Source: Polaromonas sp. (GTDB taxonomy: Bacteria; Pseudomonadota; Gammaproteobacteria; Burkholderiales; Burkholderiaceae_C). From it: 64,000 nucleotides of DNA. The notes beneath the pieces are model-generated. The model was given only the letters and a program-made list of their open reading frames with translations. It did not search any database and was not told the origin of the DNA. The stretch is from positions 632 to 64,631 of the forward strand of contig JANXTM010000187.1 of assembly GCA_025352405.1 (NCBI GenBank). The letters run 5' to 3'. Below, piece after piece: positions 1 through 64,000 of this stretch; positions within the stretch are counted from its first letter, which is position 1, and each line of letters opens with the position of its first letter. A program made the translations under genes and the position numbers.

Positions 1-2
1 CT

Positions 3-1535
3 GATTACCTGAAAAAAATCCTGACAGCGCGGGTGTACGACGTCGCCGTTGAGTCTGCGCTGGAGCCTGCCAAAAACCTCAGCCTGCGCCTGAAAAACAC
101 GGTTCTTTTAAAGCGTGAAGACCAGCAGCCGGTGTTCAGCTTCAAGCTGCGAGGCGCATATAACAAGATGGCACATTTAAGCGCGGCACAGCTTAAAAAA
201 GGCGTGATTTGCGCATCCGCTGGCAACCACGCACAAGGCGTTGCCATGAGTGCGCAAAAGCTCGGCACCCGCGCCGTGGTGGTCATGCCAGTGACCACGC
301 CACAAGTCAAGGTGGATGCTGTTAAAGGCTGGGGCGGCGAAGTGGTGCTGCACGGCGACAGCTACTCTGACGCCTACACCCATGCGGTGGTGCTCGAAAA
401 AAAACGCGGCCTGACGTTTGTGCATCCGTTTGATGACCCGGATGTGATTGCCGGCCAGGGCACGATTGCAATGGAAATGCTGATGCAGCTGCAGACCCTG
501 GGCTCGAACCGGCTGGATGCCGTGTTTGTGGCCATTGGCGGCGGTGGGCTGATCTCAGGCGTGGCGAACTACATCAAGGCGGTTCGGCCCGAGATCAAAA
601 TTATCGGTGTGCAAATGAATGATTCTGACGCAATGATGCAGTCCGTCAGCGCCAAAAAACGCGTGGCCTTGGGGGATGTGGGCCTTTTTTCAGACGGTAC
701 GGCCGTCAAGCTGGTGGGCGAAGAAACCTTTCGCATCAGCAGTGCGCTGGTCGATGCATTCATCACGGTTGACACCGACTCGGTTTGCGCGGCTATCAAA
801 GACGTCTTCATCGACACCCGCAGCATCGTCGAACCGGCGGGTGCTCTGGCAGTAGCTGCCATCAAGAAATATGTCGCGCTGCACAAAAAACAGGGCGAGA
901 CCTACGCCGCCATTTTGTGCGGCGCCAACATGAACTTTGACCGCCTGCGTTTTGTCGCCGAGCGCGCTGAGGTTGGCGAAGAACGAGAAGCCCTGTTTGC
1001 CGTGACGATTCCTGAAGAGCGCGGCAGCTTCCGGCGCTTTTGCGAGCTGATTGGCGCGTTGCCGGGCGGTCCACGCAGCGTGACCGAGTTCAACTACCGC
1101 ATCAACGACGCAGCCCAGGCCCATGTGTTCGTCGGCCTGACGACGTCTGCCAAAGGCGAAAGCACCAAAATTGCGGCCAATTTTTCACGCCATGGTTTCA
1201 AGGCGCTGGACCTGACGCATGACGAGCTGGCCAAAGAACACATTCGCCACATGGTCGGCGGGCACAGCGCGCTGTCCAAAGATGAGCGCTTGCTGCGCTT
1301 TGTGTTCCCGGAGCGGCCAGGCGCATTGATGAAATTTTTGTCCAGCATGCAGCCGGGGTGGAACATCTCGCTATTCCATTACCGTAACCAGGGCGCCGAC
1401 TACGGACGCATTTTGGTAGGTTTGCAGGTACCCAAGCTGGACAACAAGGCCTTCAAGACGTTTTTAGACACCATCGGCTACCCCCACGTCGAAGAGACTG
1501 ACAACCCTGTTTACCGGCTGTTTTTGCAGAGCTGA
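3..1535 (+). CDS. ilvA: Threonine ammonia-lyase, biosynthetic (5' end lies outside the window)
   Basis: PLP-Lys motif FSFKLRGAYN, SAGNHAQG, GGGGL loop and two C-terminal ACT-like regulatory domains; frame is open from position 3 (DYLKKILTARVYDVA). Confidence 0.97.
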   Translation, partial: DYLKKILTARVYDVAVESALEPAKNLSLRLKNTVLLKREDQQPVFSFKLRGAYNKMAHLSAAQLKKGVICASAGNHAQGVAMSAQKLGTRAVVVMPVTTPQVKVDAVKGWGGEVVLHGDSYSDAYTHAVVLEKKRGLTFVHPFDDPDVIAGQGTIAMEMLMQLQTLGSNRLDAVFVAIGGGGLISGVANYIKAVRPEIKIIGVQMNDSDAMMQSVSAKKRVALGDVGLFSDGTAVKLVGEETFRISSALVDAFITVDTDSVCAAIKDVFIDTRSIVEPAGALAVAAIKKYVALHKKQGETYAAILCGANMNFDRLRFVAERAEVGEEREALFAVTIPEERGSFRRFCELIGALPGGPRSVTEFNYRINDAAQAHVFVGLTTSAKGESTKIAANFSRHGFKALDLTHDELAKEHIRHMVGGHSALSKDERLLRFVFPERPGALMKFLSSMQPGWNISLFHYRNQGADYGRILVGLQVPKLDNKAFKTFLDTIGYPHVEETDNPVYRLFLQS

Positions 1536-1543
1536 CAACCAGC

Positions 1544-1774
1544 ATGGCCAGCACCAGCATCGCCAATTCATCGCGCTGCCCCAGTTGCGGGTTGGGCTTG
1601 CGTTGCGGTATGGTTGCGGGGGATGCCACTTGCTGGTGTTTCAACATGCCGCGGGTTATTCCTGTACCCCCGGCAGACAACACCCAACAAGCCAGTTGCC
1701 TGTGCCCGGCCTGCCTTCAACAATTGATACAACGCAACGCTGCCAGCCATGACCTTCATCCTGCCACTGATTGA
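1544..1774 (+). CDS. Small cysteine-rich CWC family protein
   Basis: CPSCG...C...CWC...CLCPAC pattern; overlaps the cobT start by 26 nt. Confidence 0.8.
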   Translation: MASTSIANSSRCPSCGLGLRCGMVAGDATCWCFNMPRVIPVPPADNTQQASCLCPACLQQLIQRNAASHDLHPATD

Positions 1775-2792
1775 GCCCACCCTTGATGCCGGCCTTGAGG
1801 CCCGCTTGCGGCACAAGATTGACCACAAGACCAAACCGTTGGGTGCACTTGGCCAGCTGGAAGACCTTGCGCTGCAGCTGGGCCTGATCCAGCGCAGTGA
1901 AGTCCTCGCGTTTGAAAACCCGCAAATGGTGGTGTTTGCCGCCGACCACGGTATCGCCGCTGAAGGCGTCTCTGCCTTTCCTCAGGCGGTGACCGTCCAG
2001 ATGGTGGCCAACATGCTGGCCGGTGGTGCCGCCATCAACGTGCTGGCCAGGCAACACGGCTTTGCGCTGCAGGTGGTGGACGCCGGCGTTGCCAGCGACC
2101 TGGCGGACCACCCTGGCCTTGTCAAACGCAAAATGGCCCCAGGTACTCAGAACATCTGCCTGGGCCCGGCCATGCAAGAAGCGCAGTGTCACGCGGCGCT
2201 GCAGGCCGGCAACGATGTGGTTACGAACCTGCCGGGCAATGTCGTGGCGTTTGGCGAAATGGGCATTGCCAACACATCTTCTGCGGCGCTGTTGCTGCAT
2301 CGCCTGGCCGGTGTTGCCCTGCTAGATGCCACTGGCCGGGGAACCGGCTTGAGCGACCCCCAGCTGCTGCACAAGCAGCAGGTCTTGGGGCGCGCTGCAG
2401 CTCAGCACCCGAACGCTATTGCGCCGCTGCAGGCGCTGGCTGCGCTGGGCGGTTTTGAGATCGCCATGATGACTGGCGCCATGCTGCAAGCCGCCAGCCA
2501 GCGCCGGGTCATTCTGGTCGACGGCTTTATTGCGGGCAGCGCCGCGCTCGTGGCCCGGGCACTGGCACCCCAGGTTATAGACTATATGGTGTTTTGCCAC
2601 TGCACTGCCGAGCGCGGCCACCGCTTGCTGCTGGACCGCCTCAACGCACGACCCCTGCTCGATCTTGGCCTGCGTCTGGGCGAAGGCACGGGCGCGCTGC
2701 TGGCCTGGCCGCTGGTGCAATCGGCTGCGCTTTTGATGCGCGAGATGGCCAGTTTTGAGTCAGCAGGTGTCAGCGGAAAAGACCCGGCATAA
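1749..2792 (+). CDS. cobT: Nicotinate-nucleotide--dimethylbenzimidazole phosphoribosyltransferase
   Basis: KTKPLGALGQLE, FAADHG, GEMGIANT, LRLGEGTGA motifs. Confidence 0.96.
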   Translation: MTFILPLIEPTLDAGLEARLRHKIDHKTKPLGALGQLEDLALQLGLIQRSEVLAFENPQMVVFAADHGIAAEGVSAFPQAVTVQMVANMLAGGAAINVLARQHGFALQVVDAGVASDLADHPGLVKRKMAPGTQNICLGPAMQEAQCHAALQAGNDVVTNLPGNVVAFGEMGIANTSSAALLLHRLAGVALLDATGRGTGLSDPQLLHKQQVLGRAAAQHPNAIAPLQALAALGGFEIAMMTGAMLQAASQRRVILVDGFIAGSAALVARALAPQVIDYMVFCHCTAERGHRLLLDRLNARPLLDLGLRLGEGTGALLAWPLVQSAALLMREMASFESAGVSGKDPA

Positions 2793-2801
2793 AACCATGA
2801 G

Positions 2802-3656
2802 TTGCGCGCCATGAAAGCAGTGTTCCAGTTGCTACGCGAATACCTGCTCGCCGTGCAGTTTTTTACCCGCATCCCAGTCACCGGCTGTTTGGCGCAATGG
2901 GTCGGGTTCAGCCCAGAATTGCTACGCGCCAGCGCAGGGCACTTTCCAGGTGTTGGGCTGGTGGTTGGTGCGATAGCAGCCGCTGCGTACGGCATTACAA
3001 ACGCCCTGCTGCCCGACACCCACTTCACGCCGCTGGTGGCGGCGGTGCTGTCCACCATCGCCTCGGTGCTGCTGACGGGTGGCTTTCATGAAGACGGCCT
3101 GGCCGATGTAGCCGATGGCCTGGGCGGCAGTTACGACCGGGCGCGCGCCCTTGACATCATGAAAGACTCGCGTGTGGGCGCTTTTGGCGCTATGGCGCTG
3201 GTGTTGGCGCTGCTCGCAAAAGTCGCGTTGCTGGCCCTGCTGGGCTCGGTAGAAGGCACGCCGACCGGCTGGGACGAGGCACCGTTCAGCACCTGGTATG
3301 TCTGCGCCGCCCTGGTCGCCGGGCATGTGCTGTCGCGCGCCCTGCCGCTGCTGCTGATTGCCTGGCTGCCGCATGTCGGCGACACTGCAGCGTCCAAATC
3401 AAAACCATTGGCTGACGACCTCACCGCACGCAGCTTGTGGATTGCATTTATATGGTCGTTAATGGCCTTAGCCCTTGTTTTAACTGCGCTAGATGCTATG
3501 AATTTAATAGTAGGCTGCAGCTTTTCAATGCTGGCGCTGCTGTGGATGGGCCGCTGGCTCAAACGCCGCCTACAAGGCTTCACAGGCGATTGCCTGGGTG
3601 CGACGCAGCAAGTGTGCGAGATAGCGTTTTATCTCGGGCTGGCGATTTCCCTATGA
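2802..3656 (+). CDS. cobS: Adenosylcobinamide-GDP ribazoletransferase (cobalamin synthase)
   Basis: FFTRIP, TGGFHEDGLADVADG, IMKDSRVGAFG, GFTGDCLGA motifs; multi-pass membrane protein. Confidence 0.95.
   Translation: MRAMKAVFQLLREYLLAVQFFTRIPVTGCLAQWVGFSPELLRASAGHFPGVGLVVGAIAAAAYGITNALLPDTHFTPLVAAVLSTIASVLLTGGFHEDGLADVADGLGGSYDRARALDIMKDSRVGAFGAMALVLALLAKVALLALLGSVEGTPTGWDEAPFSTWYVCAALVAGHVLSRALPLLLIAWLPHVGDTAASKSKPLADDLTARSLWIAFIWSLMALALVLTALDAMNLIVGCSFSMLALLWMGRWLKRRLQGFTGDCLGATQQVCEIAFYLGLAISL
3447..3511 (+). repeat. Dispersed ~63-bp repeat, copy 1, in frame inside cobS
   Basis: TTTATATGGTCGTTAATGGCC-TTAGCCCTTGTTTTAACTGCGCTAGAT-GCTAT-GAATTTA-ATAGT; AT-rich patch within a GC-rich gene. 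Confidence 0.75.
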
Positions 3657-3671
3657 CGCGAAGTAAAAAGC

Positions 3672-4223
3672 GTGGGGGCTAATCTTTTTATGGTCAGGCA
3701 CGCCCAACCGCTGGTCGATGCAGGTATTTGCTACGGTCAACTGGACATGGGTGCTGACGCAAACGCCACGCTGAGCTGCGCACAAGCCCTTGCCAAAGTG
3801 CTGCCACCCAGCATCATCGTTGTCACCTCTCCGCTACAAAGATGTGAGCAGCTGGCCCGCGCATTGCTTGGCGAAAAGCCAGATTTGACCATTAAAGTGG
3901 ATACTCGCCTGCAGGAAATGAACTTCGGCACCTGGGAAGGCCAGGCCTGGGCCGACATTGCCCGCGCCGAGCTGGCGGCCTGGACCACCGATTTCGCCGA
4001 TTACCAGCCCGGCGGCAACGGTGAAAGCGTCGCCCAATTCATGGCCCGGGTCGCCTCGGCCTTCGACGAGTTGCCCAGCGCCGCAGACACCTTGTGGATT
4101 ACCCATGCCGGGGTCATGCGGGCGGTGGAACTGATCGCCGCCGGGCAACGCCAACTGCAGCGCGCAGACCAGTGGCCGATAGTTGCGCCAGCTTATGGAC
4201 AATGGTGCAAACTAGTGCTTTAG
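3672..4223 (+). CDS. cobC: Histidine phosphatase family, probable alpha-ribazole-5'-phosphate phosphatase
   Basis: RHA, SPLQRC, EMNFGTWEG, THAG motifs; directly follows cobT-cobS. Confidence 0.85.
   Translation: MGANLFMVRHAQPLVDAGICYGQLDMGADANATLSCAQALAKVLPPSIIVVTSPLQRCEQLARALLGEKPDLTIKVDTRLQEMNFGTWEGQAWADIARAELAAWTTDFADYQPGGNGESVAQFMARVASAFDELPSAADTLWITHAGVMRAVELIAAGQRQLQRADQWPIVAPAYGQWCKLVL
3833..3896 (-). repeat. Dispersed ~63-bp repeat, copy 2, inside cobC
   Basis: Reverse strand reads TTTAATGGTCAAATCTGGCT-N27-GCTCA-CATCTTT-GTAGC. Confidence 0.55.
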
Positions 4224-4261
4224 CGCCTACTGCAACCAGCACTCAAAAAAAACAACAACTC

Positions 4262-5158
4262 ATGGCAACCAACCTGGACGGACAACTCGTTGTAGCGATT
4301 TCTTCGCGTGCGCTGTTTGATCTCGAAGAAGAAAACCGCGTTTTCGAGCAGTCGGACGACCGCGAGTACATGAAGCTGCAACTTGACCGGCTGGAGCTTC
4401 CGGCCAAACCCGGCGTGGCTTTCTCGCTGGTCAAAAAACTGCTGGCCTTCAACAGCCCGGACAGCCAGCGGGTAGAGGTGGTGATCCTCTCGCGCAACGA
4501 CCCGGTGTCTGGCTTGCGGGTGTTTCGCTCGGTGCAAACCCATGCGTTAAGCGTGGCGCGCGGCGTATTTACACGTGGCCGCGAGCCTTGGCGCTACCTG
4601 TCGCCGCTGCAGGCCAACCTGTTTTTGTCAGCCAACCCTGACGACGTGAAAGCCGCACTGCTGATGGGCTTTCCAGCCGCTACCGTGGCCACGCACTCAG
4701 TACGCGCCAGAGACAACTACCCCAATGAAGTACGCATTGCTTTTGACGGCGATGCCGTGCTGTTTTCCGACGAGGCCGAACAGGTCTTTCAACGCGATGG
4801 TTTGCCGGCCTTTCAGCAGCATGAGCGCGACAAGGCTGTGCTGCCGCTGCCCGATGGCCCCTTCAAGCCCCTGCTGATCGCCCTGCAACGCCTGCAGCAG
4901 GCTGGCACACCATCAATGCGGCTGCGCACCGCACTGGTCACTGCGAGAAGCGCCCCAGCTCACGAGCGCGCCATTCGCACGCTCATGAACTGGAACATCG
5001 AGGTCGATGAAGCGATGTTTTTGGGTGGCCTGGCCAAGGGCGAGTTTTTGCGCGAATTCGAGCCTGACTTTTTCTTTGACGACCAGACTGGCCACGTCAA
5101 CTCAGCCGCCGAGCATGTGCCCGCAGGTCATGTTGCCAGCGGCGTGTCCAATGGCTGA
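4262..5158 (+). CDS. 5'-nucleotidase (5-nucleotidase family, HAD-like)
   Basis: AISSRALFD, AFDGDAVLFSDEAE, TARSAP, FFDDQ motifs; ATG at 4262 preferred over the ORF-track start at 4094, which overlaps cobC. Confidence 0.88.
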   Translation: MATNLDGQLVVAISSRALFDLEEENRVFEQSDDREYMKLQLDRLELPAKPGVAFSLVKKLLAFNSPDSQRVEVVILSRNDPVSGLRVFRSVQTHALSVARGVFTRGREPWRYLSPLQANLFLSANPDDVKAALLMGFPAATVATHSVRARDNYPNEVRIAFDGDAVLFSDEAEQVFQRDGLPAFQQHERDKAVLPLPDGPFKPLLIALQRLQQAGTPSMRLRTALVTARSAPAHERAIRTLMNWNIEVDEAMFLGGLAKGEFLREFEPDFFFDDQTGHVNSAAEHVPAGHVASGVSNG

Positions 5159-5326
5159 TGCAGACGGCTGCGGAGTCTCATGCAGGCAAAGAAGGCCCTG
5201 TCCGGCATTGGTTTACAGTAACTTCAACATCCGTTCACGCCGCTATGATTTGCTGCTGACGTCAGGTCTGACGACATCCCTTTCCAACCGGGCGCGAACT
5301 AGCGCCGTCCAACCGAAAAGCACACC

Positions 5327-5911
5327 ATGAAAACTTCACGAACAACCTCATTTCTCTCAGCCAGCTTGTTAAGCCTTAGCCTGGCGGCCTGCGGCGGTGG
5401 CAGTGCCGGATCAGACGGGACAGTGAGCGGCACGGTCACAGGGCTGGGCAGTGGCCTGAATTTAATGTTGCAAAACAATGGTGTCGACACCATTGCGGTG
5501 GCCAGCAACGGGACCTTCGCCTTCCCCACAAAACTTTCATCTCTCGGGCCCTTCAGCGTGACGGTATCGACGCAGCCCATTGGGCAATTTTGTACCCTGG
5601 CACGCGCCACAGGTGTCATTCCCACAGATGGCAACCAGGCCAACGCAACCGTCGTGGCGTGTGCGGCAAACTCTTTGGGTGCAACGGTGTCAGGCCTGAA
5701 CGCCGGCAGCACGGTGACTTTGAACAATGCGGCTGTGCAGATGGTGGTGAATGCAAACGGCGTGTCAACTTTCCCCGGAATCTTGGCTGGTGGCACAACC
5801 TTCACTTTGGCTGTTGCTGCACAGCCCGCAACGCAGGTCTGCACCCTGTCCAACGCCAGCGGAACCATCACGGCCGGCGTCCAGTCGCTTGCTACATTGA
5901 ACTGCATTTAA
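5327..5911 (+). CDS. Lipoprotein made of two tandem ~80-aa beta-rich repeats
   Basis: Lipobox LAAC-GGG; two repeats of TVSGL..G..L.L.NN....V.ANG..F..QP..Q.C...C type. Confidence 0.75.
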   Translation: MKTSRTTSFLSASLLSLSLAACGGGSAGSDGTVSGTVTGLGSGLNLMLQNNGVDTIAVASNGTFAFPTKLSSLGPFSVTVSTQPIGQFCTLARATGVIPTDGNQANATVVACAANSLGATVSGLNAGSTVTLNNAAVQMVVNANGVSTFPGILAGGTTFTLAVAAQPATQVCTLSNASGTITAGVQSLATLNCI

Positions 5912-5957
5912 CGGATCAGCCGTCGAAATTTCGGGTCTGAGTTTCATAACAGGGTGC

Positions 5958-7769
5958 ATGCAAATGCTTTTGGCCAAAAAACTTTCTGCATTCAAAACCT
6001 TCAGCGGCCGCGTCTGGGCTTTGTCGGCACCCTATTTCAGATCTGAAGACAAGTGGAAGGCACGCGGGCTGCTGGCGGCCATTGTGGTGCTGAATTTGGC
6101 GGCGGTGTACATGCTGGTGCTGCTCAATGAGTGGAACCGGGTGTTTTATGACGCACTGCAAAACAAGGACCAACCAGTTTTCTGGACGCAGCTGGGGCGC
6201 TTCACCTATCTGGCCTTTGCCTTCATCATCATTGCGGTGTACCGCTTCTACCTGACGCAACTGCTCGAAGTGCGCTGGCGTGCCTGGATGACGGCGCACT
6301 ACCTCCAGCGCTGGCTGGCCGACCATGCGTTTTACACCCTGGAGCTGGCGCGCTTCTCAGGCGAAAAAAACACCGCCGACAACCCCGACCAGCGGATTCA
6401 GGAAGACATCAACCTGTTCACCACCTACAGCATTTCGCTGAGCATGGGCTTGCTCAATGCCGTGGTGACCTTACTGAGTTTTGTCGGCATTTTGTGGTCG
6501 CTTTCGGGCGCTTTTTCTTTCACGCTGGGCGGCAGCAGTTACAACATACCGGGTTTCATGGTCTGGATGGCTGTGCTGTATTGCGCTGTAGGCAGCGTCA
6601 TCACACATTACATTGGCCGGCCGCAGATCAAGCTCAACTACCAGCAGCAGCGCTATGAGGCTGACTTTCGGCACCACATGGTGCGGGTACGCGAATACAG
6701 CGAATCAATCGCGCTGGACAAAGGTGAAGCGGTCGAGCGCGCGCAACTGGACCTGCGTTTTTCCAGCGTTCTTGCGAACTACCTGCAGCTGATCAAGAAG
6801 CAGAAAAACCTGGTCTGGTTTACCAACTTTTTTGGCCAGGCCGCCGTGGTGTTTCCGTTCATTGTGGCGGCGCCGCGTTTTTTCAGCGGTGCCATCCAGC
6901 TCGGTGAGCTGATGCAGATATCCTCTGCCTTTGGGCGGGTGCAAGACTCGCTCAGCTGGCTGGTTGACAACTACAGCAACCTCGCCGCCTGGCGCGCCAC
7001 GACCGACCGTCTGACCAGTTTTGAGGACAACATAACGGCTGCGGGGCAGAAAACACGGGCGCATTCCGCTATCAATTCAGAAGCAGACAACGCACAGGTT
7101 GCAACAGCCTCAAATGCACTTTCTGCCAGTGATCTGACTTTGAGCCTACCCGCTGGTCAGGTACTGCTGAGTGATATGTCTTTGAGCGCCAACCCCGGGG
7201 ATAGCGTGCTGTTCAAGGGGCCATCGGGCAGTGGGAAATCGACCCTGTTTCGGGCGTTTGCGGGTATCTGGCCGTTCACAAAAGGCCACACCCACCTGCC
7301 GCAGGGCGCGATGTTTATTCCCCAGCGTCCCTACTTCCCCGATGGGCTGTTGCGCGATGCGCTGGCCTACCCGCAACCCACCGCGCGGTACAGCGACGAG
7401 GCGCTCAAGCAGGCCCTGCAGGACGCCATGCTGCCGCAACTCATCAGCCGTCTGGACGACCAGGACGCGTGGAGCCAAAAGCTGTCTGGCGGCGAACAAC
7501 AGCGGCTGGCCATTGCACGCGTGCTGCTCAAAAAACCGCAATGGATTTTTGCCGATGAAGCCACCAGTGCCCTCGATGAGCCCGCTGAAAAAGCACTTTA
7601 CGAAAAACTGCAGACGCATGTGGCTACCGTGCATGGCGGCATGGTGTCAATTGCCCACCGCCCCAGCGTGGCGGCTTTTCACAACCGGCAATGGACGCTT
7701 GAAAAACTGCCCACGGATGCGCCATCCCTGTACGGCCTGACTGACAGTCCGCTGAAAAATTCGCCCTGA
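5958..7769 (+). CDS. ABC transporter fused permease/ATPase, YddA/BacA(Rv1819c)-like (ABCD/SbmA-type TMD)
   Basis: DNPDQRIQED, EADFR TMD motifs; Walker A GPSGSGKS, LSGGEQQR, DEATSALD. Confidence 0.9.
   Translation: MQMLLAKKLSAFKTFSGRVWALSAPYFRSEDKWKARGLLAAIVVLNLAAVYMLVLLNEWNRVFYDALQNKDQPVFWTQLGRFTYLAFAFIIIAVYRFYLTQLLEVRWRAWMTAHYLQRWLADHAFYTLELARFSGEKNTADNPDQRIQEDINLFTTYSISLSMGLLNAVVTLLSFVGILWSLSGAFSFTLGGSSYNIPGFMVWMAVLYCAVGSVITHYIGRPQIKLNYQQQRYEADFRHHMVRVREYSESIALDKGEAVERAQLDLRFSSVLANYLQLIKKQKNLVWFTNFFGQAAVVFPFIVAAPRFFSGAIQLGELMQISSAFGRVQDSLSWLVDNYSNLAAWRATTDRLTSFEDNITAAGQKTRAHSAINSEADNAQVATASNALSASDLTLSLPAGQVLLSDMSLSANPGDSVLFKGPSGSGKSTLFRAFAGIWPFTKGHTHLPQGAMFIPQRPYFPDGLLRDALAYPQPTARYSDEALKQALQDAMLPQLISRLDDQDAWSQKLSGGEQQRLAIARVLLKKPQWIFADEATSALDEPAEKALYEKLQTHVATVHGGMVSIAHRPSVAAFHNRQWTLEKLPTDAPSLYGLTDSPLKNSP
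7037..7085 (+). repeat. Dispersed ~63-bp repeat, copy 3, in the TMD-NBD linker of the ABC transporter
   Basis: GGCTGCGGGGCAGAAAACACGGGCGCATTCC-GCTAT-CAATTCA-GAAGC; closely matches the copy at 39562-39608. Confidence 0.65.
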
Positions 7770-7794
7770 GTCAGCTCTGTAAATACGCCAGCGA

Positions 7795-9420
7795 ATGCCT
7801 GAAGAAATAAAACCCGGCCGCTCATCCGATCAGCTGTCCGCTTGGGCCCCTATCAGGCAACCAGTATTCCGCATGCTGTGGGGCACCTGGCTGGCGGCCA
7901 ACATCTGCATGTGGATGAGCGACGTCGCAGCAGCCTGGATGATGACCTCCATGACCACCACGCCGCTGTGGGTGGCGCTGGTGCAAACGTCGGCCACCTT
8001 GCCGGTGTTTTTACTCGGCTTGCCAAGCGGCGCCCTGGCCGACATCCTGGACCGCAGGCGCTACTTCATCCTGACGCAGTTCTGGATTGCGACGGTGGCC
8101 ACGCTGCTGTGCCTCACGGTGATTTCAGGCGTCATGACGCCGCCGTTGCTGCTGGCCCTGACCTTTGCCAACGGCGTAGGCCTGGCGATGCGCTGGCCGG
8201 TGTTTGCAGCCATCGTGCCCGAGCTGGTGCCGCGGGCGCAGTTGCCGGCAGCGCTGGCGCTTAACGGCATCGCCATGAATGCGTCACGCATCGTCGGCCC
8301 GCTCGTGGCCGGTGCGCTAATTGCCAGTGCCGGCACCGAATATGTGTTTGTGCTCAACGCCGTGTTGTCGGTTATTTCGGGCTTTGTCATCATGCGCTGG
8401 CGGCGCGTGCATGTGCCCAGCCCGCTGGGCCGCGAGCGGTTGCTCAGTGCAATGCGCGTGGGACTGCAGTTTGTACGCCAGTCCAGTCGGCTGCGTGCTG
8501 TGCTGCTGCGGGTGTCGCTGTTTTTTCTGCATTCCACCGCGTTACTGGCCCTGCTGCCCCTGGTGGCACGCAACCTGCACACCGGTGATGCAGGCACCTT
8601 CACGCTGCTGCTCGCCGCCATGGGGGTGGGTGCGATTGGCGCGGCCCTGTACCTGCCGCGCCTCAGGCAACTGATGCCGCGTGACACGCTGGTGCTGCGC
8701 TCAACCATACTTCAGTCCGTGTCTACCGCCGTCATGGCGCTGGCGCCCAACGCCTGGGTGGCGGTGCCCGCCATGCTGCTCAATGGCATGGCCTGGATTT
8801 GCTGCGCCAACTCGCTCAGCGTGTCGGCGCAACTTTCTTTGCCCGACTGGGTGCGCGCGCGCGGTATGTCGATGTACCAGATGGCCATCATGGGGGCCAG
8901 TGCGCTGGGCGCGGCGCTATGGGGTCAGATCGCCACGCTGACCAGCGTCTCCACGGGCCTGCTGGTAGCCGCTGCGAGCGGCACGGTCTGCATGCTGCTC
9001 GCACAAAGGCAGGTGGTGGACCTGAGCATTGAGGAAGACCTGACGCCCTCACGCGAGTTCAAGGCACCGGTGGCAGACGCCCCGCCCGGCGCAGGCCATG
9101 TGGTGGTGACTATTGACTACCTGATCGATCCGCTGCGCAGCCATGATTTTCACGCCGTGATGCAAGAAAGTCGCCGCAGCCGCCTGCGTCAGGGTGCGCT
9201 TGAATGGGCGCTGCTGCGCGACATCGGCACGCCGGGGCGGTATGTCGAGCAGATCATTGACGAGTCTTGGACCGAACATCTGCGCCGGTTTGACCGGGTG
9301 ACGGCCAGCGACGTGGCGCTGCGCGAACGCAAACTGGCCTTTCACATTGGAGACGTACCGCCGCAGGTGCAGCGCTGTGTGGTGGAAGGCGCTTTACGCC
9401 TTCAGGTTTTTTCGGCGTAG
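7795..9420 (+). CDS. MFS transporter (MFS_3/DUF894 type) with C-terminal soluble domain
   Basis: 12-TM hydrophobic pattern, [11 protein letters not shown] motif; 3' end overlaps the queC 3' end by 19 nt. Confidence 0.88.
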
Positions 9421-10100
9421 CGCTGATAACCCCGGGCGCGCAGCTCGCAGGCCGGGCAGGTGCCGCAGCCATAGCCCCACGCATGGCGGTGCAGTCGGTC
9501 GCCCAGGTAACAGGTGTGGGTGTGCTCCACAATTAGATCGACCAGCGGCTGACCCCCGAGCTGGTGCGCCATGCGCCAGGTGTCGGCCTTGTCGATCCAC
9601 ATCAGCGGGGTGTCGATTAAAAAGCGCTTGTCCATGCCGAGCGACAGCGCCAGTTGCATAGCCTTCATCGTGTCGTCGCGGCAATCAGGGTAGCCTGAAA
9701 AATCAGTCTCGCACACCCCCGTGACCAGCACTTGCAGATCGCGCCGGTAAGCCAGCGCCGCACTGAGGGTCAAGAACAGCAGGTTGCGGCCCGGCACAAA
9801 AGTGTTTGGCAGGCCCGAGCTTTCCATCTTGAAGGCCACGTCACGCGTGAGGGAGGTGTCGCTGACCTGGCCCAGTACGGCCAGGTCCAGCAAGTGGTCT
9901 TCACCAAGCTTGCTGGCCCACTGTGGAAACTTTTCTTTGATTTCGCGCAACACGTTGAGCCGAGCTTCAAGCTCCACGATGTGGCGCTGGCCGTAGTCAA
10001 AGGCGACGGTTTCGACGCGCTCATATTTGAAGAGCGCTTGGGCCAGACAAGTTGTGGAGTCCTGACCACCGGAAAATAAAACGAGGGCTGAGGTGTGCAT
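9402..10100 (-). CDS. queC: 7-cyano-7-deazaguanine synthase
   Basis: [19 protein letters not shown] and Zn site TCY...GCGTCPAC. Confidence 0.96.
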
Positions 10101-10119
10101 GCTTAAAAAGCTTGGGGGT

Positions 10120-11304
10120 TTACAACAGGCGACGCTTCGCCAGGCTCTTCATCAGCGCTGAAATACCAAACGTCCACGGTGCGGCCTTGTCAGACGTGGT
10201 GACGCGGTTAACCAGCGTGCCCAGCTGCGACGTCGACACGGCCACCACATCACCCACCACATGCGTGAAGCCCTGGCCGGGGCCGTGGCGGTCTTGCGTG
10301 GGCGCAAACATGGTGCCCAGAAACAGCATGAAACCATCGGGGTACTGGTGGTTGGCACCACACGCCTGCGCCACCAGGTCCAGCGGGTCGCGGCTGATTT
10401 TCTTCAATGATGAGCCGCCCGTCATGGTGAAGGGTGCGGGGGTTTCGGGCCCGGTCACGGTCATCGTCAAGTCGCTCTGGCGCACATCGTCGATGTTGAA
10501 GTGGTCGTCAAACAGGCGAATGAACGGCCCGATCGCGCACGATGCATTGTTGTCCTTAGCCTTACCCAACAGCAGCGCGCTGCGGCCTTCAAAGTCGCGC
10601 AGATTCACGTCGTTGCCCAGCGCAGCACCCACGGTTTCGCCGCGTGAATTAACCGCCAGCACGATCTCGGGCTCGGGGTTGTTCCAGACGCTTTGCGGGT
10701 GAATGCCGACCTCGGCACCGGTGCCCACCGCACTGAGGGGCTGGCTTTTTGTAAAAATTTCTGCGTCGGGGCCAATGCCGACTTCCAGGTACTGCGACCA
10801 CACGCCCTGTGCAATCAGCACCTCCTTGAGCCTGGCCGCCTCGGCCGAACCGGGCTGGATGCTGCTCAGGTTGTCGCCAATCACCTTGACCACCGCAGCC
10901 CGCACCGCTTCGGCCTTACTGGCATCACCGCGCGCCTGCTCCTCAATCACCCGCTCCAGCATCGAGGCCACAAAGGTCACCCCGGCGGCTTTGATGGCCT
11001 GCAAATCGCAGGGTGCCAACAGCCATGGCAGTTGCGGGTCACGCGCGTTTGAATTGGCCAGCACCTCTGCAGTACCCGCCAGGCGGGGCAGCGATGGTGC
11101 GGCCTGGCGTACCCGCTGGGCGACGTCGGGCAACTCTAGCAACTGGCTGCTGGTGGGTGCCACACCGGATAGATCAAACACACTGGTGGCGTCTATAAGC
11201 GCCAGGATAGGCCCGGTGCCGTCAACCCACACACGGCCGATCAGCAGAGCGTCGGGAGCATCAAGCGGCAAGGCGGTGGAAAGGCGCAGGTAATTTTTCA
11301 TCAT
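10120..11304 (-). CDS. xylX: Fumarylacetoacetate hydrolase family protein, XylX-like (2-keto-3-deoxy-pentonate dehydratase type)
   Basis: [65 protein letters not shown] match my recollection of Caulobacter XylX. Confidence 0.7.
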
Positions 11305-11423
11305 TCAGGGCTGGTGCCATAGGTGCAAAGCGCACCATATTACAGTGCCCTCATGCTTCTTCCGCGGTGTCTGCCGATCTGCCAGCAAGCTCGCGCTGCC
11401 AAACAGTACAGGCGGCCCCGGCT

Positions 11424-12380
11424 TCATGGGGCGCCATCAACCGCCAGCGCCGCATCCGGGAAGCGCTGCTCCCAGGCTTCTACCTCAGGCAGCCCCAGGC
11501 AGTCGCTGTATTCCTGGTTGCTCAACATGCGCGGGCGCATGGTGGCCGTGCTGCCGTCCTGCTTTAGGTGCTGCAGTGCCTCGCGCATGGCAAAGCCGAG
11601 CGCATTGCGCAAAAGTGCGGGGTAAATGGCCAGTGCAATCCCGTGAGTATGCAGATGGTCGGTGTGCAGCGCGGCCAGTGGACCACCGGCGTCGATGTTG
11701 ACCATGCACGGAATGCGCACGGCATCGGCAACGCGGCGTATGTCATCAAGGATGCCGGGGTGGCCCTTCAGCTCTACAAAAACCGCACCCGCACCGACGC
11801 GCTCAAAAGCCTGTGCGCGGCGTATCGCCTCGGCCACACCGCACGACGCAGCGCTGTCAGTACGCGCAATGACGAGAAAATCCGGGTCGTTGCGGGCCGC
11901 CACGGCGGCTGCAATTTTTGCAACTGCTGCATCAAACGCCAGCACTTCACGGGCACCTGGCAACTGCGCGCAGCGCTTGGGTGACAGCTGGTCTTCGATA
12001 TGAACGGCTGCAACGCCTGCTGCTTCAAACTCCTGCACCGTGCGCCGCACCGCCACGATGCCGCCGTAGCCGGTGTCAGCATCGCAAATCAGGGGAATGT
12101 CGATGCACGCGGCCACGTTGCGGGCGTGGTTGGCCATCAGTGACAAATCAATCAGGCCCACATCAGGCCGGCCCAGCAGACAGGCCGACACGCCGTTGCC
12201 CGTCATGTAAGCGGCTTCAAAGCCGGACTGTGCCACCATGCGCGCACCGTAACCGTCGTAAATGCCAGGTGCTATCAAGGCAGCGCGGCTACGCTGCGCC
12301 AGACGCTGGTGCAATGCCTGTCGCAGGCGGCTCGCGCGGTTGACGGCCATGGGCTGGTGGGGGATGTCTTGGACACTCAT
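11424..12380 (-). CDS. Isocitrate lyase/PEP mutase superfamily C-C lyase (dimethylmalate/methylisocitrate lyase-like)
   Basis: YMTG, DADTGYG, HIEDQ, KRC catalytic loop, ARTD; ATGA overlap with the upstream gene. Confidence 0.88.
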   Translation of the reverse strand: MSVQDIPHQPMAVNRASRLRQALHQRLAQRSRAALIAPGIYDGYGARMVAQSGFEAAYMTGNGVSACLLGRPDVGLIDLSLMANHARNVAACIDIPLICDADTGYGGIVAVRRTVQEFEAAGVAAVHIEDQLSPKRCAQLPGAREVLAFDAAVAKIAAAVAARNDPDFLVIARTDSAASCGVAEAIRRAQAFERVGAGAVFVELKGHPGILDDIRRVADAVRIPCMVNIDAGGPLAALHTDHLHTHGIALAIYPALLRNALGFAMREALQHLKQDGSTATMRPRMLSNQEYSDCLGLPEVEAWEQRFPDAALAVDGAP

Positions 12381-12898
12381 GCGGACAATTCCCAAGTGGG
12401 GTGTTTGGCTAAAAAGGGGATCAGGCCGCCCTCACGCAGAATGGCGCGTATGGCGGCTGGCATGGCAGGCAAAGGGCGCGAAATGGCACGTCCGGCCACC
12501 GTCAACGCCTGGCCACCCAGGTCCAGCAACACCGCGTCGCCGTCGGCGATGCCGCTGGTGTCGCACTCCAGCGCCGGCAAGCCGTTGTTGATGGCGTTGC
12601 GAAAAAACTGCCGCCCAAAAGACGGTGCCACAACCGCCGCCACGCCCATGCGGCGAAGGATATGCACGGCCTGTTCGCGGGACGAGTTGATGCCGAAGTG
12701 CTTGCCCGCCACAATCACACCGCCGGTCGCAAAGCGCGTCGCAAAACCGGGTGAAACGGCTTCAAAGGCCTGCGCTGCGATGTAGCTTTCGTCCTTGCCG
12801 GGCAGATACTTGCCGGAGCAGCACAGGTCGGTGTTGACGTCGTCGCCGAGCAGGTACACCCGGCCTTTGATGCTGTCGTTTGAAGAAGAATCAAACAT
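12377..12898 (-). CDS. Aconitase-family hydratase small subunit (LeuD/HacB/DmdB-like)
   Basis: DDVNTD, NFG-like HFGINSSREQA, FGRQFFRNAINNGLP. Confidence 0.9.
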   Translation of the reverse strand: MFDSSSNDSIKGRVYLLGDDVNTDLCCSGKYLPGKDESYIAAQAFEAVSPGFATRFATGGVIVAGKHFGINSSREQAVHILRRMGVAAVVAPSFGRQFFRNAINNGLPALECDTSGIADGDAVLLDLGGQALTVAGRAISRPLPAMPAAIRAILREGGLIPFLAKHPTWELSA

Positions 12899-14177
12899 GT
12901 GAGGCCTCCCATTGCCCACCCGCCACGGTGCGCGGGTCGGTGACAAAGCCTGTCAGGGCCGATGCCGCCACCGTGGCGGCAGAGCCCAGCCATATCTCGG
13001 CATCGTGGTTGCCGAGCCGGCCCTTGAAGTTGCGGTTCGCGCTGGAGATCACGACTTCACGGTCACCCGGAATCAGGTGGTTGGTGATACCCACACAGGT
13101 ACCGCAGCCTGCCGCTTCAACCGATGCGCCGGCTTCGATCAGTATTTCGAACAGGCCTTCACGCAGGGCCGCCAGGTAAATCTGGCGTGAGGCCGGGGTG
13201 ACGATCATGCGCACGCCCTTTGCCAGGCGCCGCCCCTTCAAAATCGCAGCCGCCTGGCGGATGTCATCAAGCCGCCCGTTGGTACAAGTGCCAATCAATG
13301 CAAAGTTGATCTTTTGCCCAACCACTTCCGAGGCGGCCACGATGTCGTCAACGGCATGGCGGCGCGCCACCTGGGGCGTGAGCGCCGAGGCGTCGATTTC
13401 AACGCGGTCGGCATACACGGCGTCCGCATCGGCCTTTACCGGCTGCGGCGCTTTGGCACCGTGCGCGGCCAGCCAGGCAAAGGTTTTGTCGTCGGCCTCC
13501 AGCAGCGCAGCCTTGGCACCGAGTTCAGCAGCATGGTTGGCCAGCGTCATACGGTCGTCGATTTCCATCGCGCTGACGGCCGGGCCAACATATTCAATCG
13601 CCCGGTAGTTCAGGCCTTCGGCGCCAAAACGGCCCAGCATGTAAAGCGTGAGGTCCTTGGCCCATACGCCGGGTTGCAGGCGGCCATTGAGCTGCACCCG
13701 TACCGATTCGGGCACGCGCAACCAGACCTTGCCGGTGGACATGACTGCTGTCACATCAGTTCCCTCAATGCCGGTGCCAAAAGCGTTGAACGCGCCGTAG
13801 GTGGTGGAATGGGTGTCGGTGCCAACAATCAGGTCGCCACAAGTCAGGTGGCCACCCTCCGGCAGTACTTGATGGCAAATCCCGTCACCAATGTCGTAAA
13901 GCACGCTGCCGTGCTCGTCGGCAAAACGCCGCATGGCGCTGTGTGTTTGCGCGGCCTCGACATTGGGCGGGGGCGAGTAGTGGTCAAGTACCCAGGCGGT
14001 CTTGCTGGCAAAGGGCAGGCGTGGCACGCCCATCTTGTCGACCATGCGTATGGTGTTGGGCGCTCTGGCGTCATGCACCATGGCGAAGTCGACCTTTGCA
14101 ATGACGATGTCCCCGGCCTTGACGTGGTCCAGACCGGCATGCTTGGCCAGGATTTTTTCTGCAATCGTTGCGTTCAT
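12891..14177 (-). CDS. Aconitase-family hydratase large subunit (LeuC/HacA/DmdA-like, short type)
   Basis: LDH, GICHQ, DTH, 4Fe-4S ligands GTCTNGR and GCGTC, SSANRNFKGR; GGAG RBS upstream of ATG 14177. Confidence 0.92.
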   Translation of the reverse strand: MNATIAEKILAKHAGLDHVKAGDIVIAKVDFAMVHDARAPNTIRMVDKMGVPRLPFASKTAWVLDHYSPPPNVEAAQTHSAMRRFADEHGSVLYDIGDGICHQVLPEGGHLTCGDLIVGTDTHSTTYGAFNAFGTGIEGTDVTAVMSTGKVWLRVPESVRVQLNGRLQPGVWAKDLTLYMLGRFGAEGLNYRAIEYVGPAVSAMEIDDRMTLANHAAELGAKAALLEADDKTFAWLAAHGAKAPQPVKADADAVYADRVEIDASALTPQVARRHAVDDIVAASEVVGQKINFALIGTCTNGRLDDIRQAAAILKGRRLAKGVRMIVTPASRQIYLAALREGLFEILIEAGASVEAAGCGTCVGITNHLIPGDREVVISSANRNFKGRLGNHDAEIWLGSAATVAASALTGFVTDPRTVAGGQWEASHV

Positions 14178-14192
14178 GCTTGACTCCATGGC

Positions 14193-15185
14193 TTACTCGC
14201 CCTTGATACCGGCTTTGCGCACCAGCACACCCCATTTGTCGCTCTCCTTGCGCATGAAGCGAATGGTTTCATCAGGCGTTGAGGGTGTCGGGTCCAGACC
14301 CAGCTTGCGCAGCTGCGCCACCACACCAGGGTCATTGAGGGTTGTCACGATGGCGTTGTTAAGCCGTTGCACCATCTCCGGCGGCGTGCGCTGGGGTGCG
14401 GTAAAGGCATACCAGTTGCTTGCCTCAAAACCGGGGTAACCCGACTCTGCGATGGTGGGCACTTGCGGCAGGGCCTCAAGCCGCTTGCTGCCTGTAGTGG
14501 CAATGGCCCGCAACTTTCCGGCCTGGATAAACTGCAGTGCATCGGTCGGGCTCGAAAAAATAGACTGTAGTACGCCGCCGAGCAGGTCATTCATGGCGGG
14601 CGCACCGCCGCGGTAAGCCACATGCTGGTTGTTCAGGCCTGCAGCTGACTTTAAAAGTTCGCCCGCCAGGTGGCCGCTGCTGCCAATACCCGATGACCCG
14701 AAGGACAGGCTCGAATTCGCCGCCCTGCCCTGGCGAATGTAATCGTCCAGCGTGCGGATACTGCTCGCGGTGTTAACGACCAGCACGTTGGTGAACACCA
14801 CCGCCATCGACAAGCCGGCCATGTCCGTCACGGGGTTGTAGCTGAGTTTATTGAGGTGCTGGTTGACCGCCAGCGAACCAATGGTGCCCAGCATGATAGT
14901 GTAGCCGTCGGCTGGTGCCTTGACCAAAAAATCCGACGCAATATTGCCGCCCGCACCAGGCTTGTTGTCAATCACCACGCTCTGCTTCAGCGCATCGGCC
15001 ATGCGGGGAGCCAGAATGCGCGCCACCGTATCAGAGCTGCCGCCGGCGGCAAAACCGACGACGAGTTTGACTGGGCGATTGGGATAAGGGTCAGTGTCTG
15101 CGGCGTATGCAGATACCGACGCGGCCATCACCGCCAAAGAAAATGCGGCGCATACCGCTGCTGCCATTCGGCTTGATCTGATCAT
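14193..15185 (-). CDS. Tripartite tricarboxylate transporter substrate-binding protein (Bug/TctC)
   Basis: YPNRPVKLVVGFAAGG, NKPGAGG, HVAYRGGAPA, PTIAESG motifs; signal peptide; AGGAGA RBS. Confidence 0.93.
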   Translation of the reverse strand: MIRSSRMAAAVCAAFSLAVMAASVSAYAADTDPYPNRPVKLVVGFAAGGSSDTVARILAPRMADALKQSVVIDNKPGAGGNIASDFLVKAPADGYTIMLGTIGSLAVNQHLNKLSYNPVTDMAGLSMAVVFTNVLVVNTASSIRTLDDYIRQGRAANSSLSFGSSGIGSSGHLAGELLKSAAGLNNQHVAYRGGAPAMNDLLGGVLQSIFSSPTDALQFIQAGKLRAIATTGSKRLEALPQVPTIAESGYPGFEASNWYAFTAPQRTPPEMVQRLNNAIVTTLNDPGVVAQLRKLGLDPTPSTPDETIRFMRKESDKWGVLVRKAGIKGE

Positions 15186-15242
15186 GTCTTTGTCTCCTGC
15201 TGTTTTAAGGGCCGCATGCGTGCGCGCGCCGTCACAACTTCC

Positions 15243-15258
15243 TGCAATGCACGTGCCA
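15243..15258 (-). promoter_or_regulatory. Sigma54 -24/-12 promoter for the Bug-LeuC-LeuD-lyase operon
   Basis: Minus strand TGGCAC-GTGCA-TTGCA, an exact match to TGGCAC-N5-TTGCW, 58 nt upstream of the Bug start and facing away from a sigma54 activator gene. Confidence 0.9.
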
Positions 15259-15342
15259 AGCGAACCATCAAAACACGCCTGCGTTTGGAGTGTTGATTTA
15301 ATTAGCTATTTTTGTGTATAGCTCAACTGTAGTGGAGCTATA

Positions 15343-15365
15343 GTTCATCAAACATTTCACAAACG
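15343..15365. promoter_or_regulatory. Candidate PrpR upstream activating sequence
   Basis: GTTCATCAAAC and CATTTCACAAACG resemble the Salmonella PrpR site CGTTTCATGAAACG; 85-107 bp upstream of the -24 element. Confidence 0.4.
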
Positions 15366-15383
15366 AAATAACCTGTTTCAATA

Positions 15384-17357
15384 GTGAACCATATGGTTAC
15401 ACCATTTCATTCCTCGGACATGGCTAAAGTCGCTTCTACCTTCCCTGACTCACCGGCTGGCCCCATCATCTGGGCCGTGAGCGGACACCGACTGATCGAC
15501 ACCTTTCGCGCGGTCAGCCCGGAGTTTGCCGCACGCGCGCGCATCAGGGTCGCCCATCTGGCGTTTGACGACGCGGTGGCCCACCTGCTCGACCAGTCGG
15601 CACAGCAAACCTGTGACGTGGTGTTGGCCTCGGGCTCCAACGGTGCCTATCTGCGTAGCCATCTGGCGGTTCCTGTCGTGATGGTCAAGGTCGGGGGCTA
15701 CGACCTGATGGCTGCGTTGTGCAATGCCAAAACCATCTCCAGCCGCATAGCCGTGGTGCTGCACCGCGCCGTGTCCCCTGAATTACGCCGATTCGCGGGG
15801 CTTTTTGGCATCGGGTTGGCGCTTCGCTCCTACGAAACCACCGACGATGTCGCTTACCGTATTCAGGAACTCGCCGATTCGGGCATTGAGGTGGTGGTGG
15901 GTGCGGGCCTGGTGGTGAGCATGGCGCAACAGGCGGGACTGGCAGGCGTTTTTCTTTATTCCACCGACTCGGTACGCGACGCCATTGAAGATGCCATCAC
16001 CATTGCTGTGGCCCAACGAAACGAAAAATCCCGACATGCACAACTCGATTCCGTGGTGCGGCACCTTAGCGACGGGGTGGTGGCCATCGACATGGCCGGG
16101 CACATCACCACCATCAATCCAGCGGCTGCCCGCATGGTGGGGCGCTCGGGCGAAGGCGCACTGGGCGCGTCGCTACAACGGGTATTTGTAGGGCTGCAGC
16201 CAGGTGCCGTACTGACCCAGGGCACAACAGAGCTGGGTCGCGTCGATGAGCTGCTGGGTCGCTCGCTGGTGGTGGATTGTGTACCACTGCACAACGCAGG
16301 CCAACAAACAGGTGCTGTCTTCACACTCCACGCGCCTGGTCCGATGGAAAACGCTGTCAGCCGACTGCGCGCGCACAGCCACCGGCGTTCACGCTCGGCC
16401 CGCTACACACTGGACCAGCTCGTCGCGATATCGCCGTCAATGCGTGAGCTGGTCAGGCGCTGCGAGATATTGGCCAAAAACAGCGATGCCACGGTGCTGA
16501 TCCAGGGGGAAAGCGGCTCGGGCAAGGAAGTTGTGGCACAGGGTATTCACGAGGCAAGCCGAAGGCGGCAGCATCCGTTCGTTGCGACCAATTGCGGCGC
16601 GTTTCCACAAAACCTGCTGGAGACCGAGCTTTTTGGCTACGAAGAAGGTGCATTTACCGGCGCACGGCGGCACGGCAAGGCGGGCTTGTTTGAGGCGGCA
16701 AATGGCGGCACACTGTTTCTGGACGAAGTGGGCGAAATGCCCCTGCTGCTGCAAACCCGCTTGCTGCGCGTGCTGCAAGAAAAAGAAATCACCCGCGTGG
16801 GCGGCATAGACACCATCCCCGTCGATGTGCGCATCGTGGCAGCCACCAACCGCAACTTGTCTGCCATGGTGGGGCTGGGCAGTTTTCGGGAAGATCTTTT
16901 CTACCGCATTCACATTTTGCAGGTAGTCGTCCCACCGCTGCGGGACCGGCCGCAGGATGTGGAGGCACTGGCAGCCAAACTCATACCGGCAGCACTTGAG
17001 CGCGCCGGCGTATCTCATCTCGCCGTGCAGGTCCTGCGCAATGCCATGCCGGCGTTGCTGGGCCACGCCTGGCCAGGCAACGTACGCGAGCTTGAAAGCG
17101 TGGCGGAGCGTATCGCCATGGCCTGCCTGATGGCCGCTGGTACACCTTCCAGCCATGACATGATTGCCCTGCTCGGCCATGGGGTGGTGAAGAGTGAGAC
17201 CAATGAAACATCCCAAGCCGATTCACTGCCGGAAATGCGCCGTCAGCACGAGGCGCAACGTGTGCAGGCGGCTTTGCGCGCTGCAGGCGGCGACCGTGAC
17301 CTTGCAGCGCGCACGCTGGGCATCAGCCGCACCACGCTGTGGCGCAAGTTACGCTGA
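15384..17357 (+). CDS. prpR: PrpR-like sigma54-dependent activator (PrpR_N-PAS-AAA+-HTH)
   Basis: PrpR N-terminal region (SGSNGAYLR), GESGSGKE, GAFTGA, LFLDEVGE, C-terminal LGISRTTLWRKL. Confidence 0.85.
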   Translation: MNHMVTPFHSSDMAKVASTFPDSPAGPIIWAVSGHRLIDTFRAVSPEFAARARIRVAHLAFDDAVAHLLDQSAQQTCDVVLASGSNGAYLRSHLAVPVVMVKVGGYDLMAALCNAKTISSRIAVVLHRAVSPELRRFAGLFGIGLALRSYETTDDVAYRIQELADSGIEVVVGAGLVVSMAQQAGLAGVFLYSTDSVRDAIEDAITIAVAQRNEKSRHAQLDSVVRHLSDGVVAIDMAGHITTINPAAARMVGRSGEGALGASLQRVFVGLQPGAVLTQGTTELGRVDELLGRSLVVDCVPLHNAGQQTGAVFTLHAPGPMENAVSRLRAHSHRRSRSARYTLDQLVAISPSMRELVRRCEILAKNSDATVLIQGESGSGKEVVAQGIHEASRRRQHPFVATNCGAFPQNLLETELFGYEEGAFTGARRHGKAGLFEAANGGTLFLDEVGEMPLLLQTRLLRVLQEKEITRVGGIDTIPVDVRIVAATNRNLSAMVGLGSFREDLFYRIHILQVVVPPLRDRPQDVEALAAKLIPAALERAGVSHLAVQVLRNAMPALLGHAWPGNVRELESVAERIAMACLMAAGTPSSHDMIALLGHGVVKSETNETSQADSLPEMRRQHEAQRVQAALRAAGGDRDLAARTLGISRTTLWRKLR

Positions 17358-17509
17358 AGCGCGTCGAGGCACAGATGTTGAACGCGGTGCGTCTGTGGGT
17401 GTATAAACTATTTCCCTTCAGTCATGCTTAACGTCTTTTCAAACAGCGCGCATGCCTCAACAATCAAGCCAGGCGCATTTGGACGCTACAACACCAAGGA
17501 AACTTCAAC

Positions 17510-18223
17510 ATGGGCGCGCAGTGGAAAGCAAAAGGCAAGGATCTGGCCGCGAATGCCAAGGGCAGGGTATTCGGAAAATTAGCCAAAGACATCATGATCG
17601 CGGCGCGCAGCGGGGCCGACCCGGCGTCAAACGCGCGCCTGCGTCTGGTGGTAGAGCAGGCACGCAAGGTCTCGATGCCCAAAGAAACCCTGGATCGCGC
17701 CATCAAAAAAGGGGCTGGCCTGACCGGCGAAGCCGTGCATTTTGAGCACGTGATTTACGAAGGTTTTGCGCCGCACCGCGTCCCGCTCATGGTCGAGTGC
17801 CTGACCGACAACCTGAACCGCGCCGCCTCTGAAATACGCGTGCTGTTTCGAAAGGGGCAGTTGGGCACCTCTGGTTCGGTGGCCTGGGATTTTGACCATG
17901 TGGGCATGATCGAAGCCGAGCCTGCGGCCCCGGGTACAGATGCGGAACTGGCCGCCATTGAAGCAGGTGCACAGGACTTTGAGCCTGGCGAGGAAGACGG
18001 TACAACGATGTTCCTGACCGACCCTGCCGACCTGGACCTGGTCAGCCGCGCGCTGCCCACCCACGGCTTCAGCGTGTTGTCTGCCAAGCTGGGCTACAAG
18101 GCCAAAAATCCGGTCGATCCTGCGTCGCTAAGCGCCAAAGATCTCGAAGAAGTGGAAGCCTTCCTGGCGGCTATCGACGCCAACGACGACGTGCAGAATA
18201 TTTTCGCGGGCCTGGGGGGTTAA
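17510..18223 (+). CDS. YebC/PmpR family protein (second-paralog type, MGAQWK N-terminus)
   Basis: [31 protein letters not shown] motifs. Confidence 0.92.
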
Positions 18224-18235
18224 GGAGTCACAAGG

Positions 18236-18976
18236 TTATTCATTCTGGCACCATCGACCTGAATCCGGGCATACGCTGGCTCTTGTGCCGTCCCGCCAGA
18301 CCTGCTCATCATCCAGTAATAACGCGGTTGTGGGGTCGATGTCAAAGGCTATCCCGAGTACATGCCCAACATGGGCATTCTCGATAGGAAGCTCCCAGGT
18401 CAGGAATACCTGGGAGCAATCCCGGTCGGGTGGAAAGTCAGCCACGTTAAAGCCGCTGCTGCTCCTGTCAATGACGGCATGCGGCTGTCCGGTATCGAAC
18501 ATCACAGCCGTACCCGTGGTCAAGGGGATTCGATGGCCGGTAGATGGGAAGTGCAAGTCCAAACCCCGGTCTTCACTTAAAAAAAGATTGCAAAAAGACA
18601 TACCGCCATACTGCGCGCCATCGTGGTGGTATTTGGCGCCACGGCAGGCCATCAGGGCTACATCGCAGGCGGTCAGCGAAGCCGGCAGGCCCAGCGTACC
18701 CGTCCAGTCAGACATGGCCTGCACGCATTGCCGGTACTCTGGCCAGCGCATGCGCGCACGTGCCAAAGGCAAAGCCTCGACCTCACCAGGTGCCAGTCTC
18801 AGGCGCTGCACTATGTCCCGCTCCCAATCAGCCGACAGCCTTGCTGGGGGTGCAGGAACATTGACCGTGCCCACCAGCACAACGCTGCTTACACTTCGGC
18901 TGCGAATGGCCTCGCCACTCCAGAAATAGGAGACAAGGGGGTCTTGCACAGGATGCGCTGGCGGGGGGATGATCAT
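18236..18976 (-). CDS. Hypothetical protein with HxD...H metal triad (2OG-Fe(II) oxygenase/cupin-like)
   Basis: YHHDG ... FCNLFL ... GTAVMFDTGQPHAV pattern; 246-aa ORF that fills the gap. Confidence 0.6.
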   Translation of the reverse strand: MIIPPPAHPVQDPLVSYFWSGEAIRSRSVSSVVLVGTVNVPAPPARLSADWERDIVQRLRLAPGEVEALPLARARMRWPEYRQCVQAMSDWTGTLGLPASLTACDVALMACRGAKYHHDGAQYGGMSFCNLFLSEDRGLDLHFPSTGHRIPLTTGTAVMFDTGQPHAVIDRSSSGFNVADFPPDRDCSQVFLTWELPIENAHVGHVLGIAFDIDPTTALLLDDEQVWRDGTRASVCPDSGRWCQNE

Positions 18977-19053
18977 CTGGCTGTCATGCGCGAAGTTTTG
19001 AGAGATTTATATTTAATCAGACAAACTTCAATCTTGATGTTTTGTCTGCCCTA

Positions 19054-19899
19054 TTAAATCCAGGTCTCAATCACACGGCTGTCGTCGCGCAAGCCCAGAC
19101 CGGCGTCTGCCGCCCGGCAAAAACGCTCGTGCGCAATAGCCAGCAGAGGAAGTTGGGCGCTACAGCCAGCGCCTGCCGCCGCTACCAACCCGCTGTCTTT
19201 CACGAAGATGTTGATGGCGCTGGTGACTTCGACATCGCTGCCTGCAAGCATGCGGGGACCGCGGTCAGTAAGCATCCAGGAACCGGCTGCGCCTTTTTCT
19301 ACAAGGTCCAAAACAACAGACGGATTGAGGCCAAGCAAGCGCGCCAAATTGAGGGCTTCGGCCGCTGCAGCGATATGCACGGCGCAAAGGTGTTGGTTCA
19401 CTACTTTGATACTTTGTCCATCGCCGAGTCGTTCGCCCGTTGTTTTGACGTTACCCATGGTCTGCAGCAACGGTGTAGCCAAAGCCACATCCGCCGCAGC
19501 GCCCGCTGCAAAAATCACCAATGCGCCTGTCTTCGCACGGGCTACGCCACCTGTGACAGGCGCGTCTACGACACGAGCGCCAGCCCGCTGCAAGGCTTCC
19601 CCTTGCGCCCGTATGGACTGCGGACCAACTGTGGACATGATGATCCACAGTTGGCCCGCAGCGGCCCTGCCTACCTGGCTGACGAGCCCGGCCAATTGAT
19701 CTGGCGTGGCGACCATAACCACCACCACTTCTGCACGTGGCGCGGCAGCAAAATCATTGCAAGCTTCCAGTCCCTTCGACTTTGCATTGGCAATGATCGC
19801 GTCCGACACATCGACACCCGTGACTGCGTGATGAGCCGCTTGAATCCGCAAAGCCATCGGCAACCCAATAGCCCCAATGCCGATAAATGTAATGTTCAT
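19054..19899 (-). CDS. NAD(P)-dependent beta-hydroxyacid dehydrogenase, LtnD/YgbJ-like
   Basis: GIGAIG Rossmann motif, DAPVTGG, KVVNQ (catalytic Lys), SAINIFVKD. Confidence 0.85.
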   Translation of the reverse strand: MNITFIGIGAIGLPMALRIQAAHHAVTGVDVSDAIIANAKSKGLEACNDFAAAPRAEVVVVMVATPDQLAGLVSQVGRAAAGQLWIIMSTVGPQSIRAQGEALQRAGARVVDAPVTGGVARAKTGALVIFAAGAAADVALATPLLQTMGNVKTTGERLGDGQSIKVVNQHLCAVHIAAAAEALNLARLLGLNPSVVLDLVEKGAAGSWMLTDRGPRMLAGSDVEVTSAINIFVKDSGLVAAAGAGCSAQLPLLAIAHERFCRAADAGLGLRDDSRVIETWI

Positions 19900-20088
19900 G
19901 ATTTTCTTTTATAAAAAAATTTGGACCGATGAAAGAGTGATTGACTGTGCGTATCCGGACCACAAAATAGGCAGCGAACCCTTCGGTTAATTTGGAGATG
20001 CGTCACCTTGTAAGTGCATCGGGTGGTTGGTTGAAATTGAATGCGTCACTACCGGTCAATTCAGTTGTTTTGCGTCGCCGCCACAGAC

Positions 20089-21093
20089 TCACACTGCGAC
20101 CCAGGTTTTAATTTTTTGAGCCATCATTTCTGTTGAAATGCCGTAGCGGTCGTGCAGCGTCGGCAGCGCACCCGCGTCGAGAAAAGCGTCTGGCAAGCCA
20201 ATCTGACGAAATGCTGTAGCGACGCCTGAACGCATCAACAAACCGGCTATAGCCTCACCCAAACCGCCGATTACCGAATGATTCTCTGCCACCACGACCA
20301 GTCTTCCCAGCCGCCGGACCTCGGCCAAGATGGTCGCTTCATCAAGCGGCTTGATCGTGGGGACGTGCAGCACTGCGACATCGATGCCATCGGCCTTCAG
20401 TTGCTCGGCAACTTCCAGCGCACGCATGGTCATGAAGCCACTGGCAATCACCAGAACCTCATTGCCGTCGCGTATCAGCTTGGCTTTGCCGAGCTCGAAC
20501 TTGTAGTTGTACTCGTCCAGCACCAGTGGCACGTTGCCGCGCGGCAGTCGCATGTAGACAGGGCCAACATGGTCAGCCATTTGCGGCACAGCTTGCTCAA
20601 TCTCGAGCGCGTCGCATGGGTCAATGATGGTCATGCCAGGAATGCAGCGCATCATGGCCAGGTCCTCCGTCGCCTGGTGACTCGGCCCATAGCCTGTCGT
20701 CAATCCAGGCAGCGCGCAACAGATCTTGACGTTCAGGTTCTCTTCAGCAATGACCTGGTGCACAAAGTCGTAGGCGCGGCGGGTACCAAACACGGCGTAG
20801 GTCGTTGCGAACGGAATAAAGCCTTCCTTGGCCATGCCACCGGCTGCCGCCATCAGCAGCTGCTCGGCCATACCCATCTGAAAGAAGCGCTCCGGGTATT
20901 CCTTGCCGAACAGGTGCAAGTCGGTGTATTTGGCAAGGTCAGCCGTCATGCCGACAATCTCCGGACGATTGCGCGCCAGCTCAACCAGGGCTTTGCCAAA
21001 CGGCGCCGCCGTGAAGCGCTGGCCCTCGCTGGCGATCGAGGCGATCATGGCTGAGGTGGTCAGCCGTGGTTTCTTTTCGGTAGTGGCGTTCAT
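20089..21093 (-). CDS. Split transketolase, C-terminal (pyrimidine-binding) subunit
   Basis: MGMAEQ, FGTRRAYD, GPSHQATED, PVYMRLPRG, HVPTIKPLD; TAATG coupling with the upstream gene. Confidence 0.92.
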   Translation of the reverse strand: MNATTEKKPRLTTSAMIASIASEGQRFTAAPFGKALVELARNRPEIVGMTADLAKYTDLHLFGKEYPERFFQMGMAEQLLMAAAGGMAKEGFIPFATTYAVFGTRRAYDFVHQVIAEENLNVKICCALPGLTTGYGPSHQATEDLAMMRCIPGMTIIDPCDALEIEQAVPQMADHVGPVYMRLPRGNVPLVLDEYNYKFELGKAKLIRDGNEVLVIASGFMTMRALEVAEQLKADGIDVAVLHVPTIKPLDEATILAEVRRLGRLVVVAENHSVIGGLGEAIAGLLMRSGVATAFRQIGLPDAFLDAGALPTLHDRYGISTEMMAQKIKTWVAV

Positions 21094-21932
21094 TAAACGA
21101 CTCCTTCGGTTTGCATGCTGTCGATATGGGCGATGGCTTGCTGCCATTCCGGCGGATCGACACGGATAAAGTGGTTCTTGTCGCGGGTTTCGAGGAACGG
21201 GACGCCCCGACCCATCAAAGTGTCAAAGAGGATTACCCGCGGCTTGTCTTCGGTCAACGCCCGTGCTGCATCGAAGGCAGCAATGACGGCTGGCAGGTCA
21301 TTGCCGTCGACGCGCTGTACATGCCAGCCGAACGCCGCCCATTTATCGGCCAGTGGCTCAAAGCCCATGATTTTCCCGGACGGGCCGTCGGCCTGCTGGT
21401 TGTTGATGTCAATCAGGCAGATCAGGTTAGCTAGCCGGTGGTGGGCGGCACCCATAGCGGCCTCCCAGGTCGAGCCTTCATCCAGCTCACCGTCGGACAT
21501 TGAGTTGTAAACAAAGGCCGAATTCTTCTTCAGCCGCAGACCCAGCGCGACCCCAACCGCGATAGACAAGCCTTGTCCCAACGACCCCCCCGACATTTCC
21601 ATGCCGGGCGTGTAGGTCGCCATTCCTGACATCGGCAAGCGGCTGTCGTCGCTGCCGTAGGTTTCGAGTTCTTCCTCCGGCAAGATCTTGGCTTCTATCA
21701 ACGCTGCGTACAAAGCGATTGCGTAGTGACCGTGCGACAGCAGGAAACGGTCGCGCCCCTCCCACTTGGGATCTTCGGGCCGGTAATTTAACGCATGCCG
21801 GTAAGCCACCGCCAGCACGTCAGCCCATCCGAGTGCCTGCCCAATGTAGCCCTGCCCTTGAACTTCCCCCATACGCAGGGCGTAGCGGCGAATGCGATAA
21901 GCGCTTTCTTGAAGCGTCGATAAATCAGACAT
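21093..21932 (-). CDS. Split transketolase, N-terminal (ThDP-binding) subunit
   Basis: RDRFLLSHGHYA, GGSLGQG, SDGELDEG...DINN ThDP motif; GGAG RBS before ATG 21932. Confidence 0.92.
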   Translation of the reverse strand: MSDLSTLQESAYRIRRYALRMGEVQGQGYIGQALGWADVLAVAYRHALNYRPEDPKWEGRDRFLLSHGHYAIALYAALIEAKILPEEELETYGSDDSRLPMSGMATYTPGMEMSGGSLGQGLSIAVGVALGLRLKKNSAFVYNSMSDGELDEGSTWEAAMGAAHHRLANLICLIDINNQQADGPSGKIMGFEPLADKWAAFGWHVQRVDGNDLPAVIAAFDAARALTEDKPRVILFDTLMGRGVPFLETRDKNHFIRVDPPEWQQAIAHIDSMQTEGVV

Positions 21933-22086
21933 ATATCTCCTTGGAAGATCGAATAAGGCAGGTAATAAGGCAGGTAACAGTGCAAGGCATCCTGAGAGGT
22001 GACGTGGCAATTCCACACATCGCATTGTCAAAGGGCTGCCCTGCAATTTCGGGTCGATTTAGCGCTCGGTGGATGGGGTGCATTTG

Positions 22087-23967
22087 TCAGAGGAACCCGA
22101 TGGATATCCATGGGACCGCGGCGACGATAACGGTTCCGATGAACAGCGCGATCATGTAGCCCACAATGGGCTTCATGCCCTCATTCGGGTGGATACGGCT
22201 GATGGCGCAGGCCGCGTAGTAGCCCACCCCAAATGGCGGCGCAAACAGGCCAATACCCATCGACAGAGTGACGACCATGGCGTAATGCACTTCATGAATC
22301 CCAACCTGGCGGGCAATCGGAAACAGGAGAGGGCCCAGCAGCACGATGGCAGGAATACCCTCCAGTACGGAGCCCAGAATGATGAAAGCCACGACCGACA
22401 CGGCCATGAAGGTGACTGCACCACCTGGCAACGCCTTCATCGCATCGGCCAGCGCGGTCGAGAAGCCGGACTGCGTCAGCGCCCAAGCCATGGCGGTGGC
22501 TGCACCGATGATGAACAAAATGGCACCTGAAAGTGACGCGGTACTAACCAGCATCGGATAGACCCGCTTCCAGTCAAATTGCCGGTACACGAGCAGTCCA
22601 GCAATCACGGCGTAAACGATGCCGATGGTGGACACCTCGGTCGCCGTGGCAACACCTTCGACCACCGCTGCGCGAATGACAACGGGAAGCGCTAGTGCCG
22701 GAATTGAGATCAGAAGCGACTTGCCGATCTCGCGGCCCGTGGCGCGTCTTACGCCCGTGAGGTCCTCACCCCGGTAGCGCCACCACACAAGCGCGGCCAG
22801 AGTGAGCCCCACCACAACGCCAGGCAACAAACCGCCGGTGAACAAAGCTGCAATCGACACGCCAGTGGCGGACCCAATCGTGATCAGTACAAGTGACGGT
22901 GGAATCGTCTCGGTCTGCGCACCAGTAGCGGACAGCAAAGCCACCAGATCGCCTGGCTTGGCACCTCGCTCGCGCATTTCCGGGAACAGTGCCGGTGCCA
23001 CCGCCGCCATATCGGCTGCTTTTGAGCCTGAGATGCCCGACACCAAGTACATCGCACCAATCAGCACATACGACAGTCCGCCGCGCACGTGCCCCAAGAG
23101 GTTCGCCAGGAAATTAACCATGGCGCGCGCAATGCCGGTCATTTCAATCAACAGGCCGAGCAAGACAAACAGGGGAACCGCGAGCAAGATGAGATGGCTC
23201 ATGCCTTCGTCCATCCGGCCGACGATGACCATTGTTGGCGTGCTGGTCGTCAGTGCAATGTAACCAAAGGTCGCGAGTCCGAACGAGAACGCAATGGGCA
23301 AACCCAGCAGCACCATGACGCCAACGCCGAGCACAAAAAAGACGAACAGGTTCCAGTTGCCAAGCGGCTTCAGTAGCGGGCCGACCAGCGCCATCGCCCC
23401 AACGACAAGGGCAACCAGGCCCACGGCCAAGACGACATCCTTCAGTCGCCCGATGCGAAAGATCTGGATGATGCCCACGAGCAACATCAGCCCAAGGCCG
23501 ATGGGAAGTGCGGCGGCACGCCAGGCGTTGGGTATACCCATCGCCGGTGTCGTGACAAACACTTCGTCTGCCGCAAACTCGTAGGCAGGGTGTACGACAA
23601 ACGCCAGGAAGGCAACGCCAGCTGCGATCGCAACCAGATCGAGCAAGGCCCGCTGCCTCGGTTCGAGATTGCCAACCATCGCCGTCATGCGCATATGCTC
23701 GCCGCGCTGGAAAGCAACGATCGACCCCAACATCGCCAGCCAAAGGAACAGGATCGACGCCAGCTCGTCAGACCATCCGAGGGGTTGGTGAAAGACGTAA
23801 CGGCTTATCACGCCCATCAGCAGTACAACGACCTCAGCCAGCACCAGCAGCGCGGCCGGTATTTCAACCAGCGTCGCAAGCGCCTTGTTCAGCGTCTCAA
23901 GCCAGGCGATCGGCTCGCGCCGGCCCGTCTGAACTGCATTTTCATGCTCATCGATAGGGAAATTCAT
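22087..23967 (-). CDS. dctM: TRAP transporter fused DctQ-DctM permease
   Basis: N-terminal 4-TM DctQ (WSDELAS, GEHMR) fused to DctM (AVPLF, SGSKAAD, IPPS, APPFG). Confidence 0.92.
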   Translation of the reverse strand: MNFPIDEHENAVQTGRREPIAWLETLNKALATLVEIPAALLVLAEVVVLLMGVISRYVFHQPLGWSDELASILFLWLAMLGSIVAFQRGEHMRMTAMVGNLEPRQRALLDLVAIAAGVAFLAFVVHPAYEFAADEVFVTTPAMGIPNAWRAAALPIGLGLMLLVGIIQIFRIGRLKDVVLAVGLVALVVGAMALVGPLLKPLGNWNLFVFFVLGVGVMVLLGLPIAFSFGLATFGYIALTTSTPTMVIVGRMDEGMSHLILLAVPLFVLLGLLIEMTGIARAMVNFLANLLGHVRGGLSYVLIGAMYLVSGISGSKAADMAAVAPALFPEMRERGAKPGDLVALLSATGAQTETIPPSLVLITIGSATGVSIAALFTGGLLPGVVVGLTLAALVWWRYRGEDLTGVRRATGREIGKSLLISIPALALPVVIRAAVVEGVATATEVSTIGIVYAVIAGLLVYRQFDWKRVYPMLVSTASLSGAILFIIGAATAMAWALTQSGFSTALADAMKALPGGAVTFMAVSVVAFIILGSVLEGIPAIVLLGPLLFPIARQVGIHEVHYAMVVTLSMGIGLFAPPFGVGYYAACAISRIHPNEGMKPIVGYMIALFIGTVIVAAVPWISIGFL

Positions 23968-24046
23968 AATTTATTTTCGCCAAAGAGCCACGTACAGCCG
24001 CCACAAGAGTCCGCGCGGCTGCTCACCATCACGTTCACTCAAAGGT

Positions 24047-24079
24047 TCACCTCGCGGACCGGCACGCAGAGCGAGGTGA
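24047..24079. terminator. Hairpin between dctP and dctQM (attenuator/stability element)
   Basis: TCACCTCGC-N15-GCGAGGTGA perfect 9-bp stem just after the dctP stop. Confidence 0.4.
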
Positions 24080-24087
24080 CTTTGCAG

Positions 24088-25098
24088 TTAGCCGAGCTTG
24101 CCGGAGACTTTTTCCAGAAGATCCCAGGGCATTGCGCCGTACTTGGTCTTCCACTCGCCATAAAAGCCTGTGCTTATCAACTTTTTGCGGAAATCTTCTT
24201 GCTGAACATCGACGAAATTGATGCCCTTGGCTTTGAGGTCTGCAACCAGGCTGGTATTGAGCCGGGCCACATCGGCGCGCTGATCGGTGGCAGACTTGTC
24301 AAGCTCTCGCTTGATAATCTGTTGGACGTCCGCAGGCAGCTTTTCAAATGCGCGTTTGTTTCCAAGCACCCAGTACCCATCCCAGACATGACCAGTAAGG
24401 CTACAGCTTTTTTGAACCTCATAGAGCCGGGCGGTTGCGATGATGGCCAGGGGGTTTTCCTGGCCCTCCACCACCTTCGTCTGCAAAGCTGTGTACACCT
24501 CATTAAAGTTGATGGTAGCCGGAGCCGCCTCAAGCGCCTTGAACATCGATGTCAGCGATGGCGCAGGCGGCACTCGCAGCTTGAAGCCCTTGAGGTCGGC
24601 TGCAGTTTTGATGTCGCGTGAAGACGACGTGATGTGGCGAAAACCGTTGTCCCAGATCTTGGAGACGGTAAAGATAGATGTTTTTGCGATTTCGGCACGG
24701 ATGTGGTTGCCCAGATCACCGTCCATCGCTTTCCACACGTCGTCGTAGTTCTTGAAGGCAAAACCAACGCTGGTGATGCCCGAGATCGGCACGAAGGTCG
24801 ACAAGATCAGCGAGGACAGGTTGAAAAAATCGACCGAACCATTGCGCACCTGCGACAACAGGTCTGTGTCGTTACCGAGTTGGTTGGCCGGAAAGAGCTT
24901 GATGTTGACCCGGCCTGAGCTGGCCTCACGGATGCGGTCGTGTGCTTCCTTGGCGCGCAGATTAACCGGATGCGTCGGGTCTTGTCCGGTGGCGTACTTG
25001 AGTTCAAACTCGGCGGCGTCGGCGCGGTGCGAGATGATCGAGAAAAGCGGCAGCGTTGCGGATTGCGCCAGCAAGGCCCGACGAGTCAATTTTGTCAT
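24088..25098 (-). CDS. dctP: TRAP solute-binding protein with Tat-type leader
   Basis: TRRALL leader, FPANQLG, NGFRH, LRVP, EVYTALQTKVVEGQENP. Confidence 0.93.
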   Translation of the reverse strand: MTKLTRRALLAQSATLPLFSIISHRADAAEFELKYATGQDPTHPVNLRAKEAHDRIREASSGRVNIKLFPANQLGNDTDLLSQVRNGSVDFFNLSSLILSTFVPISGITSVGFAFKNYDDVWKAMDGDLGNHIRAEIAKTSIFTVSKIWDNGFRHITSSSRDIKTAADLKGFKLRVPPAPSLTSMFKALEAAPATINFNEVYTALQTKVVEGQENPLAIIATARLYEVQKSCSLTGHVWDGYWVLGNKRAFEKLPADVQQIIKRELDKSATDQRADVARLNTSLVADLKAKGINFVDVQQEDFRKKLISTGFYGEWKTKYGAMPWDLLEKVSGKLG

Positions 25099-25268
25099 GA
25101 TGTGTTTGTCTCCGGTGGTTCGGCATGGTCAATTGGCCGTGATTTCGCGGTACTTGCCAATCTTTTCAGCGAGCCACCGGGCATGAGGCGCTTCTGTGCC
25201 CTGTGGCGCTTCGATTTCAAAAACTCGTAAAAGTAATGTAAAAGTGATGGAGAAGAATTCCCGCTTTG

Positions 25269-26018
25269 TCAGTGAATCAACATGCCGCCATTGACATCGA
25301 GCGTGATGCCGGTGCAGTACGCCGACAAATCGCTGCCAAGGAAAACGCAGGCACCCGCGATGTCATTGGCCCGGCCCAGACGCCCCAACGGAATCGTTTC
25401 GGCGATCTCGGTTTTTTTCTCCTCGGTCAATTTGCCCTTGATGATGTCGGTGCTGATCAGGCCTGGGGCAATGCAGTTAACGCGGATTCCGGCAGCGCCC
25501 AGTTCACGCGCCATCGCACGGGCCAGCCCAAGCACGCCGGCTTTGGCTGCTGAGTAGTGCGGCCCCCCAACGATTCCGCCGCCGCGCTGCGCAGAAACAG
25601 ACGAGATACAAATGATGGAGCCGCTTTGCTGACGCTCCATCACTGGAATCACCGCCTGCGAGCACAGGAGCGTGCCACGAAGACTCACGTCCAATACAGC
25701 GTCATAGTCCGCAGCCGAGATGTCCACCGTCTTGCGTGGCTGCGTGATGCCCGCATTGTTTACCAAAATATCAATGCGGCCAAATTTGGCCAGCACTTGT
25801 TCCACTGCGCGGTCCACGGCGGTCTTGTCGGTGACATTTCCGACAACACCAAAATGCGCATCGCCCAGCTGCGCTGCGGCTTCAACCGGCCTGGCGTCTG
25901 CCAAATCCAGAATGGCAACGCGGGCACCGTGTCTGGCCATTTGCAGCGCAGTAGCAAAGCCTAGCCCGTTGGGACCAGCACCGCCGGTAATGAGAACCAC
26001 CTTGTCTTCAAGCAACAT
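25269..26018 (-). CDS. Short-chain dehydrogenase/reductase
   Basis: ITGGAG..GLG, NNAG, YSAAK catalytic motif, DVNGG. Confidence 0.93.
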   Translation of the reverse strand: MLLEDKVVLITGGAGPNGLGFATALQMARHGARVAILDLADARPVEAAAQLGDAHFGVVGNVTDKTAVDRAVEQVLAKFGRIDILVNNAGITQPRKTVDISAADYDAVLDVSLRGTLLCSQAVIPVMERQQSGSIICISSVSAQRGGGIVGGPHYSAAKAGVLGLARAMARELGAAGIRVNCIAPGLISTDIIKGKLTEEKKTEIAETIPLGRLGRANDIAGACVFLGSDLSAYCTGITLDVNGGMLIH

Positions 26019-26138
26019 GTTTTGTCTCTGGTTAATTTGAGTAAAGTGATTGTCAGAATTCTCATTGTTGAATGCAAACGATATATTTTCACTTTATAGT
26101 GACGTATTGTCATTATTGGGTTTTCCCTGATTTACATC

Positions 26139-27095
26139 ATGCGTTCATCTTTTCCCCCTTTTGCATGCCTCGCAGCCTTTGAAGCCGTAGCACGCCGAAG
26201 AAATTTTTCTCGCGCGGCAAAAGAACTGCATCTCACCCCCTCGGCCGTCAGCCACCAGGTGGCCAAACTTGAACAGTTCTTGAATATCCGCCTGTTTGAT
26301 CGCACGGCACATAACGTCGACCTCACCGTTGCGGGCGACGATTACCTCAAGCGGGTAAGCGGCGCCATGGCTGCAATCAGTGCAGCCACTGACAATGCGA
26401 GAAAAGGTGTACGGAATTCGCTGCATGTACACGCGACGCCGAGCTTTGCGGCGCTTTGGCTCATGCCACGCCTGAAGGACTTCGCGAAAATTCATCCCGA
26501 TATTTCGCTTTCCATGTCGTCATCGGTGGTGCATTCAGACTTCGCTGCTGGGCATACGGACATTGACATCCGTTATGGCGCCCCGCATTGGCCGCAGCTG
26601 GCGGTGCGGCCAATCTTTGAAGAGCAGGTCATGCCGCTGGCCAGCCCGGCCTTCATCAAACGCCATCGGATTGCATCTGCCGAAGACCTGATGCACGTTC
26701 CGCTCATTCAGTCCACCGTCGGCGTGGTTCAATGGCCGGACTGGTTTGCTGCCCAGGACATCGCGCACACGCCGGGGAACTATGCCTATCGTTTTGATCG
26801 CGCATTCATGGCGCTGGATGCCGCCGTTCAGGGCTTGGGTGTAACGTTTGAAAGTACTTCCATTGCTGCGCTGCACCTGAACAAGCGCAGGCTCACACCC
26901 GTATTTGCGTCAGGCGAGTACCTGCCAGTAAAGGCGCACTTTCTGGTGTACCCCGAGCGCCACGCACAACGACCTGAGGTCATGCGCTTTGTTGACTGGC
27001 TTCTGGAGCGGGCAATTGCTACCCCGGACCTGCAGATGCAACCGGCCGGAATGCTGTCTTCGCCAGCTGAGTCGCCTAAGGCAAACAAAGCGTGA
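26139..27095 (+). CDS. LysR-family regulator (GcvA-like), divergent from the SDR-TRAP-transketolase operon
   Basis: NFSRAAKEL.LTPSAVSHQ HTH; WLMPRL; DIDIRYG. Confidence 0.92.
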   Translation: MRSSFPPFACLAAFEAVARRRNFSRAAKELHLTPSAVSHQVAKLEQFLNIRLFDRTAHNVDLTVAGDDYLKRVSGAMAAISAATDNARKGVRNSLHVHATPSFAALWLMPRLKDFAKIHPDISLSMSSSVVHSDFAAGHTDIDIRYGAPHWPQLAVRPIFEEQVMPLASPAFIKRHRIASAEDLMHVPLIQSTVGVVQWPDWFAAQDIAHTPGNYAYRFDRAFMALDAAVQGLGVTFESTSIAALHLNKRRLTPVFASGEYLPVKAHFLVYPERHAQRPEVMRFVDWLLERAIATPDLQMQPAGMLSSPAESPKANKA

Positions 27096-27450
27096 AATTC
27101 TGATCAGGAAACGGGTCCCAGTAAGGCATTCGCCCAATTTTGGCTGGTCACGCGGTCATCATTCCGCGCAATTGAAGGCGTAAAAAAAGTCGCACCACCT
27201 CACATCGTTTTGGTTTTGTGAAACTCCAATGGCAACCAAGAACAGGCGGCTATATTTAATTTATGGTCAGACACTGGTTGATTTCGAGTCCATTGTGATC
27301 TTTGAAACGGGTGCAATTACTACTCCAAAGCGTCGATTTTGTCGGTGAAGCTTGAAGGTCAACTTTTCACAGCAAAAATAGCGGGAAAAGACTGATGGCC
27401 AGTCTTTAGGGCGGCCAACATAATGGCGACCCAAATCAAAACAGGCGACA

Positions 27451-28068
27451 TTGATGAAACGTTCCACTTTCATTTGCGCGGAACTGCTGGGCTCGCTCTT
27501 CGTCCTGCAAGGTTGCGGCTCCATGCCCCGTACGGGCGACGGCTGGAGCACCCTGATTGAGGGCAGTTCCGGACTGGACAACTTCAACCGCGTCGGCGAC
27601 GCGAACTGGCGCGCAGAGGACGGCACCATCGTGGCTGACCGCGGCGCAGGCGGCTTCCTGGTGACGAAGAAGAGTTATCGAGATTTTCAGATTCGCGCAG
27701 AGTTCTGGTCCGACCACACCACCAACAGCGGCATTTTCATGCGCCCACAGGACCCGGCCAAGATCAATGCGGTTAATTCTTATGAAGTAAACATCTTCTA
27801 CCAACGACCTGAACCGGTCTACGGCACTGGCGCGATCGTCAATGTCTCCAAGGTGGTTCCCATGCCCAAGGCCGGCGGTAAGTGGAACGTCTATTAAGTG
27901 ACGGTGAAAGGCTCGCAGCTGACAGTGGTCCTGAACGACGTGCAGACGGTCAACGTACGGGACGAAAAGTTCGCGCAGGGACCAATCGCACTGCAATACG
28001 CGCTAGGCGCAAACAACATTCCAGGTGGGCCGATCAAGTGGCGAAAGGTGCAGGTCCGCGAGATTTGA
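27451..28068 (+). pseudogene. DUF1080 (3-keto-disaccharide hydrolase-like) lipoprotein with an in-frame nonsense codon
   Basis: NSGIFMR, YEVNI, GKWN motifs; TAA at 27895-27897 is followed in frame by VTVKGSQLTVVLN...GPIALQ...IKWRKVQVREI* ending at 28068. Confidence 0.85.
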
Positions 28069-28576
28069 GCGTTGTCCTAAACCGAGTCGTATGCGACCTT
28101 GCTGGCCCGATCTCGCAGGCGCGCGCGGCCAAAGGCCGCTTCCTCGTTACTGAACCGCTGACTTTCCGAAAACATTTGAAACCGCAACGGCATTTGTAGC
28201 CAGGACCGCAATTAATTTCGGGTTACCGATCGATCCCGTGTGGCGGCTCCAGGCCCATAGCGCATACCAGTTTTAGGTCCGATCGCAGATCTCTGAATTG
28301 CAGGCTTCTGGCGACAGCAACCAACACACAAGTGAACGACTTTAAAAGGCACACCTAAAACTCAATTGCTTTTAAACCTGCATGAATGCCTGAGCTTTGT
28401 TGGCGCCATTCATTGGTTGGAATAGTTGCTATGCTGGGCAATTAAGATCGCAAACAGGTACCGAGCAGTCATGCCGGTTAGCGGCGTTGACTCCTGGGTC
28501 CACTAAGCGGTCCTTTGAACGCACCGCAACCGGTCGTTGCCCGCCCGAGTGAAGGTCCCCGCGCATCGCTGCCAGA

Positions 28577-29050
28577 CTACCCGGCCATAACCGGTTTCAA
28601 GTACTTGGAAGGGTGCTCGGGTTCCCCCTCTTGAGTCAGCCTTGCCCTTTCGAAGCAATCAACGTCAGCGGGCAAGGCGACGCCCGACTGTGCTGACTGG
28701 GTCCATATGTTCGAAGTTATGTCCACCGCCTTGGGGTTGTCGTAGCAGCCTCGCGAGACTGCTCGAAAATCAGGCCAGCGCTCATAGGTAAGGCCGATAG
28801 TGGTTCCACAAACTGGGCAAAACTCAACGTACACCTTCTTGCCGCTCACATCTGAGGTGTGCTCGTACTTGCGCACCTCGCCAGCATTGAACTCGACTGC
28901 CTGAACTGGGAACACGGAGTTGGCATAGAACGCGGAACCGGTCATACGCTGACAGAAAGTGCAGTGGCAAACAAATGTTCGAACTGGCGCCTGATTGACG
29001 TGGAATCTGACAGCTCCGCAGAGACAGCCACCTTCAAGAACAAGCGACAT
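28577..29050 (-). CDS. GFA/CENP-V family Zn protein
   Basis: GGCLCGAVR, CHCTFCQR, FCPVCGT; starts at MSLVLEGG (29050), not at the ORF-track start 29434. Confidence 0.9.
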   Translation of the reverse strand: MSLVLEGGCLCGAVRFHVNQAPVRTFVCHCTFCQRMTGSAFYANSVFPVQAVEFNAGEVRKYEHTSDVSGKKVYVEFCPVCGTTIGLTYERWPDFRAVSRGCYDNPKAVDITSNIWTQSAQSGVALPADVDCFERARLTQEGEPEHPSKYLKPVMAG

Positions 29051-29147
29051 GGTGAAACTCCGGGTTAGACCCTGATGGTGTGATGCGAGGCATGTCCTCA
29101 AATGAAACTGTACCACCCCTGTGTCTGCTTTTGGTCGCAACTCGCCG

Positions 29148-29554
29148 GTATTGCCACTGACCGAAAATTGACGGCTGGGAGTGCGGCGCATAAAGCTGCG
29201 CGACCAACTCTCTGACGGAGAGACACGTAGGCGAACTGGACTGGCCAGACATACGGTCAAGGAGTGGCTCAAGGCGCCAGGCGACATTAAACCGGAGTAC
29301 CAACGCAGTAAGGCTGATGGCAAGCTCACGCCGTTTATGGCCGTGTGCCTGAGCAAGCGTTGCGCACGGACGCGCACAGAGCCGAACAGGCAGGCTGCGA
29401 CTGCAGGGCTCTGTTCTCGCGGATCCAGGCCCAAGAATGCGGGGATGGCTAGAGCGCCGTTGCAGACTTCATTCGCGCATGACGAATGGAAAGCATCGAG
29501 GACCCCAGCAAAGTGGCGTTCGGTGCTCTCGCGCTATTCCTGGAGGCATATTGA
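29148..29554 (+). mobile_element. istA: Decayed IS21-family istA 5' remnant with degenerate left end
   Basis: VRRIKLRDQLS..E..RRTGLARHTVKEWLKAP..KPEY...GKLTPF, then a +1 frameshift to EQALRTDAHR..RALFSRIQAQ..G*SAVADFIRA*; stops at 29450 and 29480; TTGCCACTGA/CCGAAAATTGAC end-like motif. Confidence 0.8.
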
Positions 29555-29647
29555 TGACTTTAATTGCTTGGAGTTTAGATTTTTCTAAACAAATAATTGA
29601 CACATTAACTTAGCCGTACAGACTATGAAATTTTTCTCATCTTTTGG

Positions 29648-29693
29648 GATTACTGGATTAATTCTCCGATTACCGTTTTAATTATTACGATCA
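29648..29693. repeat. Two GATTAC-N4-TTAATT direct repeats with 20-bp period next to the glmS 3' end
   Basis: 29648-29663 and 29668-29683; abrupt GC-to-AT shift about 22 nt past the glmS stop. Confidence 0.7.
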
Positions 29694-29715
29694 TTCACGC
29701 CAGAGACCCCCGCCT

Positions 29716-31566
<1,851 letters not shown>

Positions 31567-31642
31567 AGGAGCACTCCTGAAAAAATGGATGTACCGATGC
31601 TACGCTTTGCTTATTTTTTTGTATGTCTAATTTTTATTAAAA

Positions 31643-31661
31643 AATGAAATTAAATTTCATT
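31643..31661. promoter_or_regulatory. Perfect palindrome AATGAAATT-A-AATTTCATT in the glmS/Lrp divergent promoter
   Basis: 9-bp arms with a 1-nt spacer; core TGAAA-N5-TTTCA. Confidence 0.6.
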
Positions 31662-31702
31662 ACTTTGTATAATTTTATTTATATTCCATTTATATTATAA
31701 AA

Positions 31703-32209
31703 ATGGAACAAATCGACAAAAAAGGAGGTCTGGAAGGCTTGGATCTGACAGACCTCAAACTACTTGAAGCATTGCAAACCGATGCATCGCTGAGCAACCA
31801 GGCCCTGGCAGAGCGCGTACACATCTCGCCGCCCACCTGCCTGCGCCGTGTCAAGCGGCTGCGCGATATGGGACTGGTTGAGCGTCAAATCGCCCTGCTG
31901 AGCCCCGACAAGCTGTCTGCGCTGCTCGGGCACGGCTTAACGGCGATCATTGAAATCACGCTGGACCGACAGGCTGTCGGGCAGCTGGAGGCATTTGAGG
32001 AAAAGGTCGCACTGGAGCGTGCTGTGCAGCAGTGCTACCGGGTGTCACCTGGCCCGGATTTCATACTGCTGGTGCATGTGCTGGACATGCCGCATTACCT
32101 AACCATGACGCAGCGGCTTTTCACCAATGACGCCAATGTACGCAATGTAAAGGCTTTCTTCAGCACCAAGCGCTCAAAGTTTGAGCCAAAAGTGCTTCTT
32201 GATCAATAA
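31703..32209 (+). CDS. Lrp/AsnC family regulator divergent from glmS
   Basis: LDLTDLKLLEALQ, HTH SPPTCLRRVKRL, C-terminal RAM domain. Confidence 0.92.
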   Translation: MEQIDKKGGLEGLDLTDLKLLEALQTDASLSNQALAERVHISPPTCLRRVKRLRDMGLVERQIALLSPDKLSALLGHGLTAIIEITLDRQAVGQLEAFEEKVALERAVQQCYRVSPGPDFILLVHVLDMPHYLTMTQRLFTNDANVRNVKAFFSTKRSKFEPKVLLDQ

Positions 32210-32242
32210 AAACGGGGGCTACGCGCTATAAAAACCGCAGCA
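32180..32242 (+). repeat. Dispersed ~63-bp repeat, copy 4, straddling the Lrp stop codon
   Basis: TTTGAGCCAAAAGTGCT-N28-GCTAT-AAAAACC-GCAGC; supplies the last codons (FEPKVLLDQ*). Confidence 0.65.
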
Positions 32243-32246
32243 CATC

Positions 32247-33230
<984 letters not shown>

Positions 33231-33252
33231 TCAATCTATCGGTCAAGGTAAT

Positions 33253-33606
33253 TTATGCGCCTATGGTGAACTCTTCTTTGATACGCCCCTGGGCAATCAG
33301 CGCAGCCATCCAGCGCGGTGTCAAGCCCCGGCCGCTCCAGGATTGGCCCTCAGGTCCACGGTACTTGGCAGCGACTGGCACACCGGCAGCTTTTTTAACG
33401 CCCGCCGCTGCACGTTTTTTATCAGGCACGCGCGCCGCTGTCTTTTTGGAACCTTTGCCTGCCTGCAGATCTTTGACGGTAATGCCGAAAGCCTGCATTT
33501 TCTCGCGAATTTCCTGGACTGTTTTATGAAATTCCCTGGCCTTGATTTCAGAGGCCTGTTTTTGCAGCTTTTCGATCTGGCTCTGGATATTAACTAAATT
33601 ATTCAT
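33253..33606 (-). CDS. hns: H-NS/BpH3-like nucleoid protein
   Basis: Coiled-coil N-terminus and KYRGPEGQSWSGRGLTPRW DNA-binding motif. Confidence 0.9.
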   Translation of the reverse strand: MNNLVNIQSQIEKLQKQASEIKAREFHKTVQEIREKMQAFGITVKDLQAGKGSKKTAARVPDKKRAAAGVKKAAGVPVAAKYRGPEGQSWSGRGLTPRWMAALIAQGRIKEEFTIGA

Positions 33607-33685
33607 GCTGAAAACCTTAAAAAGAATATTTAATTGTTTGGCTTATAAAGCAGTTCTGGTAAATCGACTTGTGCAGCCAGCTTAT

Positions 33686-34789
33686 TTACCGACGCAACCA
33701 TTTCGGGATTTTAAATCGAACGATAGCGACATAAGCAGCGATATAGCTTAATGCGAATAAAATACAAAATGCAATCAATATTGGTGTGTTTGTCCAGAAC
33801 ATGACTGCAGGTAGCACCGTCAGCAGGGTAAAACTCCACAAATAGGGTGACGTGCGGTTGTTGCGCATCAGCATGCGACGCGACACATCGTCATGAAATA
33901 CACCACGCACCATGCGCCGGTAAATCAGTTGATGAAAGTGCAGCGCATCAGCCACCCCGGGCGAGCCGCCGCGCATCAGCTTGCGATAAATTGAAAATAC
34001 CGTCTCCCACACCGGGTAAATCAAAAGCAACATGGGAAACCAAGGCGAGACCTGATCGTGGCGCTGCACCAGAACAACGCTGGCCACCGCAATTACCAAG
34101 CCCCATAAATATGCGCCGCCGTCCCCGGCAAAAATAAGCCCACGCGGATAATTCAACAGCAAAAACCCCGCAGTAGCGCCCGCCATACAGATCACCATGG
34201 CGGCCAGTTGCCGGTCTCCCAACTGCAGCGCAACATGTGCAATGGCCAGACACACCAGCAGGGCAACCGTTGCAGCCAAGCCGTTGTAACCGTCAATAAT
34301 ATTAAACGCGTGCGGCAAGCCGCTGATGGCGATAAATGCCAGAACAATACCAGCCCAGGGCATGGCAAGCAGCATGCTGTCAATACCGGGCAGGCCCAGC
34401 CGATTCACCGAGAGTCCCATCAATCCACACGCGAGTGCAGCAGAAATGGCCGTCAGGGTAAGCCGGTAGCGCACCGAAAGGCGCTGGGTAACGTCTTCAT
34501 AAGCTCCGCCAAAAACAGCTGGTATCAGCACCGCAATCCAGGGCACGATAAATACCCACTCAATATCTGTATTCAAGCGGTCACCCAGAGCCCCCGCCGC
34601 AACAGCCAGCAGCCAACCACACACCATGCCTGCGAAGACGCAAACACCGCCTACACGCGGCACATCTCCAACATGAAAACGCTGGGGTTTGGATTCGTCA
34701 TATTGTCCGGCATGACGCAGCGGCATGCGAATAACCAGAACAGCGGCTGCTAGGGCCACAAAAAAACTGCACAACAAAAGAATCAGCAT
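33686..34789 (-). CDS. MraY/WecA-like polyprenyl-phosphate sugar-1-phosphate transferase (glycosyl transferase family 4)
   Basis: HVGDVPRVGG, NIIDGYNGL, FAGDGGAY, LHFHQ. Confidence 0.9.
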   Translation of the reverse strand: MLILLLCSFFVALAAAVLVIRMPLRHAGQYDESKPQRFHVGDVPRVGGVCVFAGMVCGWLLAVAAGALGDRLNTDIEWVFIVPWIAVLIPAVFGGAYEDVTQRLSVRYRLTLTAISAALACGLMGLSVNRLGLPGIDSMLLAMPWAGIVLAFIAISGLPHAFNIIDGYNGLAATVALLVCLAIAHVALQLGDRQLAAMVICMAGATAGFLLLNYPRGLIFAGDGGAYLWGLVIAVASVVLVQRHDQVSPWFPMLLLIYPVWETVFSIYRKLMRGGSPGVADALHFHQLIYRRMVRGVFHDDVSRRMLMRNNRTSPYLWSFTLLTVLPAVMFWTNTPILIAFCILFALSYIAAYVAIVRFKIPKWLRR

Positions 34790-34866
34790 ATTTCCCCGCC
34801 CCCTCAATTATTAGTATCTCTGCATTATCTGCGCTTCACCGATGTATATAGGCAGACCGACGGACT

Positions 34867-35679
34867 TTACCGTTTTTGTTTGATACGGGAGAAGTTTCGA
34901 TAGGAGGCGCTGGTCCACAAACGCATCAGGCTGACCACATGCCACGCCAGATGCGTGAGATTGACCCGGCTGCTGCGATGCGCTGCGTGCGTAACCTTCA
35001 GGCCAGACAGCGACAAACCATAGCCCGCAAGCTGCAGGCGAAGACAAATATCCACATCTTCGCAATACATGAAGTAACGCTCGTCAAAACCGCCCAGCTG
35101 CTTGAACACGCGCCCGCGGAACAACATGAATGCGCCATTGACCCAGTCTGGCTTGGACTGGTGCTGCGTATGACGGGAAACGCCAAACGGGCTGTAGCGC
35201 TCGAGCAGAGCCGCAGGCGACGGCACGCTGCGGGCGTGGTCCTGCAGTTGTCCGGCCACATCGACCTGAACCGGGAAACTGCATCCCACCCTTGGGTCGA
35301 CCAGCTTGCTTATCAGGTCTGCAAACGGATCCACATCAAAATCAATATCGGGATTGAGGACGCAAAAATAGTCAAGCTTGCTGTGCCGGAATGCCGCGTT
35401 GTGGTTAGCCCCAAAACCTTTGGGCTGCGGGTTTTGTAATACGGTTAGCTCAAAAGCCCAGTGCCGGGCTTTTGCCTGCGCGACCAGTGCGGGCTCCGGC
35501 ACATTGATGGTCAACACCACATGCCCCACATGCAAAAGGCAAAGCGCATGGAGTCTACAGAGCAGCTGCACGACCTGATCGCCATGCCCGTGGCTCACGA
35601 CCGATACCGTGACGGTTGGCGTAACTGTAGGCATCAAAGTTGAAGTGACGCCGGGCGGTGTCGTTTCCTGCAAATCCAC
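34867..35679 (-). CDS. GT2 family glycosyltransferase (rhamnosyltransferase-like)
   Basis: GFGANHN, LNPD, WVNGAFML, GFDERYFMYCEDVD. Confidence 0.9.
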   Translation of the reverse strand: MDLQETTPPGVTSTLMPTVTPTVTVSVVSHGHGDQVVQLLCRLHALCLLHVGHVVLTINVPEPALVAQAKARHWAFELTVLQNPQPKGFGANHNAAFRHSKLDYFCVLNPDIDFDVDPFADLISKLVDPRVGCSFPVQVDVAGQLQDHARSVPSPAALLERYSPFGVSRHTQHQSKPDWVNGAFMLFRGRVFKQLGGFDERYFMYCEDVDICLRLQLAGYGLSLSGLKVTHAAHRSSRVNLTHLAWHVVSLMRLWTSASYRNFSRIKQKR

Positions 35680-35684
35680 GCCCT

Positions 35685-36641
35685 TTAAAACCGGCCAGCC
35701 GTTTTGCGTTTGGCCATCAAGCCGCTGCGCAGGCCCTGAGCGCCCAGATAAAACGGCGCCACCGCCCCCAGTGCTGTCGGCACAATGCCCAGCGCATCGA
35801 GTCCTGGCAACTGGCCACTGGCCACGTTGTCGGTCTTCATGGAGTCCAGGTTGTCGCGGCTCATCAGCGGCTGCCCGGGGGCCATCTCCATCATCCAGGC
35901 CTGCAGACGGGCCAAGGCATCAGGCAGACCAATGACGGGGCGCCCAGCACCCTGGTTGATGCCGCTGTAGCGTCCTGCAAGCTGTACCAGTTGCTTCAGG
36001 GTGAACACTTCAGGCCCACAGACTTCGTAGATTTTTCCGGCAGTGGTCTTGTCCTCAAGACAGCGCACCAGGGCCGTCGCCACGTCTTCAACCCACACTG
36101 GCTGAAAGCGGGCCTGGCTTCCAGCCAGAGGAATCACGGGAAAAAACTGCTGCAGGCTGGCGAAGGTGTTGAGAAACTTGTCTTCGGCCCCAAAGATCAC
36201 GCTGGGCCGCAACACACTTACATCCAGCGCCGCGTCCAGCAGCACGGCCTCGCCGCGCGCCTTGCTGCGCAGGTACATGGAGGGCGCGTTGGCGCTGGCA
36301 CCGAGTGCGCTGACATGTACGATGCGCCGCTGGCCCACGGCCGCGCAAGCCTTGGCCAGCTCCAGCGGCAGTTGCACATGGGCTTTTTCAAAGGCCGCTT
36401 CGGTGCCGTGCAGGATGGCGACCAGGTTGACCACTGCATCGTGGTCTTGCAGCAAGGGGATCAGCGACGTGCTGTCATGCTGCGCGACCTCAACAATATC
36501 CACCATGGGCAGCATTTGCAGGTGCTGGGCATTGCGCCGCCTGCGCGTGATGATGGTCACGCGGCAAGGCAGTGCAGCGAGCTTTTCGCAAAGATGGCGG
36601 CCCACAAAGCCGGTACCACCAAGGATAAGGATTTTTTTCAT
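35685..36641 (-). CDS. Complex I NDUFA9-like NAD(P)-binding protein
   Basis: GGTGFVG, HVSALGA, YLRSKARGE, RPSVIFG, QPVWVEDVA. Confidence 0.92.
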   Translation of the reverse strand: MKKILILGGTGFVGRHLCEKLAALPCRVTIITRRRRNAQHLQMLPMVDIVEVAQHDSTSLIPLLQDHDAVVNLVAILHGTEAAFEKAHVQLPLELAKACAAVGQRRIVHVSALGASANAPSMYLRSKARGEAVLLDAALDVSVLRPSVIFGAEDKFLNTFASLQQFFPVIPLAGSQARFQPVWVEDVATALVRCLEDKTTAGKIYEVCGPEVFTLKQLVQLAGRYSGINQGAGRPVIGLPDALARLQAWMMEMAPGQPLMSRDNLDSMKTDNVASGQLPGLDALGIVPTALGAVAPFYLGAQGLRSGLMAKRKTAGRF

Positions 36642-36701
36642 AGTCTCTAATTTAGCGTGTTTGGATAACGTCAGACCTACCGACCCGGCAGAAACCCATT
36701 T

Positions 36702-36765
36702 TTTAGGTCAATTTAGCCCTTATCGGTAGCGAATACGGAGGCAATTCGCTATGAATTAGGTAGCA
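36702..36765 (+). repeat. Dispersed ~63-bp repeat, copy 5, intergenic
   Basis: TTTAGGTCAATTTAGCC-N29-GCTAT-GAATTAG-GTAGC. Confidence 0.75.
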
Positions 36766-36822
36766 AATAAAAAATCAGGCCCTGTTGCCTTGCATACCCC
36801 AGTGGAGTGGCGGCATGCCAAA

Positions 36823-37156
36823 TCAGACCGGCTCGCTAAACTTCAGCAAGTTGCCGTGCGGATTGCTCACGTAAAACGCATTCATGCCCCCAGGCCTGTC
36901 TTCGGGGGGGGGTGACATCGGCACCGCGGGGTTTGAACTCCCGATGCAACGCCTGGGTGCCGGACATTTGCTCATTGCAGGATGTGTTTTGCGCAATCAG
37001 CGGGTTATCGCAAGCGTGAAAATGCCGCTCTCAGCCATCTCACCCCATGACGTCGTCGGTGATCCGGGTCATCACTACAAAGCCCAGGCGTCCGGTATAA
37101 AACGCAAGGCTCTCGTCGAAATTTAACGGTGCCAGAACCGGTACCGTGCCCTGCAC
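36823..37156 (-). pseudogene. VOC/glyoxalase (bleomycin-resistance-like) pseudogene
   Basis: VPVLAPLNFDESLAFYTGRLGF...HFHACDNPLIAQNTSC...; TGA stops at 37040 and 37031; +1 slip in the C9 run (36904-36912) restores VTPPEDRPGGMNAFYVSNPHGNLLKFSEPV*. Confidence 0.8.
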
Positions 37157-37191
37157 CCGCCCACTGTCGTTTGCAGGAACTGGTGCGGTAG

Positions 37192-39300
37192 TTATGGCAG
37201 CGTCCTGTCCGGCTCTGGCTGGGTAACATCGCGTGGGCCAACCATGCCCAAACGGGCTTTGAGTGACTGCGGCTGGCCAGTCAAAATCGCTGCGTAGCTG
37301 GTGGTGTTGGACAACACTTTTTTAACGTAGTCGCGCGTCTCGCTGAAGGGCACGTTCTCGGCCCAGATCGCGGCTTCCAGCACCGGGCTGCCCACCTGCC
37401 CGCGCCAGGTACGGGGACGACCCGGCCCGGCGTTGTAGGCCGCAGCGGCCAGCGGCAGAGAGCCCGACAAATCATCGAGCACCAGCTTCAGGTAGCCCGT
37501 GCCGATGGCGATGTTGGTGTCACGGTCGGTGATCTGGTCAGCCGTGAAGCCGACCATGCCAATGCGGCGTGCGGTCTCGCGTGCGGTGGCGGGCATCACC
37601 TGCATCAGGCCGGAGGCACCGACACCCGAGCGGGCATCCATGACGAAGCGGCTTTCCTGGCGGATCAGCCCGTACACATAAGCCGGGTCAAGGCTGATGG
37701 CTTGGGCGCGCTTGACCACGGCCTCACGAAAAGGCATGGGGAAGCGCTGCTCAAGATCGACCACCGTTTTGGTCCGTTCGCTGGTGTTGATGCAGCGGTC
37801 CCATATTTGGCGGTCACAGGCGAGCTGGGCGGCGGCCAGCAGTTCACGGTCTGACATACCGCCGGGTTTGGCCAAATTGGTGCTGTAGTTCCATTCACGC
37901 ACCCCCTCGGCTCGCAAACCGATGGCGATAGCGTAGCTGGCGCGGCTCAAGCCGGGGTTCTGGCGCGCAGCTTCCTTTTCTTCGGCGCTGGGCACGGCTG
38001 GCTTGGGCGGCACCGTGATTTTCTGGCCTAGCTCCTCAAGGGCCAGTTGCTCGTAAAAACCGCGCACCGAAGCGATGGATTGCAGCAACGCCAGAGCTTC
38101 GGCGCGCTGGGAGCCAATGGCAGGCTGCACCGTCGACACAAGCGCAGGGCTGGCGGGTGCCGCAACGGCAGGCAGGGTTGCCAGCAGCGCACGCGCCTTC
38201 CAGTAGCTCCAGGTAGGGTCGTTGCGCGCATCAACGCTCATGGCGTTGATGGCTGACAGCACCATTGGCCAGCTCGGTTTACGCCCGGCGCGCAAAGCCG
38301 CCCGTACTTTCCAGCCCAACATTTCATCGGTCAGGTCAGCGTCTTTGTCGACCCGGGAAAAGTATTTCACCGCCTCGCTGCCCGGAACGGTGCCCATGCG
38401 GGTGGCGGTTTGCTTGCCGATCACGCCCCAAACCCAGTTGCGCTCTTCGCTGGTGAGCTGGTTGCCCCACTTGGTGTCCATCATGTTGGCCGCAGCTTCA
38501 GCGTCGGTACTGGCCATTTTGACCAGCGCCAGCGCGATCAACTCTTTGCGGGTTTTACGAATCGCCAGCGATTTGTCTGTTAAAAACTTTGCCGGGCTGT
38601 TGAACAGGTCGGTCACCATGCCCACGGACTCCGGCGAAATGATGGCCACCGCATCACGTGCGGCGCGTGGCCGGTTGGCCTCCGCTGCCAGACGGGCCTT
38701 TTGCCACACGTCGTCCACGGTGAGCTGTTTGGTGCCCACCAGGCGCGCGGCTGCGGTGGTGCACCCGTCGTCACCATCGCGCTGAGACATCCAGTTCTTT
38801 TTGACCTCGGTTGCAATGGCAGCTGCACCTGGCGCCGTGGGGCCGCTTTTGAGGTAATCGACCAGCAGCGCGTAGCAGCGTACTTCCTTGTCATCGCCCA
38901 TGCGGTATTGGGGGTGCTCAACTTCAAATGTGGTCCAGTCGCGCCGCTGGCCCAGCAGCAGCAGCCAGTCGTTGCGCAACCGGTCTTCCTGATAGCTGCC
39001 AGCATAACGCGCAAGGAAATCCTGTACCTCCAAGGTCGTCACCTCGGCAAGGCGGCTCTTGATTTCCCAGTATGCCGCCCAGGGCTCCAGTGGATGACCT
39101 TTCGCTTGTGGCAACAGCTGCGCCAGTTTTTTGCGGTCACCGCGCCTGTAAGCCTGGTTCATGTCCAGCAGCGCGCTGTCGCCCGCTGCGTTGGCACCAG
39201 GGGCGGCGCTTTGGGCAAAGGCTGGCGACAGCAACGCCAGCGAGATTGCCGGAGCGACAACAGTCGCCAAAACAGTACTGAAAAGAAATTTGGATAGCAT
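37192..39300 (-). CDS. slt: Soluble lytic murein transglycosylase
   Basis: Superhelical N-terminal domain; catalytic RQES, GLMQ, AAYNAG, ETRDYV. Confidence 0.93.
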   Translation of the reverse strand: MLSKFLFSTVLATVVAPAISLALLSPAFAQSAAPGANAAGDSALLDMNQAYRRGDRKKLAQLLPQAKGHPLEPWAAYWEIKSRLAEVTTLEVQDFLARYAGSYQEDRLRNDWLLLLGQRRDWTTFEVEHPQYRMGDDKEVRCYALLVDYLKSGPTAPGAAAIATEVKKNWMSQRDGDDGCTTAAARLVGTKQLTVDDVWQKARLAAEANRPRAARDAVAIISPESVGMVTDLFNSPAKFLTDKSLAIRKTRKELIALALVKMASTDAEAAANMMDTKWGNQLTSEERNWVWGVIGKQTATRMGTVPGSEAVKYFSRVDKDADLTDEMLGWKVRAALRAGRKPSWPMVLSAINAMSVDARNDPTWSYWKARALLATLPAVAAPASPALVSTVQPAIGSQRAEALALLQSIASVRGFYEQLALEELGQKITVPPKPAVPSAEEKEAARQNPGLSRASYAIAIGLRAEGVREWNYSTNLAKPGGMSDRELLAAAQLACDRQIWDRCINTSERTKTVVDLEQRFPMPFREAVVKRAQAISLDPAYVYGLIRQESRFVMDARSGVGASGLMQVMPATARETARRIGMVGFTADQITDRDTNIAIGTGYLKLVLDDLSGSLPLAAAAYNAGPGRPRTWRGQVGSPVLEAAIWAENVPFSETRDYVKKVLSNTTSYAAILTGQPQSLKARLGMVGPRDVTQPEPDRTLP

Positions 39301-39309
39301 CAGGGCATT

Positions 39310-39972
39310 ATGGACAAATTATTAGACCGTTCAAACGACAAATCCGGCAGGCGCAAAGCACTCATTGAGGAACGCCTCAATCTGCCAGACCGACTGCAGC
39401 GTGCTGACCTGCTGCAGCGCGTGATGCGCATCTGGCTGTTTGGCCGTACCGACGAAGTGATAGGTGCCTACTGGCCCATCAAGGGCGAATTTGACCCCTT
39501 ACCCGCGCTTTACCGCTGGCAGGAAGATGCCATTTTGAATGAGTTTTCACAATCAGAAGGTGGCCTGCGGCAGGAACCACGGGCACAACTAGCTACAGAA
39601 AGCATAGCAGGCCGCTCTCCCCGCAAGATTGGACTGCCGGTGGTCGACAAGGTTCATAAAACCTTGACATTTCATGCCTGGTACCCCGGTTGCCCCATGG
39701 AAGAAGACGCCTACGGCATTCCAAAACCCAAAAACACGGAAGTCATCGTGCCCACGCTGCTGTTTGTGCCCTGCGTGGGCTATGGGCCGGGGGGCTACCG
39801 GCTCGGTTATGGCGGTGGTTTTTATGACCGCACACTGGCCACCTTGCAGCCGCGCCCCGTGACCGTCGGGCTGGGCTACACAAACGGCTGGCTGCCAGAT
39901 TTAGAGCCAGAAGCCCACGACATACCGCTGGACGCGCTGCTCAATGACAACGGAGTGGTCTGGCCGGTTTAA
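39310..39972 (+). CDS. 5-formyltetrahydrofolate cyclo-ligase with an internal insertion
   Basis: GEFDP, IPKP, VPCVG, RLGYGGGFYDRTL, HDIPLD. Confidence 0.92.
   Translation: MDKLLDRSNDKSGRRKALIEERLNLPDRLQRADLLQRVMRIWLFGRTDEVIGAYWPIKGEFDPLPALYRWQEDAILNEFSQSEGGLRQEPRAQLATESIAGRSPRKIGLPVVDKVHKTLTFHAWYPGCPMEEDAYGIPKPKNTEVIVPTLLFVPCVGYGPGGYRLGYGGGFYDRTLATLQPRPVTVGLGYTNGWLPDLEPEAHDIPLDALLNDNGVVWPV
39544..39609 (+). repeat. Dispersed ~63-bp repeat, copy 6, in-frame insertion in the cyclo-ligase
   Basis: TTTTCACAATCAGAAGGTGGCC-TGCGGCAGGAACCACGGGCACAACTA-GCTAC-AGAAAGC-ATAGC. Confidence 0.75.
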
Positions 39973-39974
39973 TG

Positions 39975-40144
39975 CCCCCACGCTTGCCCACTGCGTGTGG
40001 CTACCTGCACCTTGCAGGCCGCCGCTCGCCAGAGGCTTCGCTTCTGTCACCTGTCCAAACCTGCTTAAGCAGGTTTGGAGCCGCAGGCTCCAGCCCCGAG
40101 GGGGCCGCTGCGCCTGTGGACCGGCGAAGCCGCTTCCAGGGCCC
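39975..40144 (+). repeat. Second repeat family (CCCCCACGCT...GCCCCGAGGGG...), copy A, with an ~88-bp nested insert
   Basis: Aligns with 42414-42492; the insert contains the perfect 26-bp palindrome TCCAAACCTGCTTAAGCAGGTTTGGA (40054-40079). Confidence 0.8.
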
Positions 40145-40245
40145 TCGTTTGAAAAGAAAGGTGTCCGCCCATCCGCATACCATCGTGTTTGCCAACCGTT
40201 CATAATCAGGGCTCACTTCATCGCTGGCTCTGGTAGTTCGGGACT

Positions 40246-40635
40246 TCAACGGGGCTTGTAAGCCACCACGTCAATTTCTACCCGCGCATCGACCATCAGC
40301 CGCGCCTCTGTTGTAGAGCGCGCCGGTTTTTTGTCGCCAAAGTAGCCCATATACACCCGGTTAAAACTGCCAAAGTCGCGTGCATCCTGCAGCCAGACGG
40401 TGGTTTTGCACACATCCTCAAGCGTGCAGCCCGCCAGCGCCAGGGCGGTTGACAGGTTTTTCATGACCTGGCGGGTTTGCACCTCAATGCCGCCCTGCAC
40501 GATTTCGCCTTTTTCATCGCCTGGCACCTGGCCCGACACATAAACAAAATCACCCGCGCGCACAGCGGGCGAAAACGGGCGGGGCTGCTGGTCAGAAGCC
40601 ACCGGCGGGTTACCAAAATATTCGAGTGCAGACAT
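40246..40635 (-). CDS. RidA/YjgF family enamine-imine deaminase
   Basis: PFSPA, YVSGQ, Q.RQ.M.N, PARST (conserved Arg), VEIDVVA. Confidence 0.93.
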   Translation of the reverse strand: MSALEYFGNPPVASDQQPRPFSPAVRAGDFVYVSGQVPGDEKGEIVQGGIEVQTRQVMKNLSTALALAGCTLEDVCKTTVWLQDARDFGSFNRVYMGYFGDKKPARSTTEARLMVDARVEIDVVAYKPR

Positions 40636-40737
40636 GTGACAAAGCTCCTGAAGGGTTAAAAAGCACGCAACAACAAAACCACCAGACTGGTGTGCAAGAC
40701 CGGACGCGACACGCCAAAGTCGTGCATCTTCAAATTA

Positions 40738-40752
40738 TGAAATATATTTTCA
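40738..40752. promoter_or_regulatory. Candidate operator TGAAA-TATAT-TTTCA (site 1) in the ridA/ABC divergent promoter
   Basis: Perfect 5-bp inverted repeat with 5-bp spacer; repeated at 40822. Confidence 0.55.
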
Positions 40753-40821
40753 CGTTTCTATTTTAATTCTAGGGTTTTTACGCATTTTCGCCAAAGAAAA
40801 CGTCACATATTCTCTAAGAAT

Positions 40822-40836
40822 TGAAATTAACTTTCA
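40822..40836. promoter_or_regulatory. Candidate operator TGAAA-TTAAC-TTTCA (site 2)
   Basis: Second copy of the same 15-bp motif, just upstream of the RBS of the binding-protein gene. Confidence 0.55.
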
Positions 40837-40853
40837 CTCTTAAGGACATCAGC

Positions 40854-42413
40854 ATGCTGCAAAAATTCTCGTTAAGCCGTCGCCATGCAGTCGCTTTGGC
40901 ACTGGTCATAGGAGGTTCAGTGGCGCTTCCCATGGCCGCCCAAGGGCAGGCGCTGTCCAAGTCAGCGCTCAATCTGGCCATGATTGCCGAGCCCTCGACG
41001 CTGGACCCCATGGCCTCAACGGCTGACCTGGTGGGGACCATCATGCAGCACGTGTATGAGCCGCTCTATACCTTTGACGCCAACTGGAAGATGATCCCCA
41101 TGCTGGCCGAAAGCCTGCCCAAAGTGTCGGCTGACGGCAAAAAATACAGCATTACCCTGCGCAAGGGCGTGATGCTGCACAACGGCCGCGAACTCAACGC
41201 TGACGACGTGGTTGCCAGCCTCAAGCGCTGGATGGAGGTGTCACCGCGCGGCAAGGCGCTGTCCAAAGAGGTAGTTGATCTATCAGCCAGTGGTGCCAGC
41301 GGCATTGAAATCACGCTCAAAGCACCGTACGCACCTTTGCTGCCGCAACTGGCGCTGCCTTCGGGCATGGCCGCCATCATGGCCAAGGAGTCGATTGCCA
41401 CACCGCTCAAGGAGTTTGTCGGCACCGGCCCCTACAAATTTAAGGAGCGCCGCCCTGACCAGTATGTGCTGTTAACCCGCTTTGACCAATATTCGGCCCG
41501 CAAAGAAGCGGCCAGCGGTTATGGCGGCAAAAAGGTGGCTATTGCTGATGAGCTGCGTTTTATTCCGGTGCCCAACGCCAACACGCGTGTTGAAGGCTCG
41601 CTGGCTGGCCAGTACCACTTTGCCGACTTGCTGCCCACCGAGGCCTTGAACCGGCTAGAAAAAGCGACAGGCAAGACCGTGCCCATCCTCACGCCTTCGT
41701 TTGGTTTTCCGTACTTTGTGTTCAATACCAAAGAAGGTGTGATGGCTTCGCTGCCTGTTCGCAAGGCGGTGCAGACCAGTTTTGGTGAGGGTGAAATGAT
41801 GGCCGCCGGCTTTGGCGACACGCGCTTTTTTACCGCCGAGGCGAATCATTTCCCCAAAGGCACACCGTTTTATTCAGCCGCAGGTTCGGCTTTTTACAAC
41901 GAGCGTGATGCCAACAAGGCCAAGGGGCAATCGGCAACGGCTGGCTACAAAGGTGAAACCATACGCATCCTGACCAGCCGCCAGTACGACTTTCACTACA
42001 ACATGGCGCTGATCATGGCCGAGCAGCTCAAACGCGCCGGCTTCAAGGCGGAGCTCAATGTAGTGGACTGGGCCACGCTGGTACAGCGCCGCAATGACTC
42101 TAAATTGTGGGACATCTACATCACGCATTCAGGCCAGTTCCCTGAACCCATGCTGTCGCCGCCACAACTGGGCGAGGGCGCTCCGGGCTGGTGGTCGTCA
42201 CCCGCCAAACAGGCCACATTGGCTGCACTGAACCAGGAAACCAACCCGGTCAAACGCGGCGCGCTGTGGGGTGCAGTACAGCAGGTGGTGTACGACGAAG
42301 TGCCCTACATCAATGTTGGAAAGTTCAACAGTCTGTCGGCCAAATCACCAGCGCTGCAGGGCTACACGCCGTCCACCTGGCCTTTCTTCTGGAACACAGG
42401 CCTCAAGAATTGA
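40854..42413 (+). CDS. ABC transporter solute-binding protein, family 5 (peptide/nickel type)
   Basis: TLDP, YEPLY, LRKGV..HNG, GTGPYK; signal peptide; AAGGA RBS. Confidence 0.92.
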   Translation: MLQKFSLSRRHAVALALVIGGSVALPMAAQGQALSKSALNLAMIAEPSTLDPMASTADLVGTIMQHVYEPLYTFDANWKMIPMLAESLPKVSADGKKYSITLRKGVMLHNGRELNADDVVASLKRWMEVSPRGKALSKEVVDLSASGASGIEITLKAPYAPLLPQLALPSGMAAIMAKESIATPLKEFVGTGPYKFKERRPDQYVLLTRFDQYSARKEAASGYGGKKVAIADELRFIPVPNANTRVEGSLAGQYHFADLLPTEALNRLEKATGKTVPILTPSFGFPYFVFNTKEGVMASLPVRKAVQTSFGEGEMMAAGFGDTRFFTAEANHFPKGTPFYSAAGSAFYNERDANKAKGQSATAGYKGETIRILTSRQYDFHYNMALIMAEQLKRAGFKAELNVVDWATLVQRRNDSKLWDIYITHSGQFPEPMLSPPQLGEGAPGWWSSPAKQATLAALNQETNPVKRGALWGAVQQVVYDEVPYINVGKFNSLSAKSPALQGYTPSTWPFFWNTGLKN

Positions 42414-42492
42414 CCCCCACGCTCCCCGCTTCGCGTGGTTCGCTGCGCCCCGAGGGGACCGCCCGCCTGCGGCCTGGCAAAACCGGTTCCGC
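42414..42492 (+). repeat. Second repeat family, copy B (uninterrupted), between binding protein and permease genes
   Basis: CCCCCACGCTCCCCGCTTCGCGTGGTTCGCTGCGCCCCGAGGGGACC...GCCTGCGGCCTGGCAAAACCGGTTCCGCG, immediately after the TGA. Confidence 0.8.
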
Positions 42493-42589
42493 GATTTGAC
42501 TGGGTTTTGCTTCGCTTCGCGTCAGACGCAGTAACGGTGGACTCTCAAATGAACAAGAAAAATTTTCAGCCAGTGAATAGATCAATGTC

Positions 42590-43531
42590 ATGACCCGCTT
42601 CCTGTTGTCACGCCTCATGGGCATGCTTGTTGTCATGGCGCTGGTGGCAGTGATTGTGTTTGTGCTGACGCGCGCCGCCTCGGGCGACCCGGTCACGGTG
42701 CTGCTGGGCGATCAGGCCACGGCAGAAGACATCGCCAGCGCACAAAAAATCTATGGCCTGGACAAACCGCTGCCAGTGCAGTTTGGCTATTGGCTCAAGG
42801 AGTTGTCGCAGGGCAACCTGGGCCAGTCCATCTTCTTGCAGCGGCCAGTCACCCAGGCATTGTGGGAGCGGGCTGAGCCCACAACTTTGCTGGCGCTGAT
42901 GGCAGTGTTTATTGCCGCCGCCATCGGTGTGCCTTGCGGCATTGTGTCGGCAGTGTTTCGCGGCAAGCTGATTGACCAGTTGCTGACGGGCTTTGCCATG
43001 CTGGGCGCGAGCATTCCAAGCTTCTGGTTCGGGCTGGTACTGATGCAGATTTTTGCAGTGTCGCTGGGCTGGTTTCCGGTGTCGGGTTATGGCGACCCAG
43101 GCGCGACATTGTCAGAACGCTTTCACTACCTGGTGTTGCCGTCTGTGGTGCTGGGCGTGCTCAATTCAGCGCTGATCATTCGCTTCACGCGCGCATCCAT
43201 GCTCGATGTGTTGGGCGAAGACTATGTACGCACCGCGCGTGCCAAGGGCTTAAGCGAACAAGTGGTGGTGCTCAAGCACGCGCTGCGCAATGCGCTGGTA
43301 CCCATCGTCACCGTGCTGGGCCTGACAGTCGCGCTGATGATTGGCGGTGCGGTGGTGACAGAAACCGTTTTTGGCCTGCCTGGCGTTGGCAATCTGGTGG
43401 TCAGCGCCGTGCTGCGGCGTGACTATCCGGTGATTCAGGGCGCGTTACTGGTGATCGCCATGATTTATGTCGTCATCAATTTTTTGACCGATCTGCTGTA
43501 CATGCTGGTTGACCCGCGAGTGAAATATTAA
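42590..43531 (+). CDS. ABC permease, DppB/OppB type
   Basis: GDP, YGLDKP, EDYVRTARAKG, RDYPVIQG. Confidence 0.95.
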   Translation: MTRFLLSRLMGMLVVMALVAVIVFVLTRAASGDPVTVLLGDQATAEDIASAQKIYGLDKPLPVQFGYWLKELSQGNLGQSIFLQRPVTQALWERAEPTTLLALMAVFIAAAIGVPCGIVSAVFRGKLIDQLLTGFAMLGASIPSFWFGLVLMQIFAVSLGWFPVSGYGDPGATLSERFHYLVLPSVVLGVLNSALIIRFTRASMLDVLGEDYVRTARAKGLSEQVVVLKHALRNALVPIVTVLGLTVALMIGGAVVTETVFGLPGVGNLVVSAVLRRDYPVIQGALLVIAMIYVVINFLTDLLYMLVDPRVKY

Positions 43532-43547
43532 TGGCAACAACCAGACC

Positions 43548-44387
43548 ATGAAAATCCCGCTTGTAATAAAAAAACTTTTTCGCCGCCGAATCGTGCTGGC
43601 TGCAGCTGTCTGCCTGCTGGCCGTGCTGGTTATGGCGCTGCTGGCTAACATCATCACCGGTTATGACCCCAATGAAACCGCCGTCAGCCAGCGCTTGGCT
43701 GTGCCCAGTGCCAGCCACCTGATGGGCACGGACGAGCTGGGCCGCGACCTGTTTGCGCGCATTGCCTTTGGCGGGCGCTACTCGCTCACGATTGCTGCAC
43801 TGACCGCCGTGGGAGCGATTGTGCTGGGCATGCTGTTCGGCCTGGTAGCCGGCTTTTTCAGGCGCCTGGATGCACCCATCAGCCGGCTGGTCGATGCCAT
43901 GATGTCGTTCCCCGACATTCTGCTGGCGATAGCGCTGGTGGCAATTCTCGGGCCGTCGATGCTCAACGTGGTGTTTGCGCTGGTGCTGGTGTACACGCCG
44001 CGCGTGGCGCGTGTGGTGCGCGCCTCGACCCTGGTGGTACGTGAGCTGCTGTTTGTGGAAGCGGCGCGTGCCGTCGGTGTATCAACTTCGCGCATTTTGT
44101 GGCGGCACATTCTGCCCAACCTGATGTCACCCATTCTGGTGCAGGCCTCGTTTATTTTTGCCTATGCGATTCTGGCCGAAGCTGCGCTGTCTTTTCTTGG
44201 TGTGGGGGTGCCGCCTGAAATTCCGACCTGGGGCACTATGGTCGCTGGCAGCCAGCAGTACGCGCATGACGCGCTGTGGATTGTGCTGTTCCCCGGCCTG
44301 GCCATTATCGTGACGGCGCTGTCTCTGCAACTGCTGGGCGACGGTGTGCGTGACCTGCTCGACCCACGGCTTAAAAAATCGATGTGA
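43548..44387 (+). CDS. ABC permease, DppC/OppC type
   Basis: GTDELGRD, EAARAVG, EAALSFLG, GDGVRD. Confidence 0.95.
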   Translation: MKIPLVIKKLFRRRIVLAAAVCLLAVLVMALLANIITGYDPNETAVSQRLAVPSASHLMGTDELGRDLFARIAFGGRYSLTIAALTAVGAIVLGMLFGLVAGFFRRLDAPISRLVDAMMSFPDILLAIALVAILGPSMLNVVFALVLVYTPRVARVVRASTLVVRELLFVEAARAVGVSTSRILWRHILPNLMSPILVQASFIFAYAILAEAALSFLGVGVPPEIPTWGTMVAGSQQYAHDALWIVLFPGLAIIVTALSLQLLGDGVRDLLDPRLKKSM

Positions 44388-45466
44388 ATGAAAGTCAGTT
44401 CATGAGTTCACCCCAAATAGCTGCGCGGCTTGACGTGCGCCACCTCAGTACTTTTTTCAATACCGACGATGGGTTGATCCGCTCTGTCGCCGATGTCAGC
44501 TTCAGCATCCAGCCCGGCAAAACGACCGCACTGGTGGGTGAGTCTGGCTCCGGCAAATCAGTCACCAGCCTCACCCTGATGCGTTTGCTGGCGCGTACCG
44601 ATTCAACTCAGGTCAGCGGCCAGGCCCTGTTTACCAACCGTGCCGGTCAAACGCTGGACTTGCTGGCGCTGCCCGAGCCCGACATGCGGCGCATTCGCGG
44701 CAATGAAATCGCCATGATTTTTCAGGAACCCATGACTAGCCTGAACCCGGTGTTTACTGTTGGTGAGCAGATTGCCGAGTCGGTACGCCTGCATAGGGGG
44801 CTGGACCGAACGGCCGCGCTGGCCCACGCCCAGCGCATGCTAGAACTGGTCGAGATTCCGGCGGCTGCACAGCGCCTGCACGAGTACCCGCACCAGCTGT
44901 CAGGCGGCATGCGTCAGCGCGTGATGATCGCGCTGGCCATGGCCTGCAACCCCACACTGCTGATTGCCGACGAGCCCACCACCGCGCTGGACGTGACGAT
45001 TCAAGCGCAGATTCTTGAGCTCATGCGCCGTTTGCAAACAGAGACCGGCATGAGCATTCTGTTTATCACCCACAACCTCGGTGTGGTGGCGCATCACGCA
45101 GACGATGTGGCTGTGATGTATGCCGGACGCATTGTTGAATCAGCCCCGGTGCGCGAGCTGTTTGCGACCCCGCGCCATCCCTATACCCAGGGCCTGCTGG
45201 CCTGCCTGCCCGCGCAGCAGCGCAAGCGCGAACTTGCCAGCGGCCAGACCGGTGCCAAACGCAGGCTTTATGCGATTCGCGGCCAGGTGTCGAGCCCGCT
45301 GTCGCCACCGCCGGGCTGCGCCTTCGAGCCGCGCTGCGACCTCGCCATACCGGCCTGTCGCGACGCGATACCGGAATTGCTGCCTGCTGGACCCACACGC
45401 TCGGCGCGCTGCATCCGAGTGGCGGATACAGCCGTGACCAGCGTTGAAATGGCGGAGGCCGCATGA
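44384..45466 (+). CDS. ABC ATPase, DppD/OppD type
   Basis: [32 protein letters not shown]-terminal C.F.PRC. Confidence 0.95.
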
Positions 45467-46434
45467 GCGCACCCCTGATTGAGGTTAAAAACCTCAAACG
45501 TTATTTCGGCGATGGCGCCAAACCTGTCCGCGCAGTGGACGACGTGTCCTTCAGTATCCAGCCCGGCGAGACACTGGGCCTGGTGGGGGAATCCGGTTCG
45601 GGCAAAAGCACCATTGGTCGCACCTTGCTGCGCCTGGTTGAGGCGACCGATGGTCAGGTGTTGTACCGCGGGGAGGACCTGGGAACGGCATCCAGCAGCC
45701 GCATGCGTTCATTGCGCAGCAAGCTGCAGATGATCTTTCAGGACCCGTACGCCAGCTTGAACCCCAAGATGCGTGTGCGTGACACCCTCGGCGAGGCGCT
45801 GGAAGTGCATGGGCTACATAAAGGCAAGGCCGCACGCGACGAACGCATTACCGAACTGCTGGCGCTGGTCGGCCTGCGCGCCGAACACGCCAGCCGCTAC
45901 CCGCATGAATTTTCGGGTGGTCAGCGCCAGCGCATCGGTGTGGCGCGTGCGCTCGCCGTCGAGCCTGAATTTATCGTCGCCGACGAGCCGCTATCGGCAC
46001 TGGATGTGTCGATTCAGGCACAGGTCGTCAACCTGCTGTGCGACCTGCGCGACCAGTTGTCACTGACCATGCTGTTTATCTCGCATGACCTCGACGTGGT
46101 TGAATATTTATGCGACCGCGTGGTGGTGCTTTACCTCGGCCGCGTGATGGAGGTAGCGCCCACTGCGCTGTTGTTTGAAGCGCCCCTGCATCCCTACACC
46201 CAGGCCTTGCTGGCGGCCTCACCCAAACCGGACCCGGAGAACAAGCGGGAATATATCGCACTGAAAGGCGACATTCCCAGCCCGGTCAACCCGCCGTCGG
46301 GTTGTGTCTTTCGTACCCGTTGCCCGTATGCGATCGAGGCTTGTTCGACCCGGCGGCCAGAATTGCGCGACATGGGCCAGGGCCGTTTCAAGGCCTGCAT
46401 CCGCGACGACATTGCATCGGCAGAAGCCGTCTGA
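45463..46434 (+). CDS. ABC ATPase, DppF/OppF type
   Basis: [36 protein letters not shown]. Confidence 0.95.
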
Positions 46435-46467
46435 AACCCATCTGAAAACCGAAAACAATTGCCCTCC

Positions 46468-47760
46468 ATGACTACCTTGAAAGACCTCCTCGATCCCCAG
46501 CTTGACCGCAGCTATAAGGGCTTTCCGCACACCAGCGGGCCGCTGCGCCGCTCGGAGATCGCGGCGCAACACTGGAACGTTCTCAAGGGGGATATGCCGC
46601 TGCCGCTGGCTGTCGTCAAGCAAAACGCGCTGCAACACAACCTGGGCTGGATGCAACGCTTTGCCACCAGCCAGAACATCGACATGGCACCGCATGGCAA
46701 GACCACCATGTCGCCGCAACTCCTTAAACGCCAGCTCGATGAAGGTGCGTGGGGCCTGACCTTTGCCAATGTGGCGCAAATGCGTGCGGGCATTACCGCC
46801 GGTGCCCAGCGCCTAATGATCGCCAACCAGGTTGTCAATGCCATCGACCTAGCAGGCATAAAGGGCATGCTGCGCGAGTATCCCGGTTTGCGGATTGTTT
46901 TTCTGGTGGACTCACTGGCGCAATTGGCGCTAATCGAGGCCTGGATGCTGGGCCACACCGCCGCCATCATGTCGCCCTTTGAGGTGTTGATGGAGATCGG
47001 CGTCATGGGCGCGCGCACAGGTGTGCGCAACGACGCCGACGCGTTGGCACTGGCCGCAGCCCTGCATGCCAGTCCAGCCTGTCAGCTGGTGGGAATCGAA
47101 ACCTATGAAGGTCAAGGCGCCACCGGCGACTCCGCAGCCGACAAGGCCTATGCCGACACCCTGATGCAGCGCGTTTGCGGCATCGCATTGGCGTGTGACC
47201 AGCAAGGCCTGTTTGATGGCGATGAAATCCTCATGACGGCTGGTGGCTCGGGCATCTTCGACCTGGTCAGCGGCTGGCTGAAGCCCAAACTGTCCCGCCC
47301 GGTGCGTGGCCTGCTTCGCTCAGGCTGCTACGTCACGCACGACCACGGCAACTACAAGCGACTGGTCGGCTCTGTCAATGCGCGCCTGCATGACAGCGAT
47401 GGCCTGAAACCTGCCATTGAGGTCTGGGCCACGGTGCAATCCTGCCCCGAACCAGGTCTGGCCATCCTCGCTGTCGGACGGCGTGACCTCTCCTATGACC
47501 TGGAGCTGCCGATCCCGTTGTCGTCAGTCACTGCGCCCGGTGCCGCGCCGGTGGCCGCGCCTGCTGACTGGAAAATCAGCGCCCTCAACGACCAGCACGC
47601 CTATCTGCGCGGCACAGGCCCTGAACATGCCGCACTGGCTGTAGGCGACCTGGTGGCTCTCGGCATTTCGCACCCTTGTACTACTTTTGACAAATGGCGC
47701 TGGATGCCGGTTGTGGACGACAACTACACCGTGTGCGATGCCCTTGTGACCTGTTTTTAA
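46468..47760 (+). CDS. Fold-type III PLP enzyme, D-serine dehydratase/amino(sugar)-acid deaminase-like
   Basis: PLP-Lys in APHGKTTMSPQL, RSGCYV.HD, C-terminal Zn-site-like SHPCTTFDKW. Confidence 0.85.
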   Translation: MTTLKDLLDPQLDRSYKGFPHTSGPLRRSEIAAQHWNVLKGDMPLPLAVVKQNALQHNLGWMQRFATSQNIDMAPHGKTTMSPQLLKRQLDEGAWGLTFANVAQMRAGITAGAQRLMIANQVVNAIDLAGIKGMLREYPGLRIVFLVDSLAQLALIEAWMLGHTAAIMSPFEVLMEIGVMGARTGVRNDADALALAAALHASPACQLVGIETYEGQGATGDSAADKAYADTLMQRVCGIALACDQQGLFDGDEILMTAGGSGIFDLVSGWLKPKLSRPVRGLLRSGCYVTHDHGNYKRLVGSVNARLHDSDGLKPAIEVWATVQSCPEPGLAILAVGRRDLSYDLELPIPLSSVTAPGAAPVAAPADWKISALNDQHAYLRGTGPEHAALAVGDLVALGISHPCTTFDKWRWMPVVDDNYTVCDALVTCF

Positions 47761-47767
47761 TCGTCTC

Positions 47768-48679
47768 ATGACCTCAAAAGTTCTTGCCAAAATTTCCGAC
47801 GCCATTACCAGCGCGCCGACTTCCAGGCGTGGCGTGCTGGCGCTTATCCTGCAAGACCCGCAGCGGGTGCTTGACGAAAGTTTTGAACAACTCGCGCAGC
47901 GCGCAGGCAGCTCGGTGCCCACGGTTATGCGTACCTGCCGTGACCTAGGTTACTCTGGTCTGCGTGAATTCAAGATGGCGCTGGCGCAGGAAATGGCTAT
48001 CAGCGGCTCACCCCTGCATCGCCGGGTACAGCTGCATGACAGCACTGAAGATGTGATCGCCAAAGTGATACGGGGTGCTGCCACTGCCGTCAATGGCGTG
48101 CAGGGCCAGCTGGGTGTTTCGGCGGTAGAAGCCGCAGCTGATGCCATCGTGCGCGCCAGCCGTGTGGACTGCTACAGCGTGGGCGTGACGTCCAGCTTTA
48201 TGGCGTCTGACATGCAGGCCAGGCTGTTTCGACTCGGGCTGGTGTCCAACGCTTATCTTGACATTCATTTGCAACTGGTATCGGCCGCAACCATAGGCAA
48301 CAGTGGTGTGGTGTTTGCCATCTCGCACGTGGGCGGCATGCCTTCGCTTATTGAAGCGGTAGACGTGGCGCGCTCGCAAGGGGCCACTGTGATTGCGCTG
48401 ACCCAGCAGGGCACTGCACTAGCCGACCACGCAGACATCGTGCTGGGTATTCATGTGCCCGAAGACCCGGTCATGCACGTTGGCACCGAGGCTTATCTGG
48501 TGCACCTGACCGTGATTGAAATCGTCACCGTGCTGGTGGCGCAGCGCCTCGGTGATCTGGCTGTCAAGCGCTTGGGCGGCGTGCGCGAGGTGCTCAGCAC
48601 CCGTGGTGTGGACATGCGGCACTACCCCAAGCTTGATTGGGATACGGCGCAGGCCATCAATGAAAGTAAACTCAAATGA
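47768..48679 (+). CDS. MurR/RpiR family regulator (HTH + SIS)
   Basis: LAQRAGSSVPTVMRTCRDLGYSG..EFK HTH; SIS domain. Confidence 0.9.
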   Translation: MTSKVLAKISDAITSAPTSRRGVLALILQDPQRVLDESFEQLAQRAGSSVPTVMRTCRDLGYSGLREFKMALAQEMAISGSPLHRRVQLHDSTEDVIAKVIRGAATAVNGVQGQLGVSAVEAAADAIVRASRVDCYSVGVTSSFMASDMQARLFRLGLVSNAYLDIHLQLVSAATIGNSGVVFAISHVGGMPSLIEAVDVARSQGATVIALTQQGTALADHADIVLGIHVPEDPVMHVGTEAYLVHLTVIEIVTVLVAQRLGDLAVKRLGGVREVLSTRGVDMRHYPKLDWDTAQAINESKLK

Positions 48680-50139
48680 CGCGTGCGACGCTGCTTGAAA
48701 ACGGGCTGGTGATTGATGGCACAGGCGCAGACGGCTGGCTCGGCGATGTACTGCTGGCCGATGGCCTGATTGCTGCGATTGGTCAAAACCTGCGCAACCA
48801 GCTACCAGCCAGCATTGGGCCGGACGACATCACCGTTGTGGACTGTACCGGCCTGGCCATCACGCCGGGCTTTATTGATGTGCATACCCATGACGACGCA
48901 ATCGTGCTCAGACACCCCGACATGCTGCCCAAAGTGTCGCAGGGCATTACCACCGTTATTGCCGGCAACTGCGGCATATCGCTGCTGCCATTGGTAGTTG
49001 AAAAGCCCGAACCACCGCTTAATTTGCTGGGCAACGATTCATTCCAGTTTGACACTGTTGAGGGATATGAAACCGCACTTGCCGAAGCCCGACCCGCCGT
49101 GAATGTGGCGGTACTGATTGGCCACACCACCTTGCGTTTTGCCTGCATGGGCGATTTGAGCCGTGCGGCCAGCGCAGACGAACTCGATGCTATGTGCGCG
49201 CTGCTTGCGCAGTGTATGCAGGGCGGTGCTGCGGGCATGTCGTCAGGTCTTTTTTACGAACCTGCGTTTGCAGCTCCGGCTGAAGAAGTTGTTCGCCTGG
49301 CAAAAGTTGTAGCCCGCTATGGCGGCGTCTACAGCACCCATTTGCGCGACGAAATGGCCAGCATTATTGAGGCGCTGCATGAAGCCGGTGAGACCGCTTT
49401 CAGCGCAGGCGTACCGCTGATCGTGTCGCATCACAAATGCGCCGGGACGGCCAATTGGGGCCGCACACTTGAAACCCTGCCGGTGATCGAGGCAATGGCG
49501 CGTCGCCAGCCCGTGGCGATGGATGTTTACCCCTACGTAGCGGGCTCGACCGTGCTCCGTGAAGACCTGGTTGACGGCGTGATTGACGTGCTGGTCAGCT
49601 GGTCTACCCCGCACCCAGAAATGACGGGCCGTACTCTGGTGTCGATTGCCGCTGAATGGGGCATTGACCAAAAGGCCGCGTGCCGCCGCCTGCAACCCGG
49701 CGGCGCGTGCTACTTCCAGATGCACGAGGATGACGTCAAACGTGTCATCGCGCACCCTCTGAGCATGATTGGCTCTGACGGCCTGCCGCACGACCAGCAC
49801 CCGCACCCCCGGTTGTGGGGGGCTTTTCCGCGAGTTCTGGCGCGCTACTGGCGCGAGCAAAAACTTTTTTCACTTGAAACGGCCGTCTACAAGATGACGG
49901 GCTTGTCGGCACGCAATTTCCGGCTGCACCAGCGCGGTCAACTGCAGGTAGGCTGGCATGCCGATGTGGTGGTGCTGGACCCGGCCCGGGTACGTGATGT
50001 CGCGAGTTATGAAAACCCGATTGCACTGTCGGTTGGTATTGAGAAAGTTTTTGTTAACGGTGCGCTTGCCTATGTGGGCGACGGCCTGATCACCGCACGT
50101 GCGGGGCGGCTGCTCAAGCGACACGCGCCGCAGCCCTGA
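48676..50139 (+). CDS. N-acyl-D-amino-acid deacylase (D-aminoacylase family)
   Basis: PGFIDVHTHDD, GNCG, YSTHLRDE, SHHK, GSDG, HPR..GAFPR. Confidence 0.92.
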   Translation: MTRATLLENGLVIDGTGADGWLGDVLLADGLIAAIGQNLRNQLPASIGPDDITVVDCTGLAITPGFIDVHTHDDAIVLRHPDMLPKVSQGITTVIAGNCGISLLPLVVEKPEPPLNLLGNDSFQFDTVEGYETALAEARPAVNVAVLIGHTTLRFACMGDLSRAASADELDAMCALLAQCMQGGAAGMSSGLFYEPAFAAPAEEVVRLAKVVARYGGVYSTHLRDEMASIIEALHEAGETAFSAGVPLIVSHHKCAGTANWGRTLETLPVIEAMARRQPVAMDVYPYVAGSTVLREDLVDGVIDVLVSWSTPHPEMTGRTLVSIAAEWGIDQKAACRRLQPGGACYFQMHEDDVKRVIAHPLSMIGSDGLPHDQHPHPRLWGAFPRVLARYWREQKLFSLETAVYKMTGLSARNFRLHQRGQLQVGWHADVVVLDPARVRDVASYENPIALSVGIEKVFVNGALAYVGDGLITARAGRLLKRHAPQP

Positions 50140-50289
50140 CATGGCCTTTTCGAGAGGGGCTTAATCTTGAATAAATTTCACACACGCACTATTGATGAGT
50201 GGATATAAATAAGCAGATGGACACATGGGCAGATAAGCGCTTGCCTCATCGCCCCATTCCCTGATTTTCTTTACTAAAACGCGGCGGCT

Positions 50290-51717
50290 TCAGTCAGCGA
50301 CGCGTTCACACTTGCTTTTACTGCCCAGAATATTGCAGCGCAAAACAGCCCCGCCTGCAATGTTGTACTCCGTCAACAGCCATCGGGCCGACGCCTCCGG
50401 ACCAATCCTGTCAAGTGTCGCAAAGCCATAGTCAGACCTCGCGGCGTAGTCTTCGACGACTGCACCCGGATAGGGCTGCATATCTGGCGGCAGACTCAAA
50501 GGAATTTTCCCCTCATTCGCTGATCCGGAATTACCCAAAACCAGTGTGGCCGGATGGGCTGTTTTAAAACTAATGGCCTCGAAAAAATGGATGTGACCGT
50601 GCAGCGTGACATTTACATTGTCAGGAAAGAGTCGTTTGGGATGCAGGGTTTCGAACACCGACTGCAAACCCGCGTTACCGCCTGGTCTAGCCGGCTTCGA
50701 CTTGGCCGCTGGGGCGAAGGCCAGCAGCGGGTGGTGGCTCATGAAAAAGCTGTGCGGTTTGAGGGCTGTCAACTGGTCTACTGCCAGCATTTGCGTCTTG
50801 TATTTGCCGTACGCGTGGTCTTTGAAAGAAAACGGCTTGCCACTGGTTTTTGACGAATCAAAAACAACGAACTGGGTATCCGGGCCAATCGCAACAGAAT
50901 ACGGGTCAGAGTAATCTGCATCTTGATCGAATTTGGGGTCGTTGCACGAACGGGCTTCACTCCAGGGCTGCCGGTCCATGAAGCGGAACCAGCCTTGTCC
51001 GGCGCGAGCGCAAGATTCGTGATTGCCACGCACAAATACCCAGGGGGCGGCCGTAAGCAAAGGCCGAGCCGGATTGAAAAAGTCAGCCTTCCAAGCATCG
51101 TAACCATAGCCCCACGGGCTGCCAACGCAGCCGGCCTCCCCTTGAGGGCATGGGCTTTCCCGGTAATGCATGTCGCCGATATGAATCACCAAATCCGGCT
51201 TCAGAGCGGCGGCACTCTGCGCGATTTTGGCAAATGGCCACTGCTCCACATCGTTGCAGAGTTGAAACGCATTTTCTGAAGCTTTCATGCGGCACCCGGT
51301 ATCCGCAATGATGACGATGCGGCGTATGTCAGCCTTGGGTGCCGGTACTTCGCGACCTGCAACACGTGCCTTGAGCACACCAGCGGGCCACGTGGCCTCA
51401 CAGGTCAACACATCAAACAGTGCCTCTTTTTTGTCCACCTGAGCACCAACGGATCTCACCGCCATCGCGCCTGGTGCAGCCCGAACAGACATGGCTTGAG
51501 CGGGGTGGGCGTCCCACGCAATATCCGGACAGCTTGCCGAACGGGTTAATGCCCTGACGATAGCGCGTTGACCTTCAGCCTGTACTGTGTAGACACTTTC
51601 AATCTCGCCTGCAGGAGCGGCGGCGACAAACAAAGCCGGTACGCTGGAACAGGCGGCCAGGGCCAACGTTGTCAGCAGGGCAGTCGTTGAAAACCAAAGA
51701 CGTGGACTTTTAAACAT
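50290..51717 (-). CDS. Calcineurin-like metallophosphoesterase lipoprotein
   Basis: Lipobox LAAC; DTG, GDMHY, GNHE, HHP, GHIH motifs. Confidence 0.85.
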   Translation of the reverse strand: MFKSPRLWFSTTALLTTLALAACSSVPALFVAAAPAGEIESVYTVQAEGQRAIVRALTRSASCPDIAWDAHPAQAMSVRAAPGAMAVRSVGAQVDKKEALFDVLTCEATWPAGVLKARVAGREVPAPKADIRRIVIIADTGCRMKASENAFQLCNDVEQWPFAKIAQSAAALKPDLVIHIGDMHYRESPCPQGEAGCVGSPWGYGYDAWKADFFNPARPLLTAAPWVFVRGNHESCARAGQGWFRFMDRQPWSEARSCNDPKFDQDADYSDPYSVAIGPDTQFVVFDSSKTSGKPFSFKDHAYGKYKTQMLAVDQLTALKPHSFFMSHHPLLAFAPAAKSKPARPGGNAGLQSVFETLHPKRLFPDNVNVTLHGHIHFFEAISFKTAHPATLVLGNSGSANEGKIPLSLPPDMQPYPGAVVEDYAARSDYGFATLDRIGPEASARWLLTEYNIAGGAVLRCNILGSKSKCERVAD

Positions 51718-51764
51718 GAGATTGTTTGTGCTTGATAGCGTTATTGATAATGATTCTAGAGCGC

Positions 51765-52487
51765 TCAAAAGCAGGCAACCCAGATTTGGTAGCCGCCTTC
51801 TTTCCCCTGTAATGCGGCTGGCGGGGAGGGGAATACCGCAGCCTGAACGGCTTTGACGGCTGCCCTGTCCACTGCACCTAATCCGCTGCTCACGATAACG
51901 CGTATCGTGCTTGCAAGGCCATCATGCAAGGCGAACTCGATGCGTGTTCGCCCTTTAAAGTTCAGCGCTGAAGCCACAGCCGGTAACTCAAACGCTGCTT
52001 GTACGGCAGCCGCGAGCTTGGCGTTGTAAGCCGGAGCAGGATCAACGATTGCCAGCGGGGGTGTGGCAGCAGAAACCGGTTGATTTGCCAACACCGCCGA
52101 TGAAGACGGGTTTGACTGGCTTGCAACTGCAGCCACCACGACAGTTTCGGACGGTGCAACGACAGCAGGTGCTTGTGGTGACGCCATGGCCGGTTGAACT
52201 ACCCGCGGAACAGGCAAAACAGCTTGCAAGGCAGGCAAATGCGGCTCGGGCTTTGGGGGTGCCGCTTGCTGGCGTATTTCGGGTTCTGGCGGTGCGTCGG
52301 GTTTCAGCAAATCAATGCTGATTGGCACCACGGGCTGGACAACTGGGGCGGTGGCTTTGGTCATCCATATCAGGGCACAGAGCAACGCCACCAGTTCTAT
52401 TAAAAGTGCCAGACCAAAGGCTTGCCAGAGACGCGAGCTGTGCACCCTGAGCCTGGGTGCAGGCAAGGCTTCCGAAGCGCTTCTCAC
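51765..52487 (-). CDS. tonB: TonB-family energy transducer
   Basis: Single N-terminal TM, Pro/Ala-rich linker, C-terminal SSG..AVDRAA..AV...FP.PP. Confidence 0.85.
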   Translation of the reverse strand: MRSASEALPAPRLRVHSSRLWQAFGLALLIELVALLCALIWMTKATAPVVQPVVPISIDLLKPDAPPEPEIRQQAAPPKPEPHLPALQAVLPVPRVVQPAMASPQAPAVVAPSETVVVAAVASQSNPSSSAVLANQPVSAATPPLAIVDPAPAYNAKLAAAVQAAFELPAVASALNFKGRTRIEFALHDGLASTIRVIVSSGLGAVDRAAVKAVQAAVFPSPPAALQGKEGGYQIWVACF

Positions 52488-52885
52488 CGCACAGCTTGAC
52501 GCGCAGCCAACCCAATTTGCGTCGCGCCGCCCTGGCGCACGGCATCTATCGCGGTCATGACTTGCTGCAACGAAGCATCATCACCGCCGGCTATGGTGAC
52601 AGCCAGCCGGGCCGGGTCGCTAGAACGCACGAGTGCCGTGATTTGATCGGTACCAGTTACCTTCCCTTCGACAAACAGCTCACCGCCAGATCTAATTTCA
52701 AGCAACAACTTTGGCGACGGAATAATTTGTGCAGTCGAGCTGACGGGCAGCTTGGACACATGGCCCGTGGTGGGGATCATGCGCAGCGTCAGCATGGCAA
52801 AGAAAACCAGCAGAAAGAGCATGATGTCGATCATGGGGATGATCTCTATGCGGGCCTTGCGCACTTCAAAATAACGCATGCTCAA
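52484..52885 (-). CDS. exbD: Biopolymer transport protein
   Basis: IIPMIDIMLFLLVFF. Confidence 0.92.
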   Translation of the reverse strand: MSMRYFEVRKARIEIIPMIDIMLFLLVFFAMLTLRMIPTTGHVSKLPVSSTAQIIPSPKLLLEIRSGGELFVEGKVTGTDQITALVRSSDPARLAVTIAGGDDASLQQVMTAIDAVRQGGATQIGLAARQAVR

Positions 52886-53562
52886 GCCGCCAATGCGCTG
52901 GTCACCAGACTCGTCGCGCGCTGCAACGGCATCGCAGCCATCGGAACGGCGGCAGACCGGCGGTTGAGCAGCATGACTTTCATGGTTTCCATTTGATGCA
53001 CGATCAAACGCACCTTGGTGCTCAAACCGTTGAAAAATACCAATCCAATCATGGCAATCAACAAGCCCGACGCGGTGGCTATCAGCGCCTCGGCTATTCC
53101 GCCGGTCACTTGACCGGCTCCATTTTGTACATCACCCAACACCGAAAACGCAGTAAACATACCCACAATAGTGCCGAATAAACCTAACAGCGGTGCCAGC
53201 GTAATTACCGTGTCGAGTACCCACAGTGACCGGTCAAGGCCAGGAACCTCACGCATGACGGCCTCTTCCAGATGCCCCGCGCAAACCTCGCGGGCTGAGT
53301 CGCCCGGCTCAATCAGCGCGGCATTAAGCAATTGAATATGCGGCAGCTTGCTGTATTTTCCCATGCTGGCCGACATGGCCTGGCTTCGCAATGCTGTGTT
53401 GGCCTGCAGCAGGCCCATCAGTTCTTCGCCGCCCTGCTGCATTTTTGACAAGTACACGGTACGTTCAATGATCACGGTCAACGCCACGAGCATCAGCAGA
53501 CACATCAGGTAAAGCGTACCGCCCGATGCGTTGGCCAACTCAATCAACTTGGAAATGCTCAT
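52882..53562 (-). CDS. exbB: MotA/TolQ/ExbB proton channel
   Basis: APLLGLFGTIVGM, GIAEALIATA.GL. Confidence 0.92.
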   Translation of the reverse strand: MSISKLIELANASGGTLYLMCLLMLVALTVIIERTVYLSKMQQGGEELMGLLQANTALRSQAMSASMGKYSKLPHIQLLNAALIEPGDSAREVCAGHLEEAVMREVPGLDRSLWVLDTVITLAPLLGLFGTIVGMFTAFSVLGDVQNGAGQVTGGIAEALIATASGLLIAMIGLVFFNGLSTKVRLIVHQMETMKVMLLNRRSAAVPMAAMPLQRATSLVTSALAA

Positions 53563-53564
53563 GA

Positions 53565-55904
53565 TCAAAAATCCGCCTTGAGGGATACCTGCAAGCTGCG
53601 GGGCGCCTGATAAATATAGGTATCCAGTGGCAAGGACGCGCCTGTGCTAATGGCCGTGACCTTCAGGCTGTTGGCCAGATTGAAGACGTTCAACTGTAGT
53701 TTGAGTGACTTTGAAAATGAGCTGACATTTTTAAACGTATACGCCACGCCCAGATCAAGGTTGCCGTACGCAGGGGTTTTGTAATAGTCATAAAAAGCCT
53801 GACCATTGATGGGTGCTTTGGTGGCGTCATAGTCTTTCTGGCGGACAGCACCTGTGCGCTTGTAGATCAATGATGCGGCCCAGGGCCCTTCGCTGAACAA
53901 GCCGCCCAATGCAGCCGTCATCTCAGGTGCGCTGGCAATTTGTTGCCCGGTGTCGGTGGCTTTGGCGCTGTTGAGTGAACCATTGACATAGGCCGAAAAC
54001 CCACCGCCAATCACGTAAGCGGCTTGCGCCTCAACGCCCTGGTAAGTCGCGCCACCGATATTGATGAATGCTGCTGCCGCACCCGGCAAGCCATTGGACA
54101 CCAGCTTGTTGGTGAAGTTGATGCGGTAAATATCTGCATCCCATGTCATGCGGTCGCTCTTGCCGACAATACCTGCCTGGTAGTTAGTCGATTTTTGCGG
54201 TACCGAGCTGTTTTGGGTCGGGTTGGCGATGTAGAAAGTGTTCAGGTCGGGTATCTGAAAGCCCTTGGCGTACTGCGCGTAAACAGCCAACTCGGAATTG
54301 ATCTGCTGGTTCACCGTCAAAAAGGGCAAGGTCGCCTTGTAGTCAACCGATGCCCTGGCGTTGAGCTGGCGAGTGGCTTGTTGAACCAGCGCATCCACCG
54401 AACGCGTGATGCTGACGTACTTCAGGCCAGGGGTGATCGTGGTGCCTACAAAAGGCGTCCATTCAAACTCGGCAAACGGTTGCACGGTTTTGACTTTCGA
54501 TTGCTGGTCAAACAACACGCTGTCTATTGGCCGGTTTCCGCCACTCAGAAAGCTGCTGTTGGCCGCTGTTCCTTCAACACGGTTGTAGGCGCGGGTTGTC
54601 AGGTCCAAGTCGTATTGGTGGCGGTCTGATGATGAGGTTTCGTACCAGACGCCTGCCCGGGCCAGGCCCGCGTCAAGCTGTTTTGTTGCCTTGAAGATAT
54701 TGCCGTAAACGCGGTATTTATTCTGCTTTTCAATGCCTGGAATATTGCCATTGAGCGGTGCCAGCGTAGCCCCCTTCAGAACCCATGTTCCCGCTGGTGC
54801 AGTGCGACGCGGGTCGGGCCCGGTGGGCAAGGTGCCGGTCCAGGTAGGGTCGGTTGAGGAGACGGTCTGGTTGTTGTAGGCGTAGGTGTACAACTGGTTG
54901 TCAATGTTCCAGCCGGCACCCAAGTCACTGCGCAGGCGGATGTAACTGAAGTCCGTGTCTTTCACCGTGCCGTTGTAGCCCTGGTAATTCATGCTCTTTG
55001 GGTCATTGTTGAGCTGAAAGTTTTTACCAAACGCGGCGATCTGCGTCAGCGTTGCGCCTTTGTTGCTGTCGGGCTGGGCGTAGGTGGTTTTGTTCACAGA
55101 CGTAAAAACAGTCAGCAGCGAAGCGTCGCCCACCGGTCGCTCAAACTTGAGCGTGTAATTGTTGCTTTTGATCGGGCTGTAGCTGAGGTAGCCGTCAGAC
55201 GTTTCACGCTGATAGTTGAGTTGCAGCGTGGCGTCACCAAAGTTGGGCAAGCGACCGCTCTCATAAGAAACCCCGTACAAACGGGTATTCCAGGTGCCCA
55301 GTGATGTGAATACGCTGGTGGTTTGTTCTTGCGACGGTTTTTTGGAAAACAGATTAATCGAGCCGCCAAACGTGGCATAACCGATATCGCTCGCCTTGCC
55401 CGGGCCGCGCTCGACCACCGCGCCACCAATGACAGAGGCGGGGAAAAACGAAGTTGAGTGATGCGACGGATTATTGGTATCGCCCCAAGGTATGCCGTCG
55501 AAGGTGATATTGTACTGGTCGTCCTTGAAGCCGCGCAGCGTGGTCTTGGTTTCGCTCAAGCCAGGGCCGTTGGCCGAGTCGCCAGACAAGCTCGGAGCGA
55601 TGTTCACGATGCGGCTGTATTCGGCGGTCGGTGCAACGGACAGATCAATAAATTCCCGCGTGATGATGGACTGCGGCTGCGTGGCCTGCAAGCTGGCCTG
55701 CGTAGGGGCTATGGCGGATGCCGTGCCCTTGGCGGCCTCGTCGGGTCGGTAGGCGCCTGCTGCAGTGCTGGCGCCTATGGTGCCTAGATCAACTGCGGCA
55801 TTGCCGGTCTGAGCCAGTGCAATAGGGCCGGCGGAAATAGACAGCATGGCCAACGACACCAGACGTGCAAGGGTTTTAGGCTGGAGGGCGCGCGAGTTTT
55901 TCAT
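53565..55904 (-). CDS. TonB-dependent outer-membrane receptor
   Basis: Signal peptide, plug-domain motifs (LRGF, DGIP, VVERGPG), beta-barrel pattern, terminal Phe (SLKADF). Confidence 0.93.
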   Translation of the reverse strand: MKNSRALQPKTLARLVSLAMLSISAGPIALAQTGNAAVDLGTIGASTAAGAYRPDEAAKGTASAIAPTQASLQATQPQSIITREFIDLSVAPTAEYSRIVNIAPSLSGDSANGPGLSETKTTLRGFKDDQYNITFDGIPWGDTNNPSHHSTSFFPASVIGGAVVERGPGKASDIGYATFGGSINLFSKKPSQEQTTSVFTSLGTWNTRLYGVSYESGRLPNFGDATLQLNYQRETSDGYLSYSPIKSNNYTLKFERPVGDASLLTVFTSVNKTTYAQPDSNKGATLTQIAAFGKNFQLNNDPKSMNYQGYNGTVKDTDFSYIRLRSDLGAGWNIDNQLYTYAYNNQTVSSTDPTWTGTLPTGPDPRRTAPAGTWVLKGATLAPLNGNIPGIEKQNKYRVYGNIFKATKQLDAGLARAGVWYETSSSDRHQYDLDLTTRAYNRVEGTAANSSFLSGGNRPIDSVLFDQQSKVKTVQPFAEFEWTPFVGTTITPGLKYVSITRSVDALVQQATRQLNARASVDYKATLPFLTVNQQINSELAVYAQYAKGFQIPDLNTFYIANPTQNSSVPQKSTNYQAGIVGKSDRMTWDADIYRINFTNKLVSNGLPGAAAAFINIGGATYQGVEAQAAYVIGGGFSAYVNGSLNSAKATDTGQQIASAPEMTAALGGLFSEGPWAASLIYKRTGAVRQKDYDATKAPINGQAFYDYYKTPAYGNLDLGVAYTFKNVSSFSKSLKLQLNVFNLANSLKVTAISTGASLPLDTYIYQAPRSLQVSLKADF

Positions 55905-55999
55905 GGTGCAAGTTTTTTTGGTTAAGAAAACGGTTGCCTTATCTTTCATCCCAAAAAGGCCATGAAACATTTGGCAAGGTTGTAGCGTAATTACTTTTA

Positions 56000-56017
56000 A
56001 TGACAATTTTGTGGCAT
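56000..56017 (-). promoter_or_regulatory. Pho-box-like direct repeat facing the TonB-dependent receptor
   Basis: Minus strand ATGCCAC-AAAA-TTGTCAT (7-4-7, 11-bp period) versus consensus CTGTCAT-AWAW-CTGTMAY. Confidence 0.5.
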
Positions 56018-56043
56018 GTCACAGGAACTATTTGAGGATTAAG

Positions 56044-56061
56044 TTTTCACGCGCCTGTCAC
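56044..56061 (+). promoter_or_regulatory. Pho-box-like direct repeat facing the alkaline-phosphatase-family gene
   Basis: TTTTCAC-GCGC-CTGTCAC, followed by a TATGGT -10-like hexamer. Confidence 0.4.
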
Positions 56062-56109
56062 ATACACGGGCTATGGTTTACGGCTTTACCTGAAAATCCA
56101 AGGACACAA

Positions 56110-57729
56110 ATGAAATTTGACTTTCTCCCATTGGCGCTTGCCATCGCTGCGGCCCTGACCGGATGTGCACTGCCTGCTCCTGCCATTGCGCCAGCGGCCG
56201 CGTCTCGCGTGCTGCTGCTCAGCGTGGACGGCCTGCACCAGCAGGACCTTGCAAACTGCATGGCAGCCAAGACCTGCCCCGCCATCAGCAGCCTGGCGCA
56301 AACCGGTGTCACCTACAGCAACGCACTGACGCCGGGCTTGTCCGACTCATTCCCAGGTCTTGCTGCGCTGCTGACAGGTGGCTCCGCCAAAAGTACCGGC
56401 CTTTTTTACGACGTGACGTATGACCGTACGCTTTATTCGCCTGCCGACAACACCTGCAGCGGTCCGCAGGGATGGAATATCGTTTTGGACGGCACCACCG
56501 GCTTTGACGGGATCAACGGTGGCGCACTCACCCATCTCGATGGCGGAGGCAAATTCAATCCGCAGTCAATACCGCACGCCAGGATCAATGGCAGTTGCAT
56601 TGCTGTCTACCCCCACAACTACCTGCAGACCAACACCATTTTTGAAGTCATCAAGGAGCGGATTTCTGGTGCTAGAACTGCTTGGGCCGACAAGCACGCA
56701 TGGGCATACGACTGGGTCAATGGCCCTTCAGGCAAGGGCGTGGATGACCTGTCCCGCACCGAGATTGATTCGATTGACGCAGTGACCGGCACCAGCTACG
56801 CCGACCGCCACACGCACACCCAGGTGTTCGATAACTTGCACGTCCAGACCGTTCTCCACCAGATCAATGGCAAGGACTCAACGGGCCTGCAGGCGGCGGC
56901 GGTACCAACTGTTTTTGGCACCAATTTTCAAACACTCAGTGTTGCCCAAAAAGCGCTTAACGCTAACGGCGGTGGCTACACAGGCGCCCACTTCACGCCA
57001 GGCCCGCAGGTAACCGAGGCGATCGCCTACGTCGATGCATCGGTCGCCAAAATAGTCGCTGAACTCAGGGCAAAAAACCTGCTGAACTCGACCTTGATCA
57101 TCATTACAGCCAAGCACGGACAGTCGCCGGGCGACTTCAGCAAGCTGGTAAAAGTTGGTGACACCCTCACGGCGCTAATGGAGGCCAATGGCTACGTCGA
57201 TGCCAAAGGCAAATGGGGTCAACATGCGACCACCAGCGGAAAGCTCAATGACGGCACGGGGCTGGCCGGGACGGGTGCCATCGAAACCGACACCATAGGG
57301 CTGATCTGGCTTAAAAACCAAAATCAACTCGCCGCCGCACTGACCACCTTGAACGCCAATCTGGGCTGCAAGCCACCGGGCATTTGTGCCGATGGACCGC
57401 AGGCGCTGATTCTTTCGGGCGCAGCGCTCGTGAGCCGCTTCGGTAACCCGGCGCTCGGTCGCACGCCCGACATCGTCGTGCAGCCCAATCCAGGCGTGAT
57501 CTATTCCGGCAGCAAAAAGAAAGACGCGGAGCATGGCGGCAATTCACCCGACGACACCCATGTGGCGCTGCTGGTTTCACTGCCTTCCATTTCAGCCAAA
57601 ACCATCACCAGTGAGGTTGTCACGACGCAGGTTGCGCCGACTATTTTGTCGGCACTTAAGCTTGACCCGGCGCTGTTGAACTCCGTAAAGGTAGAGGGCA
57701 CTCGCGTATTGCCCGGCCTGGGTTTTTAA
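56110..57729 (+). CDS. Alkaline phosphatase superfamily (nucleotide pyrophosphatase/phosphodiesterase-like) lipoprotein
   Basis: Lipobox LTGC; SVDGLH, SDSFPG nucleophile region, TAKHG, EHGG. Confidence 0.85.
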   Translation: MKFDFLPLALAIAAALTGCALPAPAIAPAAASRVLLLSVDGLHQQDLANCMAAKTCPAISSLAQTGVTYSNALTPGLSDSFPGLAALLTGGSAKSTGLFYDVTYDRTLYSPADNTCSGPQGWNIVLDGTTGFDGINGGALTHLDGGGKFNPQSIPHARINGSCIAVYPHNYLQTNTIFEVIKERISGARTAWADKHAWAYDWVNGPSGKGVDDLSRTEIDSIDAVTGTSYADRHTHTQVFDNLHVQTVLHQINGKDSTGLQAAAVPTVFGTNFQTLSVAQKALNANGGGYTGAHFTPGPQVTEAIAYVDASVAKIVAELRAKNLLNSTLIIITAKHGQSPGDFSKLVKVGDTLTALMEANGYVDAKGKWGQHATTSGKLNDGTGLAGTGAIETDTIGLIWLKNQNQLAAALTTLNANLGCKPPGICADGPQALILSGAALVSRFGNPALGRTPDIVVQPNPGVIYSGSKKKDAEHGGNSPDDTHVALLVSLPSISAKTITSEVVTTQVAPTILSALKLDPALLNSVKVEGTRVLPGLGF

Positions 57730-57757
57730 AGTTTGACTGACGCCGTTGCGTGGGTGA

Positions 57758-58741
57758 TCAATCCAGTCCGTCCAGCGTATCCGGGTCAGGCACATCACCC
57801 ACCGCGTGCCGGGTCAGTGCCGCCTGCGCCTCGAGCCACTTGCAAAAGGCCACCACTTCAGGTCGCGCCACATTGCGCGGGCTGACCACCAGCCAGTACG
57901 CCATAGGGGAGTCAAGCCGCAGCTTGGGCAGTGGTTCGACCAGATCGCCCTGGGCCAGGCTTTCGGCAATCAGCGGCAGGCGCGCCAGCACCACGCCCTG
58001 GCCCGTGAGCGCGGCCTGCACCATCTGGTAGGCGTAGTTGAAGTAGAGCCAGCGTTTGGCCTCCAGTTTGGGCGCCGCATGCAGGTCCAGCCAGCGCCGC
58101 CAGGTCAACCACTCCAGGTGCGTGTGGTGGGCATCCCCGGCTTCAATCAGGGTGAAATGCGCCAGGTCATCGGGCTTTTTAAGACGCGGCCCGCTTTTGA
58201 GTAACCACGGGCTGACGACAGCAGTGATTTGTTCGCCAAACAGGCGAATCGCGTGCGGTGGCACATGGCTGGCGGGGGCATAGCGCAGGGCCAGGTCGAT
58301 GTCTGAAATATCGAGGTCAACGGCAACGTCTGACGCATCAATGCGGATGTCGATGTCCGGGTGGTCCCGCTGAAATCCCTCCAGCCGGGGAATCAGCCAC
58401 ATCGAGGCAAGTGACGCAAAGGTGGTGAGTGCCACGCTTTTGCGACCGGCGCTCTGGCGAATCTGCCGCACCGCGCCGTCGATGCGCTCCAGCGATGGCG
58501 TGACGGCGCGCAAAAGTATGGCACCGGCCGTGGTGAGTTCCACCGCACGCGTGTGGCGATGAAACAGCGAAACGCCGACATCCTCTTCCAGGCCCTGGAT
58601 CTGGCGGCTTACAGCCGACTGCGTGAGGGCCAGTTCCTCCGATGCCGCCCGGAAGTTCAGGTGGCGCGCCACCGCTTCAAAAGCACGCAGTTGACCGGCC
58701 GAAATCGGCCTTGAACGCAGATGGGTTTGTGAATGCAGCAT
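57758..58741 (-). CDS. LysR-family regulator (GcvA-like)
   Basis: LNFRAASEELALTQSAVSRQI HTH; WLIPRL. Confidence 0.92.
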   Translation of the reverse strand: MLHSQTHLRSRPISAGQLRAFEAVARHLNFRAASEELALTQSAVSRQIQGLEEDVGVSLFHRHTRAVELTTAGAILLRAVTPSLERIDGAVRQIRQSAGRKSVALTTFASLASMWLIPRLEGFQRDHPDIDIRIDASDVAVDLDISDIDLALRYAPASHVPPHAIRLFGEQITAVVSPWLLKSGPRLKKPDDLAHFTLIEAGDAHHTHLEWLTWRRWLDLHAAPKLEAKRWLYFNYAYQMVQAALTGQGVVLARLPLIAESLAQGDLVEPLPKLRLDSPMAYWLVVSPRNVARPEVVAFCKWLEAQAALTRHAVGDVPDPDTLDGLD

Positions 58742-58881
58742 GACAGAAGTGGATGAGTCAGTTGATTGATTAATGCGTTTATAGAATGAATAGCGTACCG
58801 CGAATTCATTGGACCGGAAAGCCCCCCTGACGGATCATTGCATCTCTTTCCACGAATTTCGGTCTTTTTTTGGAGAACACC

Positions 58882-59511
58882 ATGGACCACCACCTCACTA
58901 CGCACCGCACGGCCATTGCCACCACCCTGCCCGCACAACATACGGCCGATACCGACCCGGCCTCAAGCTACCGCAAACTGGACGCCGGCAAGGCTGTCAC
59001 ATTGCGTGCCACGCAGCTCAGTGTGTTGCGTATTGCGCATGGCCGTGTGTGGGCCACCCTGAGCGACGACGGCCCCTACAGCCGGGTGCTGGCTGGTGAC
59101 CACTTTTTAAGCCGGGGTCAAAGCCTGACCCTGCTGCCCGGCCAGGAACTGGTGATGGAATCCTTCGAATCATCGGCCAGCAGCCGCACCGCAACGGCGC
59201 ACTTCAGCTGGGAAACCCCCGGTGTGGCAGCCAGCGCATTGCAAGATGCCCAGCCTGTGCACCAGGCTGTCGGTTTGGGTGTGCTCCAGCCACTGCGTGA
59301 TTTACGTCACGCACTGGGCCTGGTGGCGGGCGCTTCCGGTCGGCTGGTGCAGAGGCTCGTCCATGGCGCAGCGGCTGCCTCTGTCATGCTGCTTAATCGG
59401 GTTGCTATGCCTTTTGTAGCAGCACGCCCCGGTACTTTGTGCCCAGACGGGTCTTTTGGCATCACAAAAAAGCATGGTGCAACGCGAGCAGCCCGCTGCA
59501 GCGCACGCTAA
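58882..59511 (+). CDS. DUF2917 (cupin-like) domain protein
   Basis: LRIAHGRVWAT...DHFL..GQSLTL..GQELVME; GGAG RBS. Confidence 0.8.
   Translation: MDHHLTTHRTAIATTLPAQHTADTDPASSYRKLDAGKAVTLRATQLSVLRIAHGRVWATLSDDGPYSRVLAGDHFLSRGQSLTLLPGQELVMESFESSASSRTATAHFSWETPGVAASALQDAQPVHQAVGLGVLQPLRDLRHALGLVAGASGRLVQRLVHGAAAASVMLLNRVAMPFVAARPGTLCPDGSFGITKKHGATRAARCSAR
59403..59470 (-). repeat. Dispersed ~63-bp repeat, copy 7, in the DUF2917 C-terminal tail
   Basis: Plus strand GCTAT-GCCTTTT-GTAGC followed by AGCACGCCCC...GGTCTTTTGGCATCACAAAA. Confidence 0.7.
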
Positions 59512-59571
59512 CTCAACACACCCAAAAGCGGCTGCAATCGCGAGTCCGGCGCGCATGGTCATAATTCGGCC

Positions 59572-60144
59572 ATGCCTACTCCTTGCGCAACCCCCGCCCC
59601 AGCAGCTTCTGCGGCCGCCTTGCATGGCAGGGGGCCAGGCATTCAGGTGGTGGTGATGGGCGTTTCAGGTTGCGGAAAGTCCGCTGTCGCCCAGCGGATA
59701 GCGCTGCAACTGGCTCTGCCTCTGATCGAGGGCGATGACTTTCACCCGGCCAGCAACATCGCCAAAATGCAGCAAGGCAACGCCCTGACAGACGATGACC
59801 GCGCCCAATGGCTGCGCACCCTGGGCACCGAATTGACGCGTCACCCCGACGGCGCGGTGCTGACCTGCTCGGCCCTGAAAACCACCTACAGAAGCACCTT
59901 GCGCGCCGCTGCACCCCGGCTGCGTTTTGTGCATCTGGCCATTACGCAGGCCGAGTCCCTGCGGCGTGTGGGCAGCAGGCCCAGTCACTTTTACCCACCC
60001 AGTCTGGTGGCAAGCCAGTTTGAGGCTCTGCAGGACCCTGCGGGTGAATACGGCGTCTTGAGCCTGGCAGCCGATGCGCCACTCGATGAACTGGCGCAAA
60101 AGGCTGTGGCCTGGTTGATTGCTTTTAAATTCAACAATGCGTAA
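59572..60144 (+). CDS. gntK: Gluconokinase
   Basis: MGVSGCGKS, EGDDFHP, LTDDDR, CSALK, SQFEALQ. Confidence 0.92.
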   Translation: MPTPCATPAPAASAAALHGRGPGIQVVVMGVSGCGKSAVAQRIALQLALPLIEGDDFHPASNIAKMQQGNALTDDDRAQWLRTLGTELTRHPDGAVLTCSALKTTYRSTLRAAAPRLRFVHLAITQAESLRRVGSRPSHFYPPSLVASQFEALQDPAGEYGVLSLAADAPLDELAQKAVAWLIAFKFNNA

Positions 60145-60201
60145 TCAATTACGAATAGGTAAAATTTAGTCTTTTCGCCAAGCATTTCACAGGAATCCTC
60201 C

Positions 60202-61221
60202 ATGTCCAAGGCATTCGCCAGTCAGTCCGATCTCACCGACAAAACCATTACCTTTGAGCAGCTCAGTGCCCACTGCTGGGCCTACACCGCCGAGGGCGAC
60301 CCCAACTCCGGCGTGATCATCGGCGACAAGTTCATCATGGTCAGCGACGCCACCGCGACCCCGGCCATGGCGCAAGACCTGATTGCCCGAATTCGCGCCG
60401 TCAGCGACAATCCCATCAAATATGTTCTGCTGACCCACTACCACGCCGTCAGGGTGCTGGGCGCCAGCGCCTACATTGCAGAGGGTGCCACCGAAATCAT
60501 CGCCAGCCAGGGCACCTATGAGCTGATCGTGGAGCGCGGTGCGCAGGACATGCAAAGCGAGATGGAGCGCTTTCCAAGGCTGTTTCGCAACGCAGACAGC
60601 GTGCCTGGCCTGACCTGGCCCACGATGGTGATTGGCGGCGGCAACCCCGCAAGCCTGGTAACTGACGCGGATGGCCGCGTCAGGGGCGAAGTCCCCGGCA
60701 AGCTGCTGCTGGATCTGGGGGGCGTCAAGGTGCAGATCTGGCACCCGGGGCCTGGTCATACACGCGGCGACACGATTGCCTGGGTTGAAGAAGAAAAAGT
60801 ACTGTTTTCAGGCGACCTGGTCGAGTACGAAGCAGGCGTGTACACCGGCGATGCACAGCTCGCGGAATGGCCCGCCACGCTGGAAGCCCTGCGCGCCCTG
60901 AACGCCGAAGCCATCGTGCCCGGCCGGGGCGAAGCCATGAAAGGCGCTGCCAATGTCCATAAAGCGCTTGATTACACCAAGCGCTGGGTCGAAACGCTGT
61001 TTCAGGCGGGCAAGGAAGCGGCGCATGTTGGCATGGACCTGAAGGCCGCCATGGCCCACACGCGCAAGGCCATGGACCCCATTTTCGGCCATGTCTTTAT
61101 TTACGAGCACTGCCTGCCATTTGACGTGAGCCGCGCGTTTGACGAAGCCAGCGGCATCAAAAACCCGCGCATCTGGACCGCCGAGCGGGACAAGGCCATG
61201 TGGGACGCGCTTCAAGCCTGA
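60202..61221 (+). CDS. MBL-fold metallo-hydrolase
   Basis: THYHAVR, GHTRGD, SGDL, PGRG. Confidence 0.88.
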   Translation: MSKAFASQSDLTDKTITFEQLSAHCWAYTAEGDPNSGVIIGDKFIMVSDATATPAMAQDLIARIRAVSDNPIKYVLLTHYHAVRVLGASAYIAEGATEIIASQGTYELIVERGAQDMQSEMERFPRLFRNADSVPGLTWPTMVIGGGNPASLVTDADGRVRGEVPGKLLLDLGGVKVQIWHPGPGHTRGDTIAWVEEEKVLFSGDLVEYEAGVYTGDAQLAEWPATLEALRALNAEAIVPGRGEAMKGAANVHKALDYTKRWVETLFQAGKEAAHVGMDLKAAMAHTRKAMDPIFGHVFIYEHCLPFDVSRAFDEASGIKNPRIWTAERDKAMWDALQA

Positions 61222-61239
61222 AGTGGGGTGCCCGGAACG

Positions 61240-61307
61240 GGCTTCAGGCTTCAGGCTTCAGGCTTCAGGCTTCAGGCTTCAGGCTTCAGGCTTCAGGCTT
61301 CAGGCTT
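61240..61307. repeat. Heptamer VNTR (GGCTTCA)9 plus partial GGCTT
   Basis: Nine perfect copies at 61240-61302; the last one contains the BLUF stop codon. Confidence 0.97.
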
Positions 61308-61707
61308 GCAGGTTCAGGGTGGCGATCAAGGCCATGAACACGTCAACCCCCTGTTGCCCGTTGAGTTGCTCCAGCCGCTCCAGCACACCGATTTCTTCTA
61401 TGTTCGAGAAAGCCATTGAGAAATGGTTGAACCGGCGCCCGGGCAGCGGGCCGTGGTGAAACATTTCAATGTTGAAATGACGCGCGTCCTGGTAGATACG
61501 CTCCATCAGTGCCAGCACGTCCTTTTGTCTGCCTTCAATTTGCTGGCAAAAGCGTACGCCATCAAAAATCAGTACCCCTGTGATGTCGCAAGCCGCATTG
61601 GCAATGCGCGCATGCGCGGCCACGGCCCCCACAATAGCAAGCGGCGCGTCAGCCGCCATGGTGCTCACGTAAAGAATTTCATACGTTTTTGAGGCTGTTT
61701 TCATCAC
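61300..61707 (-). CDS. Stand-alone BLUF blue-light photoreceptor
   Basis: Conserved Tyr (ILYVS), N...ITGVL, F.Q.IEG (Gln), D.RH, RRF..FSM. Confidence 0.9.
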   Translation of the reverse strand: MMKTASKTYEILYVSTMAADAPLAIVGAVAAHARIANAACDITGVLIFDGVRFCQQIEGRQKDVLALMERIYQDARHFNIEMFHHGPLPGRRFNHFSMAFSNIEEIGVLERLEQLNGQQGVDVFMALIATLNLQA

Positions 61708-61832
61708 GGCTGGTCAATTGAGTGGGCTGGTGTCACGTGGCCATGTTAGGCGACGCGGCACTTTTACATTCAGACCGATGGCTGGAGCGCCCCAACTTCT
61801 GGTGGCACAGTTTCTGGTAACACGACGCCCCG

Positions 61833-62009
61833 CGGCACACCGCCGACGCGCTGGGCAGCCCACCGCTGCACACCAGAAAAACAGTGCGCAAGCAACACCG
61901 CGAGGGCCTGCACGGGATGAGAAACGGGCGGCTGCCCTTGCTCAATATCAACGCACTCAAACGCATTGCCAACCATGCCGACAGGTCGCCCAAAAAAGTG
62001 CCTTTGCTG
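61833..62009 (+). pseudogene. Crp/Fnr-family regulator remnant (C-terminal HTH only)
   Basis: RHTADALGSPPLHTRKTVRKQHREGLHGMRNGRLPLLNINALKRIA...VPLL resembles the Crp HTH (QHIADALGLSLVHTNKTLR..GL...GRL.LLN..AL); upstream in-frame TAA, no cNMP domain, no stop at the expected end. Confidence 0.6.
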
Positions 62010-62024
62010 TCGCGTCAACCGGTG

Positions 62025-62963
62025 TTAGCCGTCGATTTGGTTCGCCAGCGCGCGGAAGTCCTGCTCATAGCCTTTGAGTACACCCAGCGCTTTTCTGCGC
62101 TGCGATGCAGTGGTGCTGTTGTGCAGTTCAGCCATGGCCCGGCAGCCTTCCTGGGTGATCTTTTCAAGGTAGTCGCGGTAGGCTGCGTCAGGCGAGTCCA
62201 GCGTTCGCTCCAACAGTGCCCGCACATCTGTCCGGGCTGCGGCCAGATTGCCCGGCGTCAATGCGCGCAGGGTTTGCAGCGCGTCTTGCTGGCGGCGCAC
62301 CCTCTCGGCGTAGGCCAGCGCGGCATTGAAACCCGTCTGGTCTATCAACTGGCCAATGCGCTTGAGCTGCTGATTGTCCAATGGGCCGTACAGCATGTCA
62401 GCGCGGCTGACGGCCTGCTCGTAGCGCCTGGTGCGTACGGCGTCTGGCGTCGCGTCTATAAAGTCTTTGCGGTAGTCAGCATTGCCGCGGGAAAACTTGC
62501 GTTGCATGTGCTGCAGCTGTTCCGCTTGAAGGCTGATGGCCAGTGCCGCCACGGCGGGCTCGGCCCGGCTGGACACCACCTGCAACTTGCGGCGCACGTC
62601 CAGCACCACCGTACAGGCCTGGGCGGGGGTGATGTTTACCTGCATGAGGGGCTGCAGCTTGTACAGCAGATCGGCATATGCGGGAAGCTGGGTCTGACGG
62701 TGCCAGCCTTGCAAGCGGTTCAGGTCAGCCTTGACCTGCAGGCTTTGGGCGTCCGTGAAGTCTGCATACCCGTCGAGGTACCAATAGGCGAGCGACGGTG
62801 CCTGGCTGTAGCCAATTTTCACGGCGCTGCAAGCTGACACCAGAGCGGCCAGCGCCAGCACAGAGATAATCCCGAACCGACAGCAGATGGCTGGCAGAAT
62901 CTGCCCTGCAAGCCGGGTTTTTAGACCCGAACCCAACCTCGAAAAATTCACAGGAAACAGCAT
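62025..62963 (-). CDS. DUF6279-type lipoprotein (start uncertain)
   Basis: Lipobox VSAC-SAVKIGY, YWYLDGY, WHR..QLP; helical body; conserved neighbour type of glmU (recollection). Confidence 0.75.
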   Translation of the reverse strand: MLFPVNFSRLGSGLKTRLAGQILPAICCRFGIISVLALAALVSACSAVKIGYSQAPSLAYWYLDGYADFTDAQSLQVKADLNRLQGWHRQTQLPAYADLLYKLQPLMQVNITPAQACTVVLDVRRKLQVVSSRAEPAVAALAISLQAEQLQHMQRKFSRGNADYRKDFIDATPDAVRTRRYEQAVSRADMLYGPLDNQQLKRIGQLIDQTGFNAALAYAERVRRQQDALQTLRALTPGNLAAARTDVRALLERTLDSPDAAYRDYLEKITQEGCRAMAELHNSTTASQRRKALGVLKGYEQDFRALANQIDG

Positions 62964-64000
62964 GGCAATCCAGATTGATGTCGTCATCATGGCCGCAGGC
63001 AAGGGCACGCGGATGAAAAGCACGTTGCCCAAAGTGTTACACCGATTGGGCGGCCGCGCTTTGCTGGGCCATGTGCTGGACTGCGCTGCACAGTTATCGG
63101 CGCGGCAAGCGGTCGTTGTCACGGGCCACGGCGCTATCGAAGTTGAAGCAGCCTGCGCAGCCATGGCAAGCCGTAGCGGCTATTTTGACTTAAATTTTGC
63201 GCGCCAGGACCCGCAGCTGGGAACCGGCCACGCCGTGCAACAGGCTGTGCCCCTGCTTCTCGACGACGGCGTGACGCTGGTGCTGTCAGGCGACGTGCCC
63301 TTGACCCAGGCTGCTACCCTGACGTCCCTGCTGGACCAGTGCGACGGCCAGCGGCTGGCACTGCTGACCTTGAGCATGCTCGACCCCGCAGGCTACGGCC
63401 GCATCGTGCGCGCGCAAGCGCACGTTTCCGATCCTTTGCGCAGCGGCAGCGAAGCCTCAGCCCAGGTGCGCGCCATCGTCGAGCACAAGGACGCCACGCC
63501 AGCGCAGCGCCAGATCACCGAGATCTACAGCGGCATCATGGCCGTGCCCACGCGCCTGCTGCGCAGTTGGTTGGCCCGACTTGACAACAAAAATGCACAA
63601 AGCGAGTACTACCTGACCGACATCGTGAAATTTGCGGTGGCCGATGGTGTGGCCGTGGTGGCGCACCAGATTCTTGATGCCGCACAGGTCGCAGGCGTCA
63701 ACAGCCCGGTGCAACTGGCCGAACTGGAGCGCGTCTACCAGGGCCGGCTGGCCACCGCCTTTATGGAGCAAGGCGTGCGCCTGGCCGACCCGGCGCGGTT
63801 TGATGTGCGCGGCACACTGAGCTGTGGGCGCGATGTCGAGATCGACGTGAACTGCGTATTTGAAGGTACTGTTACTTTGGGCGATGGCGTACGCATCAGC
63901 GCCAACTGCGTGATCGCCAATTGCACCATTGCAGCTGGCGCCATGATTCACCCCTTCACCCACATTGACGGCGAAAAGCTCGGCGTGCAGGTGGGTGAAG
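62962..64000 (+). CDS. glmU: Bifunctional GlcNAc-1-P uridyltransferase/acetyltransferase (3' end outside the window; absent from the ORF track)
   Basis: VIMAAGKGTRMKS, QLGTGHAV, GDVP, GYGRI, EYYLTD, GVN, start of hexapeptide repeats. Confidence 0.96.
   Translation, partial: MAIQIDVVIMAAGKGTRMKSTLPKVLHRLGGRALLGHVLDCAAQLSARQAVVVTGHGAIEVEAACAAMASRSGYFDLNFARQDPQLGTGHAVQQAVPLLLDDGVTLVLSGDVPLTQAATLTSLLDQCDGQRLALLTLSMLDPAGYGRIVRAQAHVSDPLRSGSEASAQVRAIVEHKDATPAQRQITEIYSGIMAVPTRLLRSWLARLDNKNAQSEYYLTDIVKFAVADGVAVVAHQILDAAQVAGVNSPVQLAELERVYQGRLATAFMEQGVRLADPARFDVRGTLSCGRDVEIDVNCVFEGTVTLGDGVRISANCVIANCTIAAGAMIHPFTHIDGEKLGVQVGE
63132..63194 (-). repeat. Dispersed ~63-bp repeat, copy 8, in frame inside glmU
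   Basis: Reverse strand TTTAAGTCAAAATAGCC-N28-GCTTC-AACTTCG-ATAGC; encodes AIEVEAACAAMASRSGYFDLN. Confidence 0.75.

Follow-up and report, generated by a model that had tools for sequence, protein, structure and literature searches.

What does a bacterium take up and degrade with a cluster that joins a peptide-type ABC importer to a D-aminoacylase-like deacylase, a pyridoxal phosphate (PLP) enzyme, a RidA protein and a sugar-type regulator? Such a cluster lies in a 64 000-nucleotide stretch of DNA from Polaromonas sp. (the window). The original prediction was import of an N-acyl amino-sugar acid, for example N-acetylglucosaminate, followed by its deacylation and deamination.

The conversion of N-acetyl-D-glucosaminate (GlcNAc1A) to D-glucosaminate and then to 2-keto-3-deoxygluconate (KDG) by the ong pathway was proven in Pseudoalteromonas in 2022 (Jiang et al., 2022; PMC9537276). 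The ong cluster of Pseudoalteromonas prydzensis ACAM 620 is arranged as ongC-ongR-ongB-ongD and ongIT-kdgK-ongA. The functions of ongC, ongR, ongB and ongD were shown through knock-outs and enzyme assays, and OngR was found to be a repressor. OngC-type enzymes deaminate D-Ser and D-Thr as well, and the pathway has been reported essentially only from Gammaproteobacteria (PMC9537276).

Organization of the cluster

The nine genes form a genuine unit under tight regulation (Table 1). Searches with Pfam and NCBIfam profiles found all nine genes intact and assigned them to the families listed. From the coordinates, 4-nt overlaps join PermC to AtpD, AtpD to AtpF, and the RpiR gene to the deacylase gene; the remaining gaps in the operon are 16, 24 and 7 nt, with 176 nt between the genes of the substrate-binding protein (SBP) and PermB. 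The arrangement originally proposed, in which the ABC, PLP enzyme, RpiR and D-aminoacylase genes are contiguous or coupled and ridA is divergent, was thus borne out. The order of the nine genes is constant wherever the contig of a named locus is long enough to show it, across about 60 named genomes of Polaromonas, Variovorax, Rhodoferax and others. The carriers are soil and freshwater bacteria, most of them unable to degrade chitin on their own. A link of glmS to the cluster was not conserved across the related loci.

Table 1. Genes and regulatory features of the cluster (positions in the window)
Feature	Position	Strand	Basis or remark
ridA, OngD-like RidA imine/enamine deaminase	40246..40635	-	PF01042 1.3e-31; divergent from operon
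Operator 1, TGAAATATATTTTCA	40738..40752	.	exact TGAAA-N5-TTTCA palindrome, ridA/SBP intergenic region
Candidate sigma-70-like ridA promoter, TTGGCG-17-TAGAAT	40766..40794	-	consensus scan only; putative function
Operator 2, TGAAATTAACTTTCA	40822..40836	.	exact TGAAA-N5-TTTCA; 84 bp from operator 1, 18 nt before SBP start codon
Periplasmic SBP, family 5 (peptide/nickel/opine type)	40854..42413	+	PF00496 5.9e-64; Tat-like SRRHAV signal
ABC permease, DppB/OppB type (PermB)	42590..43531	+	PF00528 + PF19300
ABC permease, DppC/OppC type (PermC)	43548..44387	+	PF00528 + OppC_N
ABC ATPase, DppD/OppD type (AtpD)	44384..45466	+	PF00005 + oligo_HPY
ABC ATPase, DppF/OppF type (AtpF)	45463..46434	+	PF00005 + oligo_HPY
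Fold-type III PLP, DSD1/OngC-like dehydratase, putative D-glucosaminate dehydratase	46459..47760	+	PF14031 + PF01168 (D-ser_dehydrat + Ala_racemase_N)
RpiR/MurR-family regulator, OngR-like, probable repressor	47768..48679	+	HTH_6 + SIS
Metal-dependent N-acyl-D-amino-acid-type deacylase, putative N-acetyl-amino-sugar-acid deacetylase	48676..50139	+	Amidohydro_3

Regulatory region

The two shared operators expected between ridA and the SBP gene are both present. The motif TGAAA-N5-TTTCA occurs in 11 exact copies in the whole genome, against about 1.3 expected, and the pair recurs in the ridA/SBP intergenic region of all 77 of 77 related loci with at most one mismatch per site; the spacing between operators is 83–85 bp in 64 of the 77. 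Operator 1 sits immediately downstream of the -10 hexamer of the candidate ridA promoter. Translation of the SBP most likely starts at the ATG at 40854, behind a ribosome-binding site (AAGGA at 40842), to give a protein of 519 amino acids with the N-terminus MLQKFSLSRRHAV. This corrects the earlier assignment to a TTG at 40821, which is disfavoured because it would overlap operator 2.

The regulator has the N-terminal HTH_6 domain and SIS effector domain of the RpiR/MurR family, together with the conserved palindrome pair. Its best NCBIfam model is HexR, at 166 bits, which is under the cut-off of that model. RpiR is a probable repressor, and its action at the two operators is predicted from the co-conservation of regulator and sites.

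Importer, dehydratase and RidA

The closest solved relatives of the SBP are 8vdx and then AgaA (6hlx, 2.2e-30), the likeness to AgaA being only distant. The title of the 8vdx entry names no ligand, and no paper on 8vdx was found. AgaA is an opine binder of Agrobacterium. Across related clusters the SBP is 64–91% identical, with 64% to the distant locus L002.

The PLP enzyme matches the 'D-serine deaminase' of PDB entry 3gwq at 1.1e-77 and is 41% identical to the PLP enzyme of L002. It carries the PLP lysine (PHGKT), the zinc motif SHPC and a C-terminal D-ser_dehydrat domain, as DSD1/OngC-type enzymes do, and is putatively a dehydratase of D-glucosaminate. Orthologous PLP genes often stand solitary among housekeeping genes. 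RidA scores 105.0 bits against TIGR00004, whose cut-off is 106.25, and has the catalytic Arg in KKPARS.

The deacylase and its substrate

The highest pairwise score of the deacylase is to AfDam, the D-aminoacylase (EC 3.5.1.81) of Alcaligenes faecalis DA1 (1m7j, 1.5e-141, 475 bits), ahead of PpOngB (9kb1, 8.8e-117). The metal and catalytic residues C99, H222, H252 and D368 are present, as is the acetamido/carboxylate clamp of Y194, K254, Y285, S291, L370 and R379; position 116 is N (L116 in OngB). The substrate pocket is formed by F193, A256, the loop from G290 to position 301 (GSTVLREDLVDG) and Q348, which are invariant in 60–62 of 62 named loci, and the loop stays invariant even where overall identity drops to 60%.

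This pocket matches neither characterized type. OngB binds the sugar hydroxyls through A193, A256, S290, S292, Q298 and G348 (PMC12017989); here only A256 is shared, and the others are replaced by F193, G290, T292, L298 (D300 by the AfDam register) and Q348. In the hydrophobic pocket of AfDam (F191/M254/L298/M346) only the Phe is kept, and the remaining positions hold A, D and Q. The deacylase belongs to a distinct clade, whose members have an invariant pocket loop of their own, GSTVLREDLVDG, and Gln348. The free tree places L047, a near homologue of AfDam (598 bits) from a member of the same bacterial family, outside this window-type clade. The AU test did not fix the deep order, however, and did not reject a position of the clade closest to AfDam-like D-aminoacylases.

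An alternative, which we consider unlikely, is that the cluster salvages N-acyl-D-hydroxyamino acids (N-acetyl-D-Ser or N-acetyl-D-Thr) or dipeptides with a D-residue (L-Xaa-D-Ser/Thr) through the peptide-type importer. The D-aminoacylase-fold enzyme would then free a D-amino acid, which the DSD1-type dehydratase and RidA would convert to pyruvate or 2-oxobutyrate and ammonia, with no need for a kinase. The Dpp/Opp class of the ABC system, the top score to a true D-aminoacylase with F193, G290 and T292 as in AfDam, and the inability of the AU test to separate the clade from the AfDam group all agree with such a role, as does the lack of KdgK in the genome and of any kinase in most loci. Members of the D-aminoacylase family reportedly hydrolyse L-Xaa-D-Xaa dipeptides, a finding said to go back to Cummings et al. 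in 2009. In addition, OngC itself deaminates D-Ser and D-Thr (PMC9537276), and the OngB-like KleDacyl hydrolyses N-acetyl-D-Met in vitro (PMC12149444). In contrast, the pocket is polar (A256, Q348 and R295/E296/D297/D300) rather than hydrophobic like the F/M/L/M of AfDam, and the regulator, like that of ong, is an RpiR/SIS protein of the sugar type. Among the identified solved relatives of the SBP, moreover, the best is an opine binder (AgaA) and not a peptide binder. The gene neighbourhoods described below also argue against salvage of D-amino acids.

Gene context and kinases

In locus L002 the same Dpp-type operon ends in RidA and a PfkB kinase resembling those for KDG or 2-keto-3-deoxygalactonate (KDGal). 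A PfkB gene overlaps the deacylase stop codon in L057 and follows ridA in L039; the best models for the PfkB kinases within the operon are KDG kinases. In L044, DgoA-DgoK directly adjoin the deacylase-RpiR-PLP genes. In L048, KdgK (340 bits), GH20, a sugar ABC system and a TonB receptor are joined to RidA-PLP-deacylase, and the genome also holds an LPMO; the L048 deacylase has the window-type pocket signature and is nested within the window-type clade. Most loci of the Dpp-type cluster carry no kinase. The occurrence of kinases, of DgoK-DgoA and of GH20 with a TonB receptor and KdgK beside the same deacylase clade supports an amino-sugar acid as substrate. KDG/KDGal kinases have joined this operon, inside it or as neighbours, in three or more distinct arrangements, which, like the company of GH20, TonB receptor and KdgK, speaks against a D-amino acid.

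No KdgK-type kinase was found in the cluster or in the genome (a MAG of 96.8% completeness), and nothing in it matched the cluster-linked KdgK-like kinases. The PfkB matches in the genome were rejected as KdgK, being HldE and a ribokinase/nucleoside-kinase-like gene. A KdgK-type PfkB is likewise absent from the contiguous syntenic DgoK site on contig C80, where a congener has the gene. The genome does carry edd-eda and DgoK-DgoA, the latter adjoining an IlvD-type dehydratase. Coordinates and family calls agree with the original prediction that the operon has no KDG kinase and that gntK lies about 9.4 kb further on. That gene (59572–60144) encodes a GntK-type gluconokinase with no evident link to the cluster, and its mention is irrelevant because a gluconokinase is not a KDG kinase.

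The retention of DgoK-DgoA by the IlvD-type dehydratase, without the KdgK-type PfkB that lies between them in the congener, would suit the same chemistry acting on the C4 epimer N-acetyl-D-galactosaminate (GalNAc1A), or on both epimers, with 2-keto-3-deoxygalactonate passing to DgoK and DgoA. Of 80 named loci, 2 have DgoK-DgoA next to the Dpp-type cluster, in addition to the arrangement in L044; 10 of 16 carrier genomes encode a DgoK, and the non-OngB pocket could reflect another sugar configuration. We nevertheless regard this as improbable, more so than salvage of D-amino acids: DgoK is missing in 6 of the 16 carriers, the in-operon PfkB kinases fit KDG kinase models best, and no abundant natural source of GalNAc1A was identified. 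The L048 variant, which has GH20 and KdgK beside it and comes from a genome with an LPMO, points instead to GlcNAc1A derived from chitin.

Neither AA10 LPMO (PF03067) nor GH20 (PF00728) gave a match in the Polaromonas genome, and both are missing in most carriers examined. One GH18-like gene is present in the genome.

Proposed pathway

The cluster would best be read as serving the breakdown of an N-acetylated 2-amino-2-deoxy-aldonic acid, with GlcNAc1A as the most likely one, a reading to which we give a probability of about two in three. The prediction that an N-acyl amino-sugar acid is imported, deacylated and deaminated is supported by homology to ong (PMC9537276; PMC12017989) and by the contexts of the clade. 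Counting against GlcNAc1A are the missing OngB specificity residues, the higher score to AfDam than to PpOngB, the AU test result, the lack of KdgK in the genome, the peptide/opine-class importer, the D-Ser/D-Thr activity of OngC-type enzymes, the often stand-alone PLP orthologues and the lack of LPMO and GH20 in most carriers.

GlcNAc1A would arise by oxidative attack of an LPMO or oxidase on chitin or GlcNAc. The exported family-5 SBP would capture the acid for import by the DppBCDF-type ABC system. The Cys/His/His-metal deacylase would then remove acetate to form D-glucosaminate, as shown for OngB, with K254, Y285, S291 and R379 holding the alpha-carboxylate. The PLP/zinc fold-III dehydratase would eliminate the 3-hydroxyl, as shown for OngC, and RidA would hydrolyse the resulting enamine/imine to 2-keto-3-deoxygluconate and ammonia. 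The 2-keto-3-deoxy acid may enter an Entner-Doudoroff or De Ley-Doudoroff type route; since a KdgK-type kinase is missing in the genome, the kinase step would proceed via DgoK-DgoA or some other step. RpiR would repress both divergent promoters from the pair of palindromes, which are separated by eight helical turns, until relieved by a pathway metabolite; the repressor role is known for OngR and the operator assignment is predicted. With neither LPMO nor GH20 found in its genome, the organism would scavenge sugar acid that others release.

Tentatively, and at slightly less than even odds, the window-type deacylases may have been shaped independently as a second family of N-acetyl-amino-sugar-acid deacetylases, marked by GSTVLREDLVDG and Gln348 and coupled to a peptide/opine-class ABC system in Comamonadaceae-type bacteria, with DgoK-DgoA or another step in place of KdgK; or else their ligand may be an amino-sugar acid besides GlcNAc1A. 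Under the former reading, bacteria without an LPMO, a chitinase system or GH20 would live off oxidized sugar acids from chitin degraders.

Comparison with known systems

Relative to the published ong pathway, the cluster is a variant not described before; it has the C-R-B order but is not a canonical member. Both systems have the four core families. PLP deaminase, RpiR and D-aminoacylase-fold deacetylase follow one another in the same order, with RidA attached, and the proposed chemistry is alike: the acetyl group is removed, and PLP-dependent deamination then yields a 2-keto-3-deoxy acid with no prior phosphorylation. The PLP enzyme, RpiR, deacylase and RidA are 33, 29, 47 and 47% identical to OngC, OngR, OngB and OngD of the canonical ong cluster L012, which keeps the C-R-B order. 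The ong cluster uses the SSS transporter OngIT, whereas the cluster described here has no SSF gene and a five-gene Dpp-type ABC system in its place. In ong, ridA (ongD) is the last gene of the operon, whereas here it is divergent, and kdgK, the GH20 enzyme OngA and the TonB receptor of ong are all lacking. The ong host is gammaproteobacterial; the host here is betaproteobacterial (Comamonadaceae-type), of a freshwater or soil lineage.

The importer resembles AgaA-like non-peptide Dpp/Opp systems in its family-5 SBP, DppBC-type permeases and two oligo_HPY ATPases, although its SBP is only distantly similar and has a predicted ligand. With AfDam the deacylase has F193, G290, T292 and the loop length in common, but M254, L298 and M346 are A, D and Q and the gene context is quite unlike. 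With PpOngB (Wang et al., 2025; PMC12017989) it shares A256 as the sole substrate-shaping residue, whereas the window-type clade has an invariant loop of its own.

Gene content and candidate operators

All nine genes of the cluster are intact, and the family names assigned to them in the original prediction agree throughout with Pfam and NCBIfam assignments. The predicted limits are also correct, because the flanking genes are unrelated to the cluster: a lytic transglycosylase and a 5-formyl-THF cyclo-ligase lie to the left, and phosphoesterases, a TonB receptor and ExbBD lie to the right. Three of the operon junctions are 4-nt overlaps; the other gaps measure 7–24 nt, apart from 176 nt 3' of the binding-protein gene. 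This last gap, which precedes the permease genes, contains no significantly stable fold (z 0.29), and a terminator scan returned sites no more numerous than in shuffled controls. The most probable start of the binding protein is an ATG with an AAGGA ribosome site upstream, which gives a 519-residue protein whose leader, SRRHAV, is Tat-like; a start at the TTG at 40821 would read through the second operator. Downstream of the cluster is a separate unit that looks like a phosphorus-scavenging locus. It encodes a calcineurin-like phosphoesterase, an unknown 240-aa gene product, ExbD, ExbB and a TonB-dependent receptor, with a divergent type I phosphodiesterase.

Features of the cluster, its surroundings and related loci (plain numbers are window positions; C-numbers alone are contigs of the window's own genome, and G-numbers are other genomes)
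Feature	Position	Strand	Remarks
Nine-gene cluster	40246-50139
RidA gene		minus
Family-5 substrate-binding protein, two DppB/C-type permeases, two oligo_HPY-type ATPases		plus	most likely binding-protein start, ATG 40854
Fold-type III PLP enzyme		plus	Ala_racemase_N + D-ser_dehydrat
RpiR regulator		plus	HTH_6 + SIS
D-aminoacylase-fold amidohydrolase		plus
Palindromes of the divergent region	40738 and 40822		exact TGAAA-N5-TTTCA
Third exact palindrome	31645-31659		79 nt upstream of glmS
Putative phosphorus-scavenging unit	50290-57729
Palindrome in own genome	C205:36017		inside coding sequence
Palindrome in own genome	C190:16447 (L010:7448)		TGAAATTTTATTTCA, exact; AT-rich DNA
DgoA-DgoK block of own genome (L009)	C80:10202-15386
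DgoA-DgoK block of complete congener (L148)	G543:C1:2682000-2699000
Cluster with sugar-type ABC system (L044)	G446:C4:61800-81700
Cluster with KdgK and GH20 (L048)	G737:C29:63500-83400
Second binding-protein copies, same genus	G543:C1:350686-352164; G690:C1:38364-39887		about 70% identical

Two shared operators had been proposed, and both were found as exact palindromes in the 218-bp divergent region between ridA and the binding-protein gene. The exact motif occurs 11 times in the 3.78-Mb genome, vs about 1.3 copies expected from composition. A survey was made of 80 named loci retrieved via the binding protein, the best 80 of at least 554. Paired sites with at most one mismatch were present in all 77 loci with enough upstream DNA, at a spacing of 83–85 bp in 64 of them, and GAAA...TTCA was invariant. 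This candidate dual operator is a strong phylogenetic footprint. Since the two palindromes stand eight helical turns apart and are always accompanied by an RpiR gene, a single oligomeric RpiR repressor is suggested to hold both promoters.

The third exact palindrome sits in the very AT-rich DNA that separates glmS from an Lrp-like gene. None of five relatives has an exact copy upstream of glmS, and degenerate sites were seen in only one. Because the palindrome is not conserved and the DNA is so AT-rich, glmS was left out of the regulon, and the site is probably that of another regulator or a chance match. The copy on contig C190 precedes, by about 77 nt, an ORF of 332 aa without a solved relative.

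Predicted pathway

The substrate offered as an example in the original prediction, N-acetylglucosaminate (GlcNAc1A), turned out to be that of the published ong pathway of Pseudoalteromonas prydzensis, which has the same gene order of PLP enzyme, RpiR regulator and deacylase, together with RidA (PMC9537276). GlcNAc1A is the end product of lytic polysaccharide monooxygenase (LPMO) acting on chitin (PMC9537276). The functions of the operon ongC-ongR-ongB-ongD, encoding a PLP deaminase, an RpiR repressor, a deacetylase and RidA respectively, were established by knock-outs and assays (Jiang et al., 2022; PMC9537276). The route runs from GlcNAc1A to D-glucosaminate, 2-keto-3-deoxygluconate (KDG) and KDG-6-P, and the cluster also includes an SSS transporter, kdgK and a GH20 enzyme (PMC9537276). 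The structure of OngB with its substrate and the residues that distinguish it from D-aminoacylases have since been reported (Wang et al., 2025; PMC12017989).

The following steps may be proposed for the window's system. The substrate would be imported through the ABC system, judging from its protein families, and the presumed N-acetyl sugar acid would then be deacetylated in the way demonstrated for OngB, whose catalytic residues are conserved in the window's enzyme. The PLP enzyme, which has the PHGKT lysine and the SHPC motif, would catalyse a PLP/zinc-dependent beta-elimination, as shown for OngC. The resulting imine would be hydrolysed by RidA, which retains the catalytic Arg. In vivo, OngD proved essential, and its role was left undefined (PMC9537276). 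Phosphorylation and aldol cleavage of the product would complete the pathway, a putative step in the window's genome. RpiR would repress at the two putative operators, in line with OngR, a demonstrated repressor (PMC9537276).

Deacylase clade and the substrate

Among solved structures, the window's amidohydrolase matched the D-aminoacylase of Alcaligenes faecalis (AfDam; 1.5e-141), P. prydzensis OngB (8.8e-117) and N-acyl-D-glutamate deacylase. Across 62 named loci the deacylases are 60–83% identical overall, and residues 290–301 read GSTVLREDLVDG in 60, with Ile replacing Val in the other two. F193-Y194 and K254-C-A256 were found in all 62 and Q348 in 61. Thus conserved, the pocket of the window-type deacylase is extremely constrained. 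Gln348 alone is not diagnostic, because two deacylases of about 48% identity (P0123 and P0129) carry it in unrelated gene contexts. Phylogenetically, the window-type deacylases group in a separate clade (SH-aLRT 92) that includes neither the OngB clade nor L047, the proxy for AfDam (598 bits to it). In a quick tree the clade adjoins OngB (SH-aLRT 86); an AU test did not reject a grouping with the AfDam-like enzymes, that tree being 9.7 lnL better (p 0.64), and no deep order of the three groups is claimed.

The AfDam-like features of the deacylase, the importer class and the missing kinase described below would all fit a salvage of N-acetyl-D-Ser/Thr or of dipeptides with D-residues. OngC also acts on D-Ser and D-Thr (PMC9537276), and an OngB-like Klebsiella enzyme is promiscuous in vitro (PMC12149444). 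Such a simple D-serine or peptide role is nevertheless considered unlikely, being hard to reconcile with the repeated recruitment of kinases and with the oxidized-chitin set found among relatives of the cluster. In L002, a distant metagenomic contig, the same Dpp-type operon (the form with a peptide/opine-class importer) continues into RidA and a PfkB kinase, for which the best model is a KDG/2-keto-3-deoxygalactonate kinase, with gaps of 10 and 4 nt; the binding proteins of L002 and the window share 64% identity, above any of the L002 enzymes. A similar PfkB gene overlaps the deacylase stop codon in L057, and in L039 a PfkB gene follows the divergent ridA. L048 combines KdgK (340 bits), a CUT1 ABC system, GH20, RidA, PLP enzyme, deacylase and a TonB receptor; an RpiR gene was not seen. 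Its deacylase has the window's loop but for a single Val-to-Ala change, and in the tree it falls within the Dpp-type clade. The genome, of Comamonadaceae type, has an LPMO_10 gene away from the cluster. L048 represents a third design of ong-like cluster, and one kinase-bearing arrangement is a full oxidized-chitin set. Across L002, L057, L039, L044 and L048, putative kinases of 2-keto-3-deoxy sugar acids have thus been recruited to the deacylase/PLP pair in several independent arrangements. Judged from these relatives in the same deacylase clade, the evidence supports amino-sugar-acid catabolism as the predicted role of the cluster.

Within that role, the C4 epimer N-acetylgalactosaminate may be considered as the substrate. 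L044 has the order DgoA-DgoK-deacylase-RpiR-PLP enzyme-MalK-type ATPase, divergent from SBP1-permease-permease-RidA, with a sugar-type ABC system, a possible sign that the pathway also exists in an N-acetylgalactosaminate-type version. The epimer would also explain why DgoK-DgoA is kept and KdgK is missing in the window's genome; even so, it is judged quite improbable for the window. For 8vdx and AgaA, solved relatives of the binding protein, literature searches on the 8vdx ligand and on AgaA gave nothing usable.

The window's genome is a metagenome-assembled genome (96.8% complete, 346 contigs). No KdgK-type kinase was found in it, and queries with the kinases of related clusters matched nothing; HldE and a ribokinase-like gene account for its PfkB genes, and both edd-eda and DgoK-DgoA are present, with DgoK at C80:11678-12586. 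A complete congener genome carries the block SDR-DgoA-DgoK-PfkB-IlvD-like dehydratase, with a KdgK-like PfkB. The kinase is absent at the syntenic site, because the window's genome has SDR-DgoA-DgoK-IlvD-like dehydratase-GhrB on an unbroken contig, without PfkB. LPMO_10 and GH20 had no match in this 96.8%-complete genome, and one GH18-like gene was found.

Distribution

Of 401 genomes sampled from the family, 95 have an orthologue of the PLP enzyme, compared with just 5 of 401 sampled at class level. The binding protein, the marker of the full Dpp-type cluster, was found in 40 of the 401 family genomes (one of them, G545, unpublished and used for this count alone) and in 26 of 201 genera. Species-representative genomes hold at least 554 loci with the binding protein; in related clusters this protein is 64–91% identical to the window's. 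Cultured carriers include Variovorax paradoxus, Polaromonas jejuensis and P. aquatica (loci L077, L088 and L137). The best 80 of the 554 or more loci come from Polaromonas, Rhodoferax/Albidiferax, Variovorax, Acidovorax, Aquincola, Rhizobacter, Rubrivivax and others; among them the nine-gene order is identical in every locus with enough contig, PfkB is added in two and DgoK-DgoA adjoins ridA in two. One binding-protein copy was seen in the window's genome, and two genomes of the same genus have a second copy.

In the PLP-enzyme tree, copies from the cluster are intermingled with copies that stand alone. Stand-alone orthologues (for example in L026, L036, L038, L040, L041, L059 and L062) sit in many cases among housekeeping genes, mostly with ffh (SRP54) on one side and a miaB-like radical-SAM gene on the other, a setting uninformative as a functional clue; a few adjoin PfkB, DgoK or DgoA. 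In L026 the gene occupies the chromosomal site of the window, adjoining 5-formyl-THF cyclo-ligase, without the rest of the cluster. Because of this intermingling and the many copies alone among housekeeping genes, the dehydratase is regarded as an older resident, which the cluster has repeatedly joined or left.

LPMO and GH20 are both absent in 13 of 16 Dpp-type carriers examined. With GlcNAc1A as the substrate, most carriers would be cross-feeders on the products of other organisms and not chitin degraders. The fate of LPMO-oxidized chitin products has so far been worked out only in marine Gammaproteobacteria. On the reading favoured here, these sugar acids would also be consumed by a cluster widespread in soil and freshwater Betaproteobacteria, including many Variovorax and Polaromonas, with another type of importer and a deacetylase of different build. 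Hundreds of genes that carry the annotation 'D-aminoacylase', 'D-serine deaminase' or 'peptide ABC transporter' would gain a function, and the RpiR regulator, with its strictly conserved pair of operators, would become a clean study system.

Comparison with the ong pathway

A canonical ong cluster, L012, is among the loci retrieved; its OngB scores 581 bits against that of P. prydzensis. Identities between the window and L012 are 33% for OngC, 29% for OngR, 47% for OngB and 47% for OngD, and the C-R-B gene order plus RidA is common to both systems. However, the SSS carrier of ong is replaced in the window by a complete Dpp-type ABC system, and the kinase, GH20, LPMO and OngB specificity residues that mark membership of ong are absent. 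OngB has A193, S290, S292, Q298 and G348, whereas the window deacylase has F193, G290, T292, L298 and Q348; A256 is the sole residue of the sugar-binding set of OngB that it retains. The hydrophobic pocket of AfDam (M254, L298 and M346) is likewise changed, to A, D and Q.

No published description of the Dpp-type form or of the window-type deacylase clade was found in the literature. The surprising elements are the wide spread of this form, its separate invariant pocket, the peptide-class importer and the strictly conserved dual operator, together with the kinase missing from the window's genome and the general absence of LPMO and GH20 from the carriers checked. The window's system is predicted to work like ong, and the core of the two is common by descent.

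Follow-up and report, generated by a model that had tools for sequence, protein, structure and literature searches.

A TonB receptor operon with its own motor and a divergent phosphatase gene, probably under Pho control, in Polaromonas sp.

The window (the whole 64,000-nucleotide stretch of Polaromonas sp. DNA analysed here) carries a TonB-dependent receptor, exbB, exbD, a tonB-like gene and a gene for a purple-acid-phosphatase-like (PAP-like) lipoprotein in one co-transcribed run, and a gene for an NPP-type lipoprotein that diverges from it. The module is real and almost certainly switched on at phosphate starvation rather than iron starvation, and we consider it likely to be a Pho-regulon module for phosphorus scavenging. 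The earlier note had proposed the core of this reading, a phosphorus-utilisation locus with Pho-type control and its own TonB motor and not an iron system, and it is supported by conserved Pho boxes, the lack of Fur boxes, phoBR, ppk, ppx and pstS neighbours, varied phosphatases and co-expression.

Genes and enzymes of the locus

All six genes of the described layout, a receptor-exbB-exbD-tonB-metallophosphoesterase run and a divergent alkaline-phosphatase-superfamily gene, were recovered, and profile searches confirmed their domains, with the TonB-like protein falling below the cut-offs. The longest open reading frames began too far upstream, and the starts of the receptor, the phosphoesterase and the NPP-type protein were reset by their signal peptides; with the receptor and NPP starts corrected, the shared promoter region spans 55905–56109 (205 bp).

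Coordinates of the genes and putative regulatory features, numbered from the first nucleotide of the window
Feature	Position	Strand	Basis
PAP-like lipoprotein ('metallophosphoesterase')	50290..51717	-	Metallophos PF00149, motifs, predicted fold; start ATG 51717 (MFKSPRLW...LAAC)
TonB-like energy transducer	51765..52487	-	sub-cut-off TonB_C and TIGR01352; conserved position
exbD	52484..52885	-	PF02472 at 64.6 bits
exbB	52882..53568	-	PF01618 at 98.9 bits; start TTG 53568 or, more probably, ATG 53562
TonB-dependent outer-membrane receptor (779-aa precursor)	53565..55904	-	Plug PF07715 and barrel PF00593; start ATG 55904 (MKNSRAL...)
Candidate -10 hexamer TACGCT, receptor operon promoter	55984..55989	-	sequence; putative
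Pho-box-like repeat facing the receptor operon, ATGCCAC-aaaa-TTGTCAT	56000..56017	-	11/14
Pho-box-like repeat facing the NPP gene, TTTTCAC-gcgc-CTGTCAC	56044..56061	+	12/14
Candidate -10 hexamer TATGGT, NPP promoter	56072..56077	+	sequence; putative
NPP-type (alkaline-phosphatase-superfamily) lipoprotein	56110..57729	+	Phosphodiest PF01663 at 81.9 bits, lipobox LTGC; start ATG 56110 (MKFDFLPL...LTGC)

The receptor is a member of a large, uncharacterised proteobacterial family (over 120 clusters of at least 60% identity), whose orthologues were placed in 80 genomic loci. The motor ascribed to it is present in full within the same run. ExbB and ExbD retain the transmembrane Glu (within GIAEALIAT) and Asp (within PMIDIML), and exbD overlaps each of its neighbours by 4 nt. 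The TonB-like protein scores 22 bits with TonB_C, just below the cut-off of 24.6, and 22.7 bits with TIGR01352 (cut-off 27.1); its alignment has an N-terminal transmembrane helix with an invariant Glu, a Pro-rich spacer and a C-terminal TonB-type domain, and its gene keeps the same position in 21 loci.

The phosphoesterase is purple-acid-phosphatase-like in its motifs and predicted fold. Behind a signal peptide with the lipobox, it combines an N-terminal beta-sandwich with a binuclear metallophosphatase domain, the motifs DxG, GDxxY, GNHE, H and GHxH being invariant in 22 orthologues. A sequence-level search of the PDB gave no match for this protein, and in a Foldseek comparison the top 20 PDB matches of its AlphaFold model (pLDDT 88) were all purple acid phosphatases. 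Plant kbPAP, wheat purple acid phytase and lupin PPD1 share its seven-ligand motif set, and its two-domain build is that of the known enzymes, although identity to them is only 12–16% and they lack its lipoprotein anchor, its association in an operon with a TonB system and its ten conserved cysteines. These cysteines, invariant across the 22 orthologues, would be compatible with an oxidising compartment. A bacterial PAP-like enzyme of Burkholderia cenocepacia (Yeung et al. 2009, as cited in PMC9306846) is counted with these known enzymes.

The best solved relatives of the NPP-type lipoprotein are the bacterial NPPs 7mw8 and 2gsn (Xanthomonas), which share PF01663 and align with it at the N-terminal metal-ligand Asp and the nucleophile loop. 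Its invariant S80 falls at the nucleophile position, giving Ser there instead of Thr; the protein is also about 140 residues longer, and the similarity is remote (E 3e-7 with a profile). Purple acid phosphatases are typically monoesterases or phytases, and NPP-type enzymes are typically diesterases or pyrophosphatases. Given the motifs and fold of the phosphoesterase, it is therefore probably the monoesterase of the pair and the NPP-type protein the diesterase or pyrophosphatase. The earlier note's pairing of a diesterase with a monoesterase thus stands as far as the presence of both enzymes goes, with their roles probably the opposite of those implied.

Neighbouring genes and the candidate cargo

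Across the orthologous loci the receptor is accompanied by phosphate-related genes. Of 63 loci, 44 combine it with a metallophosphoesterase from one of three families; other loci have PAP2 acid phosphatases, a Phytase-like protein or a 5'-nucleotidase next to it, the family of the partner enzyme varying widely. Genes for PhoB (TIGR02154, 337 bits against a cut-off of 296), PhoR (TIGR02966, 384 bits against 334) and PPK1 adjoin orthologous receptors; phoB-phoR, ppk1, ppx and pstS are often nearby, and other loci encode Ppx, CYTH-CHAD, PstS-like, PlcP/LpxH-like and DUF3419 (BtaA-like) proteins. This co-occurrence of varied phosphatases and Pho genes argues for a phosphorus locus.

The NPP-type gene did not prove to be a conserved partner: it is beside the receptor in none of the 80 species-level loci and outside this lineage is mostly a stand-alone gene, and is thus a lineage-specific addition to the module. 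Where it is linked to the cluster, its position takes three forms: divergent from the receptor operon in the window and in locus L081, last in the operon in L082, and, in L150 and L161, first and ahead of a receptor of 45% identity. The protein forms its own well-conserved clade, common to Burkholderia and Paraburkholderia. One point against the phosphorus reading is that the TonB receptors in a published top-10 table (Table 1 there) of Burkholderia proteomes at low phosphate are depleted, not induced; among the 80 loci, however, the receptor family is absent from that genus.

The variety of partner enzymes would also be expected if no specific organic moiety were recognised, and the receptor might instead import inorganic or mineral-bound phosphorus (pyrophosphate, polyphosphate, phosphite or metal-phosphate complexes), the neighbouring phosphatases being pyro- or polyphosphatases or mere co-regulated members of the Pho regulon. 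It is established enzymology that PAPs and NPPs also cleave phosphoanhydrides, and the polyphosphate-related genes ppk1, ppx and CYTH-CHAD lie beside the receptor in several loci. However, Ppk, Ppx and CHAD proteins reside in the cytoplasm, and in Betaproteobacteria their genes are often grouped with pst-phoBR in any case; the Phytase-like, PAP2 and 5'-nucleotidase partners point to esters, and we know of no TonB-dependent transporter of inorganic phosphate species. We regard an inorganic cargo as unlikely, and import of an organophosphate as the better account.

A smaller chance attaches to hydrolysis outside the cell. Both enzymes bear the lipoboxes claimed for them (L-A-A-C in the phosphoesterase, L-T-G-C in the NPP-type protein), and both lack Asp at +2 (Ser and Ala instead), so that under the E. 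coli +2 rule both should be sorted to the outer membrane. The Sus and Pus systems offer familiar cases of TonB receptors that work with a lipoprotein at the surface (PMC8115612); both lipoproteins could likewise be displayed at the surface, the receptor then taking up a product or cofactor or forming a SusD/TbpB-type capture device with a lipoprotein. Against this, free phosphate needs no TonB-dependent gate, the locus contains no surface-lipoprotein export components, and a lipid anchor is dispensable, as many PAP-like orthologues carry an ordinary signal peptide with no lipobox. Surface display is accordingly improbable, and the preferred location of both enzymes is periplasmic.

Promoters and expression

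Pho boxes were scored as matches out of 14 to CTGTCAY-N4-CTGTCAY, a consensus not calibrated on the host's own pstS and phoB promoters. At 11/14 or better, they occur in 52 of 78 upstream regions of orthologous receptors against 16 of 176 control intergenic regions (Fisher 1e-20), and at 13/14 or better in 9/78 against 0/176. The half-sites GTCACA and TGTCAT are also the top enriched 6-mers found without a prior, and the receptor-promoter boxes yield the consensus TGTCAY-N4-CTGTCAY. Most of them (46 of 52) are oriented to the receptor, clustering 60–130 nt ahead of its start codon, and the receptor-side box of the window shares this orientation and position class. Several loci have three or four repeats phased at 11 bp; among distant homologues (below 55% identity) the motif is rare (3/12). 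Enrichment is weak for the NPP family overall (14/70 against 16/176, p = 0.02; none at 12/14 or better).

The same upstream regions bear on the idea that the receptor, in the ordinary way, takes up an iron chelate, haem or cobalamin with a TonB set of its own, and that the phosphatases beside it are unrelated. Public annotations do read 'iron complex outermembrane receptor protein', a generic source name, the weak best profile matches are BtuB and PhuR, a di-haem CCP/MauG protein is divergent from the receptor in L001, and the Fe(III) need of PAP-type enzymes makes iron supply under phosphorus stress conceivable. However, Fur boxes are not enriched upstream of the receptors (0/78 at 14/19 or better; best in the window 10/19), no Rfam element or riboswitch, cobalamin included, was found in the module, and the BtuB models give 48 and 39 bits where their cut-offs stand at 600 and 836. 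The module is free of siderophore genes, and across the 80 loci phosphate genes recur but none for siderophores or haem utilisation. The lack of a convincing Fur box and of siderophore genes had been pointed out before and holds, and an iron or cobalamin role is very improbable.

Both 7-4-7 repeats reported earlier were found in the 205-bp region. The window has 17 matches of 11/14 or better on both strands, the NPP-side repeat being equal-best among them, and two fall in this region where about 0.05 would be expected. Each is followed 10 nt on by a -10-like hexamer of the form TANNNT. In a three-way alignment of the window with L081 and L001 the two boxes are the only conserved islands between diverging flanks; L081 has the same receptor-side hexamer at the same spacing, and the NPP-side hexamer, again at the same spacing, reads TATGGT in L081 and TAAAAT in L001. 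The modest scores of the two boxes, only 11/14 and 12/14, were counted against the phosphorus reading. A generic sigma-70 scan of the intergenic region found nothing, as expected since PhoB-dependent promoters characteristically have no -35 element.

Two ice metatranscriptome samples show strong joint expression of both transcription units. In sample X6, three locus contigs reach depths of 382, 199 and 207, whereas some 19 further contigs of the same strain, each 400 nt or longer, lie at 5.7–76.5; all of these are assembler word depths, a crude measure that does not separate phosphorus from iron limitation. The receptor contig (53459–55917, depth 382) runs on into exbB, one contig extends from exbB through exbD and tonB into the phosphatase gene, and the NPP-type gene has its own contig (56189–57534, depth 207). 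The receptor operon is thus co-transcribed, and both it and the NPP-type gene stand far above neighbouring genes. That the repeats are chance matches between genes without common regulation, as their imperfection and the empty sigma-70 scan might suggest, is scarcely credible given their number in 205 bp, their retention in the diverged relatives, the enrichment across the whole family and this joint expression.

Proposed route and related systems

In the scavenging module that we propose, phosphorylated PhoB would, at low phosphate, bind the two back-to-back Pho boxes and fire two divergent promoters without -35 elements, one for the operon from the receptor to the PAP-like phosphatase and one for the NPP-type lipoprotein. 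Powered by its own ExbB-ExbD-TonB, the receptor would import a phosphorylated compound too large, charged or dilute for porins. In this lineage the NPP-type enzyme may first cleave diester or pyrophosphate bonds; the lipid-anchored PAP-like enzyme, expected to be a broad phosphomonoesterase, an anhydride-cleaving enzyme or a phytase, would then strip phosphate in the periplasm. Since the module has no inner-membrane transporter, the freed phosphate would enter the cell via the ordinary Pst system. Candidate substrates are, in descending order, polyanionic monoesters such as inositol phosphates, nucleotides or oligonucleotides, and condensed phosphates.

Low-phosphate-induced TonB transporters beside phosphatases have already been described, so the kind of system is known while the receptor family itself is uncharacterised; a picture of TonB receptors as carriers of iron chelates, B12 and glycans alone is therefore outdated (PMC8115612, PMC11208175, PMC4971064). 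For example, PhoB of Caulobacter crescentus controls several TonB receptors believed to import other donors of phosphate, together with a nucleotide pyrophosphatase, a phytase and phosphatases (PMC11208175), and a further TonB receptor, Cc0171, is reported with ElpS (PMC2996285). These systems are likened by description and not by receptor homology, and the Caulobacter genes are dispersed, whereas those of the window form one operon with a motor. Similarly, the PUMA3 (PphdA) operon of P. aeruginosa, phdA-pdtB-exbB2-exbD2-tonB4-PA0696-0701, has a dedicated ExbB-ExbD-TonB set, the likeness again being one of description and not of motor sequence, and is expressed only in low phosphate in a PhoB-dependent manner. 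In contrast to the module described here, its expression runs through the ECF sigma factor VreI and it is tied to a two-partner secretion system, and the published account has no receptor-phosphatase pair like the present one (PMC4971064).

In Flavobacterium johnsoniae and other Bacteroidetes, the PUS transporters (PusCD and orphan TonB-dependent transporters) are low-phosphate-specific and adjoin periplasmic phosphomono- and phosphodiesterases that are expressed along with them; one of the clusters is found in the phoBR operon, and the substrate is unproven there also (PMC8115612). The window module differs in having no SusD-like cap protein, a receptor of a different, proteobacterial family, its own exbB-exbD-tonB, a purple-acid-phosphatase-like partner, and a regulation deduced from proteobacterial Pho boxes rather than measured. 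The proposed logic is nevertheless the same in both, with import followed by periplasmic hydrolysis and then phosphate uptake.

Gene layout and the TonB motor

The earlier note had described a run of receptor, exbB, exbD, tonB and phosphoesterase genes beside a divergent gene of the alkaline-phosphatase superfamily, and this layout stands: the five genes are tightly packed on the minus strand, with 4-nt overlaps or very short junctions except for 47 nt ahead of the phosphoesterase gene, and their domains, as well as that of the divergent gene, were confirmed. The two enzymes also carry the lipoboxes proposed for them (LAAC and LTGC). The longest-ORF starts used in that note lie too far upstream, and signal peptides place the starts at 55904 (receptor), 56110 (NPP) and 51717 (phosphoesterase); the first two therefore delimit a shared promoter region of 205 bp. 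The G+C content of the module (50290-57729) is 56.2%, versus 59.6% and 61.3% in its flanks, and in L082, one of the relative loci fetched for comparison, it occupies another chromosomal context, which suggests that the module moves as a unit. Its flanking genes are kept in a second relative, L081. Among the fetched loci, the nearest species-level genomic relative is a Polaromonas MAG, and the window or a near-identical strain was found in rock and sediment metagenomes. The LysR gene convergent with the NPP gene belongs to a cluster whose members also adjoin the receptor in two Rugamonas loci (L029 and L032).

Features of the phosphoesterase-TonB module and its surroundings (window coordinates)
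Feature	Position	Strand	Remarks
Calcineurin-type phosphoesterase (PAP-like protein)	50290-51717	-	
tonB-like gene	51765-52487	-	C-terminal TonB domain slightly below Pfam cut-off
exbD	52484-52885	-	PF02472, 64.6 bits
exbB	52882-53568	-	PF01618, 98.9 bits
TonB-dependent receptor	53565-55904	-	Plug (PF07715, 31.7 bits, cut-off 23.9) and barrel (PF00593, 111.5 bits, cut-off 27)
Pho-like repeat toward receptor	56000-56017		11/14; hexamer TACGCT 10 nt after it
Pho-like repeat toward NPP	56044-56061		12/14; hexamer TATGGT 10 nt after it
NPP (alkaline-phosphatase superfamily)	56110-57729	+	PF01663, 81.9 bits (cut-off 23)
LysR-family regulator	57758-58741	-	Convergent with NPP; also in L081

By Pfam, the receptor has the plug and barrel domains (22-stranded in the family) characteristic of TonB-dependent receptors, with a candidate TonB box, assigned by eye only, after the signal peptide (VDLGTIGAS). 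Pfam revealed no extra N-terminal domain, such as the signalling extension of the transducer subclass, and genes for ECF sigma or anti-sigma factors were not seen nearby. A BtuB-type cobalamin receptor is disfavoured by equivalog scores far below threshold (TIGR01779, 48 bits versus 600; NF007926, 39 bits versus 836), and the related possibility of riboswitch control was rejected as no Rfam element, including the cobalamin riboswitch, was matched.

The motor proteins retain the residues expected of their families, namely the transmembrane Glu of ExbB (in IAEAL) and the transmembrane Asp of ExbD (in PMIDIML). By the equivalog models for ExbB, TolQ, ExbD and TolR, the pair nevertheless forms a divergent subclade, since its scores fall far below every cut-off. 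The TonB-like protein scores just below threshold (PF03544, 22.0 bits versus a cut-off of 24.6; TIGR01352, 22.7 versus 27.1), has a Pro-rich spacer, and its C-terminus is strongly conserved in 21 orthologues. The helices of canonical TonB and TolA carry an S-x3-H motif (S16 and H20 in E. coli TonB). This motif is absent from the N-terminal transmembrane helix of the TonB-like protein, which contains no His, and the single helix instead holds a Glu that is invariant in 21/21 orthologues (L003-L079). The protein may therefore mark a distinct TonB subclass, and a TonB variant with a membrane Glu may inform how such motors couple to the proton gradient.

The two lipoprotein enzymes

Purple acid phosphatases are recognised by five motifs (GDxG, GDxxY, GNH(D/E), xxxH and GHxH) that together supply seven metal ligands, and this signature is present in the phosphoesterase, where D139-T-G, G181-D-M-H-Y185, G231-N-H-E, H328 and G374-H-I-H377 are invariant in 22 orthologous sequences, together with ten common invariant cysteines. 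A search of PDB sequences returned no relative. However, when a predicted model (pLDDT 88) was compared by Foldseek, ranks 1-20 were all purple acid phosphatases (E 4e-13 to 3e-8, TM 0.4-0.64), including wheat purple acid phytase, lupin PPD1 and plant enzymes with the same N-terminal beta-sandwich. The predicted model thus combines the beta-sandwich N-domain with the alpha/beta sandwich catalytic domain of the family. Bacterial PAP-like enzymes are known in Burkholderia, to judge from the references given in PMC9306846.

The nearest solved relatives of the divergent lipoprotein, in a profile search of PDB sequences, are bacterial NPPs, and its clade is well conserved, with about 69% identity in Paraburkholderia and Burkholderia. 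The Thr nucleophile in a T-F-P-N-H loop is not present in the module's NPP; an invariant Ser aligns to that position, in the loop D-S-F-P-G. Its structure model, built from a shallow alignment (at least 66% identity), was too poor (pLDDT 49) to show the geometry of this site. Based on the PAP motifs and fold and on NPP family membership, the NPP is likely to act as a diesterase or pyrophosphatase and the PAP-like enzyme as a monoesterase, which probably reverses the roles implied in the earlier note.

The NPP is an accessory of the module and not a core part. Its candidacy as a conserved partner was rejected on its presence in 0/80 species-level loci; the gene stands alone in Andreprevotia and Paraburkholderia, only 2/80 metagenomic NPP loci have a related receptor nearby, and Pho boxes are weakly enriched upstream of the NPP genes in metagenomic loci (14/70, p = 0.02). 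It does recur beside the receptor in three layouts: divergent from the receptor operon (the window and L081), at the end of a receptor-exbB-exbD-tonB-PAP-NPP run in which all genes share one direction (L082), and at the head of a run that continues with an unknown protein, a receptor of 45% identity, TonB and a two-component system (L150 and L161). That the NPP was recruited repeatedly and independently speaks for a functional link between it and the cluster in these lineages. In the third layout (L150 6893-15225, plus strand), the unknown protein has 432 aa and no Pfam match; there and in L161, TonB has PF03544 above cut-off and the two-component system is an OmpR-type regulator with its histidine kinase.

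Neighbouring genes, Pho-like repeats and transcription

The core association was assessed across 80 loci with receptor relatives, one per species and 40-78% identical, by clustering and then annotating the neighbouring proteins. Among the 63 loci with enough downstream sequence, 44 encode a member of one of three phosphoesterase families downstream of the receptor, either next to it or separated from it by exbB-exbD-tonB: the window's own family, a further PF00149 family and an MPE-like one. In loci that lack all three, the receptor is adjoined by a PAP2 acid phosphatase (two loci), a Phytase-like protein (PF13449), a 5'-nucleotidase-type enzyme or another PF00149 protein. Frequent neighbours are phoB and phoR, which both score above the NCBIfam equivalog cut-offs, as well as ppk1 and a SixA-like gene; Ppx, CYTH-CHAD, a PstS-like binding protein, a PlcP/LpxH-like phosphoesterase and DUF3419 (BtaA-like) also occur near the receptor. 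PlcP/LpxH-like genes lie close to it in L009, L064 (+5/+6 from the receptor) and L056 (11817-12626), and a BtaA-like gene does so in L004; both types serve the remodelling of membranes with phosphorus-free lipids, which often places the receptor inside a wider phosphate-starvation island. None of the compared loci adds an inner-membrane transporter, which fits periplasmic hydrolysis followed by uptake via Pst.

The paired Pho-like repeats that the earlier note had reported in the shared promoter were recovered when the window was scored against CTGTCAY-N4-CTGTCAY, a general consensus. Counting both strands, only 17 sites in the 64-kb window reach at least 11/14. In classic PhoB-dependent promoters, such as those of E. 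coli pstS and phoA, the -35 element is replaced by the Pho box, at least two 7-bp direct repeats of 11-bp period, and the -10 hexamer follows about 10 bp on. This layout is found in the intergenic region of the window, where a TANNNT hexamer lies exactly 10 nt after each site. The two boxes are the only conserved islands in an alignment with the diverged relatives L081 and L001, and the hexamer spacing is kept; as far as sequence can tell, the repeats are real and conserved. In a generic promoter and terminator scan, no signal in the locus exceeded the level of shuffled sequence and no promoter was called in the intergenic region, as expected for PhoB promoters without a -35 element. In L001, a Polaromonas MAG, the same two boxes face a different divergent unit (3329-7752, minus strand). 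It encodes a di-haem CCP/MauG lipoprotein (PF03150), a further lipoprotein of 163 aa and a secreted protein of 702 aa that contains a PHP-like motif (DFHNHTTCSDG) but has no Pfam match.

The signal extends across the receptor family. Comparing 78 receptor upstream regions with 176 control intergenic regions of the same loci (250 nt each), Pho boxes of at least 11/14 were present in 52 receptor regions versus 16 controls (Fisher p 1e-20), and boxes of at least 13/14 in nine versus none (Fisher p 2e-5). In an unbiased 6-mer enrichment, the half-sites GTCACA, TGTCAT and TTGTCA ranked highest. Most of the best boxes (46/52) are oriented toward the receptor, mostly 60-130 nt ahead of its start codon, and several orthologous promoters contain three or four repeats in an 11-bp phase. 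Boxes accompany 49 of the 66 receptors with at least 55% identity versus three of the 12 distant ones; the distant receptors with a weak signal include those of Chlorobi, where another PhoB motif may apply.

The alternative of a Fur-regulated siderophore receptor was rejected, as neither a convincing Fur box in the window's promoter nor enrichment over the controls was found. In agreement with the earlier note, the best match in the window is 10/19, and Fur boxes of at least 13/19 occur in 4/78 receptor regions versus 5/176 controls, and those of at least 14/19 in 0/78 versus 1/176. Siderophore genes, likewise reported absent, do not recur across the loci, nor do haem or cobalamin genes.

A strain 94-96% identical to the window is represented in two glacier-ice metatranscriptomes (X6 and X9, available as contigs). 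In X6, a 2,460-nt contig covers the receptor and continues into exbB (depth 382), a 2,229-nt contig links exbB via exbD and tonB to the phosphatase gene (199), and a 1,350-nt contig covers the NPP (207). The depths of some 19 further contigs, each 400 nt or longer and matching other parts of the window, range from 5.7 to 76.5 (median near 15). The ranking is the same in X9 at lower depths. These contigs support co-transcription of the operon and jointly high transcription of both divergent units, contig depth being a crude measure that is not nutrient-specific. The claim that the locus is the most highly expressed in the window had to be softened, and holds only for long contigs of the same strain; at 90% stringency other bins (40001-40300 and 63000-63900) reach 116-572. 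In these bins the summed X6 RNA depth, up to 572 and 250, comes from many short, loose-ended pieces that probably represent repeats or conserved genes of several organisms. Elsewhere in the window, beside the glmS-downstream region, RNA contigs from both metatranscriptomes (depths 86.8 and 16.4) pass directly from 27046 to 29718 and leave out 2,671 nt; with anchoring sides of only 20-28 nt, this join may reflect a repeat or another organism.

Relation to low-phosphate TonB systems

Together, these results support the core interpretation of the earlier note, a phosphorus-utilisation locus with its own motor, in which transport, substrate and PhoB dependence are inferred. A broader reading, which we hold only tentatively and think rather doubtful, is that the receptor family constitutes a widespread, unrecognised TonB route for polyanionic phosphorus in freshwater, soil and glacier Burkholderiales, driven by a Glu-type TonB subclass and among the top-expressed functions on glacier ice in Polaromonas-like bacteria, with inositol phosphates, polyphosphate or nucleic-acid fragments as cargo. 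Were this true, a TonB-dependent transporter would for the first time have a defined phosphorus cargo. We know of no cargo identified for the low-phosphate-induced TonB transporters of Flavobacterium, Caulobacter or Pseudomonas, and the module bears on how bulky or highly charged phosphorus compounds pass the outer membrane. The module is a tractable system for finding such a cargo. Its receptor family lends itself to genetics, with a single receptor under conserved Pho boxes, its own motor and an adjacent phosphatase of a type that varies between genomes, and has cultivable carriers, including Limnohabitans sp. JirII-31, Actimicrobium antarcticum JCM 16673, Massilia, Rugamonas and Roseateles saccharophilus DSM 654. 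In addition, the very high transcript level in ice suggests a role in the phosphorus cycling of cold, phosphorus-poor waters.

Literature searches returned nothing specific on this receptor family, on a TonB-PAP operon or on PAP-TonB pairing. In the top-10 Table 1 of a low-phosphate proteomics study of Burkholderia, the only TonB receptors are depleted, and the module's NPP family is not identified in what that study presents, which lends no support. Parallels exist in other bacteria. For example, the phosphate utilisation systems (PUS) of Flavobacterium place low-phosphate-specific TonB transporters beside periplasmic phosphatases (PMC8115612), Caulobacter has TonB receptors under PhoB control (PMC11208175), and the exbB2-exbD2-tonB4 operon of P. 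aeruginosa is PhoB-dependent (PMC4971064). Membership in the PUS/Sus-like systems of Bacteroidetes, in which a SusD-like lipoprotein is paired with the transporter, is ruled out, as no SusD-like gene occurs in the window or the 80 loci. The module would work in a similar manner to these systems, but without SusD, with a receptor of another family and with its own motor, and we rate the locus as a new proteobacterial variant of the low-phosphate TonB systems already described.
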